A DNA stretch of 64,000 nucleotides from Candidatus Bathyarchaeota archaeon (GTDB lineage Archaea; Thermoproteota; Bathyarchaeia; Bathyarchaeales; Bathycorpusculaceae). Positions within the stretch are counted from its first letter, which is position 1. Each line of letters opens with the position of its first letter. Under the pieces are notes generated by a model. It did no database searches. It saw only the letters and a program-made list of their open reading frames with translations, and had not been told where the DNA came from. The translations under genes and the position numbers were made by a program. Shown piece by piece: positions 1 to 64,000 of this stretch. The DNA is taken from assembly GCA_963717465.1 (NCBI GenBank), contig OY970340.1, forward strand, positions 1,568,001 through 1,632,000, written 5' to 3'.

Positions 1-727
1 AGAACTCATTTTTAAGGACGTTACTTGCAAGCTTCTTGAACGCTGTAGCCTCAACTGAGGAAGGGTAGGCCTCAATAACAGTTTTGTTTATGCGATCACA
101 GACCTGAACAATTTCCGATGTGGGAGCCTCACCGATGATCGGCGTCTGGATTGCACGAGATAACTGTTCTATGTACTTGCGGCCTTCATCGCTTGCCTTG
201 TTGTAGAGGAGACCGCATACTTTAACTTTTAACGATTTGAAACCATGGCAGAGATTGTTTGCGGCAAACAACGACATAAAATCATCTGAGGACACAATGA
301 AAGTGTCTTTTGCATAACCTTCCTTGACCACTATTGCAAGTCCTCCACAAACAATGTCCGCTGGTACATCAAAAATTACCACATCATAAGAGCCGACAAT
401 ACCGCAATCGTTAAGATACTTTAGACCAATAATCAAGCCTCTTCCTGCACAACCTACACCTGGCTCTGGACCTCCGATTTCAACGCAGGATACCCCATTA
501 AACCCAGTTCGCAAAAACAATGAAGAATCAGGCTTCTTGTTTGTTTTCATAATCTCCAAAAGCGGCTTAATCCTCTTACCAACTATATTTATTGCAGTGT
601 CTGATTTGGGATCACAGCCTACCAGAAGAGTCTTAAGCTTTTCGCCTCCGTAAACAGCGGCGATATTGCTTGAAATTGTTGATTTTCCTATCCCGCCTTT
701 ACCGTAGACTGCAAATGTCCTTGTCAT
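1..727 (-). CDS. cfbC: NifH-like ATP-dependent reductase, Ni-sirohydrochlorin a,c-diamide reductive cyclase component (3'-truncated by window edge)
   Basis: Not in the ORF track; translated by hand from ATG at 727: MTRTFAVYGKGGIGKSTISSNIAA...GCDPKSD...GGPEPGVGCAGRG...DIVCGG. Directly downstream of a CfbD-like gene. Confidence 0.88.
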   Translation of the reverse strand, partial: MTRTFAVYGKGGIGKSTISSNIAAVYGGEKLKTLLVGCDPKSDTAINIVGKRIKPLLEIMKTNKKPDSSLFLRTGFNGVSCVEIGGPEPGVGCAGRGLIIGLKYLNDCGIVGSYDVVIFDVPADIVCGGLAIVVKEGYAKDTFIVSSDDFMSLFAANNLCHGFKSLKVKVCGLLYNKASDEGRKYIEQLSRAIQTPIIGEAPTSEIVQVCDRINKTVIEAYPSSVEATAFKKLASNVLKNEF

Positions 728-728
728 T

Positions 729-1814
729 CTAGCCAACCGCCTTTCTCAGGGCGTATCCAAATCTTGATTGCTGAACCCGTTTATCTACTCCAAGGGAAAC
801 TGCGTGAGCGTCTCTATCAGCAACGGCAAATGTGTATCCGAGAGTTTTCAAATTTGATATTGCTCTGGTACCTACGGTGACAACTACGCATTTCATGGCA
901 TTTTCCAATTCTACGGCATGAGGTATCCCTGCAATAATGGCAATGTCAGGGGGATCATTTAGCAAAAATTCTTTTGCTTTAATGCCAGTTAATGGGTACT
1001 CATCCAGTCCTCCAGTGATGAAATCTAATTTTACCTGGTTATCTTGCAAGGTCTTGCGTACTGTGGATGCATATGATCGTATCCTTGGCAACCCAATATT
1101 CTCATCAAGGTTTGCAATGTATCTAACCTTCGCTCGACTCCTGACTGCCACTTCATTCATTGCAAGCAGAACGTCTGAGTAGAGAAAAACGGTCTCTTTC
1201 TTTGCGTTAAGAACGCAGTCTATGCGAGCACCTTCTTTGGCCAGTTTTATGATTGAGCGGGCGACTGCTACTGGATTATCGCCAGGCTTAGGCTCAAGGT
1301 ACTCACCCCTAGCGGTTCCTCTTTTCTTTTCTAAATCGGTTGCCATTTCTAGCATTTTTTGTTGGCGATTGAATTCTTCTTGTGGGATAAGACCGAGACC
1401 TACTGCTTCTTTTAGCACCATTACGGCGCCAACAGTGTTATCGCCACTCCCACTGTGGACATTACAGCATATCGTCTTCTTGGATACGCCTGCTTCTTGT
1501 GCAACTTTCTTGAGGTCTTCTCCAATAATCATGCTAGCGCAGCTGCCGACAAGCCCTATCAAGTGTGGACTGAAAAGTTCATCAACTCTTTTGAGAACCT
1601 TTGCAAGCTTTTGCTCAGCGCCGAAGACAAAATCATCATCTGTCAACGCAGTAGTTATTACTTTCACTCCGTCTTTTTCAAGGAGCCGCGCTGGTCTAAA
1701 GCAGCATCCCGATGGACCATGTAAAACTATTACATCAGTGTTAAGATCCCTCAGAGTGTACATTGCGGCAGCAAGCGGACTTGGTCGAGGATGCATAATA
1801 ATTGACATATTCAA
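729..1814 (-). CDS. cfbD: Ni-sirohydrochlorin a,c-diamide reductive cyclase catalytic subunit (NflD/CfbD)
   Basis: N-terminus HPRPSPLAAAMYTLRDL..VIVLHGPSGCCF..ARLLEKDG; LNAKKET and GGLDEYP motifs; 361 aa; cfb context. Confidence 0.9.
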   Translation of the reverse strand: MNMSIIMHPRPSPLAAAMYTLRDLNTDVIVLHGPSGCCFRPARLLEKDGVKVITTALTDDDFVFGAEQKLAKVLKRVDELFSPHLIGLVGSCASMIIGEDLKKVAQEAGVSKKTICCNVHSGSGDNTVGAVMVLKEAVGLGLIPQEEFNRQQKMLEMATDLEKKRGTARGEYLEPKPGDNPVAVARSIIKLAKEGARIDCVLNAKKETVFLYSDVLLAMNEVAVRSRAKVRYIANLDENIGLPRIRSYASTVRKTLQDNQVKLDFITGGLDEYPLTGIKAKEFLLNDPPDIAIIAGIPHAVELENAMKCVVVTVGTRAISNLKTLGYTFAVADRDAHAVSLGVDKRVQQSRFGYALRKAVG

Positions 1815-3112
1815 CGCCGCTCCAAATACAATACTGATTTACCATTTAGCGAATTCATATCAACAATTTTCTTATTCTTTAACAATGACTTTACAGCATC
1901 TCCGAGCTCGCCAAATAGCGCTACTTGGTTAACTTGGCTGCAATTGTTTATTACATTTGCAAACTCGTGTATGTCCATAAACCCGCAGGTTGTCTTGATC
2001 GTCCCGCCGATGCATAGCGAAACAGGAGAAGAATAAACTTCAATAAAATCGTTAATGGATTGCTGCAACGACACTGGATTAATCGAGGAGCTGATATTAA
2101 CAATTCTTTTTGGAACTTTTTCGTCAAGAACCATCTTATTCGCTACGCCATCAAAACTTTCCAATTGTGCAATCTCCTTATCGCCTCCACCTAGAAAGAC
2201 TACGATGGTCAATGCAAGCAAAAGGTTCTCTACATGTTGCCTTCCAACTAATCTGGAACTGGCATACACTGGGTACTTTTCAGAGACATGTTTTCCTTTA
2301 AAATTTTGAAAGTTGTTAAATGTGGCATTGAACCTGATGCCGGGTGCACTTAACTGAACACTGTCAGCAGTGACTTCAGCTGTTTTTCCCATGGTGGAAA
2401 ATCGCTGCACATTTTCGAGAGCACAGAGCAATGGATCGTCAGCGTTAACAAGCGTAAAAGCAGATGGTCGCTTGTTTTTAATCATTGATGTCTTGGCATC
2501 GAAAGCGTGTAGAGTCTCAGCCGCAATCGGGTAATTATCGTATACGTTCTTTATGATTCCCAGATCGGCGAGGCCTGTTCCGCCGAGCGATACCTCAAAT
2601 ATGGCTGCGTCGAATGGTTTGGGGCAAAGCCTGACTGCTCGAATAATGTTTGCTGGTGTTGTGCTGACTTTTCCAGTTAGAGGCGTTACTGTGCCGCGGT
2701 TAACGTGAAAGATGCCCTCACTAGTTAGTGCAAGTATTGAGAGCCGACTCTTAATCATGTGCAGAGCAGCTAGTATAGTTTCAGTTTTTCCATAGCTTCC
2801 CGTAATTTCGACGACAGGGCACTTTAATTCTTTTTCCAGAAGATAATTGACTGCTTGATGAGCGGTAATTACACGTTTGTTTTTCAGGTCACCGAGACGT
2901 TTCCTTGGGAAGTGAATTGGGCTTATTATAAGATCAAATCCATCAAGATCTGGCAATTCTTTTTCTATTCTGAAGGTTCCTTTGAAGTTATCCGCGACTT
3001 CTTTGCTGACGGTTTTGTGTACATCTGCACATACTACCTCGTAGCCTTTCTTCACGTATTCTTCTGAAAGGGTGAGGCCGCCGTGTGTTGCATCAATCAC
3101 TAAAACTTTCAT
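1811..3112 (-). CDS. cfbE: Coenzyme F430 synthetase (Mur-ligase-like)
   Basis: VIDATHGG start, SPIH, VEITGSYGKT P-loop, FEVSLGGTG, YPIA, KTTCG; lies between cfbA and cfbD. Confidence 0.85.
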   Translation of the reverse strand: MKVLVIDATHGGLTLSEEYVKKGYEVVCADVHKTVSKEVADNFKGTFRIEKELPDLDGFDLIISPIHFPRKRLGDLKNKRVITAHQAVNYLLEKELKCPVVEITGSYGKTETILAALHMIKSRLSILALTSEGIFHVNRGTVTPLTGKVSTTPANIIRAVRLCPKPFDAAIFEVSLGGTGLADLGIIKNVYDNYPIAAETLHAFDAKTSMIKNKRPSAFTLVNADDPLLCALENVQRFSTMGKTAEVTADSVQLSAPGIRFNATFNNFQNFKGKHVSEKYPVYASSRLVGRQHVENLLLALTIVVFLGGGDKEIAQLESFDGVANKMVLDEKVPKRIVNISSSINPVSLQQSINDFIEVYSSPVSLCIGGTIKTTCGFMDIHEFANVINNCSQVNQVALFGELGDAVKSLLKNKKIVDMNSLNGKSVLYLERR

Positions 3113-3502
3113 TTAAAGCGCCTCTGCAGACGAAATGACGTCGCTGAGTATGTCAATTAGCCGTGGGTCTTTTCCGATTGGTTCAGCGTACACGAGAAGA
3201 ACCTCTTTATCCTTAGCTTTTAATGTCCTCTTTTTGGTGCCTGGCTTTAATCCTAATTCTTCAGGTATATCTTGGTCAATATGAATTCCTCTTGCCAAAA
3301 AGACGGGGACAACTATTATTTTCTCCATGCCAGCATCTATCGCTCTTTGCATAACTGTTGGAATCGACGGATCGTTGATTTGCATGAATGCTGAAGAAAC
3401 AAAATCATAGCGACTCTTAAGCTTTGAAGCGTAGAATTCAATCGTTTCTTTGTTGTATGGTTCTTTGCTTCCGTGTCCTACTAAAATTATTCCAGTTTTC
3501 AT
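3113..3502 (-). CDS. cfbA: Short class II sirohydrochlorin chelatase (CbiXS/CfbA, probably nickel-inserting from context)
   Basis: ILVGHGS and VPVFLARGIHIDQDIP motifs, YAEPIG..PRL; 129 aa. Confidence 0.8.
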   Translation of the reverse strand: MKTGIILVGHGSKEPYNKETIEFYASKLKSRYDFVSSAFMQINDPSIPTVMQRAIDAGMEKIIVVPVFLARGIHIDQDIPEELGLKPGTKKRTLKAKDKEVLLVYAEPIGKDPRLIDILSDVISSAEAL

Positions 3503-4974
3503 TAGTTTTGCTTTCCCTCCTTTAGTTTCATTAAAACGCCATCAAGCGTGTGAACATCAGATACCTCAGGGTTAAGATTATACACGTCCAGTTCCTTAGC
3601 TGTCTCAGAACCAATACATACAGTTCTCACTTTCTTTAGCTTTGAGATAAGATCATCAAGAGCGTCTTTAAGCTTGAAGTATTCAATTATATAGTGAACT
3701 GAGGATCGGCTTGTAAAAACAACCGTGTCAACGCCACTTGCGAGTTGTTTGTAAAAGCTTTCTAGACCTTGCTCGTCTCGTTCTGTTCTGTATAGCTTGA
3801 ATTCGGTGACTTTCATGTTGGCGCTGTGAAGCTTTTCGGAGAGAGAACTGTCAGCAAATGTGCTCCGCACTAATGCAACGCGACCCAACTCGCCTTTTTT
3901 ATCGATTAGTATTTCAAGGAGTCCAGTGCTGCTGAAATCCGAAGGAATAGTTTCGACGCTAATGCCTTTTGCTTCCAAAGACTTCTTTGTAGATGGCCCA
4001 ATAGCGTAGACCTTTACGCGTGACAAATAATCGAGATTTTCACGGTCAAAGTTAATCATGTCTACGGCTCTTGGGCTCATGAAAACAAGCGAATCGAATA
4101 ATTTTGATTTTAAGGCCGCAAGAAAAGCAGTTATTTCTTCTTGGTTGGCAATCAACTTTATAACGGGCGTGACGATGGGAGTGAATCCTGAAGTGAAGAA
4201 TTTTGAGGCAATAGATGTATCTAAAGAGGTTAAAAGAACCTTATTAGTACTCAGTGCTTTTGCAACTACATCGCCTATGACCACAACTACTGAATCTGCC
4301 TTTTCACTTACTTTGTCAGCAATGGTACTCACTGTTCCAAGAGTGACCGACAGGTCTTTTCCCTTTAGCGTCAGGGCCGCCACAGCCTTTTCTGGATTCA
4401 TCCCGCTGCCCATGAACGTTTGCATAATGCTCAGGAGGTTTTTCTTTGCCATCAACAATACAATTGTTCCATCGAATTTCGCATGCTTAGCAAAATAAGA
4501 TGCGTCTTCAGGCGATGCATGATGCCCCGTTAAGATCAGAATTGAAGATGAGACTTCCCGTATAGTTAAAGGGATACCAGCAAAAGTGGGTATAGCAATT
4601 GCAGAAGTTAAACCGGGAACCAACTCAAACTCGATGCCTGCATCTTTCAGCGCGAGCAGTTCTTCCCCCCCTCTGCCAAATATGAACGGATCGCCACTCT
4701 TTAACCGGACAACCGATTCGCCTTCATTCGCTTTTGTAGTTAAAGTTTTGATTATTTCTTTTTGAATAGCTGGGTCATCACCAGGCTCTTTTCCCATATA
4801 AATCAATTCAACGCCTGGTTTAGCTAATTCAATTACAGAGCTGTCAACAAGCCGATCATACACTACTACATCCGCCTCAGCTATCACCTTCGCAGCCTTG
4901 ATAGTGAGAAAATCTATACTGCCAACGCCCGCACCAACCAGATACACCTTTCCTTTTATCAGTTTAGCCTCCAA
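3502..4974 (-). CDS. cobA/hemD: Uroporphyrinogen-III C-methyltransferase / uroporphyrinogen-III synthase fusion
   Basis: N-half VYLVGAGVG, YDRLV, RLKSGDPFIFGRGGEE; C-half FMSPRAV, AIGPST, VFTSRS, CIGSETA. Confidence 0.9.
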   Translation of the reverse strand: MEAKLIKGKVYLVGAGVGSIDFLTIKAAKVIAEADVVVYDRLVDSSVIELAKPGVELIYMGKEPGDDPAIQKEIIKTLTTKANEGESVVRLKSGDPFIFGRGGEELLALKDAGIEFELVPGLTSAIAIPTFAGIPLTIREVSSSILILTGHHASPEDASYFAKHAKFDGTIVLLMAKKNLLSIMQTFMGSGMNPEKAVAALTLKGKDLSVTLGTVSTIADKVSEKADSVVVVIGDVVAKALSTNKVLLTSLDTSIASKFFTSGFTPIVTPVIKLIANQEEITAFLAALKSKLFDSLVFMSPRAVDMINFDRENLDYLSRVKVYAIGPSTKKSLEAKGISVETIPSDFSSTGLLEILIDKKGELGRVALVRSTFADSSLSEKLHSANMKVTEFKLYRTERDEQGLESFYKQLASGVDTVVFTSRSSVHYIIEYFKLKDALDDLISKLKKVRTVCIGSETAKELDVYNLNPEVSDVHTLDGVLMKLKEGKQN

Positions 4975-5873
4975 AACGTCTTAACTATCTCGTCTTCAAG
5001 CATCAGTTGAGCAGCACGCCTACCAGACAATACGGGGTCGCCGAACCCCATATCTATAGATTCTACCTTAAACTTGGCACCATCTACAGAGTAAACACCC
5101 GCGGTTATTCTCAGTCGCCCGTCTTTTGCAGTGGCTGTGCAGCCAACTGGCGAGGCGCATCCTCCACCTAAAGTTCGCAGAAATTCCCGTTCAGCCAAAA
5201 CTTCAGCTTGATATGCAGGAGAATTTATGCTTGCAACTAAATCCGTCAAGTACTGGTCAGAGGAAGAATTGCGAACAAGCACGCAGATTGCGGCTTGACC
5301 TGGGCTTGTCGGAAATGACTCTATGCTAAGTCGCTCTACAGTCTTCGGTAGCAAGCCAAGCCTCAAAAGTCCAGCTTCGGCTAATACAGCGCCATCGCAG
5401 GATTCGCCCATTACTTTCTTAAGTCTCGTGTCTACGTTGCCTCTCAGTGGAAGGATCTGGAGGTCTTTCTTGACAGCCATTAATTGTGCTTTTCGCCTCA
5501 CACTGCTAGTGGCCAATTTTGCGTGCGCTGGTAAGGCTGCGAGTGACGGGTAGCGGGCGGAGATGAAAACATCATTCGGTGATTCGCGGTCAGGAATCGC
5601 ACCTAGTTTGATACTTGGTGAAATGTTTAAGGGCACATCCTTCATGCTGTGGACTGCCAAATCAATCGTTCCGTCTATTAATGCGTTATCAACTTCTTTT
5701 TCAAAAGCGCCCTCACCAATCTTGTGCATCGGCGTGCGCGTTATGATGTCGCCTTGTGTTTTTATTGGGACAACTTCAAACTGGGCATCTGTGAACTTGG
5801 CTAGTTTATTGATTACAATGTCTGTTTGTATTAGTGCTAGTTTGCTGCCTCTTGTCCCTATTTTGATCTTCAT
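4959..5873 (-). CDS. hemC: Hydroxymethylbilane synthase
   Basis: IGTRGSKLALIQ, AVHSMKDVP, TSSVRR, LRGNVDTRL, GGGCASPVG. Confidence 0.96.
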   Translation of the reverse strand: MKIKIGTRGSKLALIQTDIVINKLAKFTDAQFEVVPIKTQGDIITRTPMHKIGEGAFEKEVDNALIDGTIDLAVHSMKDVPLNISPSIKLGAIPDRESPNDVFISARYPSLAALPAHAKLATSSVRRKAQLMAVKKDLQILPLRGNVDTRLKKVMGESCDGAVLAEAGLLRLGLLPKTVERLSIESFPTSPGQAAICVLVRNSSSDQYLTDLVASINSPAYQAEVLAEREFLRTLGGGCASPVGCTATAKDGRLRITAGVYSVDGAKFKVESIDMGFGDPVLSGRRAAQLMLEDEIVKTFWRLN

Positions 5874-7135
5874 TAAGGTTTCACTTGAGTCTGATTTACC
5901 GATTTAATCGAGATCTTCATGGTTTCGATGGTTTTTTCAATGTCTTCTTTTGAGTGTGCAGTTGAAAGGAAAGAACATTCAAATTGAGAAGGAGGTATGT
6001 ACACTCCGTTGTCTAAGAGCGATCTGTGGAACTTTTTGAAGGTTTCAAGCTTAGACTTTTTCGCCGAGGCATAATCGATTACCTTCTCAGACGTGAAGAA
6101 TACTGTAAAGATGGATGCTAAAATTGATAAGTAAAAATCTATTTTTTCGTCGCTTAGAATGTCGCTGATTGCTGAGCATAAAGAGCTAGTGTTCTGCCTA
6201 AGCTGGCGGTACAGTGATTCGTCGAGTTTTCGCAAAGATGCAATGCCGGCTGCCATGCTTAGAGGGTTGCCATTGAAAGTTCCAGCGTTATACATGCGGC
6301 CCTCAGGAGCGACAAGATGCATAATATCCTCTCTACCCCCAAAGGCTCCCATTGGGAGACCACCACCTAAGACTTTACCAAGCGTTGTTAGGTCCGCATG
6401 CACATTATAGTACTCTTGAGCACCTCCTTTTGCGATTCTAAACCCTGTTATGACTTCATCAAAAATGAGGAGGGCACCAGTCTCATCGCATCTTCTTCTG
6501 ATCTCGTCAAGAAAGCCTGAAAGAGGCTGCACAAGTCCTATATTTCCCATAACTGGTTCAACTATTACGCAAGCAGTTTCTTCTCCTATCTTATCTAAAG
6601 CGTGAAAATCGTTGAAAGGAATAACTTTAGTCTTCTCGGCTACCACTTTGGGTACTCCATCTGAAAAAGGAGCCTGAGAAGTACCTACACCATTTACCAT
6701 TAAAGAGTCCACTGCGCCATGGTAGCAGCCGTCAAACTTGACGACGACCTCTCTTTTCGTGCAGGCCCTGGCCAGCCGGATGGCATTGGTTGTAGCCTCA
6801 CCTCCAGAGTTCACAAATCGTAACTTTTCAATAGAAGGAAAGGCTTTCTTAACTTCTTCTCCGAGCATAATTTCAAGGGCTGAAGGTGTTCCGTAAACTG
6901 TTCCTTTTGAAAGTTGATCTTTCAAAGCGTCTACAATAAATTGTGGTGAATGCCCAAATAGCAAGACCCCGTACGCCATACAGTAATCGATGATTTCTCT
7001 TTTATCAGCAGTGTAAAGCCTTGAACCGTGGGCATGATCTGTAAAAAAAGGATAAGGATCAAAATATCTCACCGGACTGTTGACTCCTTTCGGAAATATC
7101 GCTGAGCTTCTGGAGAAGAGTTCCTTTGAGTCCAT
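5873..7135 (-). CDS. hemL: Glutamate-1-semialdehyde 2,1-aminomutase
   Basis: GVNSPVR, FDEVITGFR, TLGKVLGGGLP, AGTFNGNPL, PSQFE. Confidence 0.96.
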   Translation of the reverse strand: MDSKELFSRSSAIFPKGVNSPVRYFDPYPFFTDHAHGSRLYTADKREIIDYCMAYGVLLFGHSPQFIVDALKDQLSKGTVYGTPSALEIMLGEEVKKAFPSIEKLRFVNSGGEATTNAIRLARACTKREVVVKFDGCYHGAVDSLMVNGVGTSQAPFSDGVPKVVAEKTKVIPFNDFHALDKIGEETACVIVEPVMGNIGLVQPLSGFLDEIRRRCDETGALLIFDEVITGFRIAKGGAQEYYNVHADLTTLGKVLGGGLPMGAFGGREDIMHLVAPEGRMYNAGTFNGNPLSMAAGIASLRKLDESLYRQLRQNTSSLCSAISDILSDEKIDFYLSILASIFTVFFTSEKVIDYASAKKSKLETFKKFHRSLLDNGVYIPPSQFECSFLSTAHSKEDIEKTIETMKISIKSVNQTQVKP

Positions 7136-8113
7136 TTACTTGTCCTCTTTTAGCCATTCAATCAACTGCGGAGTGAAGTATGAGATTATGATATCGGCGC
7201 CAGCTCGTTTCATAGAAAGCACGGTTTCTAATGCTACCTTCTTCTCTTCAGTCTTTGTGTGTTCACAATACAATTTGATCATCACGTATTCGCCGCTAAC
7301 TTGAAATAGGGCAAGAGGTCGATAGAAGCGTCTCTTGATTTGAGCTGCAATATCAAGGCAGGGAAGAGCTGGCTTAACCATAAGGATGTCCGCACCTTCC
7401 TTGACGTCTAATGATGCTTCTAGTAGAGCTTCTTTCTTGTTGCGAACATCCATCTGGTATGATGAGCGATCACCGAATGCTGGTGAGGAACCGACTACTT
7501 CTCTAAATGGGCTGTAGAGAGAAGAAGCATATTTTGTGGTGTATGACATTATCAACGTGTCATGAAAGCCATTGCTGTCAAGCATGGTTCTTATGGCAGC
7601 AACCTGTCCATCTGTCATCGCTGAAGGCGCCACAATATCTGCTCCAGCTTCGGCATGGCTCACAGCTACTTTGGCTAAAGACTCGACAGTCTTTGTGATG
7701 TTAATTCGCCCATTATCATTTATTATTCCACAGTGACCATGACTCGTATATTCGCAGAGGCAAACATCAGTTATCAAATTAAGGGTTGGAAATTCTTTCT
7801 TTAGAATTCTTAACGACTCTTGAACGACGCCGTCTTTTGCATACGCATCTGATCCTAAATCGTCCTTCTTTGAGGTTATTCCGAAGATAATTACAGAATT
7901 AAGACCATTTTTCCAAATGGGACGAACATAGTCAGCGACTTGATCTATGGGCAGTCGCATTAATCCAGACCTGAAGACCTCCTCGATCTTTCCACCTTTT
8001 TTTACGAAAAGAGGAAGAACCAAGCTTGATGGATTTAAACTGGTTTCAGCTACAAGATTTCTTATCGCGGGGGACTGTCTCAACCTGCTGGGCATAATTG
8101 CGTTCATTAACAC
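7136..8113 (-). CDS. hemB: Porphobilinogen synthase (Zn-type); start may be ATG at 8107
   Basis: DVCLCEYTSHGHCG, APSAMTDG, YQMD, MVKP, QVSGEY. Confidence 0.96.
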   Translation of the reverse strand: MLMNAIMPSRLRQSPAIRNLVAETSLNPSSLVLPLFVKKGGKIEEVFRSGLMRLPIDQVADYVRPIWKNGLNSVIIFGITSKKDDLGSDAYAKDGVVQESLRILKKEFPTLNLITDVCLCEYTSHGHCGIINDNGRINITKTVESLAKVAVSHAEAGADIVAPSAMTDGQVAAIRTMLDSNGFHDTLIMSYTTKYASSLYSPFREVVGSSPAFGDRSSYQMDVRNKKEALLEASLDVKEGADILMVKPALPCLDIAAQIKRRFYRPLALFQVSGEYVMIKLYCEHTKTEEKKVALETVLSMKRAGADIIISYFTPQLIEWLKEDK

Positions 8114-9359
8114 AAACCTCCTTTAGGATATTGCGAAGAATTTTTACGTGATCAGCATGATTTTCAGATTCTCGTAAGGGTTTTATGAATGGAATCATCA
8201 GGTCGCGCATTAGGGAATATGAAAAGTCGCTGATTACTTTCTTCTGTGCCTCGTCAAATTCCTCTTCTTTTAGGGCTCGCTCTAAATTCTTCTGTCTTTT
8301 TTCTTCACTCCAATTCATAAAGTCAGAAATCAAACTTGAATGCGGTGCCACTTCAATCCTCTTAAACACGTTTTTGATGTCTTCATCGATGATCTTTTCA
8401 GCTAGAAGGATGGCAGATTCCTTTTTGCGCTGATTATTTTTCGCTTGGTCTGCCAATTCATCAAGGTCAAGCAGGTCTACACCACGCATCTCCTTAACAA
8501 TTGGGTCTACAGCCCTTGGATTTGACGCATCGATAAGGAGAAGATTTCCTTTCTTTCCGTCTTGCTTTCTCCGCTTAAGGGCAGAAGCAACATTGCTCGC
8601 TGAAATTATTCGATGAGGTGCTGAAGTTGCACAAACGGCGACATCAGACTTGGCAAGAACTTCTTCAAGTTTATCAAAGTTGACTGCTGTGCCGGATAAC
8701 ATCTCCGCAAGTTTTTTGGCTCGGGTAAAAGTTCTGTTTGCAACAAGGATTGTTTTTGTTTTTTCTTTTGCCACAGCTTTAGCCACTATGCTTCCGATTT
8801 TTCCAGCACCGATGATAGCAACCGTTCGACCATCGAAAGACTTTAGCTTTGATCTAGCTAACTTCACAGCAAGGTTTCCTATGGACACAGTGCCCTTGCT
8901 TATAGTGGTCTCTCTTCTGACTTTTCTCCCAGCTTGAACAGCACTTGTAAATAGCAGGCGCAATTCAGAACCTACTGTGCCAGTGTTACGAGCTAAATTG
9001 TATGAGTCTATAACTTGGTGAAGGATTTCATTCTCGCCAAGTAAAAGAGATTCAAGACCTGATGCAACACGAAATATATGCTTTACCGCTTGGGCATCCA
9101 AGTAAACATCTGCGAGATCTTGAGAAGAATAAACATTCGATGATTTTTCGCAAAGAAGAGATTTTAACATTTCAGGTTTAAGCCCTTCTAAGCTGCTTAT
9201 GTATATCTCTACTCTATGGCATGTCTGAAGTATCACACATTCAGCTACGCCCTCTACCTGTTTGAGCTCAAGCAAAGTTTTGCTGACATTCCTGAATGTG
9301 AAATTTTCCAGTATCCGAACAGGAACCCTTCGGCAGCTTATAGAGACACAGCTAATCAT
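8046..9359 (-). CDS. hemA: Glutamyl-tRNA reductase
   Basis: LQTCHRVE, VASGLESLLLGENEILHQ, IIGAGKIG, ANRT, D.SNPR. Confidence 0.95.
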   Translation of the reverse strand: MISCVSISCRRVPVRILENFTFRNVSKTLLELKQVEGVAECVILQTCHRVEIYISSLEGLKPEMLKSLLCEKSSNVYSSQDLADVYLDAQAVKHIFRVASGLESLLLGENEILHQVIDSYNLARNTGTVGSELRLLFTSAVQAGRKVRRETTISKGTVSIGNLAVKLARSKLKSFDGRTVAIIGAGKIGSIVAKAVAKEKTKTILVANRTFTRAKKLAEMLSGTAVNFDKLEEVLAKSDVAVCATSAPHRIISASNVASALKRRKQDGKKGNLLLIDASNPRAVDPIVKEMRGVDLLDLDELADQAKNNQRKKESAILLAEKIIDEDIKNVFKRIEVAPHSSLISDFMNWSEEKRQKNLERALKEEEFDEAQKKVISDFSYSLMRDLMIPFIKPLRESENHADHVKILRNILKEVCVNERNYAQQVETVPRDKKSCS

Positions 9360-9400
9360 CTATATCGCGCCCATCCTATTGGGAGGCTCTCTTTTTAACG

Positions 9401-9424
9401 TTTTTGTTTCATATGAAACAAAAA
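9401..9424. promoter_or_regulatory. Perfect 24-bp palindrome upstream of the hem/cfb operon (candidate operator)
   Basis: TTTTTGTTTCAT|ATGAAACAAAAA, immediately upstream (on -) of a TTAAAAA TATA-like box at about 9392-9398. Confidence 0.55.
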
Positions 9425-9959
9425 TTTATTACATGTTTTAGTTGACCGCTGCTCAAAAAACATCAGCACAAGCATCCGAAGACGATGGAAAAGGATGAAG
9501 ATTAAATATAAGCGTCTGACACGTTGCCAAACAAACTGAGAAAAAATTAGAAATTTTAAAATTACAGAAAAATAACATTATTTTTAGGAGAGCTGATTCC
9601 TTTTAGTCAATCAAAAGAGAAATGCAAAGTTCTCTATTGTAAACTGAAAATAATTGTCCCCGACAAATTTACTATCAAAGAATATAAAAGAAAAACCGAT
9701 TACATTTTGTTAAGCCCACGAAAGCACATTTCCAAAGAAAAAGATAATTCTTATTCCATAACAGACGAAAGCGGAGAAAAAATTCCAAATATCGAATTGA
9801 TTTTGGTAACCAAATGCAATTTTAAAACCGAAGAAGTCAACGTTTCCGCAGATTTTTTCAGCCTTAAAGGATTGCCGAAAAATATTGCGATAAGAAACAT
9901 TATTTACTGCAAACCGTCAACAGAGGAAACTTGGGAAGTAACCATCTAAGCAAATGAGA

Positions 9960-10634
9960 TTAAGATAGAAAGATTGCAATACACTTAATGGTCGCCCAAA
10001 GAATTCGCATGTTAGCTTTTAATGTACCGCCTATTCTAGGATTTTTTCTCCTCGAAGGCGGCAAATATTGTATATCCTTGATTTTAAGATTATTCTTTTT
10101 TGCGAGGACAATAAATTCGCCTCCAAAGGTTTCTCCTCCTTTAAGGTTTAATTCTGAAACGAATTCTTTTTTGAAAACACGGTAATTCGAAAATGAATCA
10201 GTCACGCCGACAAGTTTCCCCAATGTTTTAGAAGCAATTCTTTCTGAAAAACGCGGGATAATTGTACGAGAAGCAGAAACAACATCAAATTCACCAATAA
10301 ATTTTACGAGCACAGGTATAAGATCAGGGTTGTTCTCCAAGTCAGAATCAATCGTGACAATAACAGGATACTTTGCCAGTTTCATTCCATAAAGCAAACC
10401 TTTTGTTTGGCCTTCCCGTTTTTTTGTCACTGCCACATCTGCAAAACGCTTGGCAACTTCAAATGTGCCGTCTTGCGATTCATCGTCCACAACTATTATT
10501 TCATACACATTCGGTTTTAGGACTTCTCTTACTTGCCTGATTAACTCAGCAATATTTTCTCTCTCATTCCAAGTAGTAGTAACGACTGAAATCCCAGGCA
10601 CGCTTGAATTATTCTGCAATTTTTTCAGTTTCAC
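9960..10634 (-). CDS. GT2 glycosyltransferase (polyprenol-phosphate glycosyltransferase-like)
   Basis: VVTTTWNERENI, IIVVDDESQDGT, TIDSDLEN. Confidence 0.85.
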   Translation of the reverse strand: MKLKKLQNNSSVPGISVVTTTWNERENIAELIRQVREVLKPNVYEIIVVDDESQDGTFEVAKRFADVAVTKKREGQTKGLLYGMKLAKYPVIVTIDSDLENNPDLIPVLVKFIGEFDVVSASRTIIPRFSERIASKTLGKLVGVTDSFSNYRVFKKEFVSELNLKGGETFGGEFIVLAKKNNLKIKDIQYLPPSRRKNPRIGGTLKANMRILWATIKCIAIFLS

Positions 10635-10727
10635 TTCATCATTGCTAAATTAAATAATTTTCGCCAAAAAAGAACAAGCAATTACGCAAAGAAACTAAAC
10701 TTTTCATTTTCTGGATTTTGCAATTTT

Positions 10728-12329
10728 TTATTGAAGCTTGAGTATTTTCATAACCTTTTCCAGTAAGTTAAAGATTTTGTGCGCAAGTTTACCTACGAAT
10801 CCGATTTCGCTTGTCATTGCCCGCAAGTTGCTAATGTCCGAACTTGTGACTGATCTAGTCAGTACTATTGACAAAAAAAAGACCACGATAAATACCACTA
10901 CGCCGATGACAAGCTGAACCCAACTTGAAAAACTCAGCAATGAGACGATCAAGTAAGTTACGGCTGCAGTTATTGCGGCTGAAAGAAGAATTTTTGCAGA
11001 TGAGATCCAATCAACGCTTACTTCATAATGTTTTTTTAACCATCGTAAACCTATGAAAATGCTTGGGACCACGCTTGTAAGCGATGTCGCTAAAAGTCCT
11101 AAGACTCCAAACCGCATGATTAGGATGAAACCCATTGGAAACCCTATAACTGCTTGAAGAATTGTTAATTTTAGTGCATAGACGGTTTGCCCTTGACCGT
11201 TTAGTAAGTTGCCTATGCTCAAGTTTCCTAAGGCAGTATACAGGTAGTTTATGCAAAGCAGAGAAAGAAACAAGGGAGCCAAAGTAAAAGTCTGGCCGAA
11301 AAGAGTTTGAACCGCCGGTCCAGACAGGCACATCACAAGCGCTGCTACAGGAACAACAAGAAGAGAAGCGTACTTTACTGAAAATTGAAAAACATTTTTT
11401 AGGGCTTCTTTGTCTCTTTGAAAATCTAGTTTTGAAAAAGCTGGAAAAAGCATTGTGGTTATTGGAGTGGCAAAGAAACCTATTAAGACCACAAAGTTTT
11501 GAGCAATGTAATAGTTACCAAGCACTGTGTTCTGTGCAGAAGGATATACAATAGGTAATAAGAGTGTGTAAAAAGCGGTAAGAAAACCTGATATAATGGC
11601 GGCTATTGATAAAGGCATTCCGTAGCCAAACAATTTTTTGATATAGGATATTGTATTCCTTCGAATCGTTGTTGGTTTAGGCAATTTTTTGTAGATAGTC
11701 CACATGAGCAAGATTCCGATTAATCCAGCAATAAAAGTACCCACCGTGTATCCGATAACCGCTCCAGAAGTTTCTAAGCCTACGCTTAATAGTGTTATTA
11801 CAAGCCCAAGTGAAACAAGTGTTTTAATTATGGATTGACAAATGAGCATTATACTGTTTAACTGCATTTCTTCAACGCCAGTAAAAGCACCTGCTGCAGC
11901 ATTGATCAATCCTCCCGCAAAGATGGAAAATGAGGCAATTTGAATTAATGGAGCAATTTCTGGTCGGTTGAATACAGTTGTCGCTAAAAAGCCTGAAAGT
12001 GAGAATGAAATTATGGAAAGTACCAAGCCTAAAGCTATCTCAAAAATTAATCCTGACAAGAAAACGCTTCTAATTTCATAGAGTCGATCTTCTGCCTTAT
12101 ATTGGGCAGTGAATCGAACCATTGCCGAATTTACGCCCCAATCTCGAAATAGCAAAATTAAGTTTGGCACAACAAAGGCAATTCCGTACACACCGTAATT
12201 GCTTGATCCTAATAATCTAGCGATGAATATGAGACCTATAGCCGATATGACTTGGGATACTACCAGTCCCCACATGTAGTTGAAGCTTCCTTTAGCTGAA
12301 ACCTTTCCGATGTCTGCGGCTTTGCTCAT
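10728..12329 (-). CDS. Oligosaccharide flippase (Wzx/RfbX-like MOP family)
   Basis: Many TM segments; IARLLG..YGVY, LFPAFS; likely start MSKAADIG at 12329. Confidence 0.85.
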   Translation of the reverse strand: MSKAADIGKVSAKGSFNYMWGLVVSQVISAIGLIFIARLLGSSNYGVYGIAFVVPNLILLFRDWGVNSAMVRFTAQYKAEDRLYEIRSVFLSGLIFEIALGLVLSIISFSLSGFLATTVFNRPEIAPLIQIASFSIFAGGLINAAAGAFTGVEEMQLNSIMLICQSIIKTLVSLGLVITLLSVGLETSGAVIGYTVGTFIAGLIGILLMWTIYKKLPKPTTIRRNTISYIKKLFGYGMPLSIAAIISGFLTAFYTLLLPIVYPSAQNTVLGNYYIAQNFVVLIGFFATPITTMLFPAFSKLDFQRDKEALKNVFQFSVKYASLLVVPVAALVMCLSGPAVQTLFGQTFTLAPLFLSLLCINYLYTALGNLSIGNLLNGQGQTVYALKLTILQAVIGFPMGFILIMRFGVLGLLATSLTSVVPSIFIGLRWLKKHYEVSVDWISSAKILLSAAITAAVTYLIVSLLSFSSWVQLVIGVVVFIVVFFLSIVLTRSVTSSDISNLRAMTSEIGFVGKLAHKIFNLLEKVMKILKLQ

Positions 12330-12810
12330 GCAGTCGTCTATCCTTTTCTTGAATCTTTTTTGAATTAACACTTGTTTAATTAGGATATGTTTATCAGTTG
12401 CGGTCTTTTTTCAAAAGAAAAACGTGAAAAAAAGTCTATTCGAAGTATGCCTATCATTTTGGACTTTTCGTATTCAAGAAATCACTCAAGAATGTGAAAT
12501 TCCAATTTTGACCCATCAGATCCAGAACAATAGGTTTTTTGATTGTCTGGTGAGCGAGCCGTTGTTATTTAAATCTGACCTCCAAGCTGTCTGGCGATGG
12601 CAGTTTTAATACTGCGTATTAGGGTTGTGCTCAAACCCAGCTGAGAGGGATAAGCAGGTAAACTCACAGAAATGTTTTCTGTCTCTTTCAAACTCAGGTG
12701 TATTATTTTTTACGCGCATCGCCAACCAAGTGTGGGTGCGAGAAACAATAGCATGAGTTGAACCTTTTATACGCCACACGTTTTTTAATCTTTTTTTCAT
12801 AAAAGTTAGA

Positions 12811-12917
12811 TGGCGCCCAGGCCGGGATTCGGACCCGGGTCCTGCGGGCGACAGCCGCATATACTATTCCGTCAACATGAATTAATTCATGCTGAGACCG
12901 GACTATACTACCTGGGC
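12811..12917 (-). tRNA. tRNA-Asp(GTC) with encoded CCA and a ~31-nt intron in the D-loop (about 12866-12896)
   Basis: Acceptor stem GCCCAGG/CCTGGGC-G-CCA, anticodon arm TGCGG CT-GTC-GC CCGCA, T arm CCGGG/CCCGG. Removing the intron gives 76 nt. Confidence 0.92.
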
Positions 12918-12966
12918 TATTGTACGTTGGCTTAAGCGCCGCAACAATAAAAACTGTTTTAGCTAA

Positions 12967-13467
12967 TTAACCTTTCTCGGCAAGGTTTGTATTCGGTTTT
13001 TGATGTTTTTTGCCTGTCAGGTCTTTCAAGTCGATCTTGCCTATGCTCGTTGATGCGAGTTTTTCTGGTTTAACTTTTGCCAGTTTATCTTCTGGGTTGG
13101 CAGAGAGCTGCCTAACTAACACTTCTAGCGCATGCTGCTTCTCCCTGAGGTCATCAACCTGGAAATACTCTCCTGAAAAATGCACTGATACGTAGGCATA
13201 GTCACACTCGTTCGTTACACCGTAATCCAGTATCGCTTGTCCCCAAACTTTGTTGTTTGATCTTAAATAGGCTAGTTTTTTGCCTTCAGGTGCACAGTGG
13301 AAGTATAGACAATTCTTTGCTTCATCATAGCCATGGCTTAATGAAACCAGATACGGCTCGTCATCCACGCAGAGGGCAACAGTAACATACTTGGTACTTT
13401 TTAGCACCTGTCGTAATTCATTTTGATCCGTGATTTCCCTATCTTTACGCCGAACATGAAAAGACAT
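12967..13467 (-). CDS. Pyridoxamine 5'-phosphate oxidase-like flavin-binding protein (NimA/NimC-like)
   Basis: RRKDREI, PYLVSLSHGY, LYFHCAPEGKKL, YVSV, LTGK. Confidence 0.85.
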   Translation of the reverse strand: MSFHVRRKDREITDQNELRQVLKSTKYVTVALCVDDEPYLVSLSHGYDEAKNCLYFHCAPEGKKLAYLRSNNKVWGQAILDYGVTNECDYAYVSVHFSGEYFQVDDLREKQHALEVLVRQLSANPEDKLAKVKPEKLASTSIGKIDLKDLTGKKHQKPNTNLAEKG

Positions 13468-13592
13468 ACCTCAAAAATATTTGTTCATATAATATTAACT
13501 TTTAGAACATGTATGTTTGTTACCTTTCGGTCTTCGAGAAACTGAAAGCTAATCTGAGAACAAAAAGAAAAATTGCATTTATCCAGATAATG

Positions 13593-15681
13593 TTATTTGT
13601 CGATTGAAATTCTGCTTGTGCCTGCTTCTTTCTCTAGAATTACAACGTGTTCAGCTTTACTTGCGAAGGATTCACTGTGCGTTACGGCAATGATTTGCTC
13701 AATTGCTTTGAATCGGGCTATTGCCTCAGCTAAATGTTCGATGCTGCCGTCTTCATTTCCCAAGTTTTCCGTAGGCTCATCTAGTACAAGCATGCTTAAT
13801 CCGTGCCCAGTTCTTGATTGCATGATGAGTTGTCCTAAACCTAATCGATAAGCGAACGCAAGTAATGTTCGCTCGCCGCCAGAAAGATTTGCAACCTCAC
13901 GATTTACTCCAGATTCGCTTTTGACATACGGCGTATATGTATCGTCGATAATTACGTTCAAAAATGCGGTTTCGCTGCCTACTAAACCATCTAAAACCTG
14001 TTGAACGAAACTTCGCAAAACACCCACGAACTCGCTTCGCAGCAAAGGCTGAACACTCCGATAAGCATCCCGAACAGCGCCTAAAACCTCAATCGTTTTA
14101 CGAATTTTCTCGACGCGCTCAACCTTTTGCATAGAAACATCAATTCGCTCTTTCAAAATATCCAAACGTTCAAAAAGATCAGCTTTGCGATTTTCCTTAG
14201 TGCGCATGTCAGAATCAACCTGATAGTACTGCTTGAAAAGCTGCTCTCTGCGGGCTTTGGCTGATTCAAGCTCTGATAAATTGAACCTGCTAATTTCAAG
14301 GTTCACTAGTTCAAGTTGATTTTGAAGTTCAGCTTCTAACTTTTGCTTGCTCTCAAACTCGCTTGAAATATTGCCCATATTTAGTTCTTCTTCAGAAATA
14401 CGCGCTTTAAGATCGTCAGCTCTGGTAACGCAGTTTTGCAGGTTAGAATATGCTTCAGATGCAATTTTTTTGCTTTTCTTAAGTTCCTCAATTTCAACTT
14501 GCAACTGTTTAATGATTTTTTCTCGTTCACAATTCTCATGTTCAATGCGCGTAAGTAGATTAGTCTTGTATTCACCATCTAATGGTTGCACGCAAAGGGG
14601 ACACTTGTTCTCCTGCGACAACGAAATAGTTCTTTTTTGGTCGGTCTGCAAGCTCCGTAGAAGTTGCTTCTTGCTCAGCTTTTATAGTGCTGATTTTATC
14701 GTCAAAAGATGCCAGAAAAGAACCTAATGCTTCAAAAGGCTGACTTACAGGTAATCCTGCTTGTTCAAGTTTACTTAAACACAATTTAGCTTGGATATCA
14801 ATAGAGTTTTGGCGCTGCAGCAAATTGTCAAGAATAGTTTTTTTACCCTCAAGTCTGTCATTCAATGAAGCAAGTGCATCCTTAAGGTTTAGCAAGTTAG
14901 CGTTTATTCTAGCTTCTTTTCGCTTCAACTCTTCGATTGCCACTTTTTTCTCTTCCAATCGCTTAAGCGTCTGATCAGCATCAGCCAGCACTTTTTTGGC
15001 AATAGCAAGTTTCTGGGTTAAACCTTCAAGATCCATTTCTAAAAGTGCAAATTCTTCACTTGCCCTATTGTATTCAGCGCTGAGTTTTTCCAATCCAGTA
15101 ACATCTGAATCTTTTTCGTAAATTCTCTTCTCGTTATCATAATCTCGTTGATACTGTGCGATGTTGCTCCATGCAGATTCATAATCTGACAGGCCGAACA
15201 ATTCGTCTAAGCGTTTTTGCCTATCGCGTGGTGCTAAATCTAAGAGCTCTTTTAGATGCTCCTGCCTGAACCATACTATTTCACGGTATAGATCTTTATC
15301 CAGACCTGTAATTGCCTTAAACTGTTCAGCAATTGCATCGCTCTTCATACTTGCAATGAGCGTTTCCTCTTCAAACAGTTTAAGCTCCTCAAAATTCTGG
15401 GTTACGCTTTTTCCGCGTCTTTTTAACCCCCGTATTAACTTGTAAGTTTTACCGCTCTGAGTAAATTGAACTGTTACCTTTCCTGAATCTGCTCCTTCGC
15501 GAAGCAGATATTCGAAGCTTCGGCCGATTGAATCGCCGAATAAACCAAAATCCAAGGCATATAAGACACTGGATTTTCCGCAACCCAAACCGCCTACAAG
15601 ACAGTTAAATCCTCTGGTGAATGGCACCGTTGATTTAACGTGAGACCGCAGGTTCTCAAGCTGGACTATTTCAATTTTCAC
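13593..15681 (-). CDS. rad50: DNA double-strand break repair ATPase Rad50, split by a one-base frameshift near 14659
   Basis: Walker A GGLGCGKSS and coiled coil in 14572-15681; zinc hook CPLC, LSGGE, LDEPT and VTH in 13593-14651. Removing one base joins ...EATS to RSLQTDQK. Confidence 0.9.
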
Positions 15682-16895
15682 TTCGTCATCTCCTCGATTA
15701 TCTGCTTCACTTTTTCGTCTTGCTTGCGCGTTAATGGTTCAATCAAATCAATTGCTAAGTGAGCTATTTTCTGCGCTTCTTCATTGCTGTAACGTTCAGA
15801 AAAAATCCGAACAAAATACTCCGAGGATTTAGTCTTTAAATCTTTAAATTCGCCCTCAAAAATTGAGCGGACAAGCTCGTCTGAAACCGCGCTTTCCTTG
15901 AGCATGACAATAGGATGAACAATCAAGGCTTTTTCTGCGGCACTTCTGATTTTGGCTATGTCAACTTCTGCACGGCTTGCTCCTGCTGGTAAAGTGCCCT
16001 TTAATACTGGAATGACGACTGAACCTTCCGTATCATTGTCTTTTACAAGTTGATAGCCTAAATCGCCAATTTTTCCTGGAGCCATGCCTGAAAAGTCATG
16101 ATCGAAAACGACAAATCGTCTTGTACCTGTAAGGTCAACAAAGTCAGGTGTGACTTCGCCTTTTGCGTCAACTTGAACGTGGTAAAAGCCTTTATTGTAT
16201 GCCGCTTCGTCATAACTGACTGTTTCAGTACTTCCGCTATAAGCTAAGTAACCAGTTTTGAATTTGCCCAAGTAACGTTGATGAATGTGACCAGCAGCGT
16301 AATACGTAAAACCTTCAGGTAATTGCTCAGGTGAAATTTCAGCTTCAATGTAAGGTGGCTTAACATTTGGTAGATCAACGGCGCCGTGAAAAACAAAGAT
16401 GCTTCCAACATTTTCTTGAGGTGCTGGAGGATTTTCCGCCATGAATTTTGGCAATGCTTCAGATGTTTTATGCCTGCTTCGAAAATTTGGAACACCATAA
16501 ACGTAACAGCAGTCTAGTTTGCGCCATGATCCTTGGTGCCGAGGTAAATGGTAAATTAGTCCTGCACTATCCAACGGGTAAAGAATTGTTCCGGTGATCA
16601 TATTTGGAGCAGAATCATGTGAACCATCAACTGTCAAAACAGGGATTTGCATGTCTTTTAAGCGTTTGAAGCTTCTGATCGTATTTTCAAGTGTAACGTT
16701 GGATGGTCGGGCTTGGTGGAATAAGTCCCCTGCAATTATCATGAAGTCAGGTTTTAATTCGATTGTTTTATCAATTAATTCTGACAAAGCGTTGTCAAAG
16801 TCTTGTCTTCTCGCTTCCAACCCGTACTGAGAGTAACCTAAATGTAAATCTGAAGCGTGAACAAAGCTGAACGGTTTCAATCTGCTGCTCCCCAT
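15678..16895 (-). CDS. mre11: DNA repair exonuclease Mre11
   Basis: SDLHLG, AGDLF, GSHD, FHG, GHIH, YSGS motifs; overlaps rad50 start. Confidence 0.93.
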   Translation of the reverse strand: MGSSRLKPFSFVHASDLHLGYSQYGLEARRQDFDNALSELIDKTIELKPDFMIIAGDLFHQARPSNVTLENTIRSFKRLKDMQIPVLTVDGSHDSAPNMITGTILYPLDSAGLIYHLPRHQGSWRKLDCCYVYGVPNFRSRHKTSEALPKFMAENPPAPQENVGSIFVFHGAVDLPNVKPPYIEAEISPEQLPEGFTYYAAGHIHQRYLGKFKTGYLAYSGSTETVSYDEAAYNKGFYHVQVDAKGEVTPDFVDLTGTRRFVVFDHDFSGMAPGKIGDLGYQLVKDNDTEGSVVIPVLKGTLPAGASRAEVDIAKIRSAAEKALIVHPIVMLKESAVSDELVRSIFEGEFKDLKTKSSEYFVRIFSERYSNEEAQKIAHLAIDLIEPLTRKQDEKVKQIIEEMTK

Positions 16896-17043
16896 TTATC
16901 CTCCTGGATAGTTACGATTAAATTATGTTTGAGCTTGCTGGATTTTAAGCGTTTAGTTAAAGCCTTCCCAAGCTTTGTTCGGGTTTTATTAGGGGAAACA
17001 TATAAACCTTTAATCTGCAATTTAGCTTAAATTGCGCGATAAA

Positions 17044-17865
17044 ATGTATTGCCAGAAATGTGGGGTAGAAGTGGTTCTTCCCTTTCAATGCCCGTACTGT
17101 GGAGCCCAATTTTGCAGTGAACACCGTCTGCCTGAGAATCACAACTGCGCGAAAATTGACCAGGCCCGAGCAAAACTACAACAAAATGTCTTGCCCCAAA
17201 ATTACGACTCGTTTAGGTATTCTTACTCATACGGCGCACCCATTAAAAGTAGAAGTCGCATCAATTTTAGTCCAAAAGAAATAAAACACATTACCGTTGC
17301 AGCCTTGCTAGTTATAGGAATAGGTTTTTCCATTGGATTGTACGATAACATCCTTGGCGCTTGGACAACTCCATGGAATTGGAGCATGATGACTGTTTTC
17401 GCGTTCCTAATCACTATATCCTTTTTGACGCATGAACTAGCACATAAAGCCGTTGCCCAAAAAAAGGGTTTATGGGCTGAATTCCGTTTGACCATGTGGG
17501 GAGCAATATTAACGTGTGTTTCAATTTTTATACCCTTTAAAATGATTGCTCCAGGCGCGATGATGATTTCAGGTTCTCCGAATGGCGATGCAATCGTAAA
17601 GATTTCGCTTGCAGGGCCTGTTACAAACATGATTTTTTCAGTTGGAATTCTCGGAGTGGCATTTGCTTTTCCCAACAGCATTTACTTTGTGCCTTTGCTT
17701 TTAGCTGCTTATTTTAACGCTTTTATTGCATTGTTTAATCTTATTCCTTTCAGCGTTTTAGATGGGCAAAAGATTTTTAATTGGAATAAGTGGATTTGGC
17801 TTTGTGCATTTCTTGTGAGCGCGGGTTTAACGCTGATTACTTACTTGCTTATATATGGCATTTGA
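17044..17865 (+). CDS. AN1-type zinc finger fused to M50 (site-2) membrane metalloprotease
   Basis: CQKC..PFQCPYCGAQFCSEHRLPENHNC; HELAH, AGP, NLIPFSVLDG. Confidence 0.88.
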   Translation: MYCQKCGVEVVLPFQCPYCGAQFCSEHRLPENHNCAKIDQARAKLQQNVLPQNYDSFRYSYSYGAPIKSRSRINFSPKEIKHITVAALLVIGIGFSIGLYDNILGAWTTPWNWSMMTVFAFLITISFLTHELAHKAVAQKKGLWAEFRLTMWGAILTCVSIFIPFKMIAPGAMMISGSPNGDAIVKISLAGPVTNMIFSVGILGVAFAFPNSIYFVPLLLAAYFNAFIALFNLIPFSVLDGQKIFNWNKWIWLCAFLVSAGLTLITYLLIYGI

Positions 17866-17977
17866 TAATCTATTGCAAATTCTCAAATTTTTTTAAACAT
17901 GATTTAACGGCCGCTTTATTCAGGAAAGCTTATAGTCTTGCTGCATAAACTTTGAGTACATAGAGTTTAAATCGAGA

Positions 17978-19384
17978 ATGTTTATGCTCAAATGCATTCG
18001 ATGTGGATCAAAATTTCCAGATAAAACATTGAAAAGTAGGTGCACAAAATGTTCTGGAACACTTGAATACAATCCAGACCATCCAGTCCAAGGTAAAATT
18101 AGATTTTCGGGTCCAATTGGTTTTTGGAGGTACAGGCAGATGCTTCCTCCAGTTCAGCACATTATAAGTTTAGGAGAAGGCGGAACACCGCTGCTTAAGG
18201 CTGAAAGGCTCTCAAAAGAAATCGGATTAAAAGAGCTTTACTTAAAAGATGAAACGCGAAATCCGACACACTCATATAGAGACCGAGCAGCTGCTTTTTT
18301 AACGTCCAATGCGGTTGACTTAGGATGCAAGGCATTAGTTAGCGCATCTAATGGAAATATGGGTGCATCGATAGCGGCTTATTCTGCCAAGGCAGGCGTG
18401 ATCTGCCATGTTCTAGTGCCTAAGCTAGTTGATGTAGGCAAGCTTGCTCAAATGATTGCTTACGACGCAGTTATCGAGGAATACGGCGACATAGTTGACG
18501 ACTCAATACGTAAAGCTGAAGCATTAGCTAAGGAAACAGGATGGTATCAAGCAACCGCAGAACTTAACCCCTACGTTGTTGAAGCACAGAAAACAATTTC
18601 ATACGAAATTTACGAACAGTTCGGCGTTCCCGAGTTCGTCTTGGTTTCGATGGGAAGCGGTGGAACAATTTATTCTCTTTGGAAGGGGTTCAAGGAGCTA
18701 AAACATCTTGGAATAACAAAATCACTTCCCAGAATGGTGGGAATTCAAACTGAAAGTTGTGCTTCAATAGTTGACACACTTACAGGTAACAATTTAACCA
18801 CGATACAAAAATCAGGTAATCCTTCAACTCATGCGCTTGCCATACTAGTGGGTGAACCACTTCAAAGCGACTTGGCAGTAAAAGCATTAACAGAATCCAA
18901 AGGGTTGGCGTTAACAGTTTCTGATGCTGAAATGCTTGATGCCGAATTACAAATTGCAAAATATGAAGGGGTATTCGCTGAGCCAGCAAGTTCCGCAACT
19001 GTAGCAGCGCTTGAAAAGCTTGTAAACAGAAAAGAGATTTCTAGTAATAACAGTGTCGCGTGTATTATTACCGGGAGTGGACTGAAGGCGACTGATGTTT
19101 TGCAAGCGTTAACTAAAAAACAAAAAACCGCTGGGTTAAGCTTGGAGATAAGTACTAAGGCGAAAATCCTCAAAATTTTAAACGAAAAAGACACCTACGG
19201 TTACGATTTATGGAAGCTGCTTGGAAAAATCATGACTCGCGGAGCAATTTATCAGCATTTGAATGAGTTGTCAGAAAAAGGCTTAATCGTCGGCTATGAT
19301 GAAAAAGGCAAAAAATTCTTTAGGATAACGCAGCATGGAAAAAGGGCTTTGTCTGCTTTTGATGACTTGAAATTCTTGATGTAG
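17978..19384 (+). CDS. Threonine-synthase-like protein with C-terminal PadR-like winged HTH; PLP lysine position is Arg
   Basis: SLGEGGTPL, NPTHSYRDR, EPASS, ITGSGLK; C-terminus TYGYDLWK...RGAIYQHLNELSEKGLI...FRITQHG. Confidence 0.85.
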   Translation: MFMLKCIRCGSKFPDKTLKSRCTKCSGTLEYNPDHPVQGKIRFSGPIGFWRYRQMLPPVQHIISLGEGGTPLLKAERLSKEIGLKELYLKDETRNPTHSYRDRAAAFLTSNAVDLGCKALVSASNGNMGASIAAYSAKAGVICHVLVPKLVDVGKLAQMIAYDAVIEEYGDIVDDSIRKAEALAKETGWYQATAELNPYVVEAQKTISYEIYEQFGVPEFVLVSMGSGGTIYSLWKGFKELKHLGITKSLPRMVGIQTESCASIVDTLTGNNLTTIQKSGNPSTHALAILVGEPLQSDLAVKALTESKGLALTVSDAEMLDAELQIAKYEGVFAEPASSATVAALEKLVNRKEISSNNSVACIITGSGLKATDVLQALTKKQKTAGLSLEISTKAKILKILNEKDTYGYDLWKLLGKIMTRGAIYQHLNELSEKGLIVGYDEKGKKFFRITQHGKRALSAFDDLKFLM

Positions 19385-19416
19385 TTTCTACCAAAAATAC
19401 TTAAATATAGTTGCTA

Positions 19417-19440
19417 ATAGTATAGTAATAACTATACTAT
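19417..19440. promoter_or_regulatory. 10-4-10 inverted repeat downstream of a TATA box, upstream of the ECF S-component gene (candidate operator)
   Basis: ATAGTATAGT-AATA-ACTATACTAT; TTAAATA at about 19401-19407. Confidence 0.6.
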
Positions 19441-19458
19441 CTGCATAAGGTTATCTTA

Positions 19459-20004
19459 ATGAATAAAACAAACATGAAACAGGCGTCTAACAAACTTGAT
19501 CGCCAAAAGCACGTAACAGTAACCCTTGCAAGAACAAGCATCATGACGGCGCTAGTATTTGTTGCTACGTATATAGTGCAAGTTTATGTTCCAGCAACCC
19601 GAGGGTACTTGAATTTTGGTGATATCATGGTTTTCGTCAGCGCGCTAACTTTCGGTCCAGCGGTTGGCGGTTTTGCTGGTGGCGTTGGATCGGCATTGTC
19701 AGACGCGGTTTCAGGTTATGGATATTTTGCACCTTTTACGTTGATAATTAAAGGTTTGGAAGGGTTAATTGCAGGATTAATATCCAACCGTAAACAAGTT
19801 TGGCGAGACATAATCGCCGTGTCAGTGGCTGGAACAGTAATGGTGGTGGGATATTTCCTAGCCGAGTTTTTCCCGCTCCAAATCGGATATGCAGCTGTAG
19901 TGGAGATTCCAATCAATATCCTTCAGATAGTTGTAGGAGCCCTTGTAGGTGTCCCTATTGCTTTGGTGATTCGCACAAGATTGCCTGAAACATGGTTGAA
20001 ATAA
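19459..20004 (+). CDS. ECF transporter S component
   Basis: ALVFVAT, GYLNFGD, GVGSALSD, APFTLIIKG; about 5-6 TM. Confidence 0.88.
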   Translation: MNKTNMKQASNKLDRQKHVTVTLARTSIMTALVFVATYIVQVYVPATRGYLNFGDIMVFVSALTFGPAVGGFAGGVGSALSDAVSGYGYFAPFTLIIKGLEGLIAGLISNRKQVWRDIIAVSVAGTVMVVGYFLAEFFPLQIGYAAVVEIPINILQIVVGALVGVPIALVIRTRLPETWLK

Positions 20005-20079
20005 AGCAAGAATGAATTGCAGATAATATTATTGCTTAATAGCTTGATAGAGAGACTAGCTAAATGAGGAAAAGATGAG

Positions 20080-21084
20080 ATGAAACTGCCGCCTGGAAAA
20101 ATACCCGTTGATATTCTGAAAGATGTAGTTTTTAAGAATTTAGGAGCTGAACGCAAAGAAGTTACGCTTGGCCCCTCAGCTGGAATTGACGGAGCAGTCT
20201 TAGATTTCGGCAGCAAAAACGCTATTATCTCATTGGATCCTATAACTGGCGCTGTTGAACGCATTGGGTGGGAAGCCATTAATATTAACGCTAATGATGT
20301 AGCAACGTTCGGGGTGGAGCCAGCCTTCTTCTTTTCGTGCATTATGCTGCCAGAGAATGCTGACAGTTCCATGGTTCAAACTATAAGTACTCAAATGGGT
20401 TCTGCAGCGAAGAATTTGGGCATCGCCATTGTAGGGGGACATTGCGAATCTACTCCCGGCTTAACAAGCCCTATAGTGGTTGGCTGCATTATGGGCTTAA
20501 CAGAGAAGGGCAAATACGTAACAGCGGCAGGAGCAAAGCCTGGAGACAAACTTATACTGACAAAGAGCGCTGGGATTGAGGGCACGGCAATATTAGCTTC
20601 TGACAGAGAAGCCCAATTAAAAAAAATCTTGAATCCAACGATGCTTGAGAGTGCAAAAGATTTTTACAAGCAAATAAGCGTAGTAAAAGACGCGTTAACC
20701 GCTTATGGGGCAGGTGGAGTGCATGCGATGCATGATCCAACTGAAGGTGGAATCCTTAACGGCATACATGAATTATGCGATGCTGCGGGTTTGGGCGTAA
20801 AGGTTTTCTCAGAAAAAATCGTTGTTGAACCCGAAACAGCAAGAATCTGTAGGTTCTTTGAAATTGATCCACTTCAACTTATCAGTTCTGGCGCGTTGTT
20901 GATTGCGGTTGAGGCTGAATCGGCAAACAAAGTAATTGAAAGTTTATTCCAGCAACACATTTATGCTTCAATAATAGGTGAATTCAACAAAAACGTGGAT
21001 AAACGGGTACTGGTTCATGGAAACGATGTGGATATGCTTCCGCGACCATTGTCAGACCATTTATGGATTGCTTTAACGAGATAA
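20080..21084 (+). CDS. AIR synthase/PurM-like family protein (HypE-related, lacks the C-terminal PRxC)
   Basis: DPIT, NANDVA, IVGGH, MHDPTEGG, DPLQLISSG. Confidence 0.8.
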   Translation: MKLPPGKIPVDILKDVVFKNLGAERKEVTLGPSAGIDGAVLDFGSKNAIISLDPITGAVERIGWEAININANDVATFGVEPAFFFSCIMLPENADSSMVQTISTQMGSAAKNLGIAIVGGHCESTPGLTSPIVVGCIMGLTEKGKYVTAAGAKPGDKLILTKSAGIEGTAILASDREAQLKKILNPTMLESAKDFYKQISVVKDALTAYGAGGVHAMHDPTEGGILNGIHELCDAAGLGVKVFSEKIVVEPETARICRFFEIDPLQLISSGALLIAVEAESANKVIESLFQQHIYASIIGEFNKNVDKRVLVHGNDVDMLPRPLSDHLWIALTR

Positions 21085-21837
21085 AAAGTCTCGAAAACCG
21101 TTTAGGGGCAATTGTAAAAACCAGTAAAACATGAAAACAGGATAAAAGAAACTGTAAGCAATCATATGCGAATAAAGTAAACCACACTCAAATTCTACGA
21201 TCGCTTGATTAATCATATTCTGAAAATTCCAATTAGTCGGCGGTTTGTAATGAAGACAGTAAACTTCGTTTCCAATTTTAGCTTTATAACCATGCTTTTT
21301 GATGCACTTAACAAGAAATGAATCCTCGAAAGCATGCAAGTTACCAGGAATTTTTACACCTTTGACGGCTTCTGTTCGAATGAGCGTATCATGCATTCCA
21401 CCGCGTAAATCAAAGCATTGCCTAGCAATCAAAATTTGCAGAAAAATAATCCGTTTATCCTTAACATTTGGAATAACATCAACATTTAAACCCCATACAG
21501 CACCCACATTTTCTGATAAGTCTTCTTGGACTTTTTTAAACCAATCACGGCAAAGGACAACATCGCTGTCAACAAACACGAACCAGTCAGTGCTAACTTT
21601 GCTTATTCCTATCTCTCGCGCCCTTGCCCTCGTACCACTTGTCTTGTAGATCTTTACGTTTTTATGAATTTTTTTAAAATTATCGATTATTTTTAAAGTG
21701 TCATCCGTTGAGAATCCATCAATTACAATCAAGTTTTTAACTGGGATATTTTCGTAAATTGAAGTTATACACTTGCCCAGAAGATACTCGCTATTTTTGG
21801 TCAATAACACTACATCAACGTTGCCGGCAAGTGTCAT
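21073..21837 (-). CDS. GT2 glycosyltransferase
   Basis: VIDGFSTDDT, FVDSDVVL, AFED. Confidence 0.85.
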   Translation of the reverse strand: MTLAGNVDVVLLTKNSEYLLGKCITSIYENIPVKNLIVIDGFSTDDTLKIIDNFKKIHKNVKIYKTSGTRARAREIGISKVSTDWFVFVDSDVVLCRDWFKKVQEDLSENVGAVWGLNVDVIPNVKDKRIIFLQILIARQCFDLRGGMHDTLIRTEAVKGVKIPGNLHAFEDSFLVKCIKKHGYKAKIGNEVYCLHYKPPTNWNFQNMINQAIVEFECGLLYSHMIAYSFFYPVFMFYWFLQLPLNGFRDFLSR

Positions 21838-21922
21838 CCCAATTCCTCCAGTTTTTAGCAGGGCAAATTTATTGTACAGAATACTAATAGGCTAAGATAA
21901 TAATCTATGCCATGTTGAAGCT

Positions 21923-22645
21923 TCAGGCGAGCAATCGGTAAATCGAATACGCCGTGTAAAAACCATAAGCTAAAAACAATTTAGCGACCAAAAGAAAATC
22001 GCCAAACCTTAACGCGTCAACAATTAACTGTAAACTTCCTTTTAAGCTCCAAACTTCCTGAGGTCTGTAGTGAATGCAGAATGGACTGTAACACGCAATT
22101 ACTTGATAACCTTTTTTTGTTATCCAATCTTTAATGAATGCATCCTCGAAAACATGCAAATTGGGAGGTATCTTCATGTCTGCTACAGCCGCAGTTCGGA
22201 TAAGAGTGTCATGCGTTCCGCCTCGAACATCGAAAATTTTGCGGGTGACCATTAAAAACATCTTTAACGTTGACGGATTTGTAATCGTTGACCAGACCTC
22301 AATTCCCCAAATGGCGCCAACATGTTCGTTAACATATTTTGCGGCTTTACTATACCAATCGTTACAGAGAACAACGTCGCTATCAACAAACAAGAACCAA
22401 TCAGTTTGCACACGACTTATGCCTTTTTGACGTGCTGTTGCACGAGTTCCATGGTCAAGAACAATTTTTACATTATGATACTTGGCATCGAAATCGCGCA
22501 GAATGTCTATGGTTTTATCAGTTGAGTAACCATCAACCACTATCAATTGCCTGACTGGAATGTTTTTGTAGATTGACTCGAGACATTTTTTGAGAACCCG
22601 CGAACTGTTTTTTGTCAGCAAGACAACATCAATGGATTGAAGCAT
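21923..22645 (-). CDS. GT2 glycosyltransferase (paralogue of the adjacent gene)
   Basis: VVDGYSTDKT, FVDSDVVL, RGGTHDTLIRT, VFED. Confidence 0.85.
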   Translation of the reverse strand: MLQSIDVVLLTKNSSRVLKKCLESIYKNIPVRQLIVVDGYSTDKTIDILRDFDAKYHNVKIVLDHGTRATARQKGISRVQTDWFLFVDSDVVLCNDWYSKAAKYVNEHVGAIWGIEVWSTITNPSTLKMFLMVTRKIFDVRGGTHDTLIRTAAVADMKIPPNLHVFEDAFIKDWITKKGYQVIACYSPFCIHYRPQEVWSLKGSLQLIVDALRFGDFLLVAKLFLAYGFYTAYSIYRLLA

Positions 22646-22774
22646 GTTTGTCCTTTAGCCAGTATTAATTTTCAATACATTAATCTTTCCTGAACATCTC
22701 CCAGCCAACCTTATGCATGCTTTTATATTTCCAAACTAATTACACATTCTTAACAATTCAAAGAGTGATAATGC

Positions 22775-23815
22775 GTGAGTTCAGGCATCAAGAAAGCAGC
22801 TGGAGTAGCTGTACGCTCATTAATTAATGGTCAACCTCATCATGCGCAATGGTTAGTCACAAGAAGATGCAATTACCGATGTCTAGGCTGCAATGTTTGG
22901 AAGGAACAAGACAAAAATGAAATATCCACCGCGGAAGTAAAAAAGGGCTTAGACATTCTCAAAAAACTTGGGATAATAGAGCTTGTACTCTCGGGAGGAG
23001 ACCCGCTTTTAAGGGACGATATCGGTGAGATAATTCAACATTCAACAAAAAATTTTATGACAACAGTGTATGATAACGGTAGCATGGCTGCCAAAAAAAT
23101 TGATTGCCTGAGAGGAGTAGATTTTGCGGCCATTTCCATAGATAGCTTAGATGCAAAGAAGCATGACTACATCAAAGATGTGCCGGGTGCATGGAAAAAA
23201 GCCATGGAGACAGTTGAAATACTTCATAAAGAAGGCATAAAGGTATGCGTGACCCCAACGATTTCACAGTTAAACCTAAATGAAATCGTTGACATGACTA
23301 ATTATTTTACGAAAAAAGATATTCCAGTTTGGTATTGCCTCTACTCGTACGATAAAACGATGGATGTCGATCAACTTTTCAAAATCGGCAAAGCTAATGA
23401 CGAATTCATTATAACCGACAAAAAGGGCATGGTTAAACTCTGTGATGACTTAATTAAAATGAGAAAAAAGAACAATAAAATTTTAATTAGCGACAAACTG
23501 TTAAAAACAGTAAAAAGTTTATATCAAAATGAAAGGACATGGAGTTGCCTTGCACTCGACAGCTTTTTAGTCGTTGATCACCTAGGCAGAATCGCGGGAT
23601 GCCACAACCACAATTTTGCTGGTTCAATTTTTGATTTACCCACAAAGTGGAAAAGCAACGAATTCAAAGAATTACGCAGAACCTACAATAATTGCACACA
23701 ATGCACTTACTTATGTTACATTTTTTACTCGCTTCACGGAACCCCAAGGGGACACTTGTCATTAGCTGCTGAGCAATGGAAAAACGCAGGGTTACTTATT
23801 AACAAAAGCAAATAA
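22775..23815 (+). CDS. Radical SAM protein with SPASM/twitch-like C-terminus
   Basis: CNYRCLGC, SGGDPLLR, ISIDS; C-terminal Cys in WSC, IAGC, CTQC..LC. Confidence 0.88.
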   Translation: MSSGIKKAAGVAVRSLINGQPHHAQWLVTRRCNYRCLGCNVWKEQDKNEISTAEVKKGLDILKKLGIIELVLSGGDPLLRDDIGEIIQHSTKNFMTTVYDNGSMAAKKIDCLRGVDFAAISIDSLDAKKHDYIKDVPGAWKKAMETVEILHKEGIKVCVTPTISQLNLNEIVDMTNYFTKKDIPVWYCLYSYDKTMDVDQLFKIGKANDEFIITDKKGMVKLCDDLIKMRKKNNKILISDKLLKTVKSLYQNERTWSCLALDSFLVVDHLGRIAGCHNHNFAGSIFDLPTKWKSNEFKELRRTYNNCTQCTYLCYIFYSLHGTPRGHLSLAAEQWKNAGLLINKSK

Positions 23816-24011
23816 GCATTACTAGTTAAGACGAGCTAAAGATAGCGTATATCGATTCTGTAAAGCAGAAGAATACCTCGTTCATGTTAGTAACGCTAGG
23901 AAGGTATTGTAAGTTAGATCGCAATAATCGTTCTAAGAGATCAACGATGTTCTGATTTCGCCAGTAAATTAACAGCAGTGACTCAAGGCTGAGCAATAAT
24001 TTTTTTAAGTA

Positions 24012-24638
24012 TTAACTTTTTTCTGCAATATGAATTTTAACTGCTGGATATATCCATTTACTTTCGACATAGTGTAATTTTGCTTTTTCAAATAGTTCCT
24101 TAAATTCTTTTGTTGAATACGTCTTTATGTGCGCTGCTTCAAGCCTACGGCTTAAGCCATCTATCATCTGCGTGAAAAAATTGTCAGCAGTGGCATCCAG
24201 AATGCAGACTTTGCCTTTGACTTTCAAGACTCTAAATGTCTCTTTGAGTGCCTTCTCAGAATCTGAAAAATGATGAAAAGCGTTAGAACTAATAACGAAA
24301 TCAAAGAAGTTATCGCTGAAGGAAAGTTTTTCAACCATGGATTTTTCAAAAAAAACATTCGCATAACTCTTAGATTTTGTTTTTGCCTGCTCAATCATTT
24401 TGGATGAATTATCGACACCATAAAACGTTCCTTTCCCTCCTATTAGACGAGCAGAATAACGCACAGCCCATCCAGTACCGCAGGCTAAATCCAAAAGGCA
24501 AGGGTTCTCTCCGAACGAAAGTTGAGAAACAAGTTTTTTCTGAGTCCACCGTAAAAATCTGTAGCGCCAATCATATGTTTCAGCTCTTGAATCCCACAAT
24601 TCTTCATTCAACTTAGCTTTCTCGTTAGATTTCTCCAA
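24012..24638 (-). CDS. Class I SAM-dependent methyltransferase (UbiE-like)
   Basis: LLDLACGTG, GVDNSSKM, FDFV..NAFHHF. Confidence 0.88.
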   Translation of the reverse strand: MEKSNEKAKLNEELWDSRAETYDWRYRFLRWTQKKLVSQLSFGENPCLLDLACGTGWAVRYSARLIGGKGTFYGVDNSSKMIEQAKTKSKSYANVFFEKSMVEKLSFSDNFFDFVISSNAFHHFSDSEKALKETFRVLKVKGKVCILDATADNFFTQMIDGLSRRLEAAHIKTYSTKEFKELFEKAKLHYVESKWIYPAVKIHIAEKS

Positions 24639-24666
24639 ATATTTTCACCAACTTAAGCCTGATAAA

Positions 24667-25362
24667 TCAGGTGTTACTAAGTTTTTTCTCATTTGAAGGT
24701 TTTTTCTCGTTCGAAGGCAATAAGAACACGATGACTACAATCGCCAGTATAATTACAATGGCTACGGGCAAACCCCAATAGGTATCCCTTATGGAAAGCG
24801 TTATCCAACCAAATAAGGGAATGCGCATGATAACTCTACCCACCACTAGATTCTGCGGAACCCCTTGTCCCCCATCCTGAGTGTCCCACCCATCGTAACC
24901 TGTTGTCGGTGTTTGAGGCCATGGGTTGCCGTTTCCGTCGCCTTTGGTGTCAAAGTACAAAGTACCATTAATTTCATGCACGTCTATTATGCGGTGAACG
25001 ATCAAATAATTTGGATCATATGGGTGTTCTGGGCTATAAAACACGATTATGTCACTATTCGGATAATTGGTGTTTAAATCCGCGGGGTTCACTCCTTGAA
25101 TTATAATAATGTCGCCTACGTTAAGGGTTTTATCAAATGGATGCTCTAAAGTTAATAGGAAATAGCTAAACAGATACGGAGGTCCTGGTTCAAAATCATA
25201 GGGAATACTCATGCTGCTGCTCTCTACAGTTAACGCGGGATAGGGCGTGTTAAGAACCGCTTGCAAACCAAACAATAAACCAAGAAAAACTACAACAATC
25301 AAAACAATAGCAACAAAGGTTTTGAAGGCATCTTTTTTCCATAGTTCTTTAAGGGTAATCAA
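24667..25362 (-). CDS. Signal peptidase I (archaeal/ER-type S26)
   Basis: N-terminal TM, V.SSSM, GDIIII, IVHR, TKGDGN, VVGRV, C-terminal TM. Confidence 0.85.
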   Translation of the reverse strand: MITLKELWKKDAFKTFVAIVLIVVVFLGLLFGLQAVLNTPYPALTVESSSMSIPYDFEPGPPYLFSYFLLTLEHPFDKTLNVGDIIIIQGVNPADLNTNYPNSDIIVFYSPEHPYDPNYLIVHRIIDVHEINGTLYFDTKGDGNGNPWPQTPTTGYDGWDTQDGGQGVPQNLVVGRVIMRIPLFGWITLSIRDTYWGLPVAIVIILAIVVIVFLLPSNEKKPSNEKKLSNT

Positions 25363-25734
25363 AACTCCTTCCCTTTACATTAATGAATTTAACGTTATAT
25401 GACGGCACTTATGTTTAAACTTACCTTTCCTTAAATCTGCAAAATTGTTTGCCGATAGTTTAGTCTGCGACTTCCTAATAGGTTTCTTGGTAAGCACAAA
25501 ACTTTGATTGTTTTAAAGAATTCGTGCAAAGTGCCAATATGCTATAGGGTATGCACTTGTGATGATTATTTAAGTAGCCAGCCGCTATTGCTAAAAATGC
25601 TTAAAAATTAGTAGCGATTCAAAATTAATATTCAACTGCCTGCTACTAACATCTTTTAATTTTAGATGCATGGCTTATCGCTAAACGAAGCAAAGAATAT
25701 AAGCGACTTTTAGAATGCCAATATTCTGATAAAA

Positions 25735-26706
25735 ATGGGTTTATGGGAACTTAGACTTTCGATGGTGGCTACTCTTGCCATAATCATAGGGTTATCCACG
25801 TTAGTGTTAACTGCGATTATGATCTATTTAGGTATCTTTGACATTGTAACTTTAGGCGTTCTTGTGGTGGTTATTAATCTGGTTCAATGGCTGATTGCCC
25901 CTTACCTAGTTGGGGCCATGTATAAGGTTCGTAAGGTTTCGGAAGCTGAGAATCCGCAACTTCACCAAATCGTTGGTGAGTTGAGCCGAAAATGCAATAT
26001 CGCTAAGCCGCAGCTTATGCTGGCGCAGATCCCGCTTCCAAACGCTTTCGCGTATGGTTCACCGCTGACTGGCAGCCGAGTCGCAGTAACTCAGGGATTA
26101 TTGACGACACTGAACACGGGCGAAATTGAAGCAGTATTAGGACATGAACTTGGACACTTGCGACACAAGGATGTTCAAGTCATGATGGCCATTTCCTTCT
26201 TACCTGCCCTTTTCATGTACTTGGGATACGCCTTAATATTTTCAGGCTCTTCCGGAGGCAACGGAAGAGGCAACGGAGGTTACGGTGCAATTATCGGTAT
26301 AGTGCTTATGGCGTTTTCGTGGGTTCTTAACATTTTCACCTTATACTTAAGCAGAATTCGCGAGTATTATGCCGATAGAAACAGCGTATCTGTAGTTAGT
26401 GATGGAGCTATGAAACTCTCAACAGGGCTCGCCAAAATCGTTAACGCAACAAAAAGAAACAGTAGGCCAAATAGCCGTGGGCAGCAACAAAACATTAGCG
26501 CATTTAAGGCGTTATTCATCGCTGATCCAGACAGGGCAAACACCGATTCTACTAAAGCAAACTTCGACGCACAATCTATGGTTCAAGAAATTCTTTCGAG
26601 AAAAATAACGTCAACAGATAATTTGATGGAAATCCTATCTACACACCCCAACATTACAAAACGGCTTCGAGCACTACAAGAACTAAGTCACAATCCTACT
26701 GCTTAA
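25735..26706 (+). CDS. htpX: Zinc metalloprotease HtpX (M48)
   Basis: PNAFAYG, VAVTQGLL, HELGH, SRIREYYAD, STHP..RL. Confidence 0.92.
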   Translation: MGLWELRLSMVATLAIIIGLSTLVLTAIMIYLGIFDIVTLGVLVVVINLVQWLIAPYLVGAMYKVRKVSEAENPQLHQIVGELSRKCNIAKPQLMLAQIPLPNAFAYGSPLTGSRVAVTQGLLTTLNTGEIEAVLGHELGHLRHKDVQVMMAISFLPALFMYLGYALIFSGSSGGNGRGNGGYGAIIGIVLMAFSWVLNIFTLYLSRIREYYADRNSVSVVSDGAMKLSTGLAKIVNATKRNSRPNSRGQQQNISAFKALFIADPDRANTDSTKANFDAQSMVQEILSRKITSTDNLMEILSTHPNITKRLRALQELSHNPTA

Positions 26707-26918
26707 GACCTAATTTTTTTATTTTTTGCAAATATTTGCTCAAAATATTTTAATTTCTAATGCAACAGGTTTGGCTATAGTTTTTTCCTATTATGTAGAA
26801 CATTCAACTTAGCTTCTGCGGCATTATGCAAAGAAAAAGAAGGAGAAGAGTAACTAACAGGCATAAATCTATTCATACTAGTGTAGCCCAGAATGCTTAT
26901 AGTGGAATAGTGAATTTG

Positions 26919-27470
26919 ATGAAATGTGCAAAGTGTGGGTACGAAAATGCTGCTGATAACGTATTTTGTAATATGTGCGGAACTAAACTAGGAGAAAATG
27001 CAAGCCAGACTGCGCCACCAACTCAGTCTGCAGTTGGTGTTGACGAGAATGTTAGAGGTGTCATTGTTAAGAGGTTTGACGCGATAAAGAATAAGGATGA
27101 AGCTACGGTTACAGGGTTAATGGATGAGAGTTATAGTAAGTTTGATGATTGGGCTCCTTATCAAAGGCAGGAGCGTTCTGAAGCCTTGCAGAACGAGTTT
27201 TCAGCATTTAAAGTATTATCAAATTATACGTATGAGCTAAACAATTTGAAAACCAGTATCTTAGGCGGTTTAGCAATAGCAACTTGCATAGTACATTATA
27301 AAGCAAATATTAGAAACCAACAATATGACATAACCTCTCGCGTTACCATTATTCTGAAAGGTCAAGATTCAACCTGGAAAATTGTCCATGAGCACTTCTC
27401 CAGGATTCCTCAAGAAGGTGCAAGTCAACAGCAATTCCAGAGGCAAAGACGATTCGGATTCCCATTTTAA
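26919..27470 (+). CDS. Zinc-ribbon plus SnoaL/NTF2-like domain protein
   Basis: CAKCG...FCNMCG; C-terminal RVTIIL...WKIVHEHFS. Confidence 0.75.
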   Translation: MKCAKCGYENAADNVFCNMCGTKLGENASQTAPPTQSAVGVDENVRGVIVKRFDAIKNKDEATVTGLMDESYSKFDDWAPYQRQERSEALQNEFSAFKVLSNYTYELNNLKTSILGGLAIATCIVHYKANIRNQQYDITSRVTIILKGQDSTWKIVHEHFSRIPQEGASQQQFQRQRRFGFPF

Positions 27471-27649
27471 CCCTTTGAAAAATAAGATCTGGGCTCTAAA
27501 CTGATAACCAGAACCCTTCTTTTCGGTTATAATGTGATTTTTTTGAAAAAAACTGTATTCATTTTTCTTTGCAACAAAGCAATATTAAGTTTGATAAAAA
27601 TTTGGAAGAGTTAAATTTTTGCCATAAACCTTCTTTGGTCTGTTTGAGT

Positions 27650-29197
27650 TTATGCTATCCGTCTATTTCTCTTATAAGTCACGACTGAAAGGCTGATTAC
27701 CATTGCGCCAAAACCCCAACAAGCAAAACCAGCAATAATATTTACAATAGAAATTTTAGTAGGTGTGTTTGCCGAATTAGAAGACGCTGTCGTTGTTGAA
27801 GTACTGTTGCGGTTGCTATTTTCTCCATTATCACTAGTAACACTGTGATTATTGGTATCGATAGAACCATATTGTCCTGTTGGATTGTTTGCGAAAGTGT
27901 TTATGAATACTTGTCCTCCTTGTGTTGGATTAAAGTTCGAATCACGCATGGCAAATTCACCGATATCTCTGAACCAATGCTGCCCAACTGAGATGTGATT
28001 TGCGATAGAAATGGCAAAGATGTTCTGTTCAGCAGTAATTTCATTTGCTAAGTCTGAATCCAAGTCTATGCCTGTTTCGCTCAAGAAAACAGGGTGATTC
28101 TGCGCGACTTGAAGTATTCCTTCTGTTTGCATCGCATTGTAGACATCGCTGTAACTGTAGCCTTGCGTAGTTGTCCCAAATGCAGAGTTAGACCTATACA
28201 AGTGAGTACCATAAATAATATTGCTGTCATTTAATCCCAGTGCGTTCAACCAGGAACTCATGTCAGTATGCATAACGGCCGAGTCTTCTGAAGATGTGCA
28301 CCATGAATCAACTTCGCATTGAACTATTATTGGTTGAGTATATCCGACTGCTTCCATAGCTGAAACAGATTGATCTATAGCTTGAAACCAATCTTCCTGT
28401 GCAATACTACTTATATCAGTGTTTGGTTCGTTCCAAAGTTCAATCATAACGTTTGGATACGATTTTAAAATTTCTGCTTCATTTTGAGTGAATGCGACAA
28501 AGTCAGCTATGCTACTTATGCCAGAATTAATGCTTGTGGCAAAGGGTGGAAAAGGCAAAGGATCTTGCGTTGCTATTTGGTTGTTTGTCCAATAATCGCT
28601 TAATCTATAATTACAGACATCAACATACATTCCTAAACTTTGCGCATCTTGGCAAACCGTTTCAACCGCTGTTTGATAAGGCACCAATTCCGTGTTCGGA
28701 TCGCCGCTAATTATTGCAGATGTGACGTTATTTAACCAATCTTGAGCGTTAACTAGTAATCTTACCGTATTTATACCCCAGCTTTGCATTATTTTAAGCT
28801 GAGCTAGCACATTCAAACTTAATTGTGCTTGCGATGTAAAACTTGATACGCCATTCCACACTCCATCAGGTCCGTCAGCCATTTCTACCACGTTTACACT
28901 TTGAAGAATTATTTCTTGTCCATTACTAGTTATGATTTTATTTCCTTGCACGTCTAATTCTGAAGCTGATGCAGTATTAGCATAGGTTCCAGAGATTAGA
29001 GAGGTTTCATCATCTTTGAGTAACAATGCAAGGGGTGACTTCGCAGGGTCTACATCTCCAGTTCCATTACTTGCCAATAGTGAGACCGTTGAAACTAAAC
29101 CTGTTAAAAATATGCTGATTGCGCATATGGCAATTGGTTTTGCGTATTTACGAGCAATGCTCAGAGCCAATTGTACTTTTTGATTTTTGATGTTCAA
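27650..29197 (-). CDS. Secreted, membrane-anchored glycoside hydrolase, GH5-like
   Basis: Signal/TM segment, WGINTVRL, ELWNEP (acid/base), HLY, FLSETG (nucleophile), S/T/N linker, C-terminal TM with basic tail. Confidence 0.8.
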   Translation of the reverse strand: MNIKNQKVQLALSIARKYAKPIAICAISIFLTGLVSTVSLLASNGTGDVDPAKSPLALLLKDDETSLISGTYANTASASELDVQGNKIITSNGQEIILQSVNVVEMADGPDGVWNGVSSFTSQAQLSLNVLAQLKIMQSWGINTVRLLVNAQDWLNNVTSAIISGDPNTELVPYQTAVETVCQDAQSLGMYVDVCNYRLSDYWTNNQIATQDPLPFPPFATSINSGISSIADFVAFTQNEAEILKSYPNVMIELWNEPNTDISSIAQEDWFQAIDQSVSAMEAVGYTQPIIVQCEVDSWCTSSEDSAVMHTDMSSWLNALGLNDSNIIYGTHLYRSNSAFGTTTQGYSYSDVYNAMQTEGILQVAQNHPVFLSETGIDLDSDLANEITAEQNIFAISIANHISVGQHWFRDIGEFAMRDSNFNPTQGGQVFINTFANNPTGQYGSIDTNNHSVTSDNGENSNRNSTSTTTASSNSANTPTKISIVNIIAGFACWGFGAMVISLSVVTYKRNRRIA

Positions 29198-29594
29198 TCC
29201 TTCCTCTCCCGCATGAAGCTTCAGAATGTTTAGCAGTAAACTATTATACCTTGTTGAAAAGCTTGTTTTTCAGATTTTCCAAGTTTAATTCTTTTTGTTA
29301 ATAATGTAAATTCTATTCGTACTTTCATCAAGTTACAAGAAACGAACTTTTTTCTCCGCACATTTCAAAAGTAATACTGTTCATAGAAAGACCTGACTTG
29401 AGATTCAAGAAACAAAATAACTCTAAAACCAAGGAGAACACCCTATCAGACGTCAGCATTACAATAAACACTTAACCACATGCAGCTTAAACGGAAAACG
29501 ACGCATTCTCAGCGATGCCTGCGGTTAATTAGCCTTGATTGAATTGAGGACTTTATTCAAGCAATGGATAAAAACATCACTTTGGAAAGTTTTT

Positions 29595-30344
29595 CTAGTT
29601 TTCTTTTTTTGCACGTCTGTCCATCCATTCGTGGGCGAAAACTTCAGGCTGCCCATAGTCTATTGCTTCAAGAATTTTTTCTGCTATGTGCTCTGCTGAG
29701 TCAGGTTTAAATCGTTCATCAGCAACATGCTCGTTTGAATTTCTTTTTTGTTCCTCTTTTACAGCTTTGATTGTATTTTCTTCGAAATTAGTTAGTGTAA
29801 TATACGGATAAACTACGGAGATTATGATACCGTCTTTTTTTAGCTCTTCTCTTGCAGTGATGCTTATGTGTGCCAGTGCCTGCTTTAGGCCACCGTAAGC
29901 GCTTGTGCCTGGAAGATTCATTAGGGCTAAACCTGAACTTATGTTAACAATTGACCCAGCACCTTGCTTTCGCATATAGGGCACTACTTGCTGCATTGCA
30001 ACTATTGGACCTACTAAGTTCAAGTTAAAAATGTACTGAAATTTTTCCACGTCTATTTGTTCCATGAACGCGTCGTATCCTTGTCCAGCATTGTTAACAA
30101 GGATGTCTATTTTGCCAAAGTGCGATATTGTTTTTTGGATCATGCTCTTGATTTCACGAGGTTTTGTCATGTCTGCGGTGATTGCAATCGAGTCTGGAAG
30201 CTGTTTAGATAAAACTTCTAGTTTGTCTTTTGATCTTGCTGCTAACACAAGCTTTGTGTTTTTAGATGATAATAGTTTTGCAGTGGCTAATCCTATTCCA
30301 CTTGAGGCTCCTGTTATTATGGCTACTTTACCTTTGACCTTCAT
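29595..30344 (-). CDS. Short-chain dehydrogenase/reductase
   Basis: TGASSGIG, NNAG, NISS, YGGLK. Confidence 0.92.
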   Translation of the reverse strand: MKVKGKVAIITGASSGIGLATAKLLSSKNTKLVLAARSKDKLEVLSKQLPDSIAITADMTKPREIKSMIQKTISHFGKIDILVNNAGQGYDAFMEQIDVEKFQYIFNLNLVGPIVAMQQVVPYMRKQGAGSIVNISSGLALMNLPGTSAYGGLKQALAHISITAREELKKDGIIISVVYPYITLTNFEENTIKAVKEEQKRNSNEHVADERFKPDSAEHIAEKILEAIDYGQPEVFAHEWMDRRAKKEN

Positions 30345-30553
30345 ATCAATTCCTTGCCAATTAGGTGGAGAAGTTCTAATTTATCTTTTTTCTGTTTTAA
30401 CTAATATACGAGTAAATTCTTTTACCTTTTGACCTTTTTCAATTATCGGAAAAGGCAACTTTTTCCCTCTTTTATGAATCAATTTGGTCTAACACAAAAA
30501 AGCTGTCAAAACTATTCTATAGTTTGAGTGACAAGACGTATATTGAAGAAGGG

Positions 30554-31186
30554 CTATGGGGCATTCTTACATAATATCATATTATCAATAACTTTGCATA
30601 ATACCTCAAAAACCTCATCGGCATCCAAGTTATTGGTGTCCAGCACTAAATCAAATGGAGCTAGGTCTTCGCCTAGGATAAAACCGTATAGATCTTTGTA
30701 AATTGCCCTAGTTTTTTCTTCTTTTTCTTTCAAAACTTCAAAAGCTTCTTTAATAGTTATTTTGTCGCGTTGCGCAACTCTGGTTGCTCTTTTCTCTATT
30801 GAAGCTTGCAGCCAAATCTTAAACCCTGTTTTTAGCAGCCAAGGCATTGTCCAACTATCCAAAAGAACATTGCCTTTTTTTGCGCGTTCAAGAAGCTTTG
30901 TATCGACAGCTTTATCGAATTTGGGGTCTTTGCTTCTTGCGTCTAAGAAGCTAAGTCCCAATGGTTTTTCCCACCAGCCTTCGCTATACACGGTATATCC
31001 TGCCTCTTTTGCTAAATCTTTAAGGGCATCTCCTCCTGAATAGTAATCAAGATTGTATTTTTGGGCTAACTTTTTTGATAAAGTGCTTTTTCCGGTTCCA
31101 GCCATGCCTGAAATGCAAATTACAACATTTTTTGGGGGAGGTTGGTTGTCAGTAAGATTTATGTTCATTGGGTATTGGCACCGCAT
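30554..31186 (-). CDS. cmk: Cytidylate kinase (archaeal type)
   Basis: ISGMAGTGKST, D..VD, KIWLQAS..RA.R, FDLVLDT; usual position downstream of secY/DUF106. Confidence 0.85.
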   Translation of the reverse strand: MRCQYPMNINLTDNQPPPKNVVICISGMAGTGKSTLSKKLAQKYNLDYYSGGDALKDLAKEAGYTVYSEGWWEKPLGLSFLDARSKDPKFDKAVDTKLLERAKKGNVLLDSWTMPWLLKTGFKIWLQASIEKRATRVAQRDKITIKEAFEVLKEKEEKTRAIYKDLYGFILGEDLAPFDLVLDTNNLDADEVFEVLCKVIDNMILCKNAP

Positions 31187-31198
31187 AAATTTATTGGG

Positions 31199-31666
31199 CT
31201 AAGTGGGGAGGACTATTGGGTTAGTGCCGAGTATGCGTGTTGAAAGCGTGCTTAAGAAGAGCGAGCAGATAAAATACCAGTAAGTTAGGATTAAGCCACC
31301 ATAGCCTGGAAGGTACGCGACAGGGGTTGTTCCGAAGGTTGGAAGTAAGACTAGCCACCATAATACAAGGCTGAAGAGCGATACACCCATCAAAACAAAC
31401 TGGGGTTTCATCATTTTTTGTTGCATTGCGTTTATTTGTGGCTGCCTTTTTTTCAGTTTTTCCATTTGCTTAGTATCGTTTGAACGCGCAGCTTTCATAG
31501 TTTCACTTTGATATTCCTTCATTTCTTTTTGCATTGAAAGATATTCTTTCCAGCCGACAAGACGACTTATCAAAACCCGGTTAAGGCATTGGATAAGGAT
31601 TGAAATTACAAGCGCTATTGAGAAAATAATCATTGTTGAAAAAGGTACTACTGTAAATATGGCCAT
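31199..31666 (-). CDS. EMC3/TMCO1 (DUF106) Oxa1-superfamily membrane protein
   Basis: TM - coiled coil - 2 TM, WYFICS motif, downstream of secY. Confidence 0.85.
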   Translation of the reverse strand: MAIFTVVPFSTMIIFSIALVISILIQCLNRVLISRLVGWKEYLSMQKEMKEYQSETMKAARSNDTKQMEKLKKRQPQINAMQQKMMKPQFVLMGVSLFSLVLWWLVLLPTFGTTPVAYLPGYGGLILTYWYFICSLFLSTLSTRILGTNPIVLPT

Positions 31667-31841
31667 TCGCTTTCCTTCGTCTTTTCTTTTATATTCTTAG
31701 CCTATCATCATTTTCTCGTTTATAATCGTTTTTGCTGTTTTGGTAAATTTTACGCTGATTTTCAGGCAAATGAGAAAAACTAGGCAGTTCTTTTCAAAGA
31801 AAGATGAACTTCTTATCTTAGCATATGCGTTTGCTCATTAT

Positions 31842-33257
31842 TTATTCGCCTAGGATTCGTCTGAAAGCTGGGAACATTTCAGCTGCTCTTTCACGCATTA
31901 ATAATTCATAGTACTGGTAGATTATGGTAACTGATAGCATGATGCCTGTGCCTGTGCCATATGCGCCTAATAAATCAGCAGATCCAGCGAGTAGCCCGAT
32001 AGCGATGCCACCTAGAACTGTAACTACTGGAATATAGCGTCTAAGGATTAACTCGATCGGCTTTCCTGATCGCCTGTAACCAGGGATTTGCATTCCTGAA
32101 TCCATTAGTTGCTGTGCAACTTTTGCTGGTCCAAGACCCCCGACTTCAAGCCAAACAAGCGAGAAAACTGCGCAGAATATTATCAAAATTACTATGTATA
32201 CTAAGGCTCTTAACGGGTCCTCCCCTACAAGGAAGATGTTATTCGGAGCTGTCACGTAGTAAGCAAGACCACCAACAGGAGTTACAGAGGTACTGTTGGC
32301 AGGTATAATGTATTGTCCAAAAATGTTCGTGAGCATGTTTGCTCCAGGAGCTGGTTTACCTTGAGTACTCCAAAGGATTTGTGAGAAGAAGTAGACATTT
32401 GCGAACAGTGCAGAAGCAAAAATAACAGGTAAGTTTGAAACGTACAATAGTTTAATTGGATACCTGCTACGGAAGCCTTTGTATCCCGCGTATGTCATCG
32501 GGAGTTCCACTCTGACACCGTTTAAGTAAATGCAGATTGCGAAAATTACGAGGGTAGCTGTGAAACCGAGCAGTGACGGATAAGTCCCAGAAGCTTCCCC
32601 GAATACCCATTGAAAGCTACTTTGTGCGCCACTTAAGAATGTAGAAAGAGAACCTACAAACAAGCCGTTTTGGGGTGAAAACATATCCCAGAGAATAGTT
32701 TGTGCTACTCCCGCCATAATGAATAAGCTTATGCCACTGCCTATACCCCAGCCTTTCTGCACAAGCTCATCCATTAACATGACAATCATGCCCGCGCCTA
32801 ATAACTGCAAGAAGATAATCACTGATGTTGTTGCCCCTATAGAGCCGTATATGCCGCTTACAAGGTAAGCTATAGATTGGATTGCCGTGAACATTATTGA
32901 AAAGACTTTGCTTGCAGAAGTGAACAATCCTCTGTCTTCTGCACTTGACATGTCACATTTTATTATCGAAGAACCAACTAGCAACTGGAGAATCAGACCT
33001 GCGGTAACTATTGGCCCAATGCCCAGTTGCATTAGAGTTCCACTGTTTGAAGCAAAAATAACTCTCAAAGCGTTAAATTGACTGGCTGCTGATGAACTGA
33101 TACCGTAAAGTGGAATTTCAGTCATAACCAAATAAACAACTAATACGATACCGGTCCAGAAGATTTTCTCGTTGAAGCTGACTTTGCGTTGAGGCTTCTT
33201 GATTTCAGGCAAGACTCTGCCTATTGGTTTAAATAAACTGAGAAATCTTCCAGCCAT
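31842..33257 (-). CDS. secY: Preprotein translocase SecY/Sec61 alpha
   Basis: GTLMQLGIGPIVTAGLILQLL, GIGSGISLFI, YPIKLLYVSNLPVI. Confidence 0.97.
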   Translation of the reverse strand: MAGRFLSLFKPIGRVLPEIKKPQRKVSFNEKIFWTGIVLVVYLVMTEIPLYGISSSAASQFNALRVIFASNSGTLMQLGIGPIVTAGLILQLLVGSSIIKCDMSSAEDRGLFTSASKVFSIMFTAIQSIAYLVSGIYGSIGATTSVIIFLQLLGAGMIVMLMDELVQKGWGIGSGISLFIMAGVAQTILWDMFSPQNGLFVGSLSTFLSGAQSSFQWVFGEASGTYPSLLGFTATLVIFAICIYLNGVRVELPMTYAGYKGFRSRYPIKLLYVSNLPVIFASALFANVYFFSQILWSTQGKPAPGANMLTNIFGQYIIPANSTSVTPVGGLAYYVTAPNNIFLVGEDPLRALVYIVILIIFCAVFSLVWLEVGGLGPAKVAQQLMDSGMQIPGYRRSGKPIELILRRYIPVVTVLGGIAIGLLAGSADLLGAYGTGTGIMLSVTIIYQYYELLMRERAAEMFPAFRRILGE

Positions 33258-33266
33258 CGGACGAGC

Positions 33267-33695
33267 TTACTCCCCATTATTCTTGGAAGTAATTATGATT
33301 TTTCCGCCTGCTTGCTGGATTTTTTCTTGGGCTGTTTTAGATGCTGATAACACTGTTACGCTTAGTGGCTTGTCTATTTTTCCTGTTCCTAAAAGCTTTG
33401 TATATCCTAGACTTGTTAGGTCAATGACGTTTTTTCCGTCTTTTTCTGCGGGCATAAGCTCATTTAGTTTCTGAAGGTTGATGGGATTATTTTTTGTTTT
33501 AAGGCTTTTTGGTGAGGTGAAACCGCTTTTGCCGAAGTAGTCAGGTTCATACGTGGAGACGTAACTCCATAGATGCTTGTGTCGTCCGACTTTTCGGTGA
33601 CCTTTGGAGCCACTGTCACGGTGTTGGCCTATTCTTCCATAGCCTACTGTTCGTGAACCTCTCTTTTTCCGGATTTTTCTGAGTTTGTGAGGCAT
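33267..33695 (-). CDS. rpl15: 50S ribosomal protein uL15
   Basis: RGSRTVGYGRIGQHR, YFGKSGF, KLLGTG, KIQQAGG. Confidence 0.95.
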   Translation of the reverse strand: MPHKLRKIRKKRGSRTVGYGRIGQHRDSGSKGHRKVGRHKHLWSYVSTYEPDYFGKSGFTSPKSLKTKNNPINLQKLNELMPAEKDGKNVIDLTSLGYTKLLGTGKIDKPLSVTVLSASKTAQEKIQQAGGKIIITSKNNGE

Positions 33696-33700
33696 TTTTT

Positions 33701-34141
33701 TCAGCTTCTTTCTATTGTTTGTTCGCTTTGTGCTTTTTTAAGCTTAATCTCTAGCACACCGTTCTTGAATGTAGTGTGCATGATGTTGGGAATCACTACC
33801 TTTGGAAGATTTAAACTTTTATAGTATCTACGCTCTTTAGATTTTGCTGACAGCGTAATTTTCTGGTCTTTCACATTTATTTTGAGGGTTTCCTTATTAA
33901 AGCCTACTATTTCAGCTACGATAGTAATCCAATTCCCCTCTTGGAAAATGTCAATCAAGGGTTTTGGTTCTTTGAATTTTTTTTTCGTGTTTAACGTGGG
34001 TGGGTGAAAAGTTTGCGTGCGAGTAGATTTTATTGACTTAGTCTCTATTTTAAGTATTTTTGATTTTTTCGGTCTAATTTCAATGTTGTTTAAGTCTAGC
34101 CATTTTCTATTTTTTTTAGTTCTTCTCCATTTCGCACTCAA
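33701..34141 (-). CDS. Small heat shock protein (Hsp20/alpha-crystallin domain)
   Basis: EPLIDIF-like KPLIDIF, YYKSLNLP, FKNGVLEIKLKK. Confidence 0.85.
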   Translation of the reverse strand: MSAKWRRTKKNRKWLDLNNIEIRPKKSKILKIETKSIKSTRTQTFHPPTLNTKKKFKEPKPLIDIFQEGNWITIVAEIVGFNKETLKINVKDQKITLSAKSKERRYYKSLNLPKVVIPNIMHTTFKNGVLEIKLKKAQSEQTIERS

Positions 34142-34387
34142 ATACTTCCCCTCCGATTACTAACGCAGATTTCATTGTGATTATTAAAATGTATCGCAAA
34201 TAAAACCAGAGAATACGGGCATTGCTTTGAAGCTAAATCCCATTAGAAAAAGGTTACAGCTTTGTTGCCTAATTTATCGCCTGTTTTCTTGATCAAAGCT
34301 TCCTTTTTAGGCATCTCTTCAGTTTAACAAAATTAGGCAATTATACCTAAAAACTGACGCGTAATCGCTGGCTTAAAATGGGGTTAG

Positions 34388-35821
34388 TTACCTAATCTTT
34401 CGGTCGACCAATTTCCCATTTGCATCAAACAATGTTATGTCCAAAGGCATTTCTCTAACCGCGTGGGTTGCACAGCTTAAACATGGGTCAAAAGCGCGGA
34501 TTACCGCTTCAACCCTGTTAAGCATGCCTTCCTGCAGCTGTTTTGCATTTACGTATTTTTTCGCCACTTGAGTAACAGCCTGATTATAGGCGAGATTGTT
34601 GTGTTCAGTGGCGATAATCATGTTGTTCCAAAGTACAATGCCTTGAGAGTCAACCTTATAATGGTGAATCAGAGTTCCTCTTGGAGCTTCAGCCACTCCG
34701 ATGCCTTCAAAATTGTTCACTAAAGCCTTTGAGGCCACGTGTTCTGACAGGATTTCTGGATCTTCAAGCAGACGTTTTGCCGTCTCCAAACAGAACAGCA
34801 ATTCAATTAATCGAGCATAATGATAGTGAAACGTGTTCTGCACAGGGCCGTTTTTTCCAAGCTTCTTAAATTCCAGTAATTCCTTATCAGCAAGCGGAGT
34901 ACCGCAGCTTGAAACAACGTTTAAACGTGCAAGCGGTCCAACACGGTAGCATCCCTGTGGATAACCTAATGGTTTGTAATACGGAAACTTCATGAAGGAC
35001 CAGGGTTCAACTGCTTCACCAATGTACTCAAAGTATTTTTCTGGCTCAAGCTGGTCAGCAATGATTTTGCCGTTCTCGTCCAAAAAACGAATTTTTCCGT
35101 CATAGTGTTCAAGCTCACCGTTGAGCGTGACCAGACCCATGTACAGCGATGGAAAATTCCCGAAATTTTCAATTTCTTCAGAGTGATCATCCAGCCAAGA
35201 TTTGTATAGCGCCAACGCACTGTTTGCGATATCCATAGCTTCAGGTAGATTAGCCAAAAGGAAAGCAACATTTTCTTTTGATAAAGGCCATTTCGCTCCA
35301 CCCGGTAGAATCCATTCGCTTGAATGAATCTTTTTTCCTGCGACTTTTTCGATTATTTCTTGGCCGAACTTTCGCAGTTTTATTCCCTGCAATGCCAAAT
35401 CAGGTTTTTTCTCAATCAAGCCAAAAATGTTTCTATGAGCTGGGTCAGAATCAATTCCTAAAAGCAAATCTGGGCCTGAAAGATGGTAAAAGTTTAGGGC
35501 ATGTGATTGAATTAGTTGCCCCATATGCATTAAACGCCGAAGCATCGTTGTAGTTTTCGGTGGGGTAACCCCGACTATTGCGTCGCATGCTTTGGCTGAA
35601 GCTAACAGATGGCTAACTGGGCAGATTCCACATGCCCTTGATGTTATACTGGGCATTTCGTAGAATGGTCTGCCTTCAGTGAATTTTTCAAATCCTCGAA
35701 AATCAACCACTTTAAAATGTGCTTCGTGAACGGAGCCATCTTCATTTAGCATTATGGAGACTTGTGCATGACCTTCGATTCGGGTTATTGGGTTGATTAT
35801 TACTTCTTTTTCTTTAACCAT
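34388..35821 (-). CDS. hoxH: [NiFe] hydrogenase large subunit, HoxH-type (group 3d-like)
   Basis: [39 protein letters not shown] plus C-terminal extension. Confidence 0.92.
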
Positions 35822-36347
35822 ATTTTGACTTGTCCTCCATGTTTGGTGTTTTCCCAGCTAACAATTCAGTCAGCACGTAGCAAATCAGGTCTGCCGATGG
35901 TGGACAGCCAGGAATAAAATAGTCTACTTTAACTTCTTCATGAAGCGGGCGTGCCTTAGGCAAAAGTTTTGGCACTTCTGTTGGCAATTGAGCATTGAAA
36001 TTTGATTTATCAATAAAAGCGCGCTCTAAAATAGCTTGGTCACTGTGATGCCATGCATTTCTAAGAGCCGTCACATTGCCGGTGACTGCGCAGTCGCCGA
36101 GTGAGATCAAAATTTTTGTTCGAGATCTTGCCTTCTTGAGCAATGTTGATTGATCTTGATTTGCAACGGCTCCTTCAATTAGAGCAATGGTGGTGTTTTC
36201 TGGAAATTCTTTAATGTCAACAATCGGACTGCATACAAGCTCTATTTTCTGTGCAAGCGTTATGAGTCGTTCGTCTTGGTCTAAGAAGGACATGTGGCAG
36301 CCTGAACAGCCGCTTAGCCAAATCGTGGCTACTTTTGCTTTTGCCAT
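35814..36347 (-). CDS. hoxY: [NiFe] hydrogenase small subunit HoxY
   Basis: GCSGCHMS, EGAV, GDCA, PGCPP; short 177 aa form. Confidence 0.92.
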   Translation of the reverse strand: MAKAKVATIWLSGCSGCHMSFLDQDERLITLAQKIELVCSPIVDIKEFPENTTIALIEGAVANQDQSTLLKKARSRTKILISLGDCAVTGNVTALRNAWHHSDQAILERAFIDKSNFNAQLPTEVPKLLPKARPLHEEVKVDYFIPGCPPSADLICYVLTELLAGKTPNMEDKSKYG

Positions 36348-36349
36348 TG

Positions 36350-37057
36350 CTATTTGTGTTGCCTCCGTGAAATGATGAATTGTGCGATGCTGCTTTGTTT
36401 GGTGTGATCGATGGGTTCACCTTCGATGTATATGGCTCCGACTGGGCAGACTTTAGCGCATTTTCTGCAGCTTGTGCAGGAGTGTGCCTTGGCCCATGGT
36501 TCATCTAAATCCATAATTACTTCAGAGTTTTTTCCGCGTAATTTCAAATCCAAAGTGTGAACTCCTTCAATCTGGTCGCAGACTCGGATGCATCTCGTGC
36601 ATAAGATGCACCTATTTCGATCTATCACCAGAAAGTCATGGGTTGAATCGATTTCTTCACTTGTCCATTGTCGCTCAAACATCACGTGATCCACGCCATG
36701 CTTATTTGCTAAGGCTTGAAGCTCACAATGATCATTAGCCACGCATACAGGGCAGATGTGAGTTCGCTCAGAAAGAAGCAGTTGCAGTGACATTTTGCGG
36801 TATTCTTTCAGTTTTTCGGATTTGGTCGTGACCTCCATTCCTGTGCTGACAGGCGTGGTGCAAGAGGGAAAAAGTTTTGGTGAACCTCGAATTTCCACAA
36901 GACACATCCGGCATCCACCGAAACTTTTTAGGCCTTCAAGGTTGCAAATCGTCGGGATTATTATGCCGTAGCTTTTGGCTGCCTCCAGAATAGAAGTGCC
37001 TTCGGGAACGTTGACTTCGACGCCGTCAATTTTCAGTTTCACGTTTGGTTCACTCAT
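36350..37057 (-). CDS. hoxU: Diaphorase Fe-S subunit HoxU (NuoG N-terminal-like)
   Basis: Start MSEPNV at 37057; GGCRMCLV, HICPVC....CELQ, CILCTRCIRVC, CTSCRKCAKVCP. Confidence 0.9.
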   Translation of the reverse strand: MSEPNVKLKIDGVEVNVPEGTSILEAAKSYGIIIPTICNLEGLKSFGGCRMCLVEIRGSPKLFPSCTTPVSTGMEVTTKSEKLKEYRKMSLQLLLSERTHICPVCVANDHCELQALANKHGVDHVMFERQWTSEEIDSTHDFLVIDRNRCILCTRCIRVCDQIEGVHTLDLKLRGKNSEVIMDLDEPWAKAHSCTSCRKCAKVCPVGAIYIEGEPIDHTKQSSIAQFIISRRQHK

Positions 37058-38702
37058 TTTGATTTGTCTCCTCTTCGCTGAAGCATATGCCTGCCTCACA
37101 CTTTTTTTCCGCGATATGCGTGAGATATTCATCCTTGAAGTACCGTAAAGTCGTAATAACCGGATTAGGGGCTGTTTGACCTAGACCACACAGGCTTGCT
37201 TCTCTAATGTAAATGCTTGATTTCTCCAACAGAGAGATATCACCCAATGTGCCCGCGCCATGAGTTATCCGATCAAAAACATCTAAAACTTTGCTTAGAC
37301 CTACTCTGCAAGGTTGACATTTGCCGCATGATTCTTCAACGCCGAATTCTGTAAAAAAGCGTGCCGTGTCTACCATGCATGAATCTTGGTCGAGTACGAC
37401 AATTCCGCCTGAACCCATGATTGCCCCGACTTTCATGAGTGAGTCATAGTCAACTGATGACTCCAGGAGAATTTCAGGTAGGCATCCGCCCGATGGACCG
37501 CCGACAAGAACGGCTTTGAATTCTTTGCCGTCTGGAACGCCTCCGCCGATATCGAACACTATTTCTCTTAGCGAGATGCCCATTGGAACTTCAATTAACC
37601 CTGGATTGTTTACTTTTCCCGTCAGGGAGAAGCATTTAGTTCCCGTGCATTTTGGCGTGCCAATTTTTGCGAACCATTGACCGCCATTATGAACAATTAG
37701 CGGAATATTCGCTAACGTTTCAACATTTTGGATTAGCGTCGGTTTATTCCAAAGCCCCGAGTTAGCTGGGTACGGTGGACGAGGCCTTGGTATTGCTCTA
37801 CGCCCTTCCACTGAGGCCAAAATAGCGGTCTCTTCTCCGGCTACAAATGCGCCTGCGCCAAGCCGCAGTTCTAGATCAAACTTAAAGTCCGTCTCAAGAA
37901 TATTATCGCCTACAAGTGACATGCTTTTTGCTTGAGCTAACGCTTTAAGAATGGTTTGGATAGCCACTGCGTATTCAGCTCTAATGTAAAGGTAGCCTTT
38001 TTCTGCACCTAACGCATAAGCAGCGATCAGCATGCCTTCAATAATCGCGTGCGGGTCAGCTTCCGCGAGAGTGCGGTTAGCGAAAACTCCTGGGTCGCCT
38101 TCATCCAAATTAGCAACAATGTACTTTGGATTATCATGTGCTCGTGCAACCAATTCCCATTTTTGACCAGTTGGAAACCCTGCGCCGCCTCTACCTCTTA
38201 ACCCGCTAATTGTCACTTCATTTATGACGTCTTGGGGACTCATTGAGGTTAAGCATTTGGCGAAGGCTGAGTATCCGCCGACTTCAATGTAGTTCTGAAT
38301 TCGCGAAGGGTCAATTTTGCCCGCGTTTCGCAAGACTAGCCTACGCTGTTTTTTGAAATAAGCTTCGTTTTTATAGAGTAATTCTTTAACGGGTAAACCT
38401 AAAACGACGTGGTCGCGAACGATCTGTTTTGCTTTTTCAGGAGTTACAGTTTGATACAAGTAATCGCCTGGCTCCACAGTTACTGCTGGACCTACCGAGC
38501 AGGTGCCTATGCATCCAGTTCGGGCGACCTTGCATTCCTTTTCAACACCCAATTCCTTCACGGCATCTTCAAATGCCTTTAAAACTTTCAGGGCGCCAAA
38601 AGGAATACAGCCACTTGAACAGCAAACATTTATTTTGTACCTGTAAGCGTCTTCAAAATCAAGTTCGTTTTCAGCGATTCTTTGCAGGTCGGACAGCTTC
38701 AT
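37050..38702 (-). CDS. hoxF: Diaphorase flavoprotein HoxF (NuoF-like)
   Basis: N-terminal thioredoxin-like 2Fe-2S domain, GLRGRGGAGFPTG, DEGDPG, GEETA, SCGKCQPCR, SLCGLG. Confidence 0.92.
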   Translation of the reverse strand: MKLSDLQRIAENELDFEDAYRYKINVCCSSGCIPFGALKVLKAFEDAVKELGVEKECKVARTGCIGTCSVGPAVTVEPGDYLYQTVTPEKAKQIVRDHVVLGLPVKELLYKNEAYFKKQRRLVLRNAGKIDPSRIQNYIEVGGYSAFAKCLTSMSPQDVINEVTISGLRGRGGAGFPTGQKWELVARAHDNPKYIVANLDEGDPGVFANRTLAEADPHAIIEGMLIAAYALGAEKGYLYIRAEYAVAIQTILKALAQAKSMSLVGDNILETDFKFDLELRLGAGAFVAGEETAILASVEGRRAIPRPRPPYPANSGLWNKPTLIQNVETLANIPLIVHNGGQWFAKIGTPKCTGTKCFSLTGKVNNPGLIEVPMGISLREIVFDIGGGVPDGKEFKAVLVGGPSGGCLPEILLESSVDYDSLMKVGAIMGSGGIVVLDQDSCMVDTARFFTEFGVEESCGKCQPCRVGLSKVLDVFDRITHGAGTLGDISLLEKSSIYIREASLCGLGQTAPNPVITTLRYFKDEYLTHIAEKKCEAGICFSEEETNQNE

Positions 38703-39181
38703 TCTTCATTCCTTCCAAGTGCAATCTTAATCTTTTGGATGACTTCTTGACTGGTGGCTTTACCAATAACCTCATCATCTACTGCAATGTTTGGAGCCAT
38801 GGCACAGGCACCGATACAACGAGAAATAAGCAGGGAAAGCTTGCCATCCGACGTTGAACCGCCTCTTTTAACATTAAACTCATGTTCAACTGACTCAACG
38901 ACCCTTTCAACGCCTTTCACATAGCAAGCAGTGCCCAAGCAAACTGTTACCGTGTGCTGACCAGGCTTTAACAGCTTAAAGTAGTTGTAGAAGGTTGCGA
39001 CTCCGTAAACATGGCTCGCTGGAATGTTCAAAGTGTCCGAAATATCCGTCAACAAATCCTTATCCAAATACCCGTAGATCTCTTGGGCGCGATGAAGAAT
39101 TTCTAAAAGAGCGCTCTCGCTGTAATCGTGTTCCATAAAAACTTTTTCAAGCATAACTCGACGATTGTCGGCTTTCGCCAA
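38699..39181 (-). CDS. hoxE: HoxE (NuoE-like 2Fe-2S subunit)
   Basis: VATFYNYF, CLGTACYVKG, CIGACAMAP. Confidence 0.9.
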   Translation of the reverse strand: MAKADNRRVMLEKVFMEHDYSESALLEILHRAQEIYGYLDKDLLTDISDTLNIPASHVYGVATFYNYFKLLKPGQHTVTVCLGTACYVKGVERVVESVEHEFNVKRGGSTSDGKLSLLISRCIGACAMAPNIAVDDEVIGKATSQEVIQKIKIALGRNEE

Positions 39182-39438
39182 AAAAATAAGCCTCTAATAA
39201 CTACTAGATGTTTTGCTTAAAGAGTATAAAAATATGATGAAAATGCTTTTTCGCATAGCTATTTTTTTAACGAGTTTTAAGGCTGCTTAAGCTTTAGTAA
39301 CAACGACCAGTCTATTTTCGACTGTTAATCGGCGAGCAGGAGTCTTAAGCATAACATCGATTCCTTTATCTCTGCATGACCATAATAACGATTAAGATAT
39401 TAAGAAATAGCGTGCAATTATCTCGCGAGGATGTATCT

Positions 39439-40663
39439 TTGAAGTATGTAGATTATGTTGATTTAAATTATAAGCCGAAGGAAACTGACTTAATCTGCAC
39501 TTTCAGTGTAGAACCAAAAGGGATTAGCCTTAAGGAAGCTGCTGGTGCAGTGGCGGCTGAAAGTTCAATTGGTACATGGACTGAACTTTCAACTTCAAAA
39601 CCATACGTCAACGCGTTAGCAGCCCATGTTTTCAGCATCCGAAAAAACAAGATAAAAATAGCCTATCCAATCGAGTTGTTTGAGCAGGCTAATATGCCTA
39701 ACATTTTAAGTAGCGTCGCAGGCAACGTTTTCGGGTTAAAAGCCCTTGAAAACCTAAAATTACTCGACATACAACTCCCCCTGAAACTGGCAGACAGCTT
39801 TAAGGGACCAAAGTTTGGCATTGCAGGGATTCGTGAGCTCTTGAAAGTTCCCAGGCGTCCACTTGTGGGAACAATAATTAAGCCTAAACTTGGCTTAAAA
39901 ACGAAGGACCACGCGCGAGGTGGCTTATGAGGCTTGGAGTGGAGGATGCGACATCGTTAAGGATGACGAAAATCTAAGCAGCCAAAAATTCAATCCGTTT
40001 GAAGACCGTCTTGTGCAGACCTTGGAGAGCCGAGACAAAGCGGAACAAGAGACAGGTGAACGCAAAGTCTACATGATTAACGTTACTGCTGAAACACAAA
40101 CCATGCTTAAGCGTGCTCAACTTGTCCTTGACAGCGGGGGTGAATATGTTATGGTTGACATTTTAACTTGCGGTTGGTCAGCGCTTCAAACCTTAAAAGA
40201 TCAGAACTTTAAACTTGTTATTCACGCTCACAGGGCAGGACACGCAGCTTTCACGAAGAACCCGTTGCATGGAATTGCTATGCGCCCAATCGCCACTGTT
40301 GCAAGAATTATCGGCGTGGATCAGCTTCATGTAGGCACGGTTGTTGGTAAAATGTCTGAGACTAAAAGTGAGGTTCAAGAAAACATTGATGCTTGCAAGA
40401 TCAAGTTGGGAGGCATTAAGCCTGTGTTGCCTGTTGCCTCAGGTGGATTGTACCCGCAGCTGGTTCCTGCTCTGATGGAAACTTTTGGTGAAGATTTTGT
40501 GATTCAAGCAGGCGGCGGTATCCACGGACATCCGGATGGGACAGTTGCTGGAGCCAAGGCAATGCGACAAGCAGTAGATGCGGTTCTGAATGGTTTAACC
40601 TTAGAAGAATATGCCAAGTCGCACAAAGAATTGAAAGCTGCACTTAAACAGTGGCCAAGCTAA
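39439..40663 (+). CDS. rbcL: RuBisCO large subunit, archaeal form III type, split by a one-base frameshift at about 39912-39919
   Basis: AAESSIGTW, GTIIKPKLGL | DIVKDDENL, HAHRAGH, HVGTVVGKM, ASGG, QAGGGIHGHP; likely TTG start at 39439 after GAGGA. Confidence 0.9.
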
Positions 40664-40829
40664 TTCTGTTTGAAAACTTCACGAGGTAATTCTGATCGTT
40701 ATTAGTAAAACTTGCAAAAAGCGCAGTAAAAGTGATTTTTTTAAATAAGAATCTGCTTGAATTACGACTCTTTGAGCTAAAACTCGAAGGATACGGCTTT
40801 ACGCTTAAAGAGATTGTTGCAAAAACATA

Positions 40830-41218
40830 CATGAAATTCGCGTGACAGAGGGCTACCGCTTATTGAGAGCTTGCTCACTGTGTTAGATGGTAGCTTATGC
40901 TGCAGGAATTCGTTGAGGTGTTGTTGAAGGCTGAGAATTGCCTCTCGCGGGTTAGACATGGCAATAGGTAACCTTAATGAGTATTGACAACGAGGACGCC
41001 CGGAAACATCGACGAAATGAGCTTCAGGAATACTCTGAGAATCTCGGAAAACCCGCGAATAGCATGGGAAATCTCGGAAATCCAAAATCAGAGGGTTGAC
41101 CGCATGGTTGGAGACACCGTTCAACCTTCTATGTGCATAGGCAGTATATTATGAGGGTTGACTTGGCAAAGCTTCACGGTGCTGAGGGTTAGGTTTACAT
41201 TCGCGTTTAAATTTCATG
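40830..41218 (+). ncRNA. Putative ~390-nt structured non-coding RNA, family not recognised
   Basis: Paired ends (CATGAAATT/AATTTCATG), at least five internal helices, a 9-bp pseudoknot pairing, a GAGA tetraloop, and a TTAAAG TATA-like box about 20 nt upstream. G-U pairs favour the + strand. Confidence 0.6.
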
Positions 41219-41262
41219 CGAAAAACTAAGAAATATAAGGAAAGCGATTGTGCTCGCCTTTT

Positions 41263-41961
41263 TTATGGAAGCATTTTTTCTCTTCTAATCAGCCTGCTTG
41301 ACAAAATCAAAAGCACAATTGATAACGCACCAACTACGCCGGCAATAAGCAGCTCAATTAAGACACCGGTAAAAAACGGTAAAATAGCCGCAAGTAAGAG
41401 AGTGAGAGCGATAATCGGCATGCCAAGCGTTAAAGCAAGAGGACTATTTGCGCCTACTCTCTGCTTTAGCAACGAGCTGAAATCAACCATAGCGACTGTA
41501 ACAAATGAAACGACTGAGAAACCTAATGCGGCGGTAACAGCTGACACCACTAAACTTAAAATGAGGGTAACCGATGTTCCTATAACCACACTTACTGCAA
41601 CATTGACGGCTAATTCGTAAATAAAAATAGTAAGCGCCAAGAAGAGCGCGGCTTCTAAGTAGCGCTTAAAGATGTCGTGTTGATTCCAACCAAGCGAAAG
41701 CAAGTACTCCAAAACCCCGTTGTTTTTGTCATAAACATACAGCAAAATAATAGGGATTGAGGAAAGAAGAATTCCCTCAGCCATAAGAGAAACAGAAAAG
41801 AGCGCGGCTTGGCCATTTGCAAGGACAAGCCCATTTATAGTTAAATGGTTGCCGGCGTTAAATAACAAGATCCCGGCAGAAGCAATGACAATCCCCATTA
41901 CAAATTGTATTTTGCTTAAACTGAGGCTTCGCTTGGCAAAAATCAAAGCATTATTAGGCAA
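41263..41961 (-). CDS. ABC-2-type permease-like membrane protein
   Basis: About 6 TM; DKNNGVLEYLLSLG motif; overlaps the ATPase stop. Confidence 0.75.
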   Translation of the reverse strand: MPNNALIFAKRSLSLSKIQFVMGIVIASAGILLFNAGNHLTINGLVLANGQAALFSVSLMAEGILLSSIPIILLYVYDKNNGVLEYLLSLGWNQHDIFKRYLEAALFLALTIFIYELAVNVAVSVVIGTSVTLILSLVVSAVTAALGFSVVSFVTVAMVDFSSLLKQRVGANSPLALTLGMPIIALTLLLAAILPFFTGVLIELLIAGVVGALSIVLLILSSRLIRREKMLP

Positions 41962-42841
41962 CTTGCTGTGACTCCTTTTGTGTTTTTTCTACGTTTACGT
42001 TTGGTGTCTCGAAAAGTTCTTGCAATGGATTATCTAGCTGGCGCATTTCAGTGACTAAAATACCATTTTCGACCAGTTTTTTCAAAGCAAGCCCTGCGTC
42101 CTCAGGGCTAGATACATTCAAAACAAAGTAATCGCCCTCACGTTGGGCATCAACAATCTTAGATATGTCCGTTGAGGCTTTGATACCTACTCGGTATTGT
42201 TTAGGTTTAATGTTTGAGATCTTATCAAAAAATGTTACGGAACCATTTTTGATTAAAATCAGGTAAGTGCCAATGTCCGTTGCTTCATAGAGGTTATGTG
42301 AAGAGTACAGAATCATTTTATCCTTACTTAATTTTAGAATGATATCTCGAATTTCCTTTGAAACTGCTGGGTCTAAATTCGCGGTGGGTTCATCCAGCAA
42401 ATACAAATCTCTTTCGCACAGAAACACCTTTGCGATGGCAGCTCGCTTCTTTTGTCCTTGCGAAAGGTCAGAGAAACGCTTATTTTTCAGTTGGTCAAGG
42501 TCCAGCAAATCAATCGCGTTATCAGGATCGCCACCTTCCATATCAGCGTAAAACTTCAATGCGTTAAATACCGTCATCTCTTCAGGCATCGCATTTTGCG
42601 AGAAGAAGCTCATTCTTTTTCTGGCTTCACGCGAGTTAGTTATGTTTTGGCCATCAAGAAGAATTTCGCCGCTGAATGGCTCTAATACGCCTGCGATTGT
42701 TCTAAACAATGTTGTCTTGCCTGCGCCGTTTGGCCCTAAAACAACGTATATTGATGGCTCTTTCAGTTTAAAGCTGATATCGTGTAAAATGGCTTGCCCG
42801 TTGTAACCAGAAGTTATGTTATTCAATTCCAAAGTATGCAT
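41954..42841 (-). CDS. ABC transporter ATP-binding protein
   Basis: GPNGAGKTT, LSQGQ, LLDEPT, SSH. Confidence 0.93.
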   Translation of the reverse strand: MHTLELNNITSGYNGQAILHDISFKLKEPSIYVVLGPNGAGKTTLFRTIAGVLEPFSGEILLDGQNITNSREARKRMSFFSQNAMPEEMTVFNALKFYADMEGGDPDNAIDLLDLDQLKNKRFSDLSQGQKKRAAIAKVFLCERDLYLLDEPTANLDPAVSKEIRDIILKLSKDKMILYSSHNLYEATDIGTYLILIKNGSVTFFDKISNIKPKQYRVGIKASTDISKIVDAQREGDYFVLNVSSPEDAGLALKKLVENGILVTEMRQLDNPLQELFETPNVNVEKTQKESQQVA

Positions 42842-42970
42842 TTTTATTCACCTTTTTTTTGATTTCATAATCCGAATCAGCTCTACCCTGCTTGTTTTGC
42901 TCATCGCGCGCGATGCTCATTATCGCACCACTTTTCTGGCGACAATTATAACGCGCGCACTAATCCCTTA

Positions 42971-44665
42971 TCATTTTTTTTCTTTTGGCTTATTTTCTGT
43001 TTGGCCATAGACGTATTTACCGCCTCTAAGCATCGAGAGGATGGCTGCTATAAAGCACATTATAGCGCCTGCAATAAACACTTCTTTTAGTGAATTCATA
43101 AACGGCGAGGCAATGGCGTTTGGAAAGAACGCTGTTTGTGTGAGTTTTTGAATGGCGGTTGCAGGTATGCTACTAATGACTGAGTGCGGCAATGTTCCTA
43201 GTATAGTTTGAATGGGGTTGTAACCTAAGAGTGCTCCGAATAAAGCAGCGGTTGCAGGGGTAGAACTTAGAACTTTGGCAATTTGCAAAGAAGCGCCAGC
43301 ATTTGTTACCGCCAAAGATAGGGCGCCTGGAAGAGTGCCATTGAGGGCTACTATTACGATAGTGAAGAATAATGCTTGGCCTATTGTTTGAGCGCTGTTT
43401 TGGAGTGTTGCACGCATGCCTGATGCGGCGCCTCGATGTTCAGGCGGAACACTATTCATAATCGCCGCCGCGTTAGGCGAAATGAAGAGGCCGCTACCTA
43501 TACCCATTATAAAGAGTATCATCCCGAAGGCTAAGCATGCAAAATTGACTTGGAGAAAGGCAAAGGCGATAAATGTTAACCCAGTAACGACATTGCCCAT
43601 TGTAGCGAGTGTTCTCGCGCCATACTTATCTGATAACCAACCGCTAATTGGACCTGCAATGACAAATCCAATTGTCATTGGTATAATGAATATTCCTGCC
43701 CAGAACGGCGTTGAATCGTAGCTGTAGCCATTTAGTGGAAGCCAGATGCCTTGAAGTAGTACTACAAGCATAATCATGACTCCTCCACGGGCCATGGAAT
43801 TTAAGAACGATGCGATGTTACCTATACTGAACGCTCTTATTTTGAAAAGTTCAAGTCTAAACAATGGTTCAGCAACATGTCGTTCGATAAAGGGGAATGC
43901 GACGAGAAGTCCTGCTCCAATAACCAAGGAAGCAATTACAAATGGGCTGCTCCAGCCCATAGCTGAACTGCCATAAGGCAATAGCCCGTAAGTTATTCCT
44001 ATCAAGATAAGGGTTAAACCGGCACCTAAGGTTATGTTTCCCCAAATGTCCAATTTCTGGTGATGCTTAATTGTGGCGAGTTCCTTTAGTTTCCAGTAAG
44101 ACCAAACGGTACCGACCACACCCACTGGAACATTCACAAGGAATACTAATCGCCAATCGTATGTTGCTAGAATTCCGCCAAGCGCCAAGCCAATCAATGA
44201 ACCAGCCAAAGAAGCTACCGAATTGATGCCTAACGCTTTTCCGCGTTCATTGACCGGGAACGAGTCAGTAATTATGGCGGCGCTGTTTGCAAGGAGAAAT
44301 GCTCCGCCAACGCCTTGGATGAGTCTAAATGCGATTAGTTCGATTGCTCCCAGATTGCCTTGGTTTGGTGTTATGGCGCAAAGGATTGAGCCTGCTGTAA
44401 ATATGGCAAATCCTAAGTTGTATAGTTTGACTCTTCCGAGCATGTCTGATATTCTGCCGAAGGTTACGAGCAAGGTTGCGGTTACGATGCTGTAGCCGAA
44501 TAGTATCCAGAGCAGATATTGAAAAGAAGTAAACGGATTAACGTTTAAACCTCTGAAAATAGCTGGCAAGGCTATCAGAACAATAGTTGCGTCAATCGTA
44601 GCCATTAGTGTGCCTATGGTTGTGTTTGAAAGGGCGACCCATTTGTATTCAACCATACTGCTCAC
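42971..44665 (-). CDS. MFS transporter, DHA2 (14-TM) family
   Basis: [40 protein letters not shown]. Confidence 0.92.
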
Positions 44666-44769
44666 TTCGGTTCTTTTTCTTTTAACTGAATGATGTCAGT
44701 GCGGATTAATCTTATAGCGAGCATATTCGCTACACAAATTATTTATTGAATGAAAGTGATTTAAATCAC

Positions 44770-45501
44770 ATGCGCAGGCTAGTTGTAGAATGGTCAATAA
44801 ACGAATCAATCAAAAAAATCAAGGATCGAGAAATCGAGAGACTCAAAATATCTGGAGCGGATGACAATTCCGAATTAATCAAAAAAGCTCAATTGACTGA
44901 ACTAAACAGGCTCGAAACCATGAAAAAAATCAAGTCATTTGAGATGCTACACATTTTACGACTTGATTCCTCTGAAACTGCAGCCATATTCAGACTAGAA
45001 GCCAAGGATGACTCTTTGGAAGTTGAGGAACTTCTGAAGTCACTTCTTCACAACATCAAATTTGAATGTCAGCTTTTAGAGCGTGATAGAGGCGCTTGCA
45101 TCTACTTTATCAAGGGAAACCCGGCTCAGTCAACTTCGGGAACGTCTAACAGAAGCGGAATGTACCCCCTGTTGCCTTTTGCTGTCAGGGATGGAAAAGT
45201 TAGAGTTACCCTTGTCGGAGATAATGAGCAGGTTAAGGGGTTCCTTGAAACTATGGGAGTTAACTACAAGGTGTTGTCGCTGACGGATGCCAAATTTTCA
45301 CTCAATTCGCCGATCAGTCGCTTGACTGAAAAGCAGCAGGAAGCGATTTCTTTAGCTTTTAGGCTTGGCTACTTTGATACACCCAGAAAAGTAAGCGCAG
45401 ATGAGCTGGCAGCAAAGCTTGGTCTTGCGAGTTCTACTTTAGCTGTTCATTTGAGAAGAGCCGAACGACGCCTGCTTTCAGAAACACTGAACACCGCCTA
45501 A
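44770..45501 (+). CDS. HTH_10 (bacterio-opsin activator-like) transcription regulator
   Basis: C-terminal LTEKQQEAISLAFRLGYFDTPRK...ELA...STLAVHLRRAE. Confidence 0.88.
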   Translation: MRRLVVEWSINESIKKIKDREIERLKISGADDNSELIKKAQLTELNRLETMKKIKSFEMLHILRLDSSETAAIFRLEAKDDSLEVEELLKSLLHNIKFECQLLERDRGACIYFIKGNPAQSTSGTSNRSGMYPLLPFAVRDGKVRVTLVGDNEQVKGFLETMGVNYKVLSLTDAKFSLNSPISRLTEKQQEAISLAFRLGYFDTPRKVSADELAAKLGLASSTLAVHLRRAERRLLSETLNTA

Positions 45502-45629
45502 AACCAGTAAAAGAAGCGCGCTGAGTCTTAGCCGTATTCTTAATCCTTTGAAGAGGTCTTTTTTAAGGCGGCTGATTTTCTAGGGATTCTTTGTAGGGAT
45601 ATCCATTCCTGGTTAAGAATCCCCATTTG

Positions 45630-45905
45630 TCAGGATACGCAGGGGAATCTTAGTATGAGACTTGGATTCGACCTGATGAGAATTGCCGCATTGGCTTTTG
45701 AGTCTTCTTCATTCATGTTATAGATTTGCGGGAAAAATTTCCTTGAAATAAACTCGTAAACTCTGGCGTATTGGCTTGTTTTAAATAAGCCATCAACTTG
45801 GTTTTGACAGTGAGTGCAGTATCTTGCGTCAAATTTGGATGGTTCCCCATCATTTACCATGTCAATATTGCAGTTGGCACATCTTTTTTGATCCGATTCA
45901 CCCAT
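45630..45905 (-). CDS. Small hypothetical protein with two CxxC motifs
   Basis: CANC and CTHC; GAGGT RBS-like sequence upstream of the ATG. Confidence 0.55.
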   Translation of the reverse strand: MGESDQKRCANCNIDMVNDGEPSKFDARYCTHCQNQVDGLFKTSQYARVYEFISRKFFPQIYNMNEEDSKANAAILIRSNPSLILRFPCVS

Positions 45906-46072
45906 ACTTTTACCTCAAATCTTGCGAGCATCTTCAGATTTACGTACTTCTGATTTTTAGACAAGTAATCTTTCTCTTAAACAATGGTTATTATCAGGAT
46001 TGACTGACCATTCATCGCGCAATGCTAAGGCTTTAGGTGTTTAATGAAAACTGGTTAACCCGATTATGCTTT

Positions 46073-47008
46073 CTAGAAAAGCCATGGATATAATCGTCTT
46101 GCCGTTTCTGTCACGATGGCTGGCGCGATTACTCCTTCTTCGCAGATTAAGCCGTGAATTAAATCGCGTCGAGTAACATCGAAAGCTGGGTTGCAGACGT
46201 TTAGTTTAGCTGGGGCGTCTTCCCAGACTTCTTTTGGATTTCGCATTTCAATTTTCTCATAATCTCCGCATAAGGTTGTTGGATCGTATTTTAAGAGTTC
46301 TGATGCAACGTAGAAGGGTTTTCTTGCTTCCTTGGCTAAAACGGCAAGTGTGCCTGTGCCAATCTTGTTTACCACATTTCCCTCTGCAGTAATTGCGTCA
46401 GCGCCTACTATGACAATATCCGCTTTGCTTATGTATGATCGAGCGGCTGAATCAACAATAAAAGTGGTTTCCACTCCAAGCTCTAAGAGTTCTTTAGCTG
46501 TTATCCTTCCTTGAAGGGCAGGTCTTGTTTCGGTGCAGATAACCTTGAAGTTTCTGCCATCTTTTTTTGCTAATGCTAACATGCGAGTTACAGTTGAGGA
46601 GTGACAGTGAGTAAAAACCGTGTAACCATCGCGGATTCGCCTGGAGCCTATCTGCGCAACAAGTTCTCGCGAATTTTCAAGATTCTTCAAGAACTGTTCA
46701 GCGCTTGCCGAAACAGTTTTGCCAAGCAGCTTCATGTTTTTATCGCGGCTGTTTTCAACTTGAGTAATTATCCATCTAACAGCATTTCTCATCAGCGGCT
46801 CAGTTTCTCTTGAAGCAAAAAGAACACTTTGAGCTTGGGAGAGTTCGCTTAAAAACTCAGTTTTAGTTTTTGCTTCTGTCTGTTCAGCCAAAGTTTGAAG
46901 GGCTTTAATTGCTGCTATTGCAACGTTTCTTGCCCCTTGAACTTGCAGTTTCCTTATTTTTTCAGCTGTGGCGCTGATGGTTTCAGTCATTTTGCTCATC
47001 CTTTGCAA
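46073..47008 (-). CDS. Ribose-1,5-bisphosphate isomerase (eIF-2B-like family)
   Basis: VQGA, THCHSS, ETRP, VGADAI, NKIGT, NPAFDVT; RuBisCO about 5 kb away. Confidence 0.8.
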   Translation of the reverse strand: MQRMSKMTETISATAEKIRKLQVQGARNVAIAAIKALQTLAEQTEAKTKTEFLSELSQAQSVLFASRETEPLMRNAVRWIITQVENSRDKNMKLLGKTVSASAEQFLKNLENSRELVAQIGSRRIRDGYTVFTHCHSSTVTRMLALAKKDGRNFKVICTETRPALQGRITAKELLELGVETTFIVDSAARSYISKADIVIVGADAITAEGNVVNKIGTGTLAVLAKEARKPFYVASELLKYDPTTLCGDYEKIEMRNPKEVWEDAPAKLNVCNPAFDVTRRDLIHGLICEEGVIAPAIVTETARRLYPWLF

Positions 47009-47080
47009 AAATGTTTTGGCTTTGTAAGGTATGCATGGAGAAGCATATAAGCCGATTGAACTGTTACTATTGCGAAGAAA

Positions 47081-48220
47081 ATGTCGTCGCCAACCGATGG
47101 TAACCTTGACGTTTTAAACTCCATAATTGGGCCTTGGTACGAGTCTCTTGAGAATCCTCAAAAATCACAAGAGCAAGTGCTAACCCAATTACTTAGCAAG
47201 TACGCCGTTTCAGATTATGGCCAAAACCACAAAGCAACTAAAGTAGTAGGCATCGCTGATTTCCGTAAGAATTTTCCGATAATTAATTACCAGGGGCTAC
47301 TGCCGTACATTGCACAAATTCAGAACGGAAACTACAAGGCATTCCTTTCTGAACCGCCTGATTGCTGGGTTATGACTCGGGGTTCGACCGGAAAATCCAA
47401 AGTCATGCCCGCAACGCAAACCCATTTGAAACAAATCTTCAGTTGCGGCGCAAGAGGCTTAGTAAATTTTGCAGTTAAGAAGCAGAACTTTGAGGCTTTT
47501 TCTGGTTACATTCTTAACTTGAATTTTCCCTCAAGCGTTCATACACTTGTTCAGAACAACAAGAAGATCAATTATGGCTATAGCTCTGGAACGTATGCTA
47601 GGCTTAATCCCATGTTTAATCAGGTAAGCTTGCTTCCACGTCAAGAGGATATTGACGCTATAGGTCAAGGAATTGGAAAAGCGGACTGGGAGAAACGTTT
47701 TGAACTTGTCTATCAGCAAGCTCTTGACAAGAATGTAACTGCCACTATGGGTGTCACCCCGGTGATTATCTCTTTCGCGAGGTACATTCAAAAGAAGCAC
47801 GGTAAGAAGCCTCGTGAATTATGGAAGCCTCAAGCCTTTTTCTGCACAAGCGTGCGAAAGATACAGTTCAAATATGGGCCTATTTTAAGAAAATATTATG
47901 GTGATGCTCCTATTGTGGAAATGTACTCTGCGACGGAAGGGGTTTTTGCCCAGCAGCTTGATGATTTACCGTATGTGACGCCTAATTATGATACTTACTT
48001 TTTTGAAGTTGTTACAGGAAGTGGCGTGAAGATGCTTCATGAGCTTAAGCGTGGTGAATGGGGTAGACTTATTATTTCTTCGTGTATGCTTCCACGATAC
48101 GATATTGGGGACATGGTTGAATCTGCAGGAAAAAATTATTTTCGAATATTTGGTCGAGCAGATACTTTGAATATTTTAGAGCACAGGATATACCGATTGT
48201 TCTTTAATTGGCTTCTTTAA
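47081..48220 (+). CDS. GH3 auxin-responsive-promoter-like (ANL adenylating) protein
   Basis: FPIINY, TRGSTGKSK, YSATEG, RYDIGD, FGR. Confidence 0.75.
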   Translation: MSSPTDGNLDVLNSIIGPWYESLENPQKSQEQVLTQLLSKYAVSDYGQNHKATKVVGIADFRKNFPIINYQGLLPYIAQIQNGNYKAFLSEPPDCWVMTRGSTGKSKVMPATQTHLKQIFSCGARGLVNFAVKKQNFEAFSGYILNLNFPSSVHTLVQNNKKINYGYSSGTYARLNPMFNQVSLLPRQEDIDAIGQGIGKADWEKRFELVYQQALDKNVTATMGVTPVIISFARYIQKKHGKKPRELWKPQAFFCTSVRKIQFKYGPILRKYYGDAPIVEMYSATEGVFAQQLDDLPYVTPNYDTYFFEVVTGSGVKMLHELKRGEWGRLIISSCMLPRYDIGDMVESAGKNYFRIFGRADTLNILEHRIYRLFFNWLL

Positions 48221-48651
48221 GTTGGCGGTGGATTTCGTCTTCGAGCTGTAGTTGAATAGTATATAGCCGCGACTATAACAATTATGCCAATCATTAGCAA
48301 GATCAAAGCTCCGCTTGTCGTCGAAGTCAAGTAGCCACTAACTTGCAAGAGTGCGAAAAAGCCGATTATAATCAGCAGTAAACCACCAATTAGCCAGCCG
48401 GCAAAGCCGTATTCTCCTTTCTCATGCTTTTCACCTGCTTCACCTTTTTCCTCCTTCTCATGTTTCTCCTGCTTCTCCTGTTTTTCTTGCTTCTCATCTT
48501 TCTCGTCTCTGCCTTGGTAAGGTGGAGGTGCTGAAGGTGCAGGTGCTGCTTGAGTTCCCCCAATCCTTAGAGGTGCCCCGCATTTTGGGCAGAACGCCAT
48601 ATTTTCATCAACTTTATTGCCACATTTTGGACAATACGACATACCGCTCAT
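48217..48651 (-). CDS. Zinc-ribbon membrane protein with EKx repeats
   Basis: YCPKCG..FCPKCG, EKDEKQEKQEKQEKHEKEEK, two C-terminal TM. Confidence 0.8.
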   Translation of the reverse strand: MSGMSYCPKCGNKVDENMAFCPKCGAPLRIGGTQAAPAPSAPPPYQGRDEKDEKQEKQEKQEKHEKEEKGEAGEKHEKGEYGFAGWLIGGLLLIIIGFFALLQVSGYLTSTTSGALILLMIGIIVIVAAIYYSTTARRRNPPPT

Positions 48652-48751
48652 CCTGCTTTATCATAAATCAGGACTCCCTATTTAAAACATCACTTTTAAA
48701 TCGAAAAATATATGTGCTTACAGCTTAAATAATGGGCTGAGGAGACAAAGC

Positions 48752-49276
48752 TTGACCAATTATTCAAGCACAAAAGCCCGTCCTAATACAACTTATACAG
48801 ATAGTGTTTCGTCAGCAGTTTCGGTTGGAGCATTTTTCATAATAATAAGCGTGATCTACATAATTCATCTTAGTCCACAATTTAATCTTTGGAACAACTT
48901 TATTTCTTTTTTAACTTCGTTTACACTCGCGCAGGTTCCTAATACAACAATATTTTGGCCCGCACCAAGTAACCCTGCAGGTTTTACAGAGCTTTACTCA
49001 GCTTTCTTCCAATTTTGCATCGCTACAGGAATCGTGAACGCGATACTGTTAATTCTGCGGTTTTGGTTTAACTCCTCAATCGATAGAAAAGCTGAAACAA
49101 TTGGGAATATAGTTTTTTGGTTTGGCACAGGTTACCTGATAACCGTTTACCTCACCAGTTCTGTAACCTTGTATACATGGTTCGTATTTTGGATTTGGGT
49201 TTTAATGGTTTTAGGGTGGTCTCTAATTGCTCGGGCTTTTGCTTTCCTAGCGAAAAGAGCGCCATCTAAAACATAG
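48752..49276 (+). CDS. Hypothetical membrane protein (about 4 TM)
   Basis: 174-aa ORF after GAGGAG RBS, hydrophobic segments, T-rich terminator after stop. Confidence 0.7.
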   Translation: MTNYSSTKARPNTTYTDSVSSAVSVGAFFIIISVIYIIHLSPQFNLWNNFISFLTSFTLAQVPNTTIFWPAPSNPAGFTELYSAFFQFCIATGIVNAILLILRFWFNSSIDRKAETIGNIVFWFGTGYLITVYLTSSVTLYTWFVFWIWVLMVLGWSLIARAFAFLAKRAPSKT

Positions 49277-49410
49277 CTCTTTTTTTTTCAATGTTATAGC
49301 AATATCAGCCGTCAGTTCATATTAAATGAATCTTGAAATCACTTAATCTTCTGTTCTTTTCACTGTCGGTTTATTAGAAATTTGCCTAAGAAAGTTATTA
49401 AAGCAAGGAT

Positions 49411-50823
49411 TTGATGCTAACTCGTGTAGGTGGGATTACCTTCAAGAAGCTTGCAGTAGCAAAATTTGGCGGCAGCTTGTTAGACACGGACGGCAAAGGA
49501 ATACCTAAAATCGTTAGACGCATAAAAGAGTTAAATGCAAAAAACGGTTTTGGGCCAATTGTTGTTTTCTCCGCACCAATGGGCTGCACTGACATGCTCA
49601 TTCACATTGGAGAATCTTACGCCCAGTCAACACCGATTCCAATTGAGCCAGTCTTTGAAGTTTACGATCAATTGGCCAAGGCTCATATTAAGAGTGAATT
49701 GCTTGAACAGGCACAAAAAGAGTTAGGCAAATACAAAGCGCTTACTTCAACTGCTCTTAAATCAATTAATAAACGCTTCAATGGAAACATTAAGGCTAAA
49801 ATACTTACGTTAGGCGGCGAATTAGCCATGTCTACGTTAGCAGACTATATTTTAAAAGTAATGATTTAGACTCGTGCAGGCTTCCATTTGAAAATTGGCC
49901 CATTGTAACTGATGATAATTTTGAGGATGCATGGCCAAATTACACTTTCAGCCTAAAAAAAATCGACTGCCCTAATCGAACCGTTAGAGGAAGGCAAAAT
50001 TGTTTCGATGGCGGGATTTTTAGGAGCAACCGCAGATGGTCTTGAAACAATCTTAGGCAGAGGCGGCTCCGATTTAACTGCGGTCTTCACTTCATGTCTA
50101 CTAAAAAACATCTACAACACTGAGACTTTACTATACAAGGATGTGCCTGTTCAAAGTGCTGACCCAAAAGTTGTGCGAGGACAAAAAACAGAACATGTAA
50201 AATCGCTAACATACAATGAAGCCCATAAAGCATCAATGATGGGCATGAAAATTGTTCAAAGCCCCGCAATCGCAATGGCAAGACGATTCACTCAGCCCTT
50301 AATTGTAGTGCCAATCAATGAGCCAGAGAAAATTTCAGTAATTCATTCGCAATCAAGCGAAGGCGAAGTTGTAAAATGCTTAACTGGAAAAGCTGGATGC
50401 GCAATACTTTCAATGAACGATGAGAAAAGCAGATCACTTGAAGATTCCCTGCGAATATGGGAGAGACGGAATGACTTCATAGATTTAGGCGCTGAAACCC
50501 TTGAAACAGGCGAAAGCATTCGCGATTTTCTTTTCTTGGACTCTGATTTCCTAAAAAAGAACGAAGAAAAACTGAAAGGATTCGACGAGAACATGAAAAT
50601 TGAATATGGGCTAGGCGTCGTCACGCTTATCGGAGACAAAATGAAGGATTCAGCGGGCATAGCTTCACTAGCTATCGGCGCAATATCAGGCATAAACATT
50701 AAACGAGGAATCTTTGCACCCCACACATCACAAATAATAATCGTCGTAAACGAGAAAAACGTTCATGCAACAGTCGCCGCAATTCACCAAAAAAAGGCAG
50801 AAATGAACAAACCCATCGATTAA
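49411..50823 (+). CDS. Aspartokinase-like amino acid kinase with two compensating frameshifts (about 49855 and 49970); start uncertain
   Basis: VAKFGGS, VFSA, GGE; intervening frame reads WPIVTDDNFEDA; GFLG..LGRGGSDLTA, KDV...ADPK; ACT-like C-terminus. Confidence 0.8.
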
Positions 50824-50988
50824 AATTAAAAACTTATTAGCATTCACGGGCAAAGCGGTGGTAACTTATTTGCGTTTTGCAGGCGTTCTTTAACTCTTCA
50901 ACTCCAACTGTGAACCAACAAATTACTAGCAATACGGAAAAATCTTGCAAAGTAAAAGCTTAGCACTTGGATTCCCAGTTTAATAGAA

Positions 50989-52353
50989 CTATTTCATTTT
51001 ATTGTAGATGGCGTTTGTTAGTGCTTCGAATGGTTTGCCTAAAAGAGAGTAACCCTTATCGCCAAGGTTTTTTCTGATATAGAATTGAGTCATGCCTTTG
51101 ATGATTGCGAACTTTAGCTTGGGCTCAGTGACTTGTGAATCAAACAATAGTTTATGCTTTATCAATTGAATATTTTTTGGTTCTTCCCATTCTTCCGAAA
51201 ACATTTCTCCTTTAAGTCTTTGAAATAAGGGGGTTCCTGGAATAGGGTACGGTAGTGTGAAAGAAAGATAATCCAATGGGATGGAAGATGCAAATTTTAC
51301 GGTGTCCAAGATTGTTTTTTCGTTTTCGCCTGGATACCCTAAAATGAAAAAAGCTCCAGCCTTAATGTTTTTCGTTTTGCATAATTGGACAGCTGAATAT
51401 GCCTGACTTGTTGTTGTTTGCTTGTTCATGATTTTAAGAATTTCATCGTTTCCTGATTCAATTCCGAAGAAAATTCTTACGCATCCAGCTTGCTTCATTT
51501 TCTCGGCAACTTCGGAATCAAATGTGTCAACTCTTGATAGACATTCCCAGCTAATTTTCAAATTGCGTTTGATTATTTCATCACAAATTCCTATGAGCCT
51601 TCTGCAATTTAAGGTAAAACAGTCATCAGCAAACCATATCCTATTATAACCCAAAGAAGCAACTTCTTCGACCTCGTCAGCCACATTTGACGCCGTTCTC
51701 GCCCTGAAATTGTTACCGAACACTGGTCTGCTACAGAAATCACAGTTAAACGGGCAACCTCTGGAAGTCATAATAGCAGTAGTCGTATAGCCAAACCTTT
51801 CAAAATAATATTTCTTGTATGCATCGTTATCAAATAGATCTCGTGAAGGAAGCGGCAAACTATCCAAGTCATCAACAAAATCGCGCGGCGAAGTATGTTT
51901 GATTTGACCTGTGTCTTTATCTTTATATACCAATCCTTTAATCTGAGACAACGCGCTACCCTTCTCGAATGCACCAACCAGTTCAAGCATCGTTTGTTCG
52001 CCTTCACCAACAACAGTAACATCGAAAGCATCGAGAAATTCTTCAGGCTGCATGGTTGGAAGCGCTCCACCTGCAACAAGAAGTTCACAATGCTCTCTTA
52101 GCAAGCGGGCTAATTCTATTGACTTGTCTTTCATTGAATACATTGATTGGATTCCGATTATTTTCGGCTTTGAATTAATAATTTTTCTAAGTGCTTCATG
52201 CTGGTCAAGAAAAGTGCAGTCTACAACTTTAACTGAAATTCCATTTTGTTTTAGAACGGCTGCAATATATCCAAGACCTAATGGTGGAAACCTAAAAATT
52301 GATGTGTCAAAACTAGGGTGAAAGTATGGGTAAACCAAGAGAACATCTGTCAT
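50989..52353 (-). CDS. Cobalamin-binding radical SAM protein
   Basis: PPLGLGYIAA, VVGEGE, TSRGCPFNCDFC, FADDCF, FGIESG. Confidence 0.9.
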   Translation of the reverse strand: MTDVLLVYPYFHPSFDTSIFRFPPLGLGYIAAVLKQNGISVKVVDCTFLDQHEALRKIINSKPKIIGIQSMYSMKDKSIELARLLREHCELLVAGGALPTMQPEEFLDAFDVTVVGEGEQTMLELVGAFEKGSALSQIKGLVYKDKDTGQIKHTSPRDFVDDLDSLPLPSRDLFDNDAYKKYYFERFGYTTTAIMTSRGCPFNCDFCSRPVFGNNFRARTASNVADEVEEVASLGYNRIWFADDCFTLNCRRLIGICDEIIKRNLKISWECLSRVDTFDSEVAEKMKQAGCVRIFFGIESGNDEILKIMNKQTTTSQAYSAVQLCKTKNIKAGAFFILGYPGENEKTILDTVKFASSIPLDYLSFTLPYPIPGTPLFQRLKGEMFSEEWEEPKNIQLIKHKLLFDSQVTEPKLKFAIIKGMTQFYIRKNLGDKGYSLLGKPFEALTNAIYNKMK

Positions 52354-52362
52354 ATAATGTGG

Positions 52363-53211
52363 TCACCCAAAAACTTCAATTTCGTATTCGAACGAATCGC
52401 GATGGGCGTTGATCTCGTAGTCTAGGCCGATCCAATCCAAAGACCCTTCTACTAATTCCCTCCCACGTCGCAACAATGTTCCCTTAATATTTTTCAATTT
52501 GAAGCCTATTCTTCCTTGTTCATCCGCTATTTTCGCGTACTGAGCTGTAACGCTGTCCCAAAAACCGATTTTGTCATCATACAAATTAAGGCCATCAGAG
52601 TCAAAATATTTTTTGAAGAAATGTGCACCTTGCTCGTTTAAAACAAAAACCTTTTCAAGTCTTTGCCGATCAAGTTGGCTAATATCTAAATTCAAATCGA
52701 TTAAGTTCTTCTTAATCATGCAAGTTAAGATAACCTTACCTTTCGGAGTCGTTTTATCAAAAATTGATTTTACTCCAAACTTTGAAAGTAATCCTTGGGT
52801 GAAGATAATGAATCGAGCAATCCACTTATTTTTTTGATAAAACAAGGAAACAAAATCTATCATTGAACGCAACTGCTTATTTTCAAGTTTGAGGCTTCGA
52901 AACTGGTCCCTTGCTATCAAATCCATGGAAAACTCTTTTCGGATTACAACGAAATCTTTCCTTCTATGAACTCCTAAAAGAGACGAACCTGAAAAAACTG
53001 TTTCATCAGAATATTTTGCGATAGGAGCTCCAAAACCCATTCCTTCTCCAACAACTTCTCTACCGTTGTACAATAGAATAATTCCTTTCTGTAAATTCGC
53101 AGTTTTCATTATCTTAGGTTTTGTATCAGAATAGATTCTAGCTGCAACAAAATCAGAAATAGTAAAAGTATGCTGCGCCGCTGATGAAAACATTTGGTTT
53201 TGATTTGACAT
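52363..53211 (-). CDS. Hypothetical protein co-transcribed with the B12 radical SAM gene
   Basis: 282-aa ORF 9 bp upstream of the rSAM gene; LQKG, GEGMGFGAP, RGRE and W.GLDY segments look conserved-type. Confidence 0.75.
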   Translation of the reverse strand: MSNQNQMFSSAAQHTFTISDFVAARIYSDTKPKIMKTANLQKGIILLYNGREVVGEGMGFGAPIAKYSDETVFSGSSLLGVHRRKDFVVIRKEFSMDLIARDQFRSLKLENKQLRSMIDFVSLFYQKNKWIARFIIFTQGLLSKFGVKSIFDKTTPKGKVILTCMIKKNLIDLNLDISQLDRQRLEKVFVLNEQGAHFFKKYFDSDGLNLYDDKIGFWDSVTAQYAKIADEQGRIGFKLKNIKGTLLRRGRELVEGSLDWIGLDYEINAHRDSFEYEIEVFG

Positions 53212-53950
53212 TTCTAATTCTTAATCCTCAAAAACTATTTTTTCCCGATCACGATTTAAGAAATGTACCTGGAATTTTAAATTGAACTTAAGCGGAACTG
53301 TAAAAAATTATGCCTGTAAAAATGACTTTATACTCTGTAAAGATACAACGGTTCAGTTGCTTGCTTCTTCTTTTCAGTTTGAGGCATTCTTTGAAATGAA
53401 TTTTCAAGTCCTTTTTGGCAGTTCAATTTACTCAACCACTTTACAACTTTGTCAAGTTTTGAAAAATATTAACACTTGTGACTGTGCCGACACAGCAACA
53501 ACCGAGTTAGCTGTAGCAAAGCAAGCTCTAATAGAAGGGGGTCTTAGTTAATAACCCTCAAAAGGTTTGCTCAATTGCTCGGAAAGCAACAACCGTCCTT
53601 TTAAAGTCGCCAAGTGTTCATGCAGTTTACTGCGATATTTATCTTTTCAAGTTATTATTCCGAAAAATGAATATATTTACAAGATAATTTAGGGGAATTT
53701 GTATTTTTTGCAAAACAAAATATTTTCATTATTTAGTTTCCTTTTTTGGGTTTTTATCTTTTGATCTGATAGTTTTCAGTAAAAAAGGTAGGCTTTTTAA
53801 TGCAAACTTTCCCACTCTTGGCTAAAGCGATTTTTATGATTTGGAGACTGCGCCAGATAAGAACTTGTACAAAATGATCATGATATCAAAGTTCAAGTCT
53901 TCCGCAAACATAAATAGTTGGATAATGCGCTTTTGATTTGGACAATGAGG

Positions 53951-54032
53951 ATATCGAGGTACGCCGAGGCTGAAGGCGGGGAAAATATGCTGGAGGCTTG
54001 TGAGTGCTTTTTCCGCTACTGAGTCTGTCAAA
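53951..54032 (+). repeat. ~80-bp dispersed repeat, copy 1
   Basis: Ungapped similarity to 61965-62046; identical 26-mer GCTTGTGAGTGCTTTTTCCGCTACTG at 53996-54021. Confidence 0.85.
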
Positions 54033-54226
54033 AGCCGCTAAATGTCGTAAAGGTAATTGAAGTAAGCAACAATACCTGTTGCCTTTTTCTATGTGTTTCT
54101 CTTCGCTCTAAAAGAGTTCAGGGTGAATTTCAGGTTAAGAATTAGGGCTAAAGATGAAAATGTCAGGTTTAAAAACCATGTTTTGGGCAAAAACCATTAA
54201 GAATTACCTCAGCCATATGGTGATGT

Positions 54227-55666
54227 ATGCCAAATGGAATTAGCCAAACCAAAGAATCGAAAACTGAAAGCGAAAAAACCAGGATTTATCAACTTTTATG
54301 CGTTGCCATTGGCGCTGAAAATGTCTCCACTCAAGAAGTAGATCGGGTAGCTTATTCAAGAGATTATTGGCCAATCGCCTTTAGGTGGTTTCTTGAAGGA
54401 AAAAATCCCACGTTGCCAGATTTCGTTTGCTGGCCTGGAAGTGCAAAAGAGGTTTCAGAAATCGTAAAGATAGCCTGTGAACAAAAAGTCCCCATTACGC
54501 CTTTTGGAGAGGGATCTGGAGTTTTAGGCGGCGCAATCCCAATCGATGGCGGCATAATCGTGGACCTAAAAAGAGTGAATAAAATTATTGAAATCAACGA
54601 TCAAAACCTAACCGTCACCGCGCAAACTGGAATCAACTTAACAAATTTAGAGGAAGAACTAAATAGAAAACAGTACACAATGGGGCATTTCCCCCAATCG
54701 TTTTATTGCTCTTCACTCGGAGGCAATCTTTCAACGCGAGCAGCAGGAGAATTCTCGACAAAGTACGGCAAAATAGACGACATTGTAATATCTCTTGAAG
54801 CAGTCCTCCCGCAAGGAGAAATAATCAAGTCGAAAACCACGCCAAAGTCTTCCACAGGTCCCGCTGTTGAACGCCTTTTAGTGGGCGGTGAAGGAACACT
54901 TGGCATTATCACTCAAGCAACACTTAAGATATGGCCTAAACCAGAAAAAACTGTTTTCAAATCTTATGCCTTTGTTAACATGCAAGACGGGTTAGACGTA
55001 ATCAGAAAAATTCTAAGAAAAGGCATCTTTCCAGCAGCCGTCAGATTATACGATAAACTGGAAACAGAAAGGCAGTTTTACCAGTTTTCTTTGGCAAAAG
55101 ACAAGTGCATGCTAGTCCTGGTAATGGAGGGCAGCGAAGAACTTGTGGACTTGGAGCAAAAAGTAACTGAAAAACTATGCAACGCGCAGGCTGTTGATAC
55201 AGGTGAAGAACCAGCACGCCACTGGCTTGAAAAAAGGTTCAACGTGAGGGAACTTGCAGATTTTTCACCGAAAGATGTGATTATTGACACGATTGAAGTG
55301 TCGGTCACATGGGATAAATCAATTAGTCTGTATGACTCGATTACTTCAGCGATAAATAGAATTAACGGGATATTCTATATCTCCGCGCACGCTTCACATT
55401 TCTATCCTCAAGGCGTATGTTTCTACTTCACTTTTGCAGGAGTACCAACGAAAACAAAGCCTGAAGATTTCTACAATAAAGTATGGGATAAAGCTATGAA
55501 GACTACTCTGGAAGTTGGGGGTTCAATAAGTCACCATCACGGCATAGGTATAATGCGTGAAAAATGGCTCGCCGATGAGTTAGGACAAAGCATGGAGGCG
55601 CTGAGAAAGATAAAGCATGCCTTGGACCCAGATAACATTATGAATCCGGGAAAAATGGGATTATAA
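54227..55666 (+). CDS. FAD-binding oxidoreductase, alkyl-DHAP synthase (ADPS)-like
   Basis: PFGEGSGV.GG, GHFPQSF..SSLGG..STRAAG..STKYGKIDD, GGEGTLGIIT, VRLYD, CFYF, SHHHGIG, DP.NIMNPGK. Confidence 0.85.
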   Translation: MPNGISQTKESKTESEKTRIYQLLCVAIGAENVSTQEVDRVAYSRDYWPIAFRWFLEGKNPTLPDFVCWPGSAKEVSEIVKIACEQKVPITPFGEGSGVLGGAIPIDGGIIVDLKRVNKIIEINDQNLTVTAQTGINLTNLEEELNRKQYTMGHFPQSFYCSSLGGNLSTRAAGEFSTKYGKIDDIVISLEAVLPQGEIIKSKTTPKSSTGPAVERLLVGGEGTLGIITQATLKIWPKPEKTVFKSYAFVNMQDGLDVIRKILRKGIFPAAVRLYDKLETERQFYQFSLAKDKCMLVLVMEGSEELVDLEQKVTEKLCNAQAVDTGEEPARHWLEKRFNVRELADFSPKDVIIDTIEVSVTWDKSISLYDSITSAINRINGIFYISAHASHFYPQGVCFYFTFAGVPTKTKPEDFYNKVWDKAMKTTLEVGGSISHHHGIGIMREKWLADELGQSMEALRKIKHALDPDNIMNPGKMGL

Positions 55667-55667
55667 A

Positions 55668-56870
55668 TTGGAAAAAATTCGAAAAAATTCATGGTTAATC
55701 AAGCTCATAGTAAAAGCAAACCTTTCAACAAAGAACCAACTGATAAAAAGCTTACTTTTCTCCGAAAAAAAATACTTGCCCAAAACAAGGCTTGAAGCAG
55801 ACGCAAAAAGCGTGCTAAAGTGTGCTCTTTGCCCAAACATGTGCAGGTTTGCTTGCCCTATATTGAAAGCCGAAAAATCTGAAGCAGTATCGCCTTCTGG
55901 GAAAACAAGAATTGCCCATCTTTTAGAAACTGACCATTTGGAATACAAAAAAGAAAACGTGGACATTTTTTACAATGATTTGGATTGCGAAGCTTGCAGG
56001 CAATGGTGCCCTTTCGGTTTCTCAGTCGGCGAGCTATCAATAGGCGTTAAACGAGATATTGCAAAAAAAGGATTAACCCCTAAAGCATTGCTTGAAGTCA
56101 AAGATAAGTTGCTTAAAGAGCATACGATTTATCCGGAAGGAATAACTTCATTTGCAGACCCGAAAGAAAAGAAAGCAAATATCTTGTACTTCGCTGGATG
56201 CACCACTCTAAACAAAAGAAAAGAAATCGCAGTCGCCACAACAAAAATACTGGAAAAGGCGGGAATCAGTTTTACGGTTTTACAAGAGGAGTGGTGTTGT
56301 GGCTATCCCCTGTATGCCTTGGGTTTTCAGGAAGAATTTCAATCATTCGCTGAGCGTAATTCAAAAGGCATCAAAGAGACTGGGTGCAAAATGATAATCT
56401 GCAGTTGCCCAACCTGTGCTTACGTGCTTAAAAAAATGTATCCACTTGGTAACTGCGAAGTTAAGCATGCATCACAGTACTTTCTTGAACTAATAAAAGG
56501 CAACAAGCTCAACCTAAAAGAAGTTGACAAAGAGTTTGTTTACCATGATCCATGTGTTCTTTCCAGAAAATTAGACGTTACTGAGGAGCCAAGGCAAGTC
56601 TTAAAAAGCATCCCAAATCTAACCTTAAAAGAGACCTATTTTAACAAAAAAAACACTCAATGCTGCGGAAAAGGCGGCGGATTAGGACTAGCGAACCCTG
56701 AGCTTTCCTTCCAAATAGCCCAAAATAGGGTCTCACAGCTAGAAGAAGTCTCATCCTCTATAGTCACCGCGTGCCCCTCATGTGAGCTTGCGCTCAAAAG
56801 TGCTGGTAAATCAATCGAGGTACTGGATTTATCTGAAATCATCTTGGCGGCTTTAAACAATGAAGGATGA
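55668..56870 (+). CDS. Fe-S oxidoreductase with two CCG domains (GlpC/GlcF/HdrD-like)
   Basis: CALCPNMCRFACP, CEACRQWCP, YFAGC, WCCG, SCPTC, YHDPC, QCCG, ACPSC. Confidence 0.9.
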   Translation: MEKIRKNSWLIKLIVKANLSTKNQLIKSLLFSEKKYLPKTRLEADAKSVLKCALCPNMCRFACPILKAEKSEAVSPSGKTRIAHLLETDHLEYKKENVDIFYNDLDCEACRQWCPFGFSVGELSIGVKRDIAKKGLTPKALLEVKDKLLKEHTIYPEGITSFADPKEKKANILYFAGCTTLNKRKEIAVATTKILEKAGISFTVLQEEWCCGYPLYALGFQEEFQSFAERNSKGIKETGCKMIICSCPTCAYVLKKMYPLGNCEVKHASQYFLELIKGNKLNLKEVDKEFVYHDPCVLSRKLDVTEEPRQVLKSIPNLTLKETYFNKKNTQCCGKGGGLGLANPELSFQIAQNRVSQLEEVSSSIVTACPSCELALKSAGKSIEVLDLSEIILAALNNEG

Positions 56871-58626
56871 AGAACTCGACAGGAAAGTAAAGCAATCTCT
56901 GAAAGAATTCGTCTTTCAGATAAACAGCACGGTAAAAGATGGCATCGTTTACTTAGATGGGCATGTGGATAATTGGGAGAACGTTGTTGAATTAGGTCAC
57001 CGCGTCGGGAAAATAAAGGGCGTGGAAGAAGTCGTCAACGACATCCTTTCAAATGAACCTGCTGGAGAAGTGGCACAGCCCCAGGTCAGACTTCCCAAGA
57101 AAATTTATGACCCAATCTTGCCAAAGAAAGCTGATGTAGTAATAATTGGAGGCGGCGTAATCGGCAGTTTTATCGCACGAGAACTATCGCGGTACAAACT
57201 GGACATCGTTCTATTGGAAAAGGAAAGCGACGTATGTGGCGCTGCAACAAGATCCAACAATGCACAAATACACACGGGGGTAGGCGAAAGTTCTGGGACA
57301 TTGAAAAGAAAATTGTGCATAAAATCCTGGCCCTTATTTGATAAAATTTCTGATGAGTTAGATGTACCCTACAATAAAACTGGTCTACTAGTTCTTGTAA
57401 CTAAGGATAGCCTATCCAAAAAAATCCCCACGCCTCTTAGGCATTTTTTGTGTAAATACTTGATTCCTTTGCCTATTTGGATAATGGCAAAAAGAGCCAA
57501 AGACAAACCAAAGATTGTTAGAAAAGCGAAGCTGCAGCAAATGGAACCGTACCTGACTGAAAATGCGCTTGTCGGGGTTCTTATGCCAAATTATGGAATA
57601 ATTGACCCTTTTAGACTGACTCTTTCACTCGCTGAAAACGCGGTTCAAAATGGTGCACAAGTATTTATTGACACCGAGGTAACAGGCATAAAAGTTGAGG
57701 ATAAAAAGATCAAAGCAGTTGTTACCACTAGAGGAATGATTGATACAGATTTTGTAGTAAATGCAGCAGGCGTTTATGCTGATAGGATCGCTGATATCGC
57801 TGGGACTCGAGAATTTACCATACACCCAAGAAAAGGCGGAACCGTACTTTTCGATAAAAAGACAAACAAATATGCTGCCCATCAATTAAACGAGTTTAAG
57901 CTTCCAAGGGACGAGCACACTAAAGGCGGTGGAGTATTAAAAACCCCAGAGGGGAACATAAACTTTGGACCAAGCGCTGTGGAAGTTCCCGACAAAGAGG
58001 ATACGTCGATGTCAAGAGAGGATCTTGATAACATCCTCGAGAAATATTCTACCGTTTTCTCCAGTTTTCCAAAAAAATCAGTAATTACCTATTTTTCTGG
58101 GCTAAGAGCTTGCACATACAAAGAAGATTTTTTGATAAAGCCCTCAAAAAACGTTAAAGGCCTAATCCATGCAGCGGGGATTCAATCTCCAGGATTAACA
58201 TGCTCCCCAACTATCGCAAGAATGATTTTGGAGATTCTGGGAAAGGAGGGATTGCCCATGAGCGAAAAAGAAAATTTTAATCCTCTTTCAAAAAGAGTCC
58301 CAGTATTTAGAGAGCTAACCTTGGAGGAAAAAAAGAAAATCGTTTCAGAAGACAAACTTTATGGAAATGTGGTCTGCAGATGTGAGCACGTTACTGAAGG
58401 AGAAATAGTCAAGGCTATTCATTCGCCAATTCCAGCTCTCACTGTAGACGCTATAAAGAGGAGGACAAGAGCGGGGATGGGAAGGTGCCAAAGTGGTTTC
58501 TGCGGGTATCTGGTTGCCCGAATACTTGCTAGAGAATTGGGTATTCCCATGGAGGAGATAACGAAGAACGGTGGTAATTCACGCCTTTTCATTGGCAAAA
58601 CTAAGGAGCTTTTGGCAGGGGATTAG
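56860..58626 (+). CDS. BON-domain-fused FAD-dependent dehydrogenase with BFD-like 2Fe-2S tail (GlpA/LhgO-like)
   Basis: N-terminal BON pattern (VKDGIVYLDGHV...GVEEVVNDI), IIGGGVIG, IQSPGLT, VCRCEHVT, RAGMGRCQSGFC. Confidence 0.85.
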   Translation: MKDEELDRKVKQSLKEFVFQINSTVKDGIVYLDGHVDNWENVVELGHRVGKIKGVEEVVNDILSNEPAGEVAQPQVRLPKKIYDPILPKKADVVIIGGGVIGSFIARELSRYKLDIVLLEKESDVCGAATRSNNAQIHTGVGESSGTLKRKLCIKSWPLFDKISDELDVPYNKTGLLVLVTKDSLSKKIPTPLRHFLCKYLIPLPIWIMAKRAKDKPKIVRKAKLQQMEPYLTENALVGVLMPNYGIIDPFRLTLSLAENAVQNGAQVFIDTEVTGIKVEDKKIKAVVTTRGMIDTDFVVNAAGVYADRIADIAGTREFTIHPRKGGTVLFDKKTNKYAAHQLNEFKLPRDEHTKGGGVLKTPEGNINFGPSAVEVPDKEDTSMSREDLDNILEKYSTVFSSFPKKSVITYFSGLRACTYKEDFLIKPSKNVKGLIHAAGIQSPGLTCSPTIARMILEILGKEGLPMSEKENFNPLSKRVPVFRELTLEEKKKIVSEDKLYGNVVCRCEHVTEGEIVKAIHSPIPALTVDAIKRRTRAGMGRCQSGFCGYLVARILARELGIPMEEITKNGGNSRLFIGKTKELLAGD

Positions 58627-58627
58627 C

Positions 58628-59881
58628 ATGATGAACGTTGACACGCTTGTTATTGGCGGTGGGCCAGCAGGTTTAGCTGCTGCTTTAAGCGCGTACAAGA
58701 ATGGAGTAAAAGATGTGTTGCTTATTGAACGTAATCCAGAGCTAGGCGGAATACTTCCTCAATGCATACATGATGGGTTTGGAACCGTAATTTTCAAGGA
58801 GCGATTAACAGGGCCAGAATACGCAGAGCGCTATATCCAAGAAATCAAAAAATCGGCCATAAATGTGAAGCTGGAAACAATGGTTTTGCAGATAGATCGC
58901 TTCAAGAGAGTAATTGCTGTCAACCCGACTGATGGTTTGCTTGACATACAAGCAAAAAGCTTGATTTTGACGATGGGTTGCAGAGAGCGAACGCGACAGC
59001 AAATTATCATCCCGGGAGATAGACCGGCAGGAATTTACACAGCAGGGGTAGCTCAAAGATACATAAATATGCAGGGAATAATGCCTGGCAAAGAAATTGT
59101 GATTCTTGGTTCTGGAGATGTCGGCCTTATAATGGCTAGAAGATTTACTCTGGAAGGAGCCAAAGTGGAGGGAGTTTACGAGGTCATGCCGACTCCTGGA
59201 GGATTAACTAGAAATCTTGTTCAGTGCCTGCAAGATTATGAAATTCCTCTGCATCTTTCTCACACGATTGTAAACATAAAAGGTAAAGAACGGGTTGAAG
59301 GAGTAACTGTTGCACAAGTCGATTCTAACATGAAGCCCATTCAAAGTACTGAAAGGTTTGTTCCATGCGACACAGTGATAGTGTCCGTGGGTTTAATTCC
59401 TGAAAATGAACTCTCCGAAATGGTGCCTTTAAATTTTGATTCTGAGACTGGTGGTCCAGTAGTTGATGAATCCATGGAAACTTCAGAAGCAGGAGTTTTC
59501 GCCGCTGGAAATGTTGTTTACGTACATGACTTAGTTGATGATGTTTCAGCTGAAGGCGAAATAGCAGGAAAGGCAGCTGCAAAATACATCAAGGGAGAAT
59601 TACAGGAGAGAGAAAAATTAGTAAAGGTCGAGGCGGGAGAAAACGTAAGGTATGTTGTTCCGCAAATAATTCGCAAAAAAGGTTTTGAAGAAAACATAAA
59701 ACTCTGCTTTCGTGTGAAAGAAGTTCAAAAAAACATTTCTGTAAAAACGTTTGCAGATGACAAAGAGATTTGCTCAGTGAAGCAACGCATTGTAAGACCG
59801 CCGGAGATGCTTTCCGTTAATGTGTCCTCTTCAGCATTGGAAAATGCCAAAGTTGTTAAATTAAAGGTGACGAAAGAATGA
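58628..59881 (+). CDS. NAD(P)/FAD-dependent oxidoreductase (partner subunit of the GlpA-like enzyme)
   Basis: GGGPAG, GGILPQCIHDGFG, MGCRERTR, ILGSGDVGLIMARR, FAAGNV. Confidence 0.88.
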   Translation: MMNVDTLVIGGGPAGLAAALSAYKNGVKDVLLIERNPELGGILPQCIHDGFGTVIFKERLTGPEYAERYIQEIKKSAINVKLETMVLQIDRFKRVIAVNPTDGLLDIQAKSLILTMGCRERTRQQIIIPGDRPAGIYTAGVAQRYINMQGIMPGKEIVILGSGDVGLIMARRFTLEGAKVEGVYEVMPTPGGLTRNLVQCLQDYEIPLHLSHTIVNIKGKERVEGVTVAQVDSNMKPIQSTERFVPCDTVIVSVGLIPENELSEMVPLNFDSETGGPVVDESMETSEAGVFAAGNVVYVHDLVDDVSAEGEIAGKAAAKYIKGELQEREKLVKVEAGENVRYVVPQIIRKKGFEENIKLCFRVKEVQKNISVKTFADDKEICSVKQRIVRPPEMLSVNVSSSALENAKVVKLKVTKE

Positions 59882-60252
59882 AAAAAGTCCATAAATTAAC
59901 CTGTATAGGCTGCCCGTCTAGTTGCGAGATTAAGGTAATCGAGAGCGACGACAAGCAGTTGCAGGTAGTTGGCGGCTGTAAAATAGGCAAAGAATACGTA
60001 ATCAAGGAAGTTACAGCTCCCGAGAGAATTTTAACTTCGACCGTTAGAGTTGAAAATGGCGTATTGCCTGTTCTCCCTGTTAAAAGTGAGAAGCCACTTC
60101 CTAAAGGATTAATTAAAGAATCTGTGCGAGAGCTTGCAAAAATTAAGGTTAAAGCACCTGTAGAGCAAGGAAGCATAATTTATGGAAATATGCTAAATAC
60201 AGGTGTCAACGTCATAGCATCTAGAAGCTTGGAGGCGAGAAGTCTTGAATGA
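59878..60252 (+). CDS. DUF1667-like small Fe-S subunit
   Basis: CIGCPSSC, GC.IG..Y, P.RILTSTV, PVK. Confidence 0.8.
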   Translation: MKKVHKLTCIGCPSSCEIKVIESDDKQLQVVGGCKIGKEYVIKEVTAPERILTSTVRVENGVLPVLPVKSEKPLPKGLIKESVRELAKIKVKAPVEQGSIIYGNMLNTGVNVIASRSLEARSLE

Positions 60253-61819
60253 AAAGAAGTATATTTTGGTGAACGATGTCGGAACCACGATGCTAAAAGC
60301 CGTTGTGCTTGACGAGCTTCTCAACATCGTAGCTGAAGCTTCAGAAGAAATATCACAAATTTATCCGAAGCCTGGATGGTGCGAACAAGACCCAAACGAG
60401 ATTTGGGATAAAAGCTTGGCTGCATCAAAAAGGGCTCTGCAAAAAGTTGGTGCAGAAAACATTGCAGCCATGGGTTTAGTAACCCAAAGAGCCACAATTA
60501 TTGTCTGGGATAAGACAACAGGAAAACCAGTCTACAATGCTATAACATGGCAAGACATCAGGACTGCAAGCTTTTGCCAAAAAATAAACAGCAAAGCAAG
60601 CGTCAAACTTTTTCATGGCTTAGGCAAAACCGTCCAAAAAATATCACTTGTAATTAAACCTCTAAGAAAATCAGCTAGTACGAATAGGCTTATTCAACTT
60701 TCGCACTTTAATTTTTTGCCAGTTCAGGCTGGAGCACGCTTTAACTGGATAATGAATAATGTGCCCGAAGCAAAAGAAATTCAGCAGAGTGGCAATTTGC
60801 TTTTTGGGACGGTTGACACTTGGCTATTATGGAAGCATACTCAAGGACAAATTTACGCAACAGACTACTCTAACGCATCCTCCACTGGCATCTTTGACCC
60901 CTTTACTTTAGGCTGGAGCAAGTTCATAATGGACTCTTTTGAAATGCCAAAAAATCTAAAGCTTCCTGAAATCAAACAAACCAGCGATAACTTTGGCAAA
61001 ACCAGCGCATTCGGTGTGCCAATCAACATAAGAAGTGTTGTGGCGGATCAGCAGGCGGCATTATTTGGGGAAGCATGTTTCTCTAATGGAGATGTTAAAT
61101 GCACTAATGGAACTGGCACATTTATCGACATAAACACTGGTAATACTCCCATCGCGTCGAGTCATGGTCTTACTCCTTTGGTAGCTTGGAAAATAAATGA
61201 TAAAGTCACTTTCATGTTGGAAGGTTTTGTCCAAAATACTGGTTCATTGGTACAGTGGTTAAAAGACTTAGAACTCATCAGCAGTCCCCAAGAAAGTGAG
61301 GATTTAGCCAAGAGCATTGAAGACACTGCCGGAGTCATTGTTGTGCCAGCTCTAACGGGACTTGGCGCCCCATATTGGGACCCTAATGCTCGGGGAACAG
61401 TGATAGGTCTTACTAGAAAGGCTAAAAAAGAACACATCGTTAGAGCTGCCTTAGAATCCATCGGATACAGCTGCAACGACATATTGGAAGTCCTGAAAAA
61501 AGACACGGGTTTTTTGATATCTTCGATTAAAACAGATGGAGGAGCATCGAAAAACAATTTCATCATACAATTTCTCGCCGACATAACAAACGCACAAATT
61601 GAAAGACCAAAAAATTTAGAAATGACCGCTATAGGCGCAGGATGCTTAGCTGGTCTTGCAGTTGGCTACTGGAAATCAACTGAGGACCTGCTAAAAAATC
61701 GCAAGGTCGACAAGGTGTTCTCGCCCAAAATGGAAGATAGTCTGAGAATGACTTTGTGTTCTCAGTGGAAGAGAGCTATCCAAAGAAGCTACGATTGGGC
61801 AACTGATGAGATTCAATAA
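60245..61819 (+). CDS. FGGY-family glycerol kinase, GK5-like with internal insertion
   Basis: DVGTT, TQRAT, TWQD.RT, FGTVDTWL, ADQQ, GTGTF, PYWD, DGG. Confidence 0.88.
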   Translation: MNEKKYILVNDVGTTMLKAVVLDELLNIVAEASEEISQIYPKPGWCEQDPNEIWDKSLAASKRALQKVGAENIAAMGLVTQRATIIVWDKTTGKPVYNAITWQDIRTASFCQKINSKASVKLFHGLGKTVQKISLVIKPLRKSASTNRLIQLSHFNFLPVQAGARFNWIMNNVPEAKEIQQSGNLLFGTVDTWLLWKHTQGQIYATDYSNASSTGIFDPFTLGWSKFIMDSFEMPKNLKLPEIKQTSDNFGKTSAFGVPINIRSVVADQQAALFGEACFSNGDVKCTNGTGTFIDINTGNTPIASSHGLTPLVAWKINDKVTFMLEGFVQNTGSLVQWLKDLELISSPQESEDLAKSIEDTAGVIVVPALTGLGAPYWDPNARGTVIGLTRKAKKEHIVRAALESIGYSCNDILEVLKKDTGFLISSIKTDGGASKNNFIIQFLADITNAQIERPKNLEMTAIGAGCLAGLAVGYWKSTEDLLKNRKVDKVFSPKMEDSLRMTLCSQWKRAIQRSYDWATDEIQ

Positions 61820-61964
61820 CAAGTAACCTCTTTTTCTACAAGCGGCGGTTTTGGCGTGCATTTGCTTTTTAATGTACCCTCTGAACTAGCTTATTTTCCT
61901 GCTTTTTTGGTTGGTCGGATTAACTTTTAGGTTAAGATAAAAATTAAGTAACCAAATCATTACA

Positions 61965-62046
61965 ACATCAAGGTGCGGCGAAGCTGAATGCGGGGAATTT
62001 AGGCTGGACGCTTGTGAGTGCTTTTTCCGCTACTGGGTTCGACAAA
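61965..62046 (+). repeat. ~80-bp dispersed repeat, copy 2
   Basis: Matches 53951-54032; identical 26-mer at 62010-62035. Confidence 0.85.
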
Positions 62047-62258
62047 GATTGATAGACTTACCTTGCTAAGTTATCAAAGTGCAACGGAGCTTAAGCCATC
62101 AGGGAGTGAATACAGAGCGAAGGTTTAGGCTTAAGATAAAATTTTGATCAAAAAATAATTATTATAAGTATATTTTTTAAATTAACATGATTTTTAAGTT
62201 AAATAGCATATAAGTTCAATCACAAGAGTCCAGCAATTCTTGCAAGAAGGAACTTAAT

Positions 62259-63191
62259 ATGTTAATGAAGTCGAGTGACACAATTGAAGAAATGACATGT
62301 TACACAGACACGTGTTGCTATAAAGGAAAGGTCCCAGGGAATTTAAAAGTTAAACTTAAAGACTTCGATACTGGATGGGCACAAAACGAAGAAGCCAAAT
62401 TTTTAGGAAAAGGTAAATTGAAGGAATGGGCAAACAAGTTGCTGGAGGAAAATCGACAGCAACTGGCAAAAGCACAGGAGTTGCTCTATGCAAATAATAC
62501 TTACGCTTTGCTTGTGATTTTCCAAGGCATGGATGCAGCCGGCAAAGACGGAATAATCAAGCATGTGATGTCAGGTGTTAACCCGCAGGGTTGTTGTGTA
62601 ACAAGTTTTAAGCAGCCTTCTGTTACGGAGTTGGAGCATGATTTTTTGTGGCGACAGGTTGTGGCTTTGCCTGAAAAGGGCATGATAGGCATTTTCAACC
62701 GATCCTATTATGAAGAAGTCTTGGTTGTCAAGGTACACCAAAACCTCTTAAATAACCAAAATCTCCCAAAGAAAAAGTATAACGATAAGTTTTGGAAAAA
62801 TCGTTATGAAGACATTACAAGTTTTGAGCATCATCTTGTGCGGAACGGAACGTTAATACTAAAGTTCTTTTTGCATATTTCTAGAGATGAGCAGAAGAAA
62901 CGTTTTATTGAACGCTTAAGCGATCCAGGTAAATATTGGAAGTTTTCTGAAGCTGACCTTAAAGAAAGGGACTATTGGGATAACTACATGAAAGCTTACG
63001 AGGGCATGTTAAATAATACAAGCACGCAATGGGCACCATGGTACATTATCCCTGCAGACTACAAATGGTTAGCTCGCTCACTAGTTGCAGATATCATAAC
63101 CACGAACATACTATCTTTGGGCATCAAATACCCACTCTTGAATGAACAAAAACTTAAAGCAATCAAAGAAGCAAAAAGAAAACTTGAATAA
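62259..63191 (+). CDS. ppk2: Polyphosphate kinase 2 family protein (class III-like)
   Basis: QGMDAAGKDG, VNPQG, FKQPS, HDFLWR, FNRSYYEEVL, KFFLHIS, PWYIIPAD.KW. Confidence 0.92.
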   Translation: MLMKSSDTIEEMTCYTDTCCYKGKVPGNLKVKLKDFDTGWAQNEEAKFLGKGKLKEWANKLLEENRQQLAKAQELLYANNTYALLVIFQGMDAAGKDGIIKHVMSGVNPQGCCVTSFKQPSVTELEHDFLWRQVVALPEKGMIGIFNRSYYEEVLVVKVHQNLLNNQNLPKKKYNDKFWKNRYEDITSFEHHLVRNGTLILKFFLHISRDEQKKRFIERLSDPGKYWKFSEADLKERDYWDNYMKAYEGMLNNTSTQWAPWYIIPADYKWLARSLVADIITTNILSLGIKYPLLNEQKLKAIKEAKRKLE

Positions 63192-63329
63192 ACACAATAA
63201 TAGCAAAACCCAACAATTTGTCATGTATCTAAAGAGTTAACTCAAGGAAAATAAACTGATAAAATTAAAGTCAAAAGTTAGTGAGCAAAGACTTTTTTCA
63301 AGAAAAATCCTCATACGTTCATGCTTTTT

Positions 63330-63831
63330 TTAAATCTTGTAGACAAAAATTCTTTCTTCACTTTTAAGTAACTTCATGTTTTCAATTGGCCAGTAATAAC
63401 TTATCACTTTAGTCCCAGTTCGCGCGTCTGAAATTATTTTTTTTCGCAATTCTATCGTTTATCTTTCCTCTATATTGAAATACAAAAATGACATCAGCGT
63501 CAAAAATGTCATGTTTGAAAAGGTTTCCTAAAATAACTTGGGCTTTTCTCGCTCTAAGCTTGGCTATAAACCATCTAATAGGTTCTATCTCGATTCCCTT
63601 AACGTGATCGCACAACTTTGAGGCAACAATAAGGGCTTCTCCTGTGCCACATCCGAGGTCATAGAATACTTCGTCTTTTTTGAGATCAACTAATTTTAGA
63701 GCTTCTGCTATAACGCTCTTTGGCGTGGAAGTGTACCCGGCACCTCCTGTAAGCATGGGATAGAAAAAAGAAGCTACTGCATATGCACATAACGCAATAA
63801 TTACAATGAAAACGCCAATGAATATGTCCAT
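63330..63831 (-). CDS. Membrane-anchored class I SAM methyltransferase with a frameshift in an A-run near 63440
   Basis: N-terminal TM, FYDLGCGTG, GIEIEP. Deleting one A continues as KIISDARTGTKVISYYWPIE...VYKI* (stop 63330-63332). Confidence 0.75.
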
Positions 63832-64000
63832 GTAAAGATTCCTTTTTATGCGTTAAAGAGCCATAATTGTTGAGAAGAGCTTTTCACTCTTAAAGATGTT
63901 CGCAAGGTCGAACCCCTAAAAATAGTTATGTCATAAATTCCCTTGGGACGTAAGCTAATAAACACCTTTCGATAAGACGCAGATGAAACAAGGTCACTTT

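Follow-up and report, generated by a model that had tools for sequence, protein, structure and literature searches.

We propose that the hem-cfb operon at the start of the window (the whole stretch of DNA analysed, 64,000 nucleotides) belongs to an 11-gene coenzyme F430 module that was horizontally acquired by a Bathyarchaeon and would serve its group II MCR, a reading to which we assign a probability of about 0.78. The window is carried by a 3.05 Mb contig, referred to as genome G000 in the comparisons. By the established functions of their families, the trunk enzymes would lead from glutamyl-tRNA through uroporphyrinogen III and precorrin-2 to sirohydrochlorin, into which CfbA would insert nickel; CfbB would then amidate, CfbCD would reduce and cyclise, and CfbE would close the last ring to yield F430, made for a canonical group II MCR encoded about 83 kb away. 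The module was most probably acquired as one piece, including the trunk genes and a promoter-proximal palindrome, and its likely source would be a lineage related to f46, a small-genome methanogen family with the same ten-gene order and operator.

All nine ORFs that the preliminary description had placed at positions 1-9359 were found on the minus strand, with matching families (Table 1). Neighbouring ORFs are contiguous or share 1-68 nt, leaving no intergenic gap. The operon had been described as self-contained, but within 1-9359 it is not entirely so, as cfbB and sirC are located just outside the window; the complete order is hemA-hemB-hemL-hemC-cobA/hemD-cfbA-cfbE-cfbD-cfbC-cfbB followed by a convergent sirC-like gene, 11 genes altogether. 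The hem-cfb operon is 10.8 kb long and free of frameshifts.

Table 1. Features of the hem-cfb region, in window positions unless given as genome positions.
Feature	Position	Strand	Basis
sirC-like precorrin-2 dehydrogenase gene, convergent	genome 1565920-1566472, outside window	+	after cfbB
cfbB, putative Ni-sirohydrochlorin a,c-diamide synthase, 458 aa	genome 1566576-1567952, outside window	-	directly after cfbC
cfbC, putative NifH-like ATP-dependent reductase subunit	2..736	-	first 245 codons in window
cfbD, Ni-sirohydrochlorin a,c-diamide reductive cyclase catalytic subunit	729..1814	-	TIGR03282, 448 bits (cut-off 268)
cfbE, putative coenzyme F430 synthase, Mur-ligase fold	1811..3112	-	NF033197, 241 bits (cut-off 250)
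cfbA, small sirohydrochlorin nickelochelatase	3113..3502	-	NF033198, 136 bits (cut-off 120)
cobA-hemD fusion, uroporphyrinogen-III C-methyltransferase + uroporphyrinogen-III synthase	3502..4974	-	TIGR01469 and Pfam HEM4
hemC, hydroxymethylbilane synthase	4959..5873	-	TIGR00212, 306 bits (cut-off 164)
hemL, glutamate-1-semialdehyde 2,1-aminomutase	5873..7135	-	TIGR00713, 530 bits (cut-off 527)
hemB, porphobilinogen synthase	7136..8113	-	NF006762, 411 bits (cut-off 297)
hemA, glutamyl-tRNA reductase, first operon gene	8046..9359	-	TIGR01035, 312 bits (cut-off 210)
Intergenic stretch, putative promoter and right edge of genus-foreign block	9360..9959		DNA search against 5 congeners
TATA-like box TTAAAAA	9392..9398	-	read from sequence; putative promoter function
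16-bp perfect palindrome TGTTTCATATGAAACA, candidate operator	9405..9420		recurrence before hemA in other clusters

Among the trunk genes, the hemA product contains the Pfam domains GlutR_N, Shikimate_DH and GlutR_dimer. With the GTG listed as its start, hemB shares 68 nt with hemA, and its family match begins at residue 7, so that the true start may be further in. A tblastn search of the genome found no second copy of hemC. In the fused CobA-HemD protein, the CobA domain covers residues 8-238 (232 bits, cut-off 185) and the HemD half residues 256-479 (149 bits), and only three close homologues of the fusion (76, 76 and 51% identity) were present among the matches listed.

The five Cfb proteins were assigned with varying margins, CfbE, CfbC and CfbB (three of the five) scoring under the cut-offs of the curated F430-specific NCBIfam models. 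CfbA is of the class II chelatase type, with 6m2a and 6m25 as the closest solved structures and with aligned GHGS and GIH motifs, which we take to be the metal-site motifs. As to membership of the Cfb clades, CfbD (methanogenesis marker 13) is placed by its score and by its position inside the CfbD tree, in which named ANME and Methanosarcinales sequences formed the outgroup, while for CfbE the assignment rests on the family match and the place in the cluster. This match spans profile positions 1-406 of 430, the second-best family being MurD with 49 bits; the protein shares 60% identity with the CfbE portion of a Bathyarchaeia MAG, which scores 266, and five other clusters likewise have cfbE flanked by cfbA and cfbD. 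No solved structure related to CfbE was found at E <= 0.001. The cfbC gene ends 62 nt past the window start, and the full-length protein taken from the genome (265 aa) had NF033200 as its top match (277 bits, cut-off 402), followed by the nitrogenase-reductase-like NF009702 (267) and NifH TIGR01287 (243). A second NifH-like gene of the genome, 39% identical to CfbC, lies beside NifD-like genes, whereas cfbC adjoins cfbD. CfbB reached 522 bits with both NF033195 (cut-off 560) and TIGR00379 (cut-off 261), and a paralogue elsewhere in the genome is 37% identical to it.

The genes cfbABCDE reportedly make up the coenzyme F430 biosynthesis set of methanogens (Zheng et al. 2016, Science 354:339; Moore et al. 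2017), of which the cfb cluster of Methanosarcina is a known example. The same five families, CfbA, B, C, D and E, are represented in G000, CfbE, CfbC and CfbB by matches under the F430-specific cut-offs, and therefore the same chemistry from sirohydrochlorin to F430 is predicted. In contrast to the methanogen set, G000 joins the cfb genes without gaps to the trunk genes hemA, B, L, C and cobA-hemD, with sirC convergent, and arranges them in the order A-E-D-C-B. Judged by its families, the F430 pathway is an ordinary one with its job in MCR, and it is the packaging that is unusual.

In the intergenic stretch upstream of hemA, the palindrome TGTTTCATATGAAACA, searched at up to two mismatches, had one match in the window, compared with an expectation of 0.04 (one match in 4 of 100 shuffles), and it occurs exactly only once in the 3.05 Mb genome. 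Each of the three other superclusters (L054, G611 and G723) carries an exact copy in the equivalent position upstream of hemA. The TTAAAAA box follows the palindrome by 6 nt and precedes the hemA ATG by 32 nt, and A/T-rich boxes are present 4-8 nt after the palindrome in the three other clusters. As a candidate operator, TGTTTCATATGAAACA may regulate the hem-cfb operon, and the operon would be transcribed as a single unit. NikR-type nickel operators of E. coli and Helicobacter have two half-sites with a long spacer between them; the 16-bp palindrome TGTTTCATATGAAACA is compact, its halves adjoining with no spacer.

The SecY matches that carried an organism name were to Candidatus Bathyarchaeia or Bathyarchaeota in five of seven cases, so that by SecY the host is a Bathyarchaeon, in line with the expectation of a Bathyarchaeia-like host. 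It belongs to a large genus of the soil/peat type, whose other sampled species are without MCR and CfbD. Methane production is normally absent from this archaeal group, and the preliminary description had considered the host to be of a non-methanogen type, offering the choice between an MCR elsewhere in the genome and an F430-like Ni-tetrapyrrole with another use. It had correctly noted that the window contains no mcr gene; the first of the two options proved right, and neither the second nor the non-methanogen label is supported by the genome, which contains a canonical group II mcrBDCGA operon at a distance of about 83 kb from hemA, inside a block of 50-60 kb. McrA was matched twice by TIGR03256 (685 and 186 bits, genome 1663425-1665069), and mcrB, mcrD, mcrC and mcrG were identified with TIGR03257, TIGR03259, TIGR03260 and TIGR03264 in the profile search. 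The block also contains the MCR activation genes mmp7, 17, 15, 5, 6 and 3 and atwA and the further accessory genes mmp8 and mmp2, together with cysteate synthase and comDE (CoM synthesis), mtaA and hdrA2BC. With mcrBDCGA and the activation and CoM genes in the same genome, the F430 would therefore serve MCR. The McrA core scored 562 bits against the canonical MCR 8s7v compared with 315 against the ethyl-CoM reductase 7b1s, and the nearest named McrA sequences were those of an Archaeoglobi MAG (75%), Korarchaeum sp. (72%), Methanosuratincola subterraneus (72%) and Nezhaarchaeales (70%). These comparisons indicate an MCR of the methane type, nearer to canonical MCR than to ACR/ECR, with its nearest named relatives of the Thermoproteota type. 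With no MtrA found in its genome, the host resembles the methyl-reducing methanogens described from other Thermoproteota.

The surroundings of the module point to a foreign origin. In a DNA search against five congeners, positions 1-9900 of the window gave only short, weak matches, with almost none to the operon, whereas 10.1-19.4 kb matched at 64-72%. For deoA, the native gene that flanks the module, identity to the congener counterparts is 76-82%, compared with 43-48% for CobA and 47-49% for HemL; HemL is 57-64% identical to the HemL of the other superclusters, and in the congeners cobA and hemD are separate genes. By these comparisons we regard the trunk genes of the operon as xenologues. 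The genes rbcL and deoA, adjacent in two closed congeners, are about 41.5 kb apart in G000 with the module at the break. The module is absent from the close relatives searched, while the native flanks are conserved. At 43.5% versus 40.1%, the GC content of the operon ranks among the highest 1.4% of 11-kb windows, and by tetranucleotide distance the operon falls within the outermost 2.9% of genome windows. This deviation is only mild, and the mcr block does not deviate from the genome; therefore, any transfer would not be recent, or the donor would have been similar in composition. ARAGORN found no tRNA in window positions 1-20000. An intron-bearing tRNA-like gene is located 3.4 kb from the right edge.

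McrA was found in none of 24 congeners and 16 genomes of the same order, and in none of 88 congeners in a wider search; among 300 family members there was a single 59% fragment. CfbD over the cut-off was absent from all 40 relatives searched, including the 24 sampled congeners; of 400 further genomes of the class one had it, and of 400 genomes from the phylum 18 did. Close homologues of McrA (90%) and CobA-HemD (76%) are present in sequences other than the species genomes sampled, so that unsampled kin may share the module. The same ten-gene order was found in the metagenome contig L054 (52-69% identity, with a convergent sirC and cbiMNQO) and in the genomes G611 and G723 of family f46, which belongs to the same phylum. 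All three share with G000 the orientation, the convergent sirC after cfbB and the exact palindrome, although protein identity to G000 is only 40-69% and the host class differs. Their clusters continue with a nickel/cobalt importer (nikABC-like or cbiMNQO) and a second palindrome, whereas the G000 block stops at sirC, next to the native deoA, and has neither; an importer like those was not found in G000 with the queries used. A dedicated and transferable module, as was first suspected, fits the absence from the relatives searched, the xenologous trunk genes and the recurrence of order and operator in other lineages. The hem-cfb package was thus probably acquired horizontally, and both gene sets, for F430 and for MCR, look imported. 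In the CfbD tree, G000, L054 and G474, a Bathyarchaeon of another order, formed one clade (support 99/97) next to or within f46. A monophyletic f46 was not rejected by the AU test (p = 0.087), and therefore this tree does not by itself establish that the donor belonged to f46; an old Bathyarchaeial clade sister to f46 would fit it as well.

An alternative is vertical inheritance, in which module and MCR would descend from a methanogenic ancestor of the Bathyarchaeia or Thermoproteota and would have been lost nearly everywhere else. Besides the separate CfbD clade and the AU test result for f46, it could draw on G474, which has cfbA-E-D-C and an McrA 67-80% identical to that of G000, on the tetranucleotide make-up of the mcr block, and on Hou et al. 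2023 (PMC10321748), who favour vertical descent of group II MCR in Bathyarchaeia. Nevertheless, we consider it unlikely, as very many independent losses would be needed to explain the distribution given above, and G000 lies seven nodes deep in the SecY tree (nearest 120 homologues; FastTree, midpoint root); the low identity of the trunk genes relative to the native genes and the position of the module at a synteny break also argue against it. Another explanation is an artefact of assembly or binning, by which the operon, possibly with the mcr block, came from a co-occurring methanogen and was misjoined into a long, error-rich contig. The low base-level quality of the assembly, the deviant composition of the operon (outer 1.4-2.9% of genome windows) and the drop in GC from 0.436 to 0.388 at 9.4-9.9 kb could be taken in its favour, yet the assembled sequence, as distinct from the reads, gave no sign of a chimeric join there. 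Moreover, two functionally complementary blocks share one 3.05 Mb contig, separated by 67 kb that include native core genes such as SecY and cdvABC, the mcr block is typical of the genome in composition, an independent Bathyarchaeia MAG carries both cfb and mcrA, and both edges fall in intergenic DNA beside intact native genes (on the deoA-sirC side and on the hemA-glycosyltransferase side), which makes such an artefact extremely improbable.

The same error-prone assembly bears on whether the MCR is functional. Frameshifts are present in mcrA (two), mcrB, mcrC, mcrD and sirC (two), and at least five of them within about 5 kb of mcrBDCGA, against none in the hem-cfb operon, could mean that the mcr operon is a pseudogene cluster and the F430 operon a leftover or a source of nickel tetrapyrrole for a non-MCR use. 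However, frame switches occur genome-wide: comparisons with closed congeners revealed 26 over 54.7 kb of aligned coding sequence, where 16 of 67 genes are broken, and 7 over 26.8 kb, where 5 of 22 are. Housekeeping genes such as those for Rad50, RuBisCO and aspartate kinase are affected as well. Contigs of a 90-95% identical population are one base shorter at all three mcr break points that they cover, 20 of the 22 mcrB substitutions listed are third-position changes when each side of the break is read in its own valid frame, and the 90% identical McrA found elsewhere is intact (556 aa). The mcr and sirC frameshifts fit genome-wide assembly noise, and with the whole MCR activation and CoM set present, a decayed mcr operon is very improbable.

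A wider picture may be drawn tentatively, at somewhat less than even odds: a portable 'F430 cassette' of 11 genes and an operator would cross archaeal classes as a single regulated unit. Along with an MCR, activation and CoM block of 50-60 kb that integrated separately, it would have made a methyl-reducing methanogen out of one species in a genus that is otherwise non-methanogenic. If true, this would be a recent, traceable gain of methanogenesis wholesale by gene transfer. Hou et al. 2023 (PMC10321748) count three MAGs with mcr or acr out of 304 and report a group II MCR in one Jinwuousiales (Bathyarchaeia) MAG, which the review PMC12694404 repeats. Like that MAG, as described there, G000 is a Bathyarchaeon with a canonical MCR clustering with those of Thermoproteota methyl-reducing methanogens; unlike it, G000 belongs to a large genus, and a search of 88 species of that genus found no further carrier. 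The term 'F430' has 0 occurrences in the main text of PMC10321748, and relative to that text the F430, CoM and activation genes are here mapped in G000.

The nine minus-strand ORFs that the preliminary description had read as a trunk-and-cfb operon were found where it had placed them, and each matched its named family in searches with NCBIfam and Pfam profiles (Table). As that description had also stated, mcr is absent from the window; cfbB, which it had left to be sought in the full genome, was found as the gene directly after cfbC. The genome under study (G000) is a single contig of 3,053,889 bp, with the window at 1568001-1632000, and in the sequence beyond the window the cfbC and cfbB genes overlap. 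All neighbours in the operon abut or overlap, with zero intergenic gaps along the run. The operon holds ten genes within 10.8 kb, to which sirC is added, and therefore all steps from glutamyl-tRNA to F430 are covered, the enzyme functions being those predicted from the families. As judged from sequence, the F430 pathway is genuine and complete, with an ordinary MCR as its client. Such a trunk-and-cfb operon could offer a compact, naturally optimised template of 10-11 genes for F430 production in a foreign host.

Features of the hem-cfb locus and of other regions discussed; positions are those of the window unless 'genome' is stated.
Feature	Location	Evidence or remarks
hemA	minus strand	TIGR01035, 312 bits (cut-off 210)
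hemB	minus strand	NF006762, 411 bits (cut-off 297)
hemL	minus strand	TIGR00713, 530 bits (cut-off 527)
hemC	minus strand	TIGR00212, 306 bits (cut-off 164)
cobA-hemD fusion, 490 aa	minus strand	TIGR01469 at residues 8-238; Pfam HEM4 at residues 256-479
cfbA	minus strand	NF033198, 136 bits (cut-off 120)
cfbE	minus strand	NF033197, 241 bits, under the cut-off of 250
cfbD	minus strand	TIGR03282, 448 bits (cut-off 268)
cfbC	minus strand	truncated by window start; full length 265 aa in genome
cfbB	past window start	458 aa; NF033195, 522 bits (cut-off 560); TIGR00379, 522 bits (cut-off 261)
sirC-like precorrin-2 dehydrogenase gene	past window start, tail to tail with cfbB	three reading frames, i.e. 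two frameshifts
Palindrome TGTTTCATATGAAACA, perfect	9405-9420	46 nt before the hemA ATG
TATA-like TTAAAAA		palindrome 6 nt upstream of this box
tRNA-like gene	~12811-12917 (-)	CCA end, apparent intron
Rad50	13593-15681	split gene
HoxE/HoxF/HoxU-like module joined to VhuG/VhuA-like hydrogenase subunits	34388-39181 (-)	
RuBisCO III	39376-40663	split gene
Aspartate kinase	49411-50823	split gene
GlcD-like flavoprotein adjoining HdrD/TfrB-like CCG-domain protein	54227-56870 (+)	
McrA	genome 1663425-1665069	TIGR03256, 685 + 186 bits
Weakly matched mcr block	genome ~1644100 to 1695000-1704000 (stretches L047, L015, L048, L049)	50-60 kb, beyond window end
Second nitrogenase-like set	genome 1350612-1353227 (L012)	NifH-like gene (39% identical to CfbC) and two NifD/K-like genes
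Second hemA	genome 2248122-2249166 (L087 3122-4166)	fragmented
Second hemB	genome 2273479-2274465 (L086 3479-4465)	intact; adjoins B12-binding radical SAM gene

The genome also carries second copies of hemA and hemB, 38-39% identical to those of the operon. We considered these as the native trunk genes and rejected the idea, because the second HemB shares no more than 37-39% identity with the HemB of congeners (genomes of the same genus). The second nitrogenase-like set lies outside F430 synthesis, and similar genes occur in six of the 24 congeners.

The host proved to be Bathyarchaeia-like, as had been proposed: five of the seven organism-named SecY homologues belonged to Candidatus Bathyarchaeia or Bathyarchaeota, and the other two carried bacterial MAG labels on short contigs. 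Identity between the window SecY and the 119 best homologues was 74-80%, and in a FastTree tree of the 120 proteins G000 stood seven nodes from the midpoint root, in a clade of three rows with 97% support. A whole-genome search revealed McrA ~83 kb from hemA, in a locus with the gene order mcrB-D-C-G-A. Its core scored 562 bits to canonical MCR (8s7v) vs 315 to ethyl-CoM reductase (7b1s). The closest named McrA proteins were those of an Archaeoglobi MAG (75%), Korarchaeum sp. (72%), Methanosuratincola subterraneus (72%) and Nezhaarchaeales (70%), and an intact, organism-unnamed protein of 556 aa, encoded on a 46-kb contig, was 90% identical. The mcr operon is flanked by hdrA2-B-C, mtaA, and genes for a corrinoid protein and its activase; the block further includes methanogenesis markers 8, 7, 17, 15, 5, 6 and 3, marker 2, a NifB-like radical SAM gene, atwA (component A2), cysteate synthase and a fused comDE. 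F430 and CoM supply, MCR and the machinery for its activation are all encoded on a single contig. MtrA was sought in G000 and not found, and the gene content appears to be that of a methyl-reducing methanogen. The preliminary description had left room for F430 serving something else; with mcrBDCGA, its accessory genes and CoM synthesis in the same genome, this alternative use is not needed. Genes for lipoate ligase and lipoate synthase were also noted in the mcr block. Within the window, the Hox/Vhu-like module and the GlcD-HdrD/TfrB-like pair are candidates for channelling electrons into heterodisulfide reduction.

Several of these genes are interrupted by frame breaks: two in mcrA, two in sirC, and one each in mcrB, mcrC and mcrD. 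Such breaks could be read as decay, with the mcr genes forming a pseudogene cluster; however, frame switches occur across the genome. Comparison of the proteins of two closed congeners with G000 gave 26 switches over 54.7 kb for one, breaking 16 of 67 genes, and 7 over 26.8 kb for the other, breaking 5 of 22. Contigs of a related population (90-95% identical) from sequencing runs X1 and X2 had one base fewer at all three mcr breaks that they covered (L015 8713, 9744 and 11588/9); the break in mcrC and the second one in mcrA lay outside their cover. In mcrB (L015 8451-8889), 20 of the 22 listed substitutions fell on third codon positions, taken in the frame that holds on the respective side of the break, as counted among 40 listed of 381 differences. 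Finally, protein P0001 aligned along mcrA from end to end, in three frames, with no additional frame break by tblastn. Because of the congener switches, the population contigs, the third-position bias and the P0001 alignment, we did not take the frameshifts as decay, a reading to which we give very little credence. Single-base indels pervade this assembly, and any 'split gene' or 'pseudogene' call in G000 needs caution. The window is cleaner than the sampled genome, with three splits seen in its 64 kb, and the hem-cfb operon shows zero frame breaks in 10.8 kb, which is somewhat lucky at the sampled rate.

In a search of five good congeners with a 20-kb DNA query, only short weak matches were obtained in 1-9900, and matches of 64-72% set in from ~10.1 kb. 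The left-flanking deoA (AMP phosphorylase) is 76-82% identical to its congener counterparts; operon CobA is only 43-48% identical to their separate CobA, which is present in 13 of 24 congeners, within a cobalamin cluster. The cobA-hemD fusion was absent from all 40 relatives examined. HemL was 47-49% identical to congener proteins vs 64% to that of a metagenome contig (L054) and 59% and 57% to those of two genomes of the same phylum (G723 and G611). In both closed congeners rbcL and deoA are adjacent, and in G000 they lie ~41.5 kb apart, with the module starting right at deoA. At 43.5%, the GC content of the operon exceeds the mean of the genome (40.1%) and ranks in the top 1.4% among 11-kb windows; by tetranucleotide distance the operon ranks in the top 2.9%. 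On these sequence comparisons, the module is foreign to the genus. The mcr region at genome 1652-1690 kb is likewise practically without DNA match in the five congeners, and matches return left of ~1644 kb and right of ~1695-1704 kb; the composition of this block is ordinary for the genome. No tRNA integration site was found by ARAGORN in window 1-20000, and Rfam was empty for 9300-13600. The tRNA-like gene listed in the Table was missed by both; congeners share its 3' half at 92-98% identity.

Among species representatives, to which the absences reported here apply, McrA gave no match in 24 congeners and 16 genomes of the same order, and a single one (G103) in 300 family members, 88 of which are congeners. 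We rejected G103 as a close counterpart: it belongs to another genus, its McrA fragment is 59% identical, and it has no CfbD. CfbD over the cut-off was found in none of the 40 relatives, in one of 400 other genomes of the class (G474) and in 18 of 400 other genomes of the phylum, distributed over family f46 (14 of 32), f67 (three) and f69 (one). G474, an 'uncultured Candidatus Bathyarchaeia archaeon' of another order (locus L028), has McrA 67-80% identical to that of G000. Its cfb cluster adjoins rpoB and rpoA', and cfbA and cfbE form one ORF of 565 aa (L028 8307-10004; NF033198, 123 bits; NF033197, 266 bits), possibly a chelatase-synthase fusion.

A search for CfbD in genome contigs returned 11 loci. 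The contig L054 (15.5 kb, GC 61%) carries hemA-B-L-C-cobA/hemD-cfbA-E-D-C-B in identical order at 52-69% identity; beyond cfbB lie an intact sirC, convergent with the operon, and cbiMNQO. Six f46 and f67 genomes were compared over ~20 kb around cfbD. Two of them, G611 (closed, 1.52 Mb) and G723, have the ten genes in identical order at 40-64% identity, with a convergent sirC and then a divergent nikABC-like importer; another two (G639 and G716) have cfbA-E-D-C-B only, and in the two f67 genomes the genes are scattered. Among the proteins scored, the CobA-HemD fusion had three close homologues (76, 76 and 51%), a 76% one being on a public contig of 116 kb; the rest matched at 33-38%, those with organism names being all bacterial. 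In a CfbD tree of 30 rows (IQ-TREE, C20 mixture), G000, G474 and L054 formed a clade (99/97) that joined one f46 member (98/96) inside a clade that takes in all f46 members (97/98). We do not claim this nesting within f46, because constraining f46 to be monophyletic lowers the log-likelihood by 7 units (AU p = 0.087). The CfbD data place the Bathyarchaeial clade close to f46, without proving an origin inside it. Partly from McrA names, f46 probably represents the Methanomethylicia/Methanosuratincolia lineage.

Bathyarchaeia are among the most abundant archaea of anoxic soils and sediments, and it is debated whether methanogenesis in Thermoproteota reflects descent or transfer. We give horizontal acquisition of the module a probability of roughly three in four. 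The main alternative, which we hold unlikely, is old vertical descent followed by mass loss. In its accessible part, Hou et al. 2023 (PMC10321748) reports three mcr-/acr-bearing MAGs among 304 Bathyarchaeia, one with a group II MCR judged vertical, and the corresponding part of a review (PMC12694404) restates both the count and the vertical group II MCR. For Bathyarchaeia, ACR alone is listed in the part of Adam et al. 2022 (PMC9635834) that we could consult, and the available portion of a 2025 preprint (10.1101/2025.10.16.682713) describes a Bathyarchaeia clade within group II McrA, with peat soils among the habitats. Since the carrier sits inside a genus with 88 other species negative for McrA, gain vs loss is testable here at short evolutionary range. 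A chimera, in which the operon was joined to the G000 contig by an assembly or binning error, seems to us very improbable. The block in G000 stops at sirC, 35 bp from deoA; no importer and no second palindrome site were found in it, and it gives the impression of a larger ancestral unit truncated at the sirC end.

The palindrome TGTTTCATATGAAACA before hemA has its sole exact copy in the G000 genome at this place (~0.003 predicted from base composition) and is the sole window match at up to two mismatches (0.04 expected). In L054, G611 and G723 an exact copy occupies the corresponding position before hemA. Copies with 1-2 mismatches precede cfbA in G639, G716 and G778, and others lie between sirC and the nickel/cobalt importer genes in L054, G611 and G723. 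Scans of f46 genomes at up to one mismatch gave 2-3 sites each in four of five genomes, with 0-1 for the reversed control; in the fifth, G858, no site was found at this threshold. The palindrome looks like a putative site at which a dimeric regulator would bind to control a regulon for the supply of F430 and nickel, and would provide a handle on the co-regulation of F430 synthesis and nickel uptake. The locus is unusual in that trunk genes, sirC and the candidate operator are packed as one unit, that this unit is conserved across distant lineages, and that a single species carries it alongside a complete MCR gene set, in a large Bathyarchaeial genus whose other genomes searched have neither. 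No published account of the hem-cfb cluster or of the palindrome was found in the literature outside paywalled papers and supplements (the palindrome gave one text match, in an unrelated paper), and within the same scope there was no paper on F430 biosynthesis in Methanosuratincola. In three genomes an extra palindrome copy precedes a BtuF/FhuD-type ABC importer, and in one a BchU-like methyltransferase (L090 1501, L091 1501, L092 1501 and L095 1501, from G723, G716 and G639), which hints at tetrapyrrole import or tailoring within the same regulon.

Follow-up and report, generated by a model that had tools for sequence, protein, structure and literature searches.

A predicted vitamin B6 repressor of Bathyarchaeia built on a threonine synthase fold

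Results

Architecture of the locus

The locus lies in a 64,000-nt stretch of archaeal DNA (the window, by which the whole stretch analyzed is meant) and comprises, all on the forward strand, a gene for a 468-residue protein, termed the regulator here (17978-19384), a gene for an ECF transporter S component (19459-20004), and a gene for an AIR-synthase-fold protein (20080-21084). Translation of the regulator may actually begin at the second ATG (17984). A predicted operator, a 22-bp palindrome (19418-19439), ends 19 nt before the start codon of the S gene.

From N- to C-terminus, the regulator consists of a zinc-ribbon-like segment, a threonine-synthase-fold (PLP fold type II) domain, and a PadR-like winged helix-turn-helix (wHTH; 19166-19354). 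In Pfam, the PALP family (PF00291) covered residues 63-366 (E 1.6e-70), and PadR (PF03551) matched residues 397-459 above its gathering score (40.5 bits vs a cut-off of 27), which bore out the C-terminal PadR-like fusion proposed in the original prediction; no GntR domain was matched in the regulator. The best NCBIfam model was PRK05638 (NF004170, 'threonine synthase'), which covered residues 3-461 but fell short of its cut-off (396 vs 421 bits), and the cut-off of TIGR00260 was passed (195.9 > 167.1). An AlphaFold model based on a 144-sequence alignment (pLDDT 92.3) featured a complete fold-type II domain and a wHTH joined via a low-confidence linker (residues 378-388). Its top Foldseek matches were threonine synthases, with TM scores of 0.83-0.88 by target and 34-39% identity. 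Conservation was examined in the best 120 of 2,243 matches, the listed homologues below, and in these the YGYDLW and YQHL blocks of the wHTH were near-invariant. The zinc-ribbon-like CxxC...CxxC motif (C6, C9, C22, and C25; 17993-18052) had each Cys in 117-118 of the 120, the remainder being gaps; not noted in the original prediction, it also occurs in the genome's own thrC and is inherited from archaeal-type thrC.

Loss of the Schiff-base lysine and remodeling of the active site

It had been predicted that the lysine motif of threonine synthase reads NPTHSYRDR in this protein, with an AGA codon at 18278-18280, and that ASNGN stands in place of ASTGN. Codons 18260-18286 read exactly so, as did ASNGN at 18344-18358 (ASNGNM at 18344-18361). 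In the alignment with Thermus thermophilus threonine synthase (TS; 1UIM), R101 of the regulator corresponded to K61, the Schiff-base Lys position, and within the second motif T85 and T88 were changed to N125 and M128, with N87 kept as N127. The residues R101, N125, N127, E195, E335, and T365 were each present in 120/120 listed homologues. When codon 101 was examined in 103 distinct loci, Arg was found in 98, with all six Arg codons in use, and Lys (AAG) in the remaining five. A sequencing error at codon 101 was ruled out, since R101 and N125 recur in all 120 homologues and the Arg is spelled by all six codons.

The change extended to the substrate side of the pocket. The TS residues T88, N154, S155, R160, and N188, which we take to be the contacts of the phosphohomoserine phosphate, aligned with M128, A194, E195, V200, and S227. 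Three of these lie in a remodeled segment at 18557-18577, where A194 was found in 118, E195 in 120, and V200 in 108 of the 120 listed homologues, the other 12 having Ala. The residues F60, N87, the glycine loop, E287, and T317 of TS, presumed to hold the PLP ring and phosphate (N87 presumably as the contact of the PLP 3'-O), aligned with Y100, N127, GSGGT, E335, and T365. The GSGGT loop (18653-18667) corresponds in position to the TS loop for the PLP phosphate (GNAGN), and its G226, G228, and G229 were present in 120/120 listed homologues. With the Schiff-base Lys and the substrate-phosphate residues gone and the pocket for the PLP ring and phosphate retained, the regulator is, as judged from these alignments, a predicted pseudoenzyme.

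Distribution of the family and the lysine-bearing subclade

The Lys-to-Arg exchange, whose conservation the original prediction had singled out for checking, held throughout the close homologues (Arg in 120/120) but proved to be a trait of this clade only, the wider family being varied and one subclade carrying Lys. In a survey of the best 150 cluster representatives, 147 of them scorable, the Schiff-base Lys was found in 2/71 wHTH-fused vs 72/76 unfused representatives. Position 101 of the 71 fused proteins was occupied by L (18), I (15), R (14), V (6), T (5), M (4), and others, F among them, and D102 (71), E335 (70), T365 (70), and N/D127 (71) were kept. The family trait is thus the loss of Lys rather than Arg as such, because Lys is found in only two fused representatives and the residue is otherwise varied.

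The Lys-bearing Bathyarchaeia subclade (the five AAG loci) has ATNGNH or ASNGNH at the second motif and still lacks T88 and R160. In a FastTree phylogeny (69 rows, Lys column removed, arbitrary root), it was nested among Arg forms with local supports of 0.99, for which reason it probably represents a reversion from Arg.

The named close relatives of the regulator belong to Bathyarchaeia, and the cultured Thermococcus chitonophagus has a homologue that carries this Arg motif. ESM Atlas clusters with both domains were labeled Bathyarchaeota, Nitrososphaerota, and Thorarchaeota, and a 1,978-member cluster of the family carries the name 'threonine synthase family protein'. Some relatives exceeded the PRK05638 cut-off; the seven such loci that were inspected have Arg together with an HTH-like block at the C-terminus, so PRK05638 seems to model the regulator family under an enzyme name. 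The family is real, conserved, and misannotated.

The enzyme name of that closest NCBIfam model, the conservation of K155 and K205 in regulator homologues, and the existence of the Lys-bearing subclade would fit a protein that is still an enzyme, either a threonine synthase or a catalyst of a PLP reaction via another Lys, and possibly bifunctional like RbkR. We regard this as barely conceivable: across the family, the Lys position tolerates L, I, V, T, M, F, and further residues; active TS has both K155 and K205 as well, at non-Schiff-base positions; and the Lys subclade is nested among Arg forms without T88 and R160. The genome moreover has the separate, intact thrC for which the original prediction had suggested looking (C1:429908-431164). 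This gene encodes NPTGSFKDR and ASTGNT and lies in a thrB-thrC-hom-aspartokinase cluster (names read off the sequences). Two related genes were noted on the same contig, a second threonine-synthase-like gene with Lys (NPTGTQKDR) that is split into two ORFs (G000:C1:607125-608260) and a cysteate-synthase-like gene (C1:1684221-1685393; name read off the sequence).

The downstream ECF S component and AIR-synthase-fold genes

The S component (19459-20004), the main predicted target of the regulator, matched PF07155 with 127 bits. Its best PDB match and closest solved relative was HmpT/PdxU2 (4HZU chain S, E 1.6e-13), with RibU at E 9e-4. Among the six conserved pocket residues of HmpT, Y120, N140, and Q143 were identical and E41 was kept as Asp (D55), whereas H84 was replaced by K and Q87 by E; S136 was also changed to E. 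These changes recurred across loci (K at H84 in 88/94 and E at Q87 in 93/94). According to PMC4860826, HmpT was first assigned to hydroxymethylpyrimidine (HMP), and the ligand extracted from the Lactobacillus brevis protein (4HZU) was pyridoxamine. The S component is predicted to be an importer of a B6 vitamer. EcfT genes are present in this genome.

The AIR-synthase-fold protein (20080-21084; PF00586 and PF02769) belongs to the PurM/ThiL/HypE/SelD superfamily and scored below the NCBIfam cut-offs of HypE, ThiL, SelD, and PurM. Its gene is probably co-transcribed with the S gene. Across loci it comes after the S gene or pdxST, and in one locus (L121) before pdxST. The protein was found in 168/201 genomes of the class sample, where it accompanies the ECF S gene, pdxST, or the regulator. 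It may be regarded as a candidate B6 vitamer kinase, because a search of this genome (88% complete) found no pdxS, PF08543 is matched above the cut-off only by a ThiDN-like fusion of the thiamine cluster, and the AIR-synthase-fold gene keeps company with ECF S and pdxST. A pyridoxamine 5'-phosphate oxidase-like gene (PF12900, Nim-like; window 12967-13467, reverse strand) was observed 4.5 kb upstream of the regulator, with no operator near, and is probably unrelated to the system.

The arrangement of regulator and S gene is conserved. An ECF S gene lay within 1.5 kb 3' of the regulator in 94 of the 98 loci with at least 800 nt of flank (110 fetched minus seven duplicates and five short ones). 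Of the four exceptions, three have pdxS-pdxT and then the AIR-synthase-fold gene where the S gene would be, behind an operator with 0 mismatches.

The predicted operator

The palindrome at 19418-19439, detected by pattern and matrix scans, had one mismatch to the cross-locus consensus TAGTAWAGYT-NN-ARCTWTACTA, with a further half-site immediately 5'. Within the 74-nt gap between regulator and S gene, a perfect 10-bp inverted repeat was found (19417-19426/19431-19440), which falls in the region that the original prediction had proposed for EMSA. This repeat was the only match in the 3.05-Mb genome at up to three mismatches, and a matrix scan of the genome gave a single strong site, at 19418 (29.9 bits; the next scored 12.3). 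Just upstream, at 19392-19408, an A-rich stretch and the sequence CTTAAATAT are taken, by likeness to the consensus, as putative BRE-like and TATA-like elements of the S-gene promoter. In 73 aligned sites, a T/A-rich stretch preceded by an A-rich one likewise lay directly 5' of the operator, and the ATG was usually within about 30 nt; by these features the operator is predicted to cover the TATA-to-start region. A sigma-70 promoter scan, with a model unsuited to an archaeon, returned chance-level counts.

In 102/102 loci, the 200 nt 5' of the regulator contained no site suggestive of autoregulation (best 6 mismatches), and the genome's own thiC/thiDN cluster had no strong operator site. A match with three mismatches at window 2771-2792 was dismissed as chance, being located within cfbE with a score of 9.9 bits. 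That gene is one of a set of coenzyme F430 genes on the reverse strand (window 729-5873), in which cfbD (448 bits > 268) and cfbA (136 > 120) exceeded their cut-offs and cfbE stayed below (241 < 250), and which is accompanied by hemC and a cobA/hemD fusion. With an MCR alpha-subunit match in the same genome (E 1.9e-59; loci listed: window 729-5873, reverse strand, and G000:C1:1664367-1664747), the source genome is mcr/acr-bearing and Bathyarchaeia-like. Elsewhere in the window, adjoining mre11, Rad50 appears as two overlapping ORFs (14572-15681 and 13593-14651, reverse strand), which may reflect a frameshift, an assembly error, or a true split.

Operator occurrence across loci and genomes

At up to four mismatches, 85/94 loci had the operator no more than 300 nt from the S gene, compared with 0/94 for a reversed-pattern control. 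Of the other nine loci, five have the operator further upstream, three have it clipped by the search window but present, and one is degenerate. The pattern was derived from the same loci that were counted here, and the compared genomes are kin rather than independent samples; the distant pdxS sites and the regulator-less control described next are independent of the derivation.

The class sample of 201 genomes contained 29 with pdxS over the cut-off, 61 with a close regulator (E < 1e-130), and four with both. All four genomes with both the regulator clade and pdxS carried a site immediately upstream of pdxS and remote from the regulator, with two mismatches in three genomes and four in the fourth (G151); the remaining 25 pdxS loci showed none at up to four mismatches in the corresponding position. 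Together with the three loci in which pdxST replaces the S gene, the operator preceded pdxST in 7/7 co-occurrences of regulator clade and pdxS. Sites with at most two mismatches occurred in 33/61 regulator genomes (21/24 within the order) vs 11/140 others, and the reversed control gave 13/201.

A comparison within the family of the source genome (25 loci, three of them left out for having no S gene directly before the AIR-synthase-fold gene) pointed the same way. The operator was present in 8/8 genomes with the regulator nearby. In 14 relatives the regulator was not found, with matches at the level of thrC only; all 14 keep the S and AIR-synthase-fold genes, and 13 lack the operator at up to four mismatches, the fourteenth having a site with three. 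In several of these genomes the usual flanking gene of the regulator directly adjoins the S gene, which suggests that the regulator was deleted there.

Further genes stand behind the operator. Near-perfect sites precede a gene for a membrane protein of about 300 residues with an ECF S-like C-terminus, at G145:C32:6756 and in five further loci, and in genome G145 a perfect site is followed by an S-like gene and then a ThiL-like gene. A second ECF S gene and an amidohydrolase-like gene lie behind the same operator in 11 loci. Sites were also found before apparently unrelated genes in four loci.

Beyond the class, 16 loci of regulator-family genes in other classes of the phylum were inspected by eye. 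An ECF S gene was downstream in eight and an AIR-synthase-fold gene upstream in one, and neither was within 1.5 kb in seven. A distant clade in which L, M, or I replaces the Lys stands head-to-head with pdxST in 5/6 pdxS loci of one family (f20), the wHTH being confirmed in the three fetched whole, and head-to-head with ECF S and AIR-synthase-fold genes in two more loci (L245 and L246). The 22-bp palindrome was not found at the head-to-head pdxS promoters of this clade.

The threonine pathway

Descent from thrC raises the possibility of a threonine or phosphohomoserine sensor acting on threonine biosynthesis, all the more as an intact thrC stands head-to-head upstream of the regulator in seven loci. 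No operator was found between the two genes in any of these seven (best 6-8 mismatches) or before the genome's own thrC (best 6 mismatches), and a threonine regulon was rejected on these grounds. Considering also the loss of the substrate-phosphate residues, a sensor of this kind is highly improbable, and the head-to-head layout can be read as a relic of duplication.

Discussion

We consider it likely, from comparative sequence analysis and modeling, that the regulator arose from a duplicated archaeal threonine synthase and acts as a one-component repressor in vitamin B6 homeostasis. The central idea of the original prediction, a one-component transcription factor whose sensor domain is a repurposed enzyme scaffold, was upheld by the conserved fusion, the loss of catalytic and substrate residues, the presence of an intact thrC elsewhere, and a palindrome tied to the gene. 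Its list of ligands was narrowed. A B6 vitamer is strongly favored because the operator precedes HmpT-like ECF S genes and pdxST, whereas threonine and phosphohomoserine are disfavored because the substrate-phosphate residues are gone and neither the genome's thrC nor the seven head-to-head copies have an operator. For PLP as the effector we put the chances at roughly even; PMP or PNP would have about half that weight, and some other ligand takes up the rest.

In the proposed mechanism, a dimer of the regulator would bind a phosphorylated B6 vitamer non-covalently, and binding would place its two wHTH domains on the 22-bp palindrome, which lies at the TATA box or directly beyond it. With plentiful B6 the regulator would thus block initiation, and at low B6 the genes would be released. 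The repressed targets would be genes of B6 uptake and synthesis; in this genome, where pdxS was not found, the operon at 19459-21084 is the only predicted one. We favor repression on two grounds: the site overlies the region of initiation, and the operon has outlasted the loss of both the regulator and its site. The opposite polarity, an apo protein that activates by recruiting TFB/TBP with B6 as an anti-activator, has precedent in bacterial PdxR, which activates (PMC5320631), and in archaeal RbkR, which was proposed to do so (PMC5397151). For the present regulator it is very unlikely, given that the site overlaps or follows the TATA-like box, mostly within about 30 nt of an ATG, and does not stand upstream of the BRE, and that regulator-less genomes keep the S and AIR-synthase-fold genes without the site, as would fit the loss of a repressor.

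Another reading leaves regulator and operator as they are and changes the effector. The effector of GabR is a PLP-amino acid external aldimine, and such an adduct, or HMP or HMP-P, imported by the S component, might be what is sensed here. The pocket of the S component differs from that of HmpT, E195 and N125, both new and invariant, line the former substrate site, a ThiL-like gene stands behind the perfect site in G145, and HmpT itself was first linked to HMP (PMC4860826). We nevertheless judge this reading unlikely, as the operator precedes pdxST in all seven co-occurrences, the genome's own thiC/thiDN cluster is without a strong site, and the conserved part of the regulator is the PLP pocket.

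The repressor model could be extended to an ancient, archaea-wide B6 regulon in which a fold-type II pseudoenzyme reads a phosphorylated vitamer without a Schiff base, the lineage that regained Lys may bind PLP covalently, and the missing archaeal B6 kinase, not of the PdxK kind, is encoded by the AIR-synthase-fold target. We offer this as a tentative extension, to which we would give somewhat less than an even chance. The available text of a 2023 survey of the PLP pathway names bacterial regulators alone and allows that an uncharacterized B6 kinase may exist (PMC9997740). The operator itself offers a route to archaeal genes of B6 transport and salvage, including the candidate new kinase.

No description of the regulator family was found in the literature searched, subscription journals, RegPrecise, and supplements being outside its coverage, and the threonine synthase passages available from a 2026 GapMind preprint make no mention of a regulator paralogue. 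The annotation as 'threonine synthase' inflates threonine-pathway calls in archaeal genomes. The regulator shares the fold-type II PALP fold with ThrC (TIGR00260; 1UIM, 2ZSJ, and 6NMX) and differs from it in the extra wHTH and in the replacement of all of K61, T85, T88, N154, S155, R160, and N188, and PRK05638 is the model that covers the entire fusion.

The closest functional parallel is with the bacterial MocR regulators, which are absent from Archaea according to PMC5320631. In that text the PdxR regulon consists of pdxST, B6 salvage genes, and the ECF-type pdxU, and apo-PdxR activates pdxST. Both systems fuse a wHTH to an enzyme-derived PLP domain, and the predicted regulon of the archaeal protein likewise holds pdxST and B6 transport genes. 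In MocR/PdxR proteins, however, the wHTH is N-terminal and of the GntR type and the PLP domain is aminotransferase-like with fold type I, whereas the regulator has a C-terminal PadR-like wHTH and fold type II. It further differs in lacking the Schiff-base Lys, in having one 22-bp palindrome at the start site, and in being a predicted repressor. If the proposal is true, the family fills the gap of an archaeal B6 regulator by convergent design on a different PLP fold.

Among archaeal vitamin regulators there is likewise the thiamine regulator ThiR (named in PMC10746257). It derives from ThiN and resembles the present protein in joining a wHTH to an enzyme fold, differing in the vitamin and in the fold. 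RbkR (PMC5397151) is an archaeal vitamin regulator that also combines a wHTH with an enzyme fold and has palindromes before biosynthesis and ECF S genes; it differs in its riboflavin kinase fold and vitamin, in staying catalytic, in its N-terminal wHTH, and in being a proposed activator. Set beside these systems, the protein described here appears to be an enzyme-derived vitamin regulator on a new scaffold and is most likely the archaeal vitamin B6 repressor.

Follow-up and report, generated by a model that had tools for sequence, protein, structure and literature searches.

A six-gene operon of Candidatus Bathyarchaeota archaeon would, on the sequence comparisons reported here, provide for the anaerobic catabolism of a 1-O-substituted sn-glycerol, probably an alkyl- or acylglycerol, through a substituted DHAP and a flavin-dependent oxidative cleavage of the C1–O bond. 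We give this reading a rough probability of 0.55, while the narrower proposition that the pathway cleaves a true ether is a tentative one.

Gene layout of the operon

The operon lies at positions 54227–61819 of the window, by which we mean the whole 64,000-nt stretch analyzed (GCA_963717465.1, contig OY970340.1, positions 1,568,001–1,632,000). The preliminary description had spoken of six coupled genes, and the ORF listing and Pfam domains agree: six plus-strand ORFs occupy the locus, joined by gaps of 1–4 nt or overlaps of 4–11 nt, and some 1 kb free of any ORF of 90 or more aa precedes the first of them. Scanning the operon for promoters and terminators gave counts at chance level. As also described earlier, the operon has no GlpF channel; the host genome has two MIP-family matches, both located elsewhere. 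Neither a lipase nor a lipid transporter is encoded in this copy of the operon.

A GK5-type kinase lacking two canonical GlpK residues

The last gene (60245–61819, + strand, 524 aa; Pfam FGGY_N and FGGY_C) encodes a GK5-type FGGY kinase that we propose, from its site residues, to be a kinase of 1-O-substituted glycerol. Glycerol kinase is reported to contact glycerol through Glu, Arg, Asp, Gln, Trp and Phe residues (PMC7765489). The operon kinase departs from the canonical GlpK set, keeping R83, W103, D245, Q246 and F270 while Glu84 is replaced by alanine (A83) and Tyr135 is lost. Across 25 locus kinases and 118 homologues the first four residues are always kept, and Glu84 and Tyr135 never occur, a loss that may open room for a group at C1. 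The protein also carries a basic amphipathic insert of 26 aa relative to E. coli GlpK (net charge +8), modeled as helices by AlphaFold. It passes the GlpK subfamily HMM and misses the equivalog TIGR01311 (530 < 590); its top ESM match is a eukaryotic GK5 cluster (0.98), and in a quick tree that carries a long-branch warning it joins the named animal GK5 sequences and is separated from canonical GlpK (SH-aLRT 87). The earlier label of a GK5-like kinase is thereby upheld, by the non-Glu residue at 84, the missing PYF tyrosine, the insert and the clade alike.

As a control, we examined 83 full-length kinases in loci L146–L245. The 69 that keep Glu84 never share a locus with an AGPS-like gene (0/69), while FngA is present in 30 of these loci and GlpF in 10. 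Six of the eight non-Glu kinases in the same loci lack both an AGPS-like gene and FngA nearby, so the kinase type is not bound to the operon. QRA is likewise read in two unrelated bacterial kinases that lie next to AGPS-like genes and have no insert. In a plasmid search with the kinase the best 25 of 448 records were annotated as GlpK or unannotated.

A modified FngABC dehydrogenase

The three preceding genes encode an FngA variant, an FAD and 2Fe-2S subunit of glycerol-3-phosphate dehydrogenase type (56860–58626, + strand, 588 aa; Pfam BON, DAO and Fer2_BFD), the NAD-binding flavoprotein FngB (start at 58628 or 58631, end at 59881, + strand, 416 aa; Pfam Pyr_redox_2) and the 4Fe-4S subunit FngC (59878–60252, + strand, 124 aa; Pfam DUF1667). 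The BON-fused dehydrogenase with two partner subunits announced earlier is thus present, though its assignment to GlpA and GlpABC fails: the B and C genes are of FngB and DUF1667 type, and both the GlpA HMM (142 < 553) and the GlpC HMM (70 < 280) are missed by a wide margin. Judged by its sequence, the enzyme belongs instead to the electron-confurcating FngABC family as delimited in PMC13689815. The subunit order is that of the family (a DAO and BFD 2Fe-2S A subunit, an FAD/NAD B subunit, a DUF1667 C subunit), and the FngA C-terminus has the four-Cys set of FngABC. FngB, which in P. furiosus is the subunit of the bifurcating flavin, carries the Gln-Cys-Ile-His motif reported for all FngB homologues (PMC13689815). 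FngC has Cys9/12/16/27 in a CxxCxxxC...C pattern, the same as that of Cys9/12/16/35 reported for P. furiosus, except that fewer residues separate the last cysteine from the others.

What sets this enzyme apart is its FngA, which has an N-terminal BON domain and an insert of about 13 aa, basic and hydrophobic (net charge +6), so that the extra insertions first noticed in both kinase and dehydrogenase are real. Domain and insert occur together in 23/23 operon-type copies, whereas none of 32 canonical FngA proteins has the BON domain, 31 of them have 43–44 residues in the insert region against 55–57 in the operon type, and none carries either addition in its operon form. Canonical FngABC is described as a cytoplasmic enzyme using ferredoxin and NAD (PMC13689815), and electron transfer therefore offers no explanation for membrane-type additions in FngA. 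In the six supplements of that paper, no mention of IPR025650, IPR007055, Bathyarch or Theionarch was found.

An AGPS-like flavoprotein and its iron–sulfur partner

The first gene (54227–55666, + strand, 479 aa; Pfam FAD_binding_4 and FAD-oxidase_C) encodes an AGPS/ADPS-like FAD oxidoreductase of VAO/PCMH fold, from a short-segment archaeal clade. Its best PDB sequence matches are AGPS (209 and 207 bits, against 149 bits for D-lactate dehydrogenase), and Foldseek places AGPS on top for its model (pLDDT 86, falling to 59 at residues 341–350), although structure comparison by VIA leaves AGPS (Z 37.6, 461 aligned, 2.6 Å) tied with LDHD (Z 37.9, 442 aligned, 2.9 Å). The RLYD arginine, CFYF tyrosine and HHH motif singled out in the preliminary description (R273, Y400, H436–438) align with the catalytic R419, Y578 and H615–617 of Cavia AGPS and are invariant in 80/80 close homologues. 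The phylogenetic check against GlcD likewise separated the two: GlcD is the best NCBIfam match, below its equivalog cut-off (231 < 568 bits); the metal site reads H-S-H/Y/HHH, against H-G-D/H/GEH or AEH in GlcD/LDH-like proteins; and the flavoprotein falls outside the GlcD/LDH-like clade in a quick tree with a long-branch warning, built without eukaryotic AGPS, whose position was judged from alignments.

The AGPS-like identity stands on match and catalytic residues and does not extend to the lipid-type features. Segment 276–296 has 20 aa against 37–42 aa in lipid-context members, some 24 residues are missing that AGPS of Cavia and Dictyostelium shares with members linked to an acyltransferase or YegS, and in place of the Y-x-R-D motif (AYMRD, PYIRD or PYLRD in lipid-type AGPS) the sequence reads NVRELADF. 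The long cap segment and the Y-x-R-D motif of AGPS have a role in membrane and tunnel formation, and a lipid tunnel in this flavoprotein is, on its sequence, unproven. The AGPS signature is also present in YgcU and in members beside sugar ABC transporters or in sugar and polyol operons, so it marks ketose-phosphate chemistry and not lipid. We propose the flavoprotein as the C1–O cleaving dehydrogenase subunit.

Its neighbor (55668–56870, + strand, 400 aa; Pfam CCG twice and Fer4_8) is the CCG iron–sulfur protein expected from the preliminary description, with two CCG domains, a 4Fe-4S domain and a basic N-terminal extension (net charge +8 over the first 40 aa). The pairing with the flavoprotein is close: a CCG gene was called beside it in 78/80 related loci and 15/15 further loci, the two are fused in P0246 and P0247 (45% identity), and the cysteines are invariant in 69 aligned copies. 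Adjacency and fusions are the basis on which we propose the CCG protein as electron-accepting partner of the flavoprotein. So constant an Fe-S partner argues for oxidation, as opposed to AGPS-style exchange, and the ETF genes adjoining flavoprotein relatives in E. coli and Ilyobacter are consistent with electrons leaving the flavin.

Neighborhood survey

The co-occurrence survey covered 80 related loci out of 242 relatives, and 9 of 74 plasmid records. Counted on many short contigs and with an ORF picker that hid some small genes, FngA is present in 21/80 related loci and all six genes in 10/80. The cluster is not a chance arrangement. Copies of the operon are kin, not independent events.

The slots for kinase and dehydrogenase are refilled by unrelated families. 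A YegS/DAG-kinase-family kinase precedes FngABC, flavoprotein and CCG in L297, GlpD is fused to the flavoprotein in P0253/P0254, a GpsA-like gene lies nearby in 7/15 further loci, and plasmid loci combine a glycerol dehydrogenase or SDR and a kinase with the AGPS-like gene; each of these routes would give substituted DHAP. An alpha/beta hydrolase accompanies 36/80 related and 7/15 further loci. Together with the loss of Glu84 and Tyr135, the fusions and the basic amphipathic segments of kinase, FngA and CCG N-terminus, the YegS locus and the hydrolase neighbors support the action of kinase, dehydrogenase and flavoprotein, in this order, on a glycerol substituted at C1, and make the membrane-interface substrate suggested earlier probable.

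Proposed pathway and alternatives

In the pathway we favor, the substrate would be worked at the membrane surface as a monoalkyl glycerol ether or a monoacylglycerol, by an operon that appears to have spread horizontally. The GK5-type kinase would phosphorylate the free sn-3 hydroxyl, and FngABC would then oxidize C2 to the substituted DHAP, drawing on reduced ferredoxin and reducing NAD+; G3P oxidoreductase activity has been reported for the P. furiosus enzyme (PMC13689815), and the change of substrate is our inference. Substituted DHAP should be unusable by triosephosphate isomerase. In the third and least certain step, the AGPS-like flavoprotein would break its C1–O bond and release an alcohol or acid. 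With electrons exiting through the CCG subunit, oxidation is the most likely course of this step, and its product would be hydroxypyruvaldehyde phosphate or a triose phosphate of higher oxidation state; as a variant, the flavin might catalyze hydrolysis to DHAP, with CCG re-oxidizing trapped flavin. The host encodes TPI, and plain DHAP would thus need no further enzyme. For an oxidized triose the operon encodes no enzyme, and the host shows a single, weak DJ-1 match. Second copies in the host are limited to two weak flavoprotein matches, and no GDPD was found in its genome (88% complete).

The cell would harvest the C3 backbone. There is no sign of chain use in this host: no acyl-CoA dehydrogenase was found in its genome (88% complete) or in 12/20 other holders. 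The order of kinase, dehydrogenase and flavoprotein on a C1-substituted glycerol, as first suggested, survives, while an ether, as against an ester or another C1 group, is not established. Stereochemistry makes it unlikely that the archaeal ethers of the cell itself are recycled in this way.

Of the competing accounts, the best keeps the three steps but applies them to a small, water-soluble C1-substituted glycerol or polyol (a short alkyl ether, diglycerol, an amino or thio substituent, or a tetritol); flavoprotein and CCG would form an alpha-ketol dehydrogenase, with complex assembly or membrane tethering as the sole function of the basic helices. Relatives with the same signature and the short segment adjoin sugar ABC and MFS transporters, SDR, glycerol dehydrogenase, PdxA and four-carbon acid kinase genes, 4/80 loci and L148 have a divergent LsrF-like aldolase gene upstream, beta-oxidation is missing in many holders, and 32% of FngABC enzymes have been inferred to use other polyols (PMC13689815). 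We nevertheless consider it unlikely, as three subunits have gained basic amphipathic segments that canonical copies and soluble-context kinases lack, the kinase sits in the animal GK5 group, YegS, hydrolase and GGR-family neighbors recur, and no sugar transporter was found among the recurrent neighbors of the 80 loci.

Ester-to-ether remodeling would run from monoacylglycerol through lyso-PA to acyl-DHAP, exchange the acyl group for a fatty or isoprenoid alcohol in AGPS fashion, and reduce the product to alkyl-G3P by FngABC. The complete set of AGPS catalytic residues fits this, as do the reported reversibility of FngABC (PMC13689815), a FAR-like/acyl-CoA-synthetase fusion encoded by the host, a GGR-family gene after the kinase in 2/80 loci and the contribution of MXAN_1676 to Myxococcus ether lipids (PMC9131029). 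Yet exchange requires no Fe-S partner, the lipid-type AGPS segment is missing, and no PF01553 acyltransferase was found in the host genome (88% complete). The FAR-like fusion we rejected as the fatty-alcohol donor: it does not travel with the operon, since none of 37 flavoprotein-holding genomes matches it over its full length, and its one full match comes from a genome of the same genus that lacks the operon. The synthetic direction offered as an option in the preliminary description is accordingly very improbable. Least probable is ordinary glycerol use by a divergent glycerol kinase and FngABC, with a D-2-hydroxyacid dehydrogenase of lactate, glycolate or glycerate type co-opted with CCG as electron sink, for which speak the HMM match of the kinase and its standing as the sole GlpK-like gene detected in the host, the MIP channels, the sub-threshold GlcD match and the LDHD tie, and against which stand the loss of Glu84 and Tyr135 in every operon kinase, the separation of canonical kinase loci from the flavoprotein and the distinct metal site and clade of the latter.

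Significance

Glycerol ethers serve as stable biomarkers in anoxic sediments, and a removal route would therefore bear on carbon turnover and proxy use. Within the favored catabolic reading, the operon is a testable candidate for O2-free ether-lipid breakdown, with three enzymes open to purification and inexpensive candidate substrates. In its widest form, which we hold to be possible though doubtful, a GK5-type kinase of alkylglycerols, a confurcating dehydrogenase of alkyl-G3P and, to cleave the ether bond, an 'alkyl-DHAP dehydrogenase' of the AGPS-like and Fe-S proteins would degrade ether lipids independently of O2. If true, the pathway would be distributed among archaea of sediments (Thermoplasmatota, Theionarchaea, Methanolliviera, Asgard, Bathyarchaeia), animal GK5 would be a lipid-glycerol kinase, and eukaryotic AGPS would be a redox enzyme of catabolism that was recruited for synthesis. 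The operon is also a caution for genome surveys, which often take AGPS homologues as markers of ether synthesis (PMC11868695; 10.64898/2026.06.23.733905): most of these proteins may be catabolic. In a search of mainly open-access literature, we found no publication assigning this operon or an anaerobic enzyme route for alkylglycerol.

Comparison with known systems

AGPS/ADPS (EC 2.5.1.26; PDB 4bby, 2uuu) is the nearest relative of the flavoprotein, which differs in its shorter cap segment, in lacking Y-x-R-D and the N-terminal extension, and in having a constant Fe-S partner and no acyltransferase (GNPAT) or FAR partner in the operon. P. furiosus FngABC (PF2005–2007) shares subunits, order, the QCIH motif and the 2Fe-2S and 4Fe-4S cysteine sets, and likewise adjoins a glycerol-kinase-family gene (PMC13689815). 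Here, in contrast, FngA bears the BON domain and basic insert, HTGIG/HTGVG stands instead of HAGYD, the kinase is non-canonical, and the flavoprotein/CCG pair is added. Animal GK5 shares with the operon kinase the loss of Glu84 and the PYF tyrosine, the quick-tree clade and a basic insert at the same position (+16 residues, against +26 here); its reported lipid link is genetic, as an unproven candidate gene in a lipid QTL hotspot that includes ether PE (PMC13320870).

By description, the P. aeruginosa PA3026-PA3025-PA3024-PA3023 operon (GliR regulon) resembles ours in combining an FAD oxidoreductase, a G3P dehydrogenase, an FGGY kinase and a YegS lipid kinase; its dehydrogenase is of the aerobic GlpD type, and the available text describes no CCG or FngBC (PMC8151288). 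The operon is reported to be co-induced with a phospholipase C and is assigned to glycerolipid metabolism; its authors draw a synthesis route, the same text giving neither substrate nor phenotype, and deletion of PA3026-PA3024 did not affect growth on glycerol or on Biolog plates (PMC8151288), which is neither support for a lipid substrate nor a test of one. Our pathway supplies a specific substrate hypothesis for PA3026-PA3024, for animal GK5 and for a lipid-adapted FngABC member.

E. coli ygcU-ygcW-ygcE with the ETF-like ygcQR combines the same flavoprotein signature with a kinase, a candidate C2-oxidizing dehydrogenase and an electron acceptor module, but it belongs to a distant clade, has a kinase of another subfamily and MFS transporters, and lacks the amphipathic inserts. 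Two animal enzymes are alike in reaction, their families showing no relation to the operon genes by the matches obtained. ACAD10 is reported to phosphorylate 1-O-alkylglycerol, as a protein-kinase-fold enzyme (PMC13596139), and AGMO, named in reviews as the enzyme known to cleave the O-alkyl ether bond, releases the alkyl chain in a reaction that depends on O2 and tetrahydrobiopterin (PMC3520006, PMC9131029).

Operon organization and distribution

The operon comprises six + strand ORFs (window positions 54227..61819) whose junctions are gaps of 1-4 nt or overlaps of 4-11 nt. Pfam and NCBIfam assign, in order, FAD-linked oxidase, CCG/4Fe-4S, BON-DAO-2Fe-2S, NAD-binding flavoprotein, DUF1667 and FGGY kinase domains; ORF positions, strand, tight junctions and domain matches thus bear out the six coupled genes of the preliminary description. 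We read the operon as catabolism of a lipid-type 1-O-substituted glycerol, with a probability of roughly 0.55, while ether cleavage proper is a tentative and rather doubtful refinement.

The host genome is a single contig of 3.05 Mb (completeness 88%); it probably belongs to Bathyarchaeia, since its kinase is 82% identical to a kinase named as Bathyarchaeia. The operon is not characteristic of the host lineage: at E<=1e-40 the flavoprotein had no match in any of 14 same-genus genomes, and the next-best match among 301 searched genomes of the class was 37% identical. The closest flavoprotein relatives (60-63%) belong to Thermoplasmata, Thermococci/Theionarchaea and Methanolliviera, which points to lateral acquisition. 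A polyphosphate kinase 2 gene (window 62259-63191) lies immediately 3' of the operon and is not a recurrent neighbour in related loci. An aspartokinase-like gene (window 49411-50823) is broken into two ORFs (152 and 271 aa), a B12-binding radical SAM gene and a 282-aa gene without a Pfam family (window 50989-53211, - strand) are divergent from the operon, and a GH3-like adenylating protein, so named by sequence appearance, is encoded farther upstream (window 47081-48220).

Conservation of the gene neighbourhood

In the best 80 of 242 flavoprotein relatives in GTDB contigs, which were retained for locus survey, a CCG gene was called in 78, FngA in 21 and the complete six-gene set in 10. An FGGY kinase was present in 60 loci (25 of the window's type, the others of another subfamily in Asgard archaea) and an alpha/beta hydrolase in 36, and no kinase of the 80 loci gave the QRET reading. 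Fifteen further loci, the best matches after genome G304 in a search of 301 genomes from the phylum of G304, contained CCG (15/15), window-type kinase (13/15), hydrolase (7/15) and a GpsA-like gene below cut-off (7/15). In one of these fifteen, locus L297, a YegS/diacylglycerol-kinase-family gene is followed by BON-FngABC, flavoprotein and CCG. The 32 longer homologues include flavoprotein-CCG fusions (P0246, P0247) and GlpD-flavoprotein fusions (P0251, P0253, P0254). From neighbours and fusions we infer that the flavoprotein partners CCG and acts downstream of a G3P-type dehydrogenase rather than in its place.

Seven Asgard loci (L063, L080, L082, L093, L095, L102, L108) have a GK5-type kinase, L080 and L093 together with the other FGGY subfamily that most Asgard loci use. 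In 34 Asgard loci the flavoprotein is immediately preceded by a gene of ~490 aa without Pfam/NCBIfam match (L090:1412-2887 and relatives). In L037 and L038 (Methanolliviera, UBA186) the gene after the kinase belongs to the geranylgeranyl reductase family; both of these holders have many acyl-CoA dehydrogenases (20 and 13 matches). An LsrF-like aldolase/thiolase gene, passing the NCBIfam cut-off in L049, is divergent from the flavoprotein in Thermoplasmata-type loci (L039, L049, L051, L055, L148).

The flavoprotein and its CCG partner

AGPS is the best sequence match of the flavoprotein and fills the top Foldseek ranks, though D-lactate dehydrogenase scores level with it by structural Z. All 80 close homologues retain the catalytic Arg, Tyr and triple His, and the flavoprotein lacks the metal motif of GlcD/LDH. 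Of the comparison proteins first proposed, AGPS is favoured over GlcD, but the signature is shared with YgcU. Nine of 74 plasmid records with a flavoprotein match were read. Three related alphaproteobacterial loci hold a xylulokinase-like gene, sugar ABC transporter, glycerol dehydrogenase and SDR; others hold GlpD with a kinase (two loci), glycerol dehydrogenase with a kinase, an acyltransferase, or SDR, kinase, MFS and ETF. On a Methylobacterium nodulans plasmid (L251), a flavoprotein bearing the AGPS signature lies beside PdxA and a four-carbon acid sugar kinase, a combination that could be a further route to C1-substituted DHAP. The E. coli ygcU locus is similar to these plasmid loci. Because the signature is common to all plasmid-locus members read and ygcU, it is not lipid-specific. 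Its presence in sugar-transporter/polyol-type loci favours a small soluble substrate, a reading we consider unlikely; the additions to FngA and kinase described below and the YegS replacement in L297 favour lipid-type substituted-glycerol catabolism, and to that extent the original interpretation is supported.

An AGPS-type lipid tunnel is more doubtful. Members adjoining acyltransferase or YegS have a segment of 37-42 residues and a Y-x-R-D/E motif, as do Cavia and Dictyostelium AGPS. In the window flavoprotein the segment (276-296) has 20 residues (16-20 in 80/80 close homologues) and NVRELADF replaces the motif. These differences argue most strongly against classing it as AGPS or supposing a C16 tunnel. 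The basic N-terminus of the CCG partner could supply the missing membrane contact. A second AGPS-like type, with a long segment and beside a YegS lipid kinase, occurs in a single family within the class of the host (L008-L010; L242, L243) and is nearer lipid-type AGPS than the window flavoprotein.

The dehydrogenase

The predicted GlpA-like dehydrogenase with two partners matches a three-subunit G3P-type enzyme of another family, FngABC, with the QCIH motif and cysteine sets of the P. furiosus enzyme. The latter was shown to be cytoplasmic and reversible, using G3P together with reduced ferredoxin to reduce NAD+ (PMC13689815). We compared 23 operon-type FngA copies (one, L154, classed by its kinase, as its contig stops short of the flavoprotein) with 32 controls from canonical glycerol loci. 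All 23 have a BON domain and an insert region of 55-57 residues, versus 43-44 in 31/32 controls, with mean net charge +5.4 versus -1.5; since these copies are kin, the gain counts as one or few events. BON domains bind phospholipid. As canonical FngABC needs no membrane, the BON domain and insert would be better explained by a substrate located in the membrane.

The kinase

Aligned with E. coli GlpK, the kinase retains D10, R83, W103, D245, Q246 and F270, has Ala for Glu84, lacks Tyr135 and carries 26 extra residues. The same retained/lost pattern holds in 118/118 homologues, and Glu84 and Tyr135 are missing in 25/25 locus kinases (15-26 extra residues). Both residues presumably point to the O1 end in glycerol kinase. 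In the Chaetomium structure, glycerol is bound by Glu, Arg, Asp and Gln (PMC7765489). The insert, helical in the predicted model (net +8), contains a basic amphipathic window stronger than any elsewhere in the kinase, matched by 0/444 windows outside.

An alignment of 143 of 150 cluster representatives (suitable length) plus the window kinase, with 15 misaligned rows removed, showed Glu84 missing in 27/30 long-insert kinases and kept in 87/99 short ones. Named long-insert kinases include sea-squirt and insect GK5, and a quick tree groups GK5 with operon kinases (support 87), separate from canonical GlpK (100); animal GK5 thus resembles the operon kinase in both insert and clade. Among 83 full-length control kinases in 100 loci (6 unreadable at position 84), Glu84 was kept in 69, with no AGPS-like gene in the loci of these 69; of the 8 without it, 1 had the flavoprotein, 1 more FngA and 6 neither. 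Two bacterial kinases adjoining AGPS-like genes read QRA and have no insert. The control counts and QRA kinases suggest that Glu84 loss tracks a C1-substituted substrate; the lipid-type variant may be marked out by the insert.

Proposed route and alternatives

Each of the varied neighbour sets could supply X-CH2-CO-CH2-phosphate, with phosphorylation either preceding or following oxidation. Plain DHAP would pass to TPI, which the host has. AGPS acts on substituted DHAP via a flavin N5 adduct with loss of the C1 leaving group; here the adduct would be resolved by water rather than fatty alcohol and the reduced flavin re-oxidised, giving oxidative C1-O cleavage. This would be the simplest reading because an Fe-S or ETF partner is constant, and VAO-fold enzymes also perform oxidative ether cleavage. 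Since GlpK and FngA act on sn-G3P, a substrate of bacterial/eukaryotic stereochemistry would be expected, unlike archaeal phytanylglycerol. Acyl-CoA dehydrogenase, PF01553 acyltransferase and GDPD were not found in the host (88% complete); acyl-CoA dehydrogenase occurs in 8/20 non-Asgard and 16/17 Asgard genomes holding the flavoprotein.

Synthesis, the reverse direction previously offered as an alternative, is now very improbable. The host encodes an 818-aa FAR-like/acyl-CoA synthetase fusion (G000:C1:1286349-1289127; L261:10350-13128) with N-terminal NAD_binding_4 and a C-terminal acyl-CoA synthetase domain, whose AMP-binding C-terminus seems continued in a second frame (ORF 12751-13128). 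Its one full-length relative (54%) is in same-genus genome G157, and the lack of a full-length match in the 37 flavoprotein-holding genomes weakens synthesis. Plain glycerol use is least probable of all.

Comparison with known systems

The component parts of this putative catabolic operon are already known, and our literature search found no published assignment of the six-gene set. A published bacterial analogue is presented as a glycerolipid operon whose route is drawn towards synthesis, and it showed no phenotype (PMC8151288). AGPS homologues have been taken as markers of synthesis (PMC11868695; 10.64898/2026.06.23.733905), animal alkylglycerol kinase is assigned to ACAD10 (PMC13596139), and GK5 is a candidate only, at a lipid QTL (PMC13320870). 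To these our analysis adds the FngABC identification, the insert and residue comparisons with controls, the YegS replacement and a test against synthesis.
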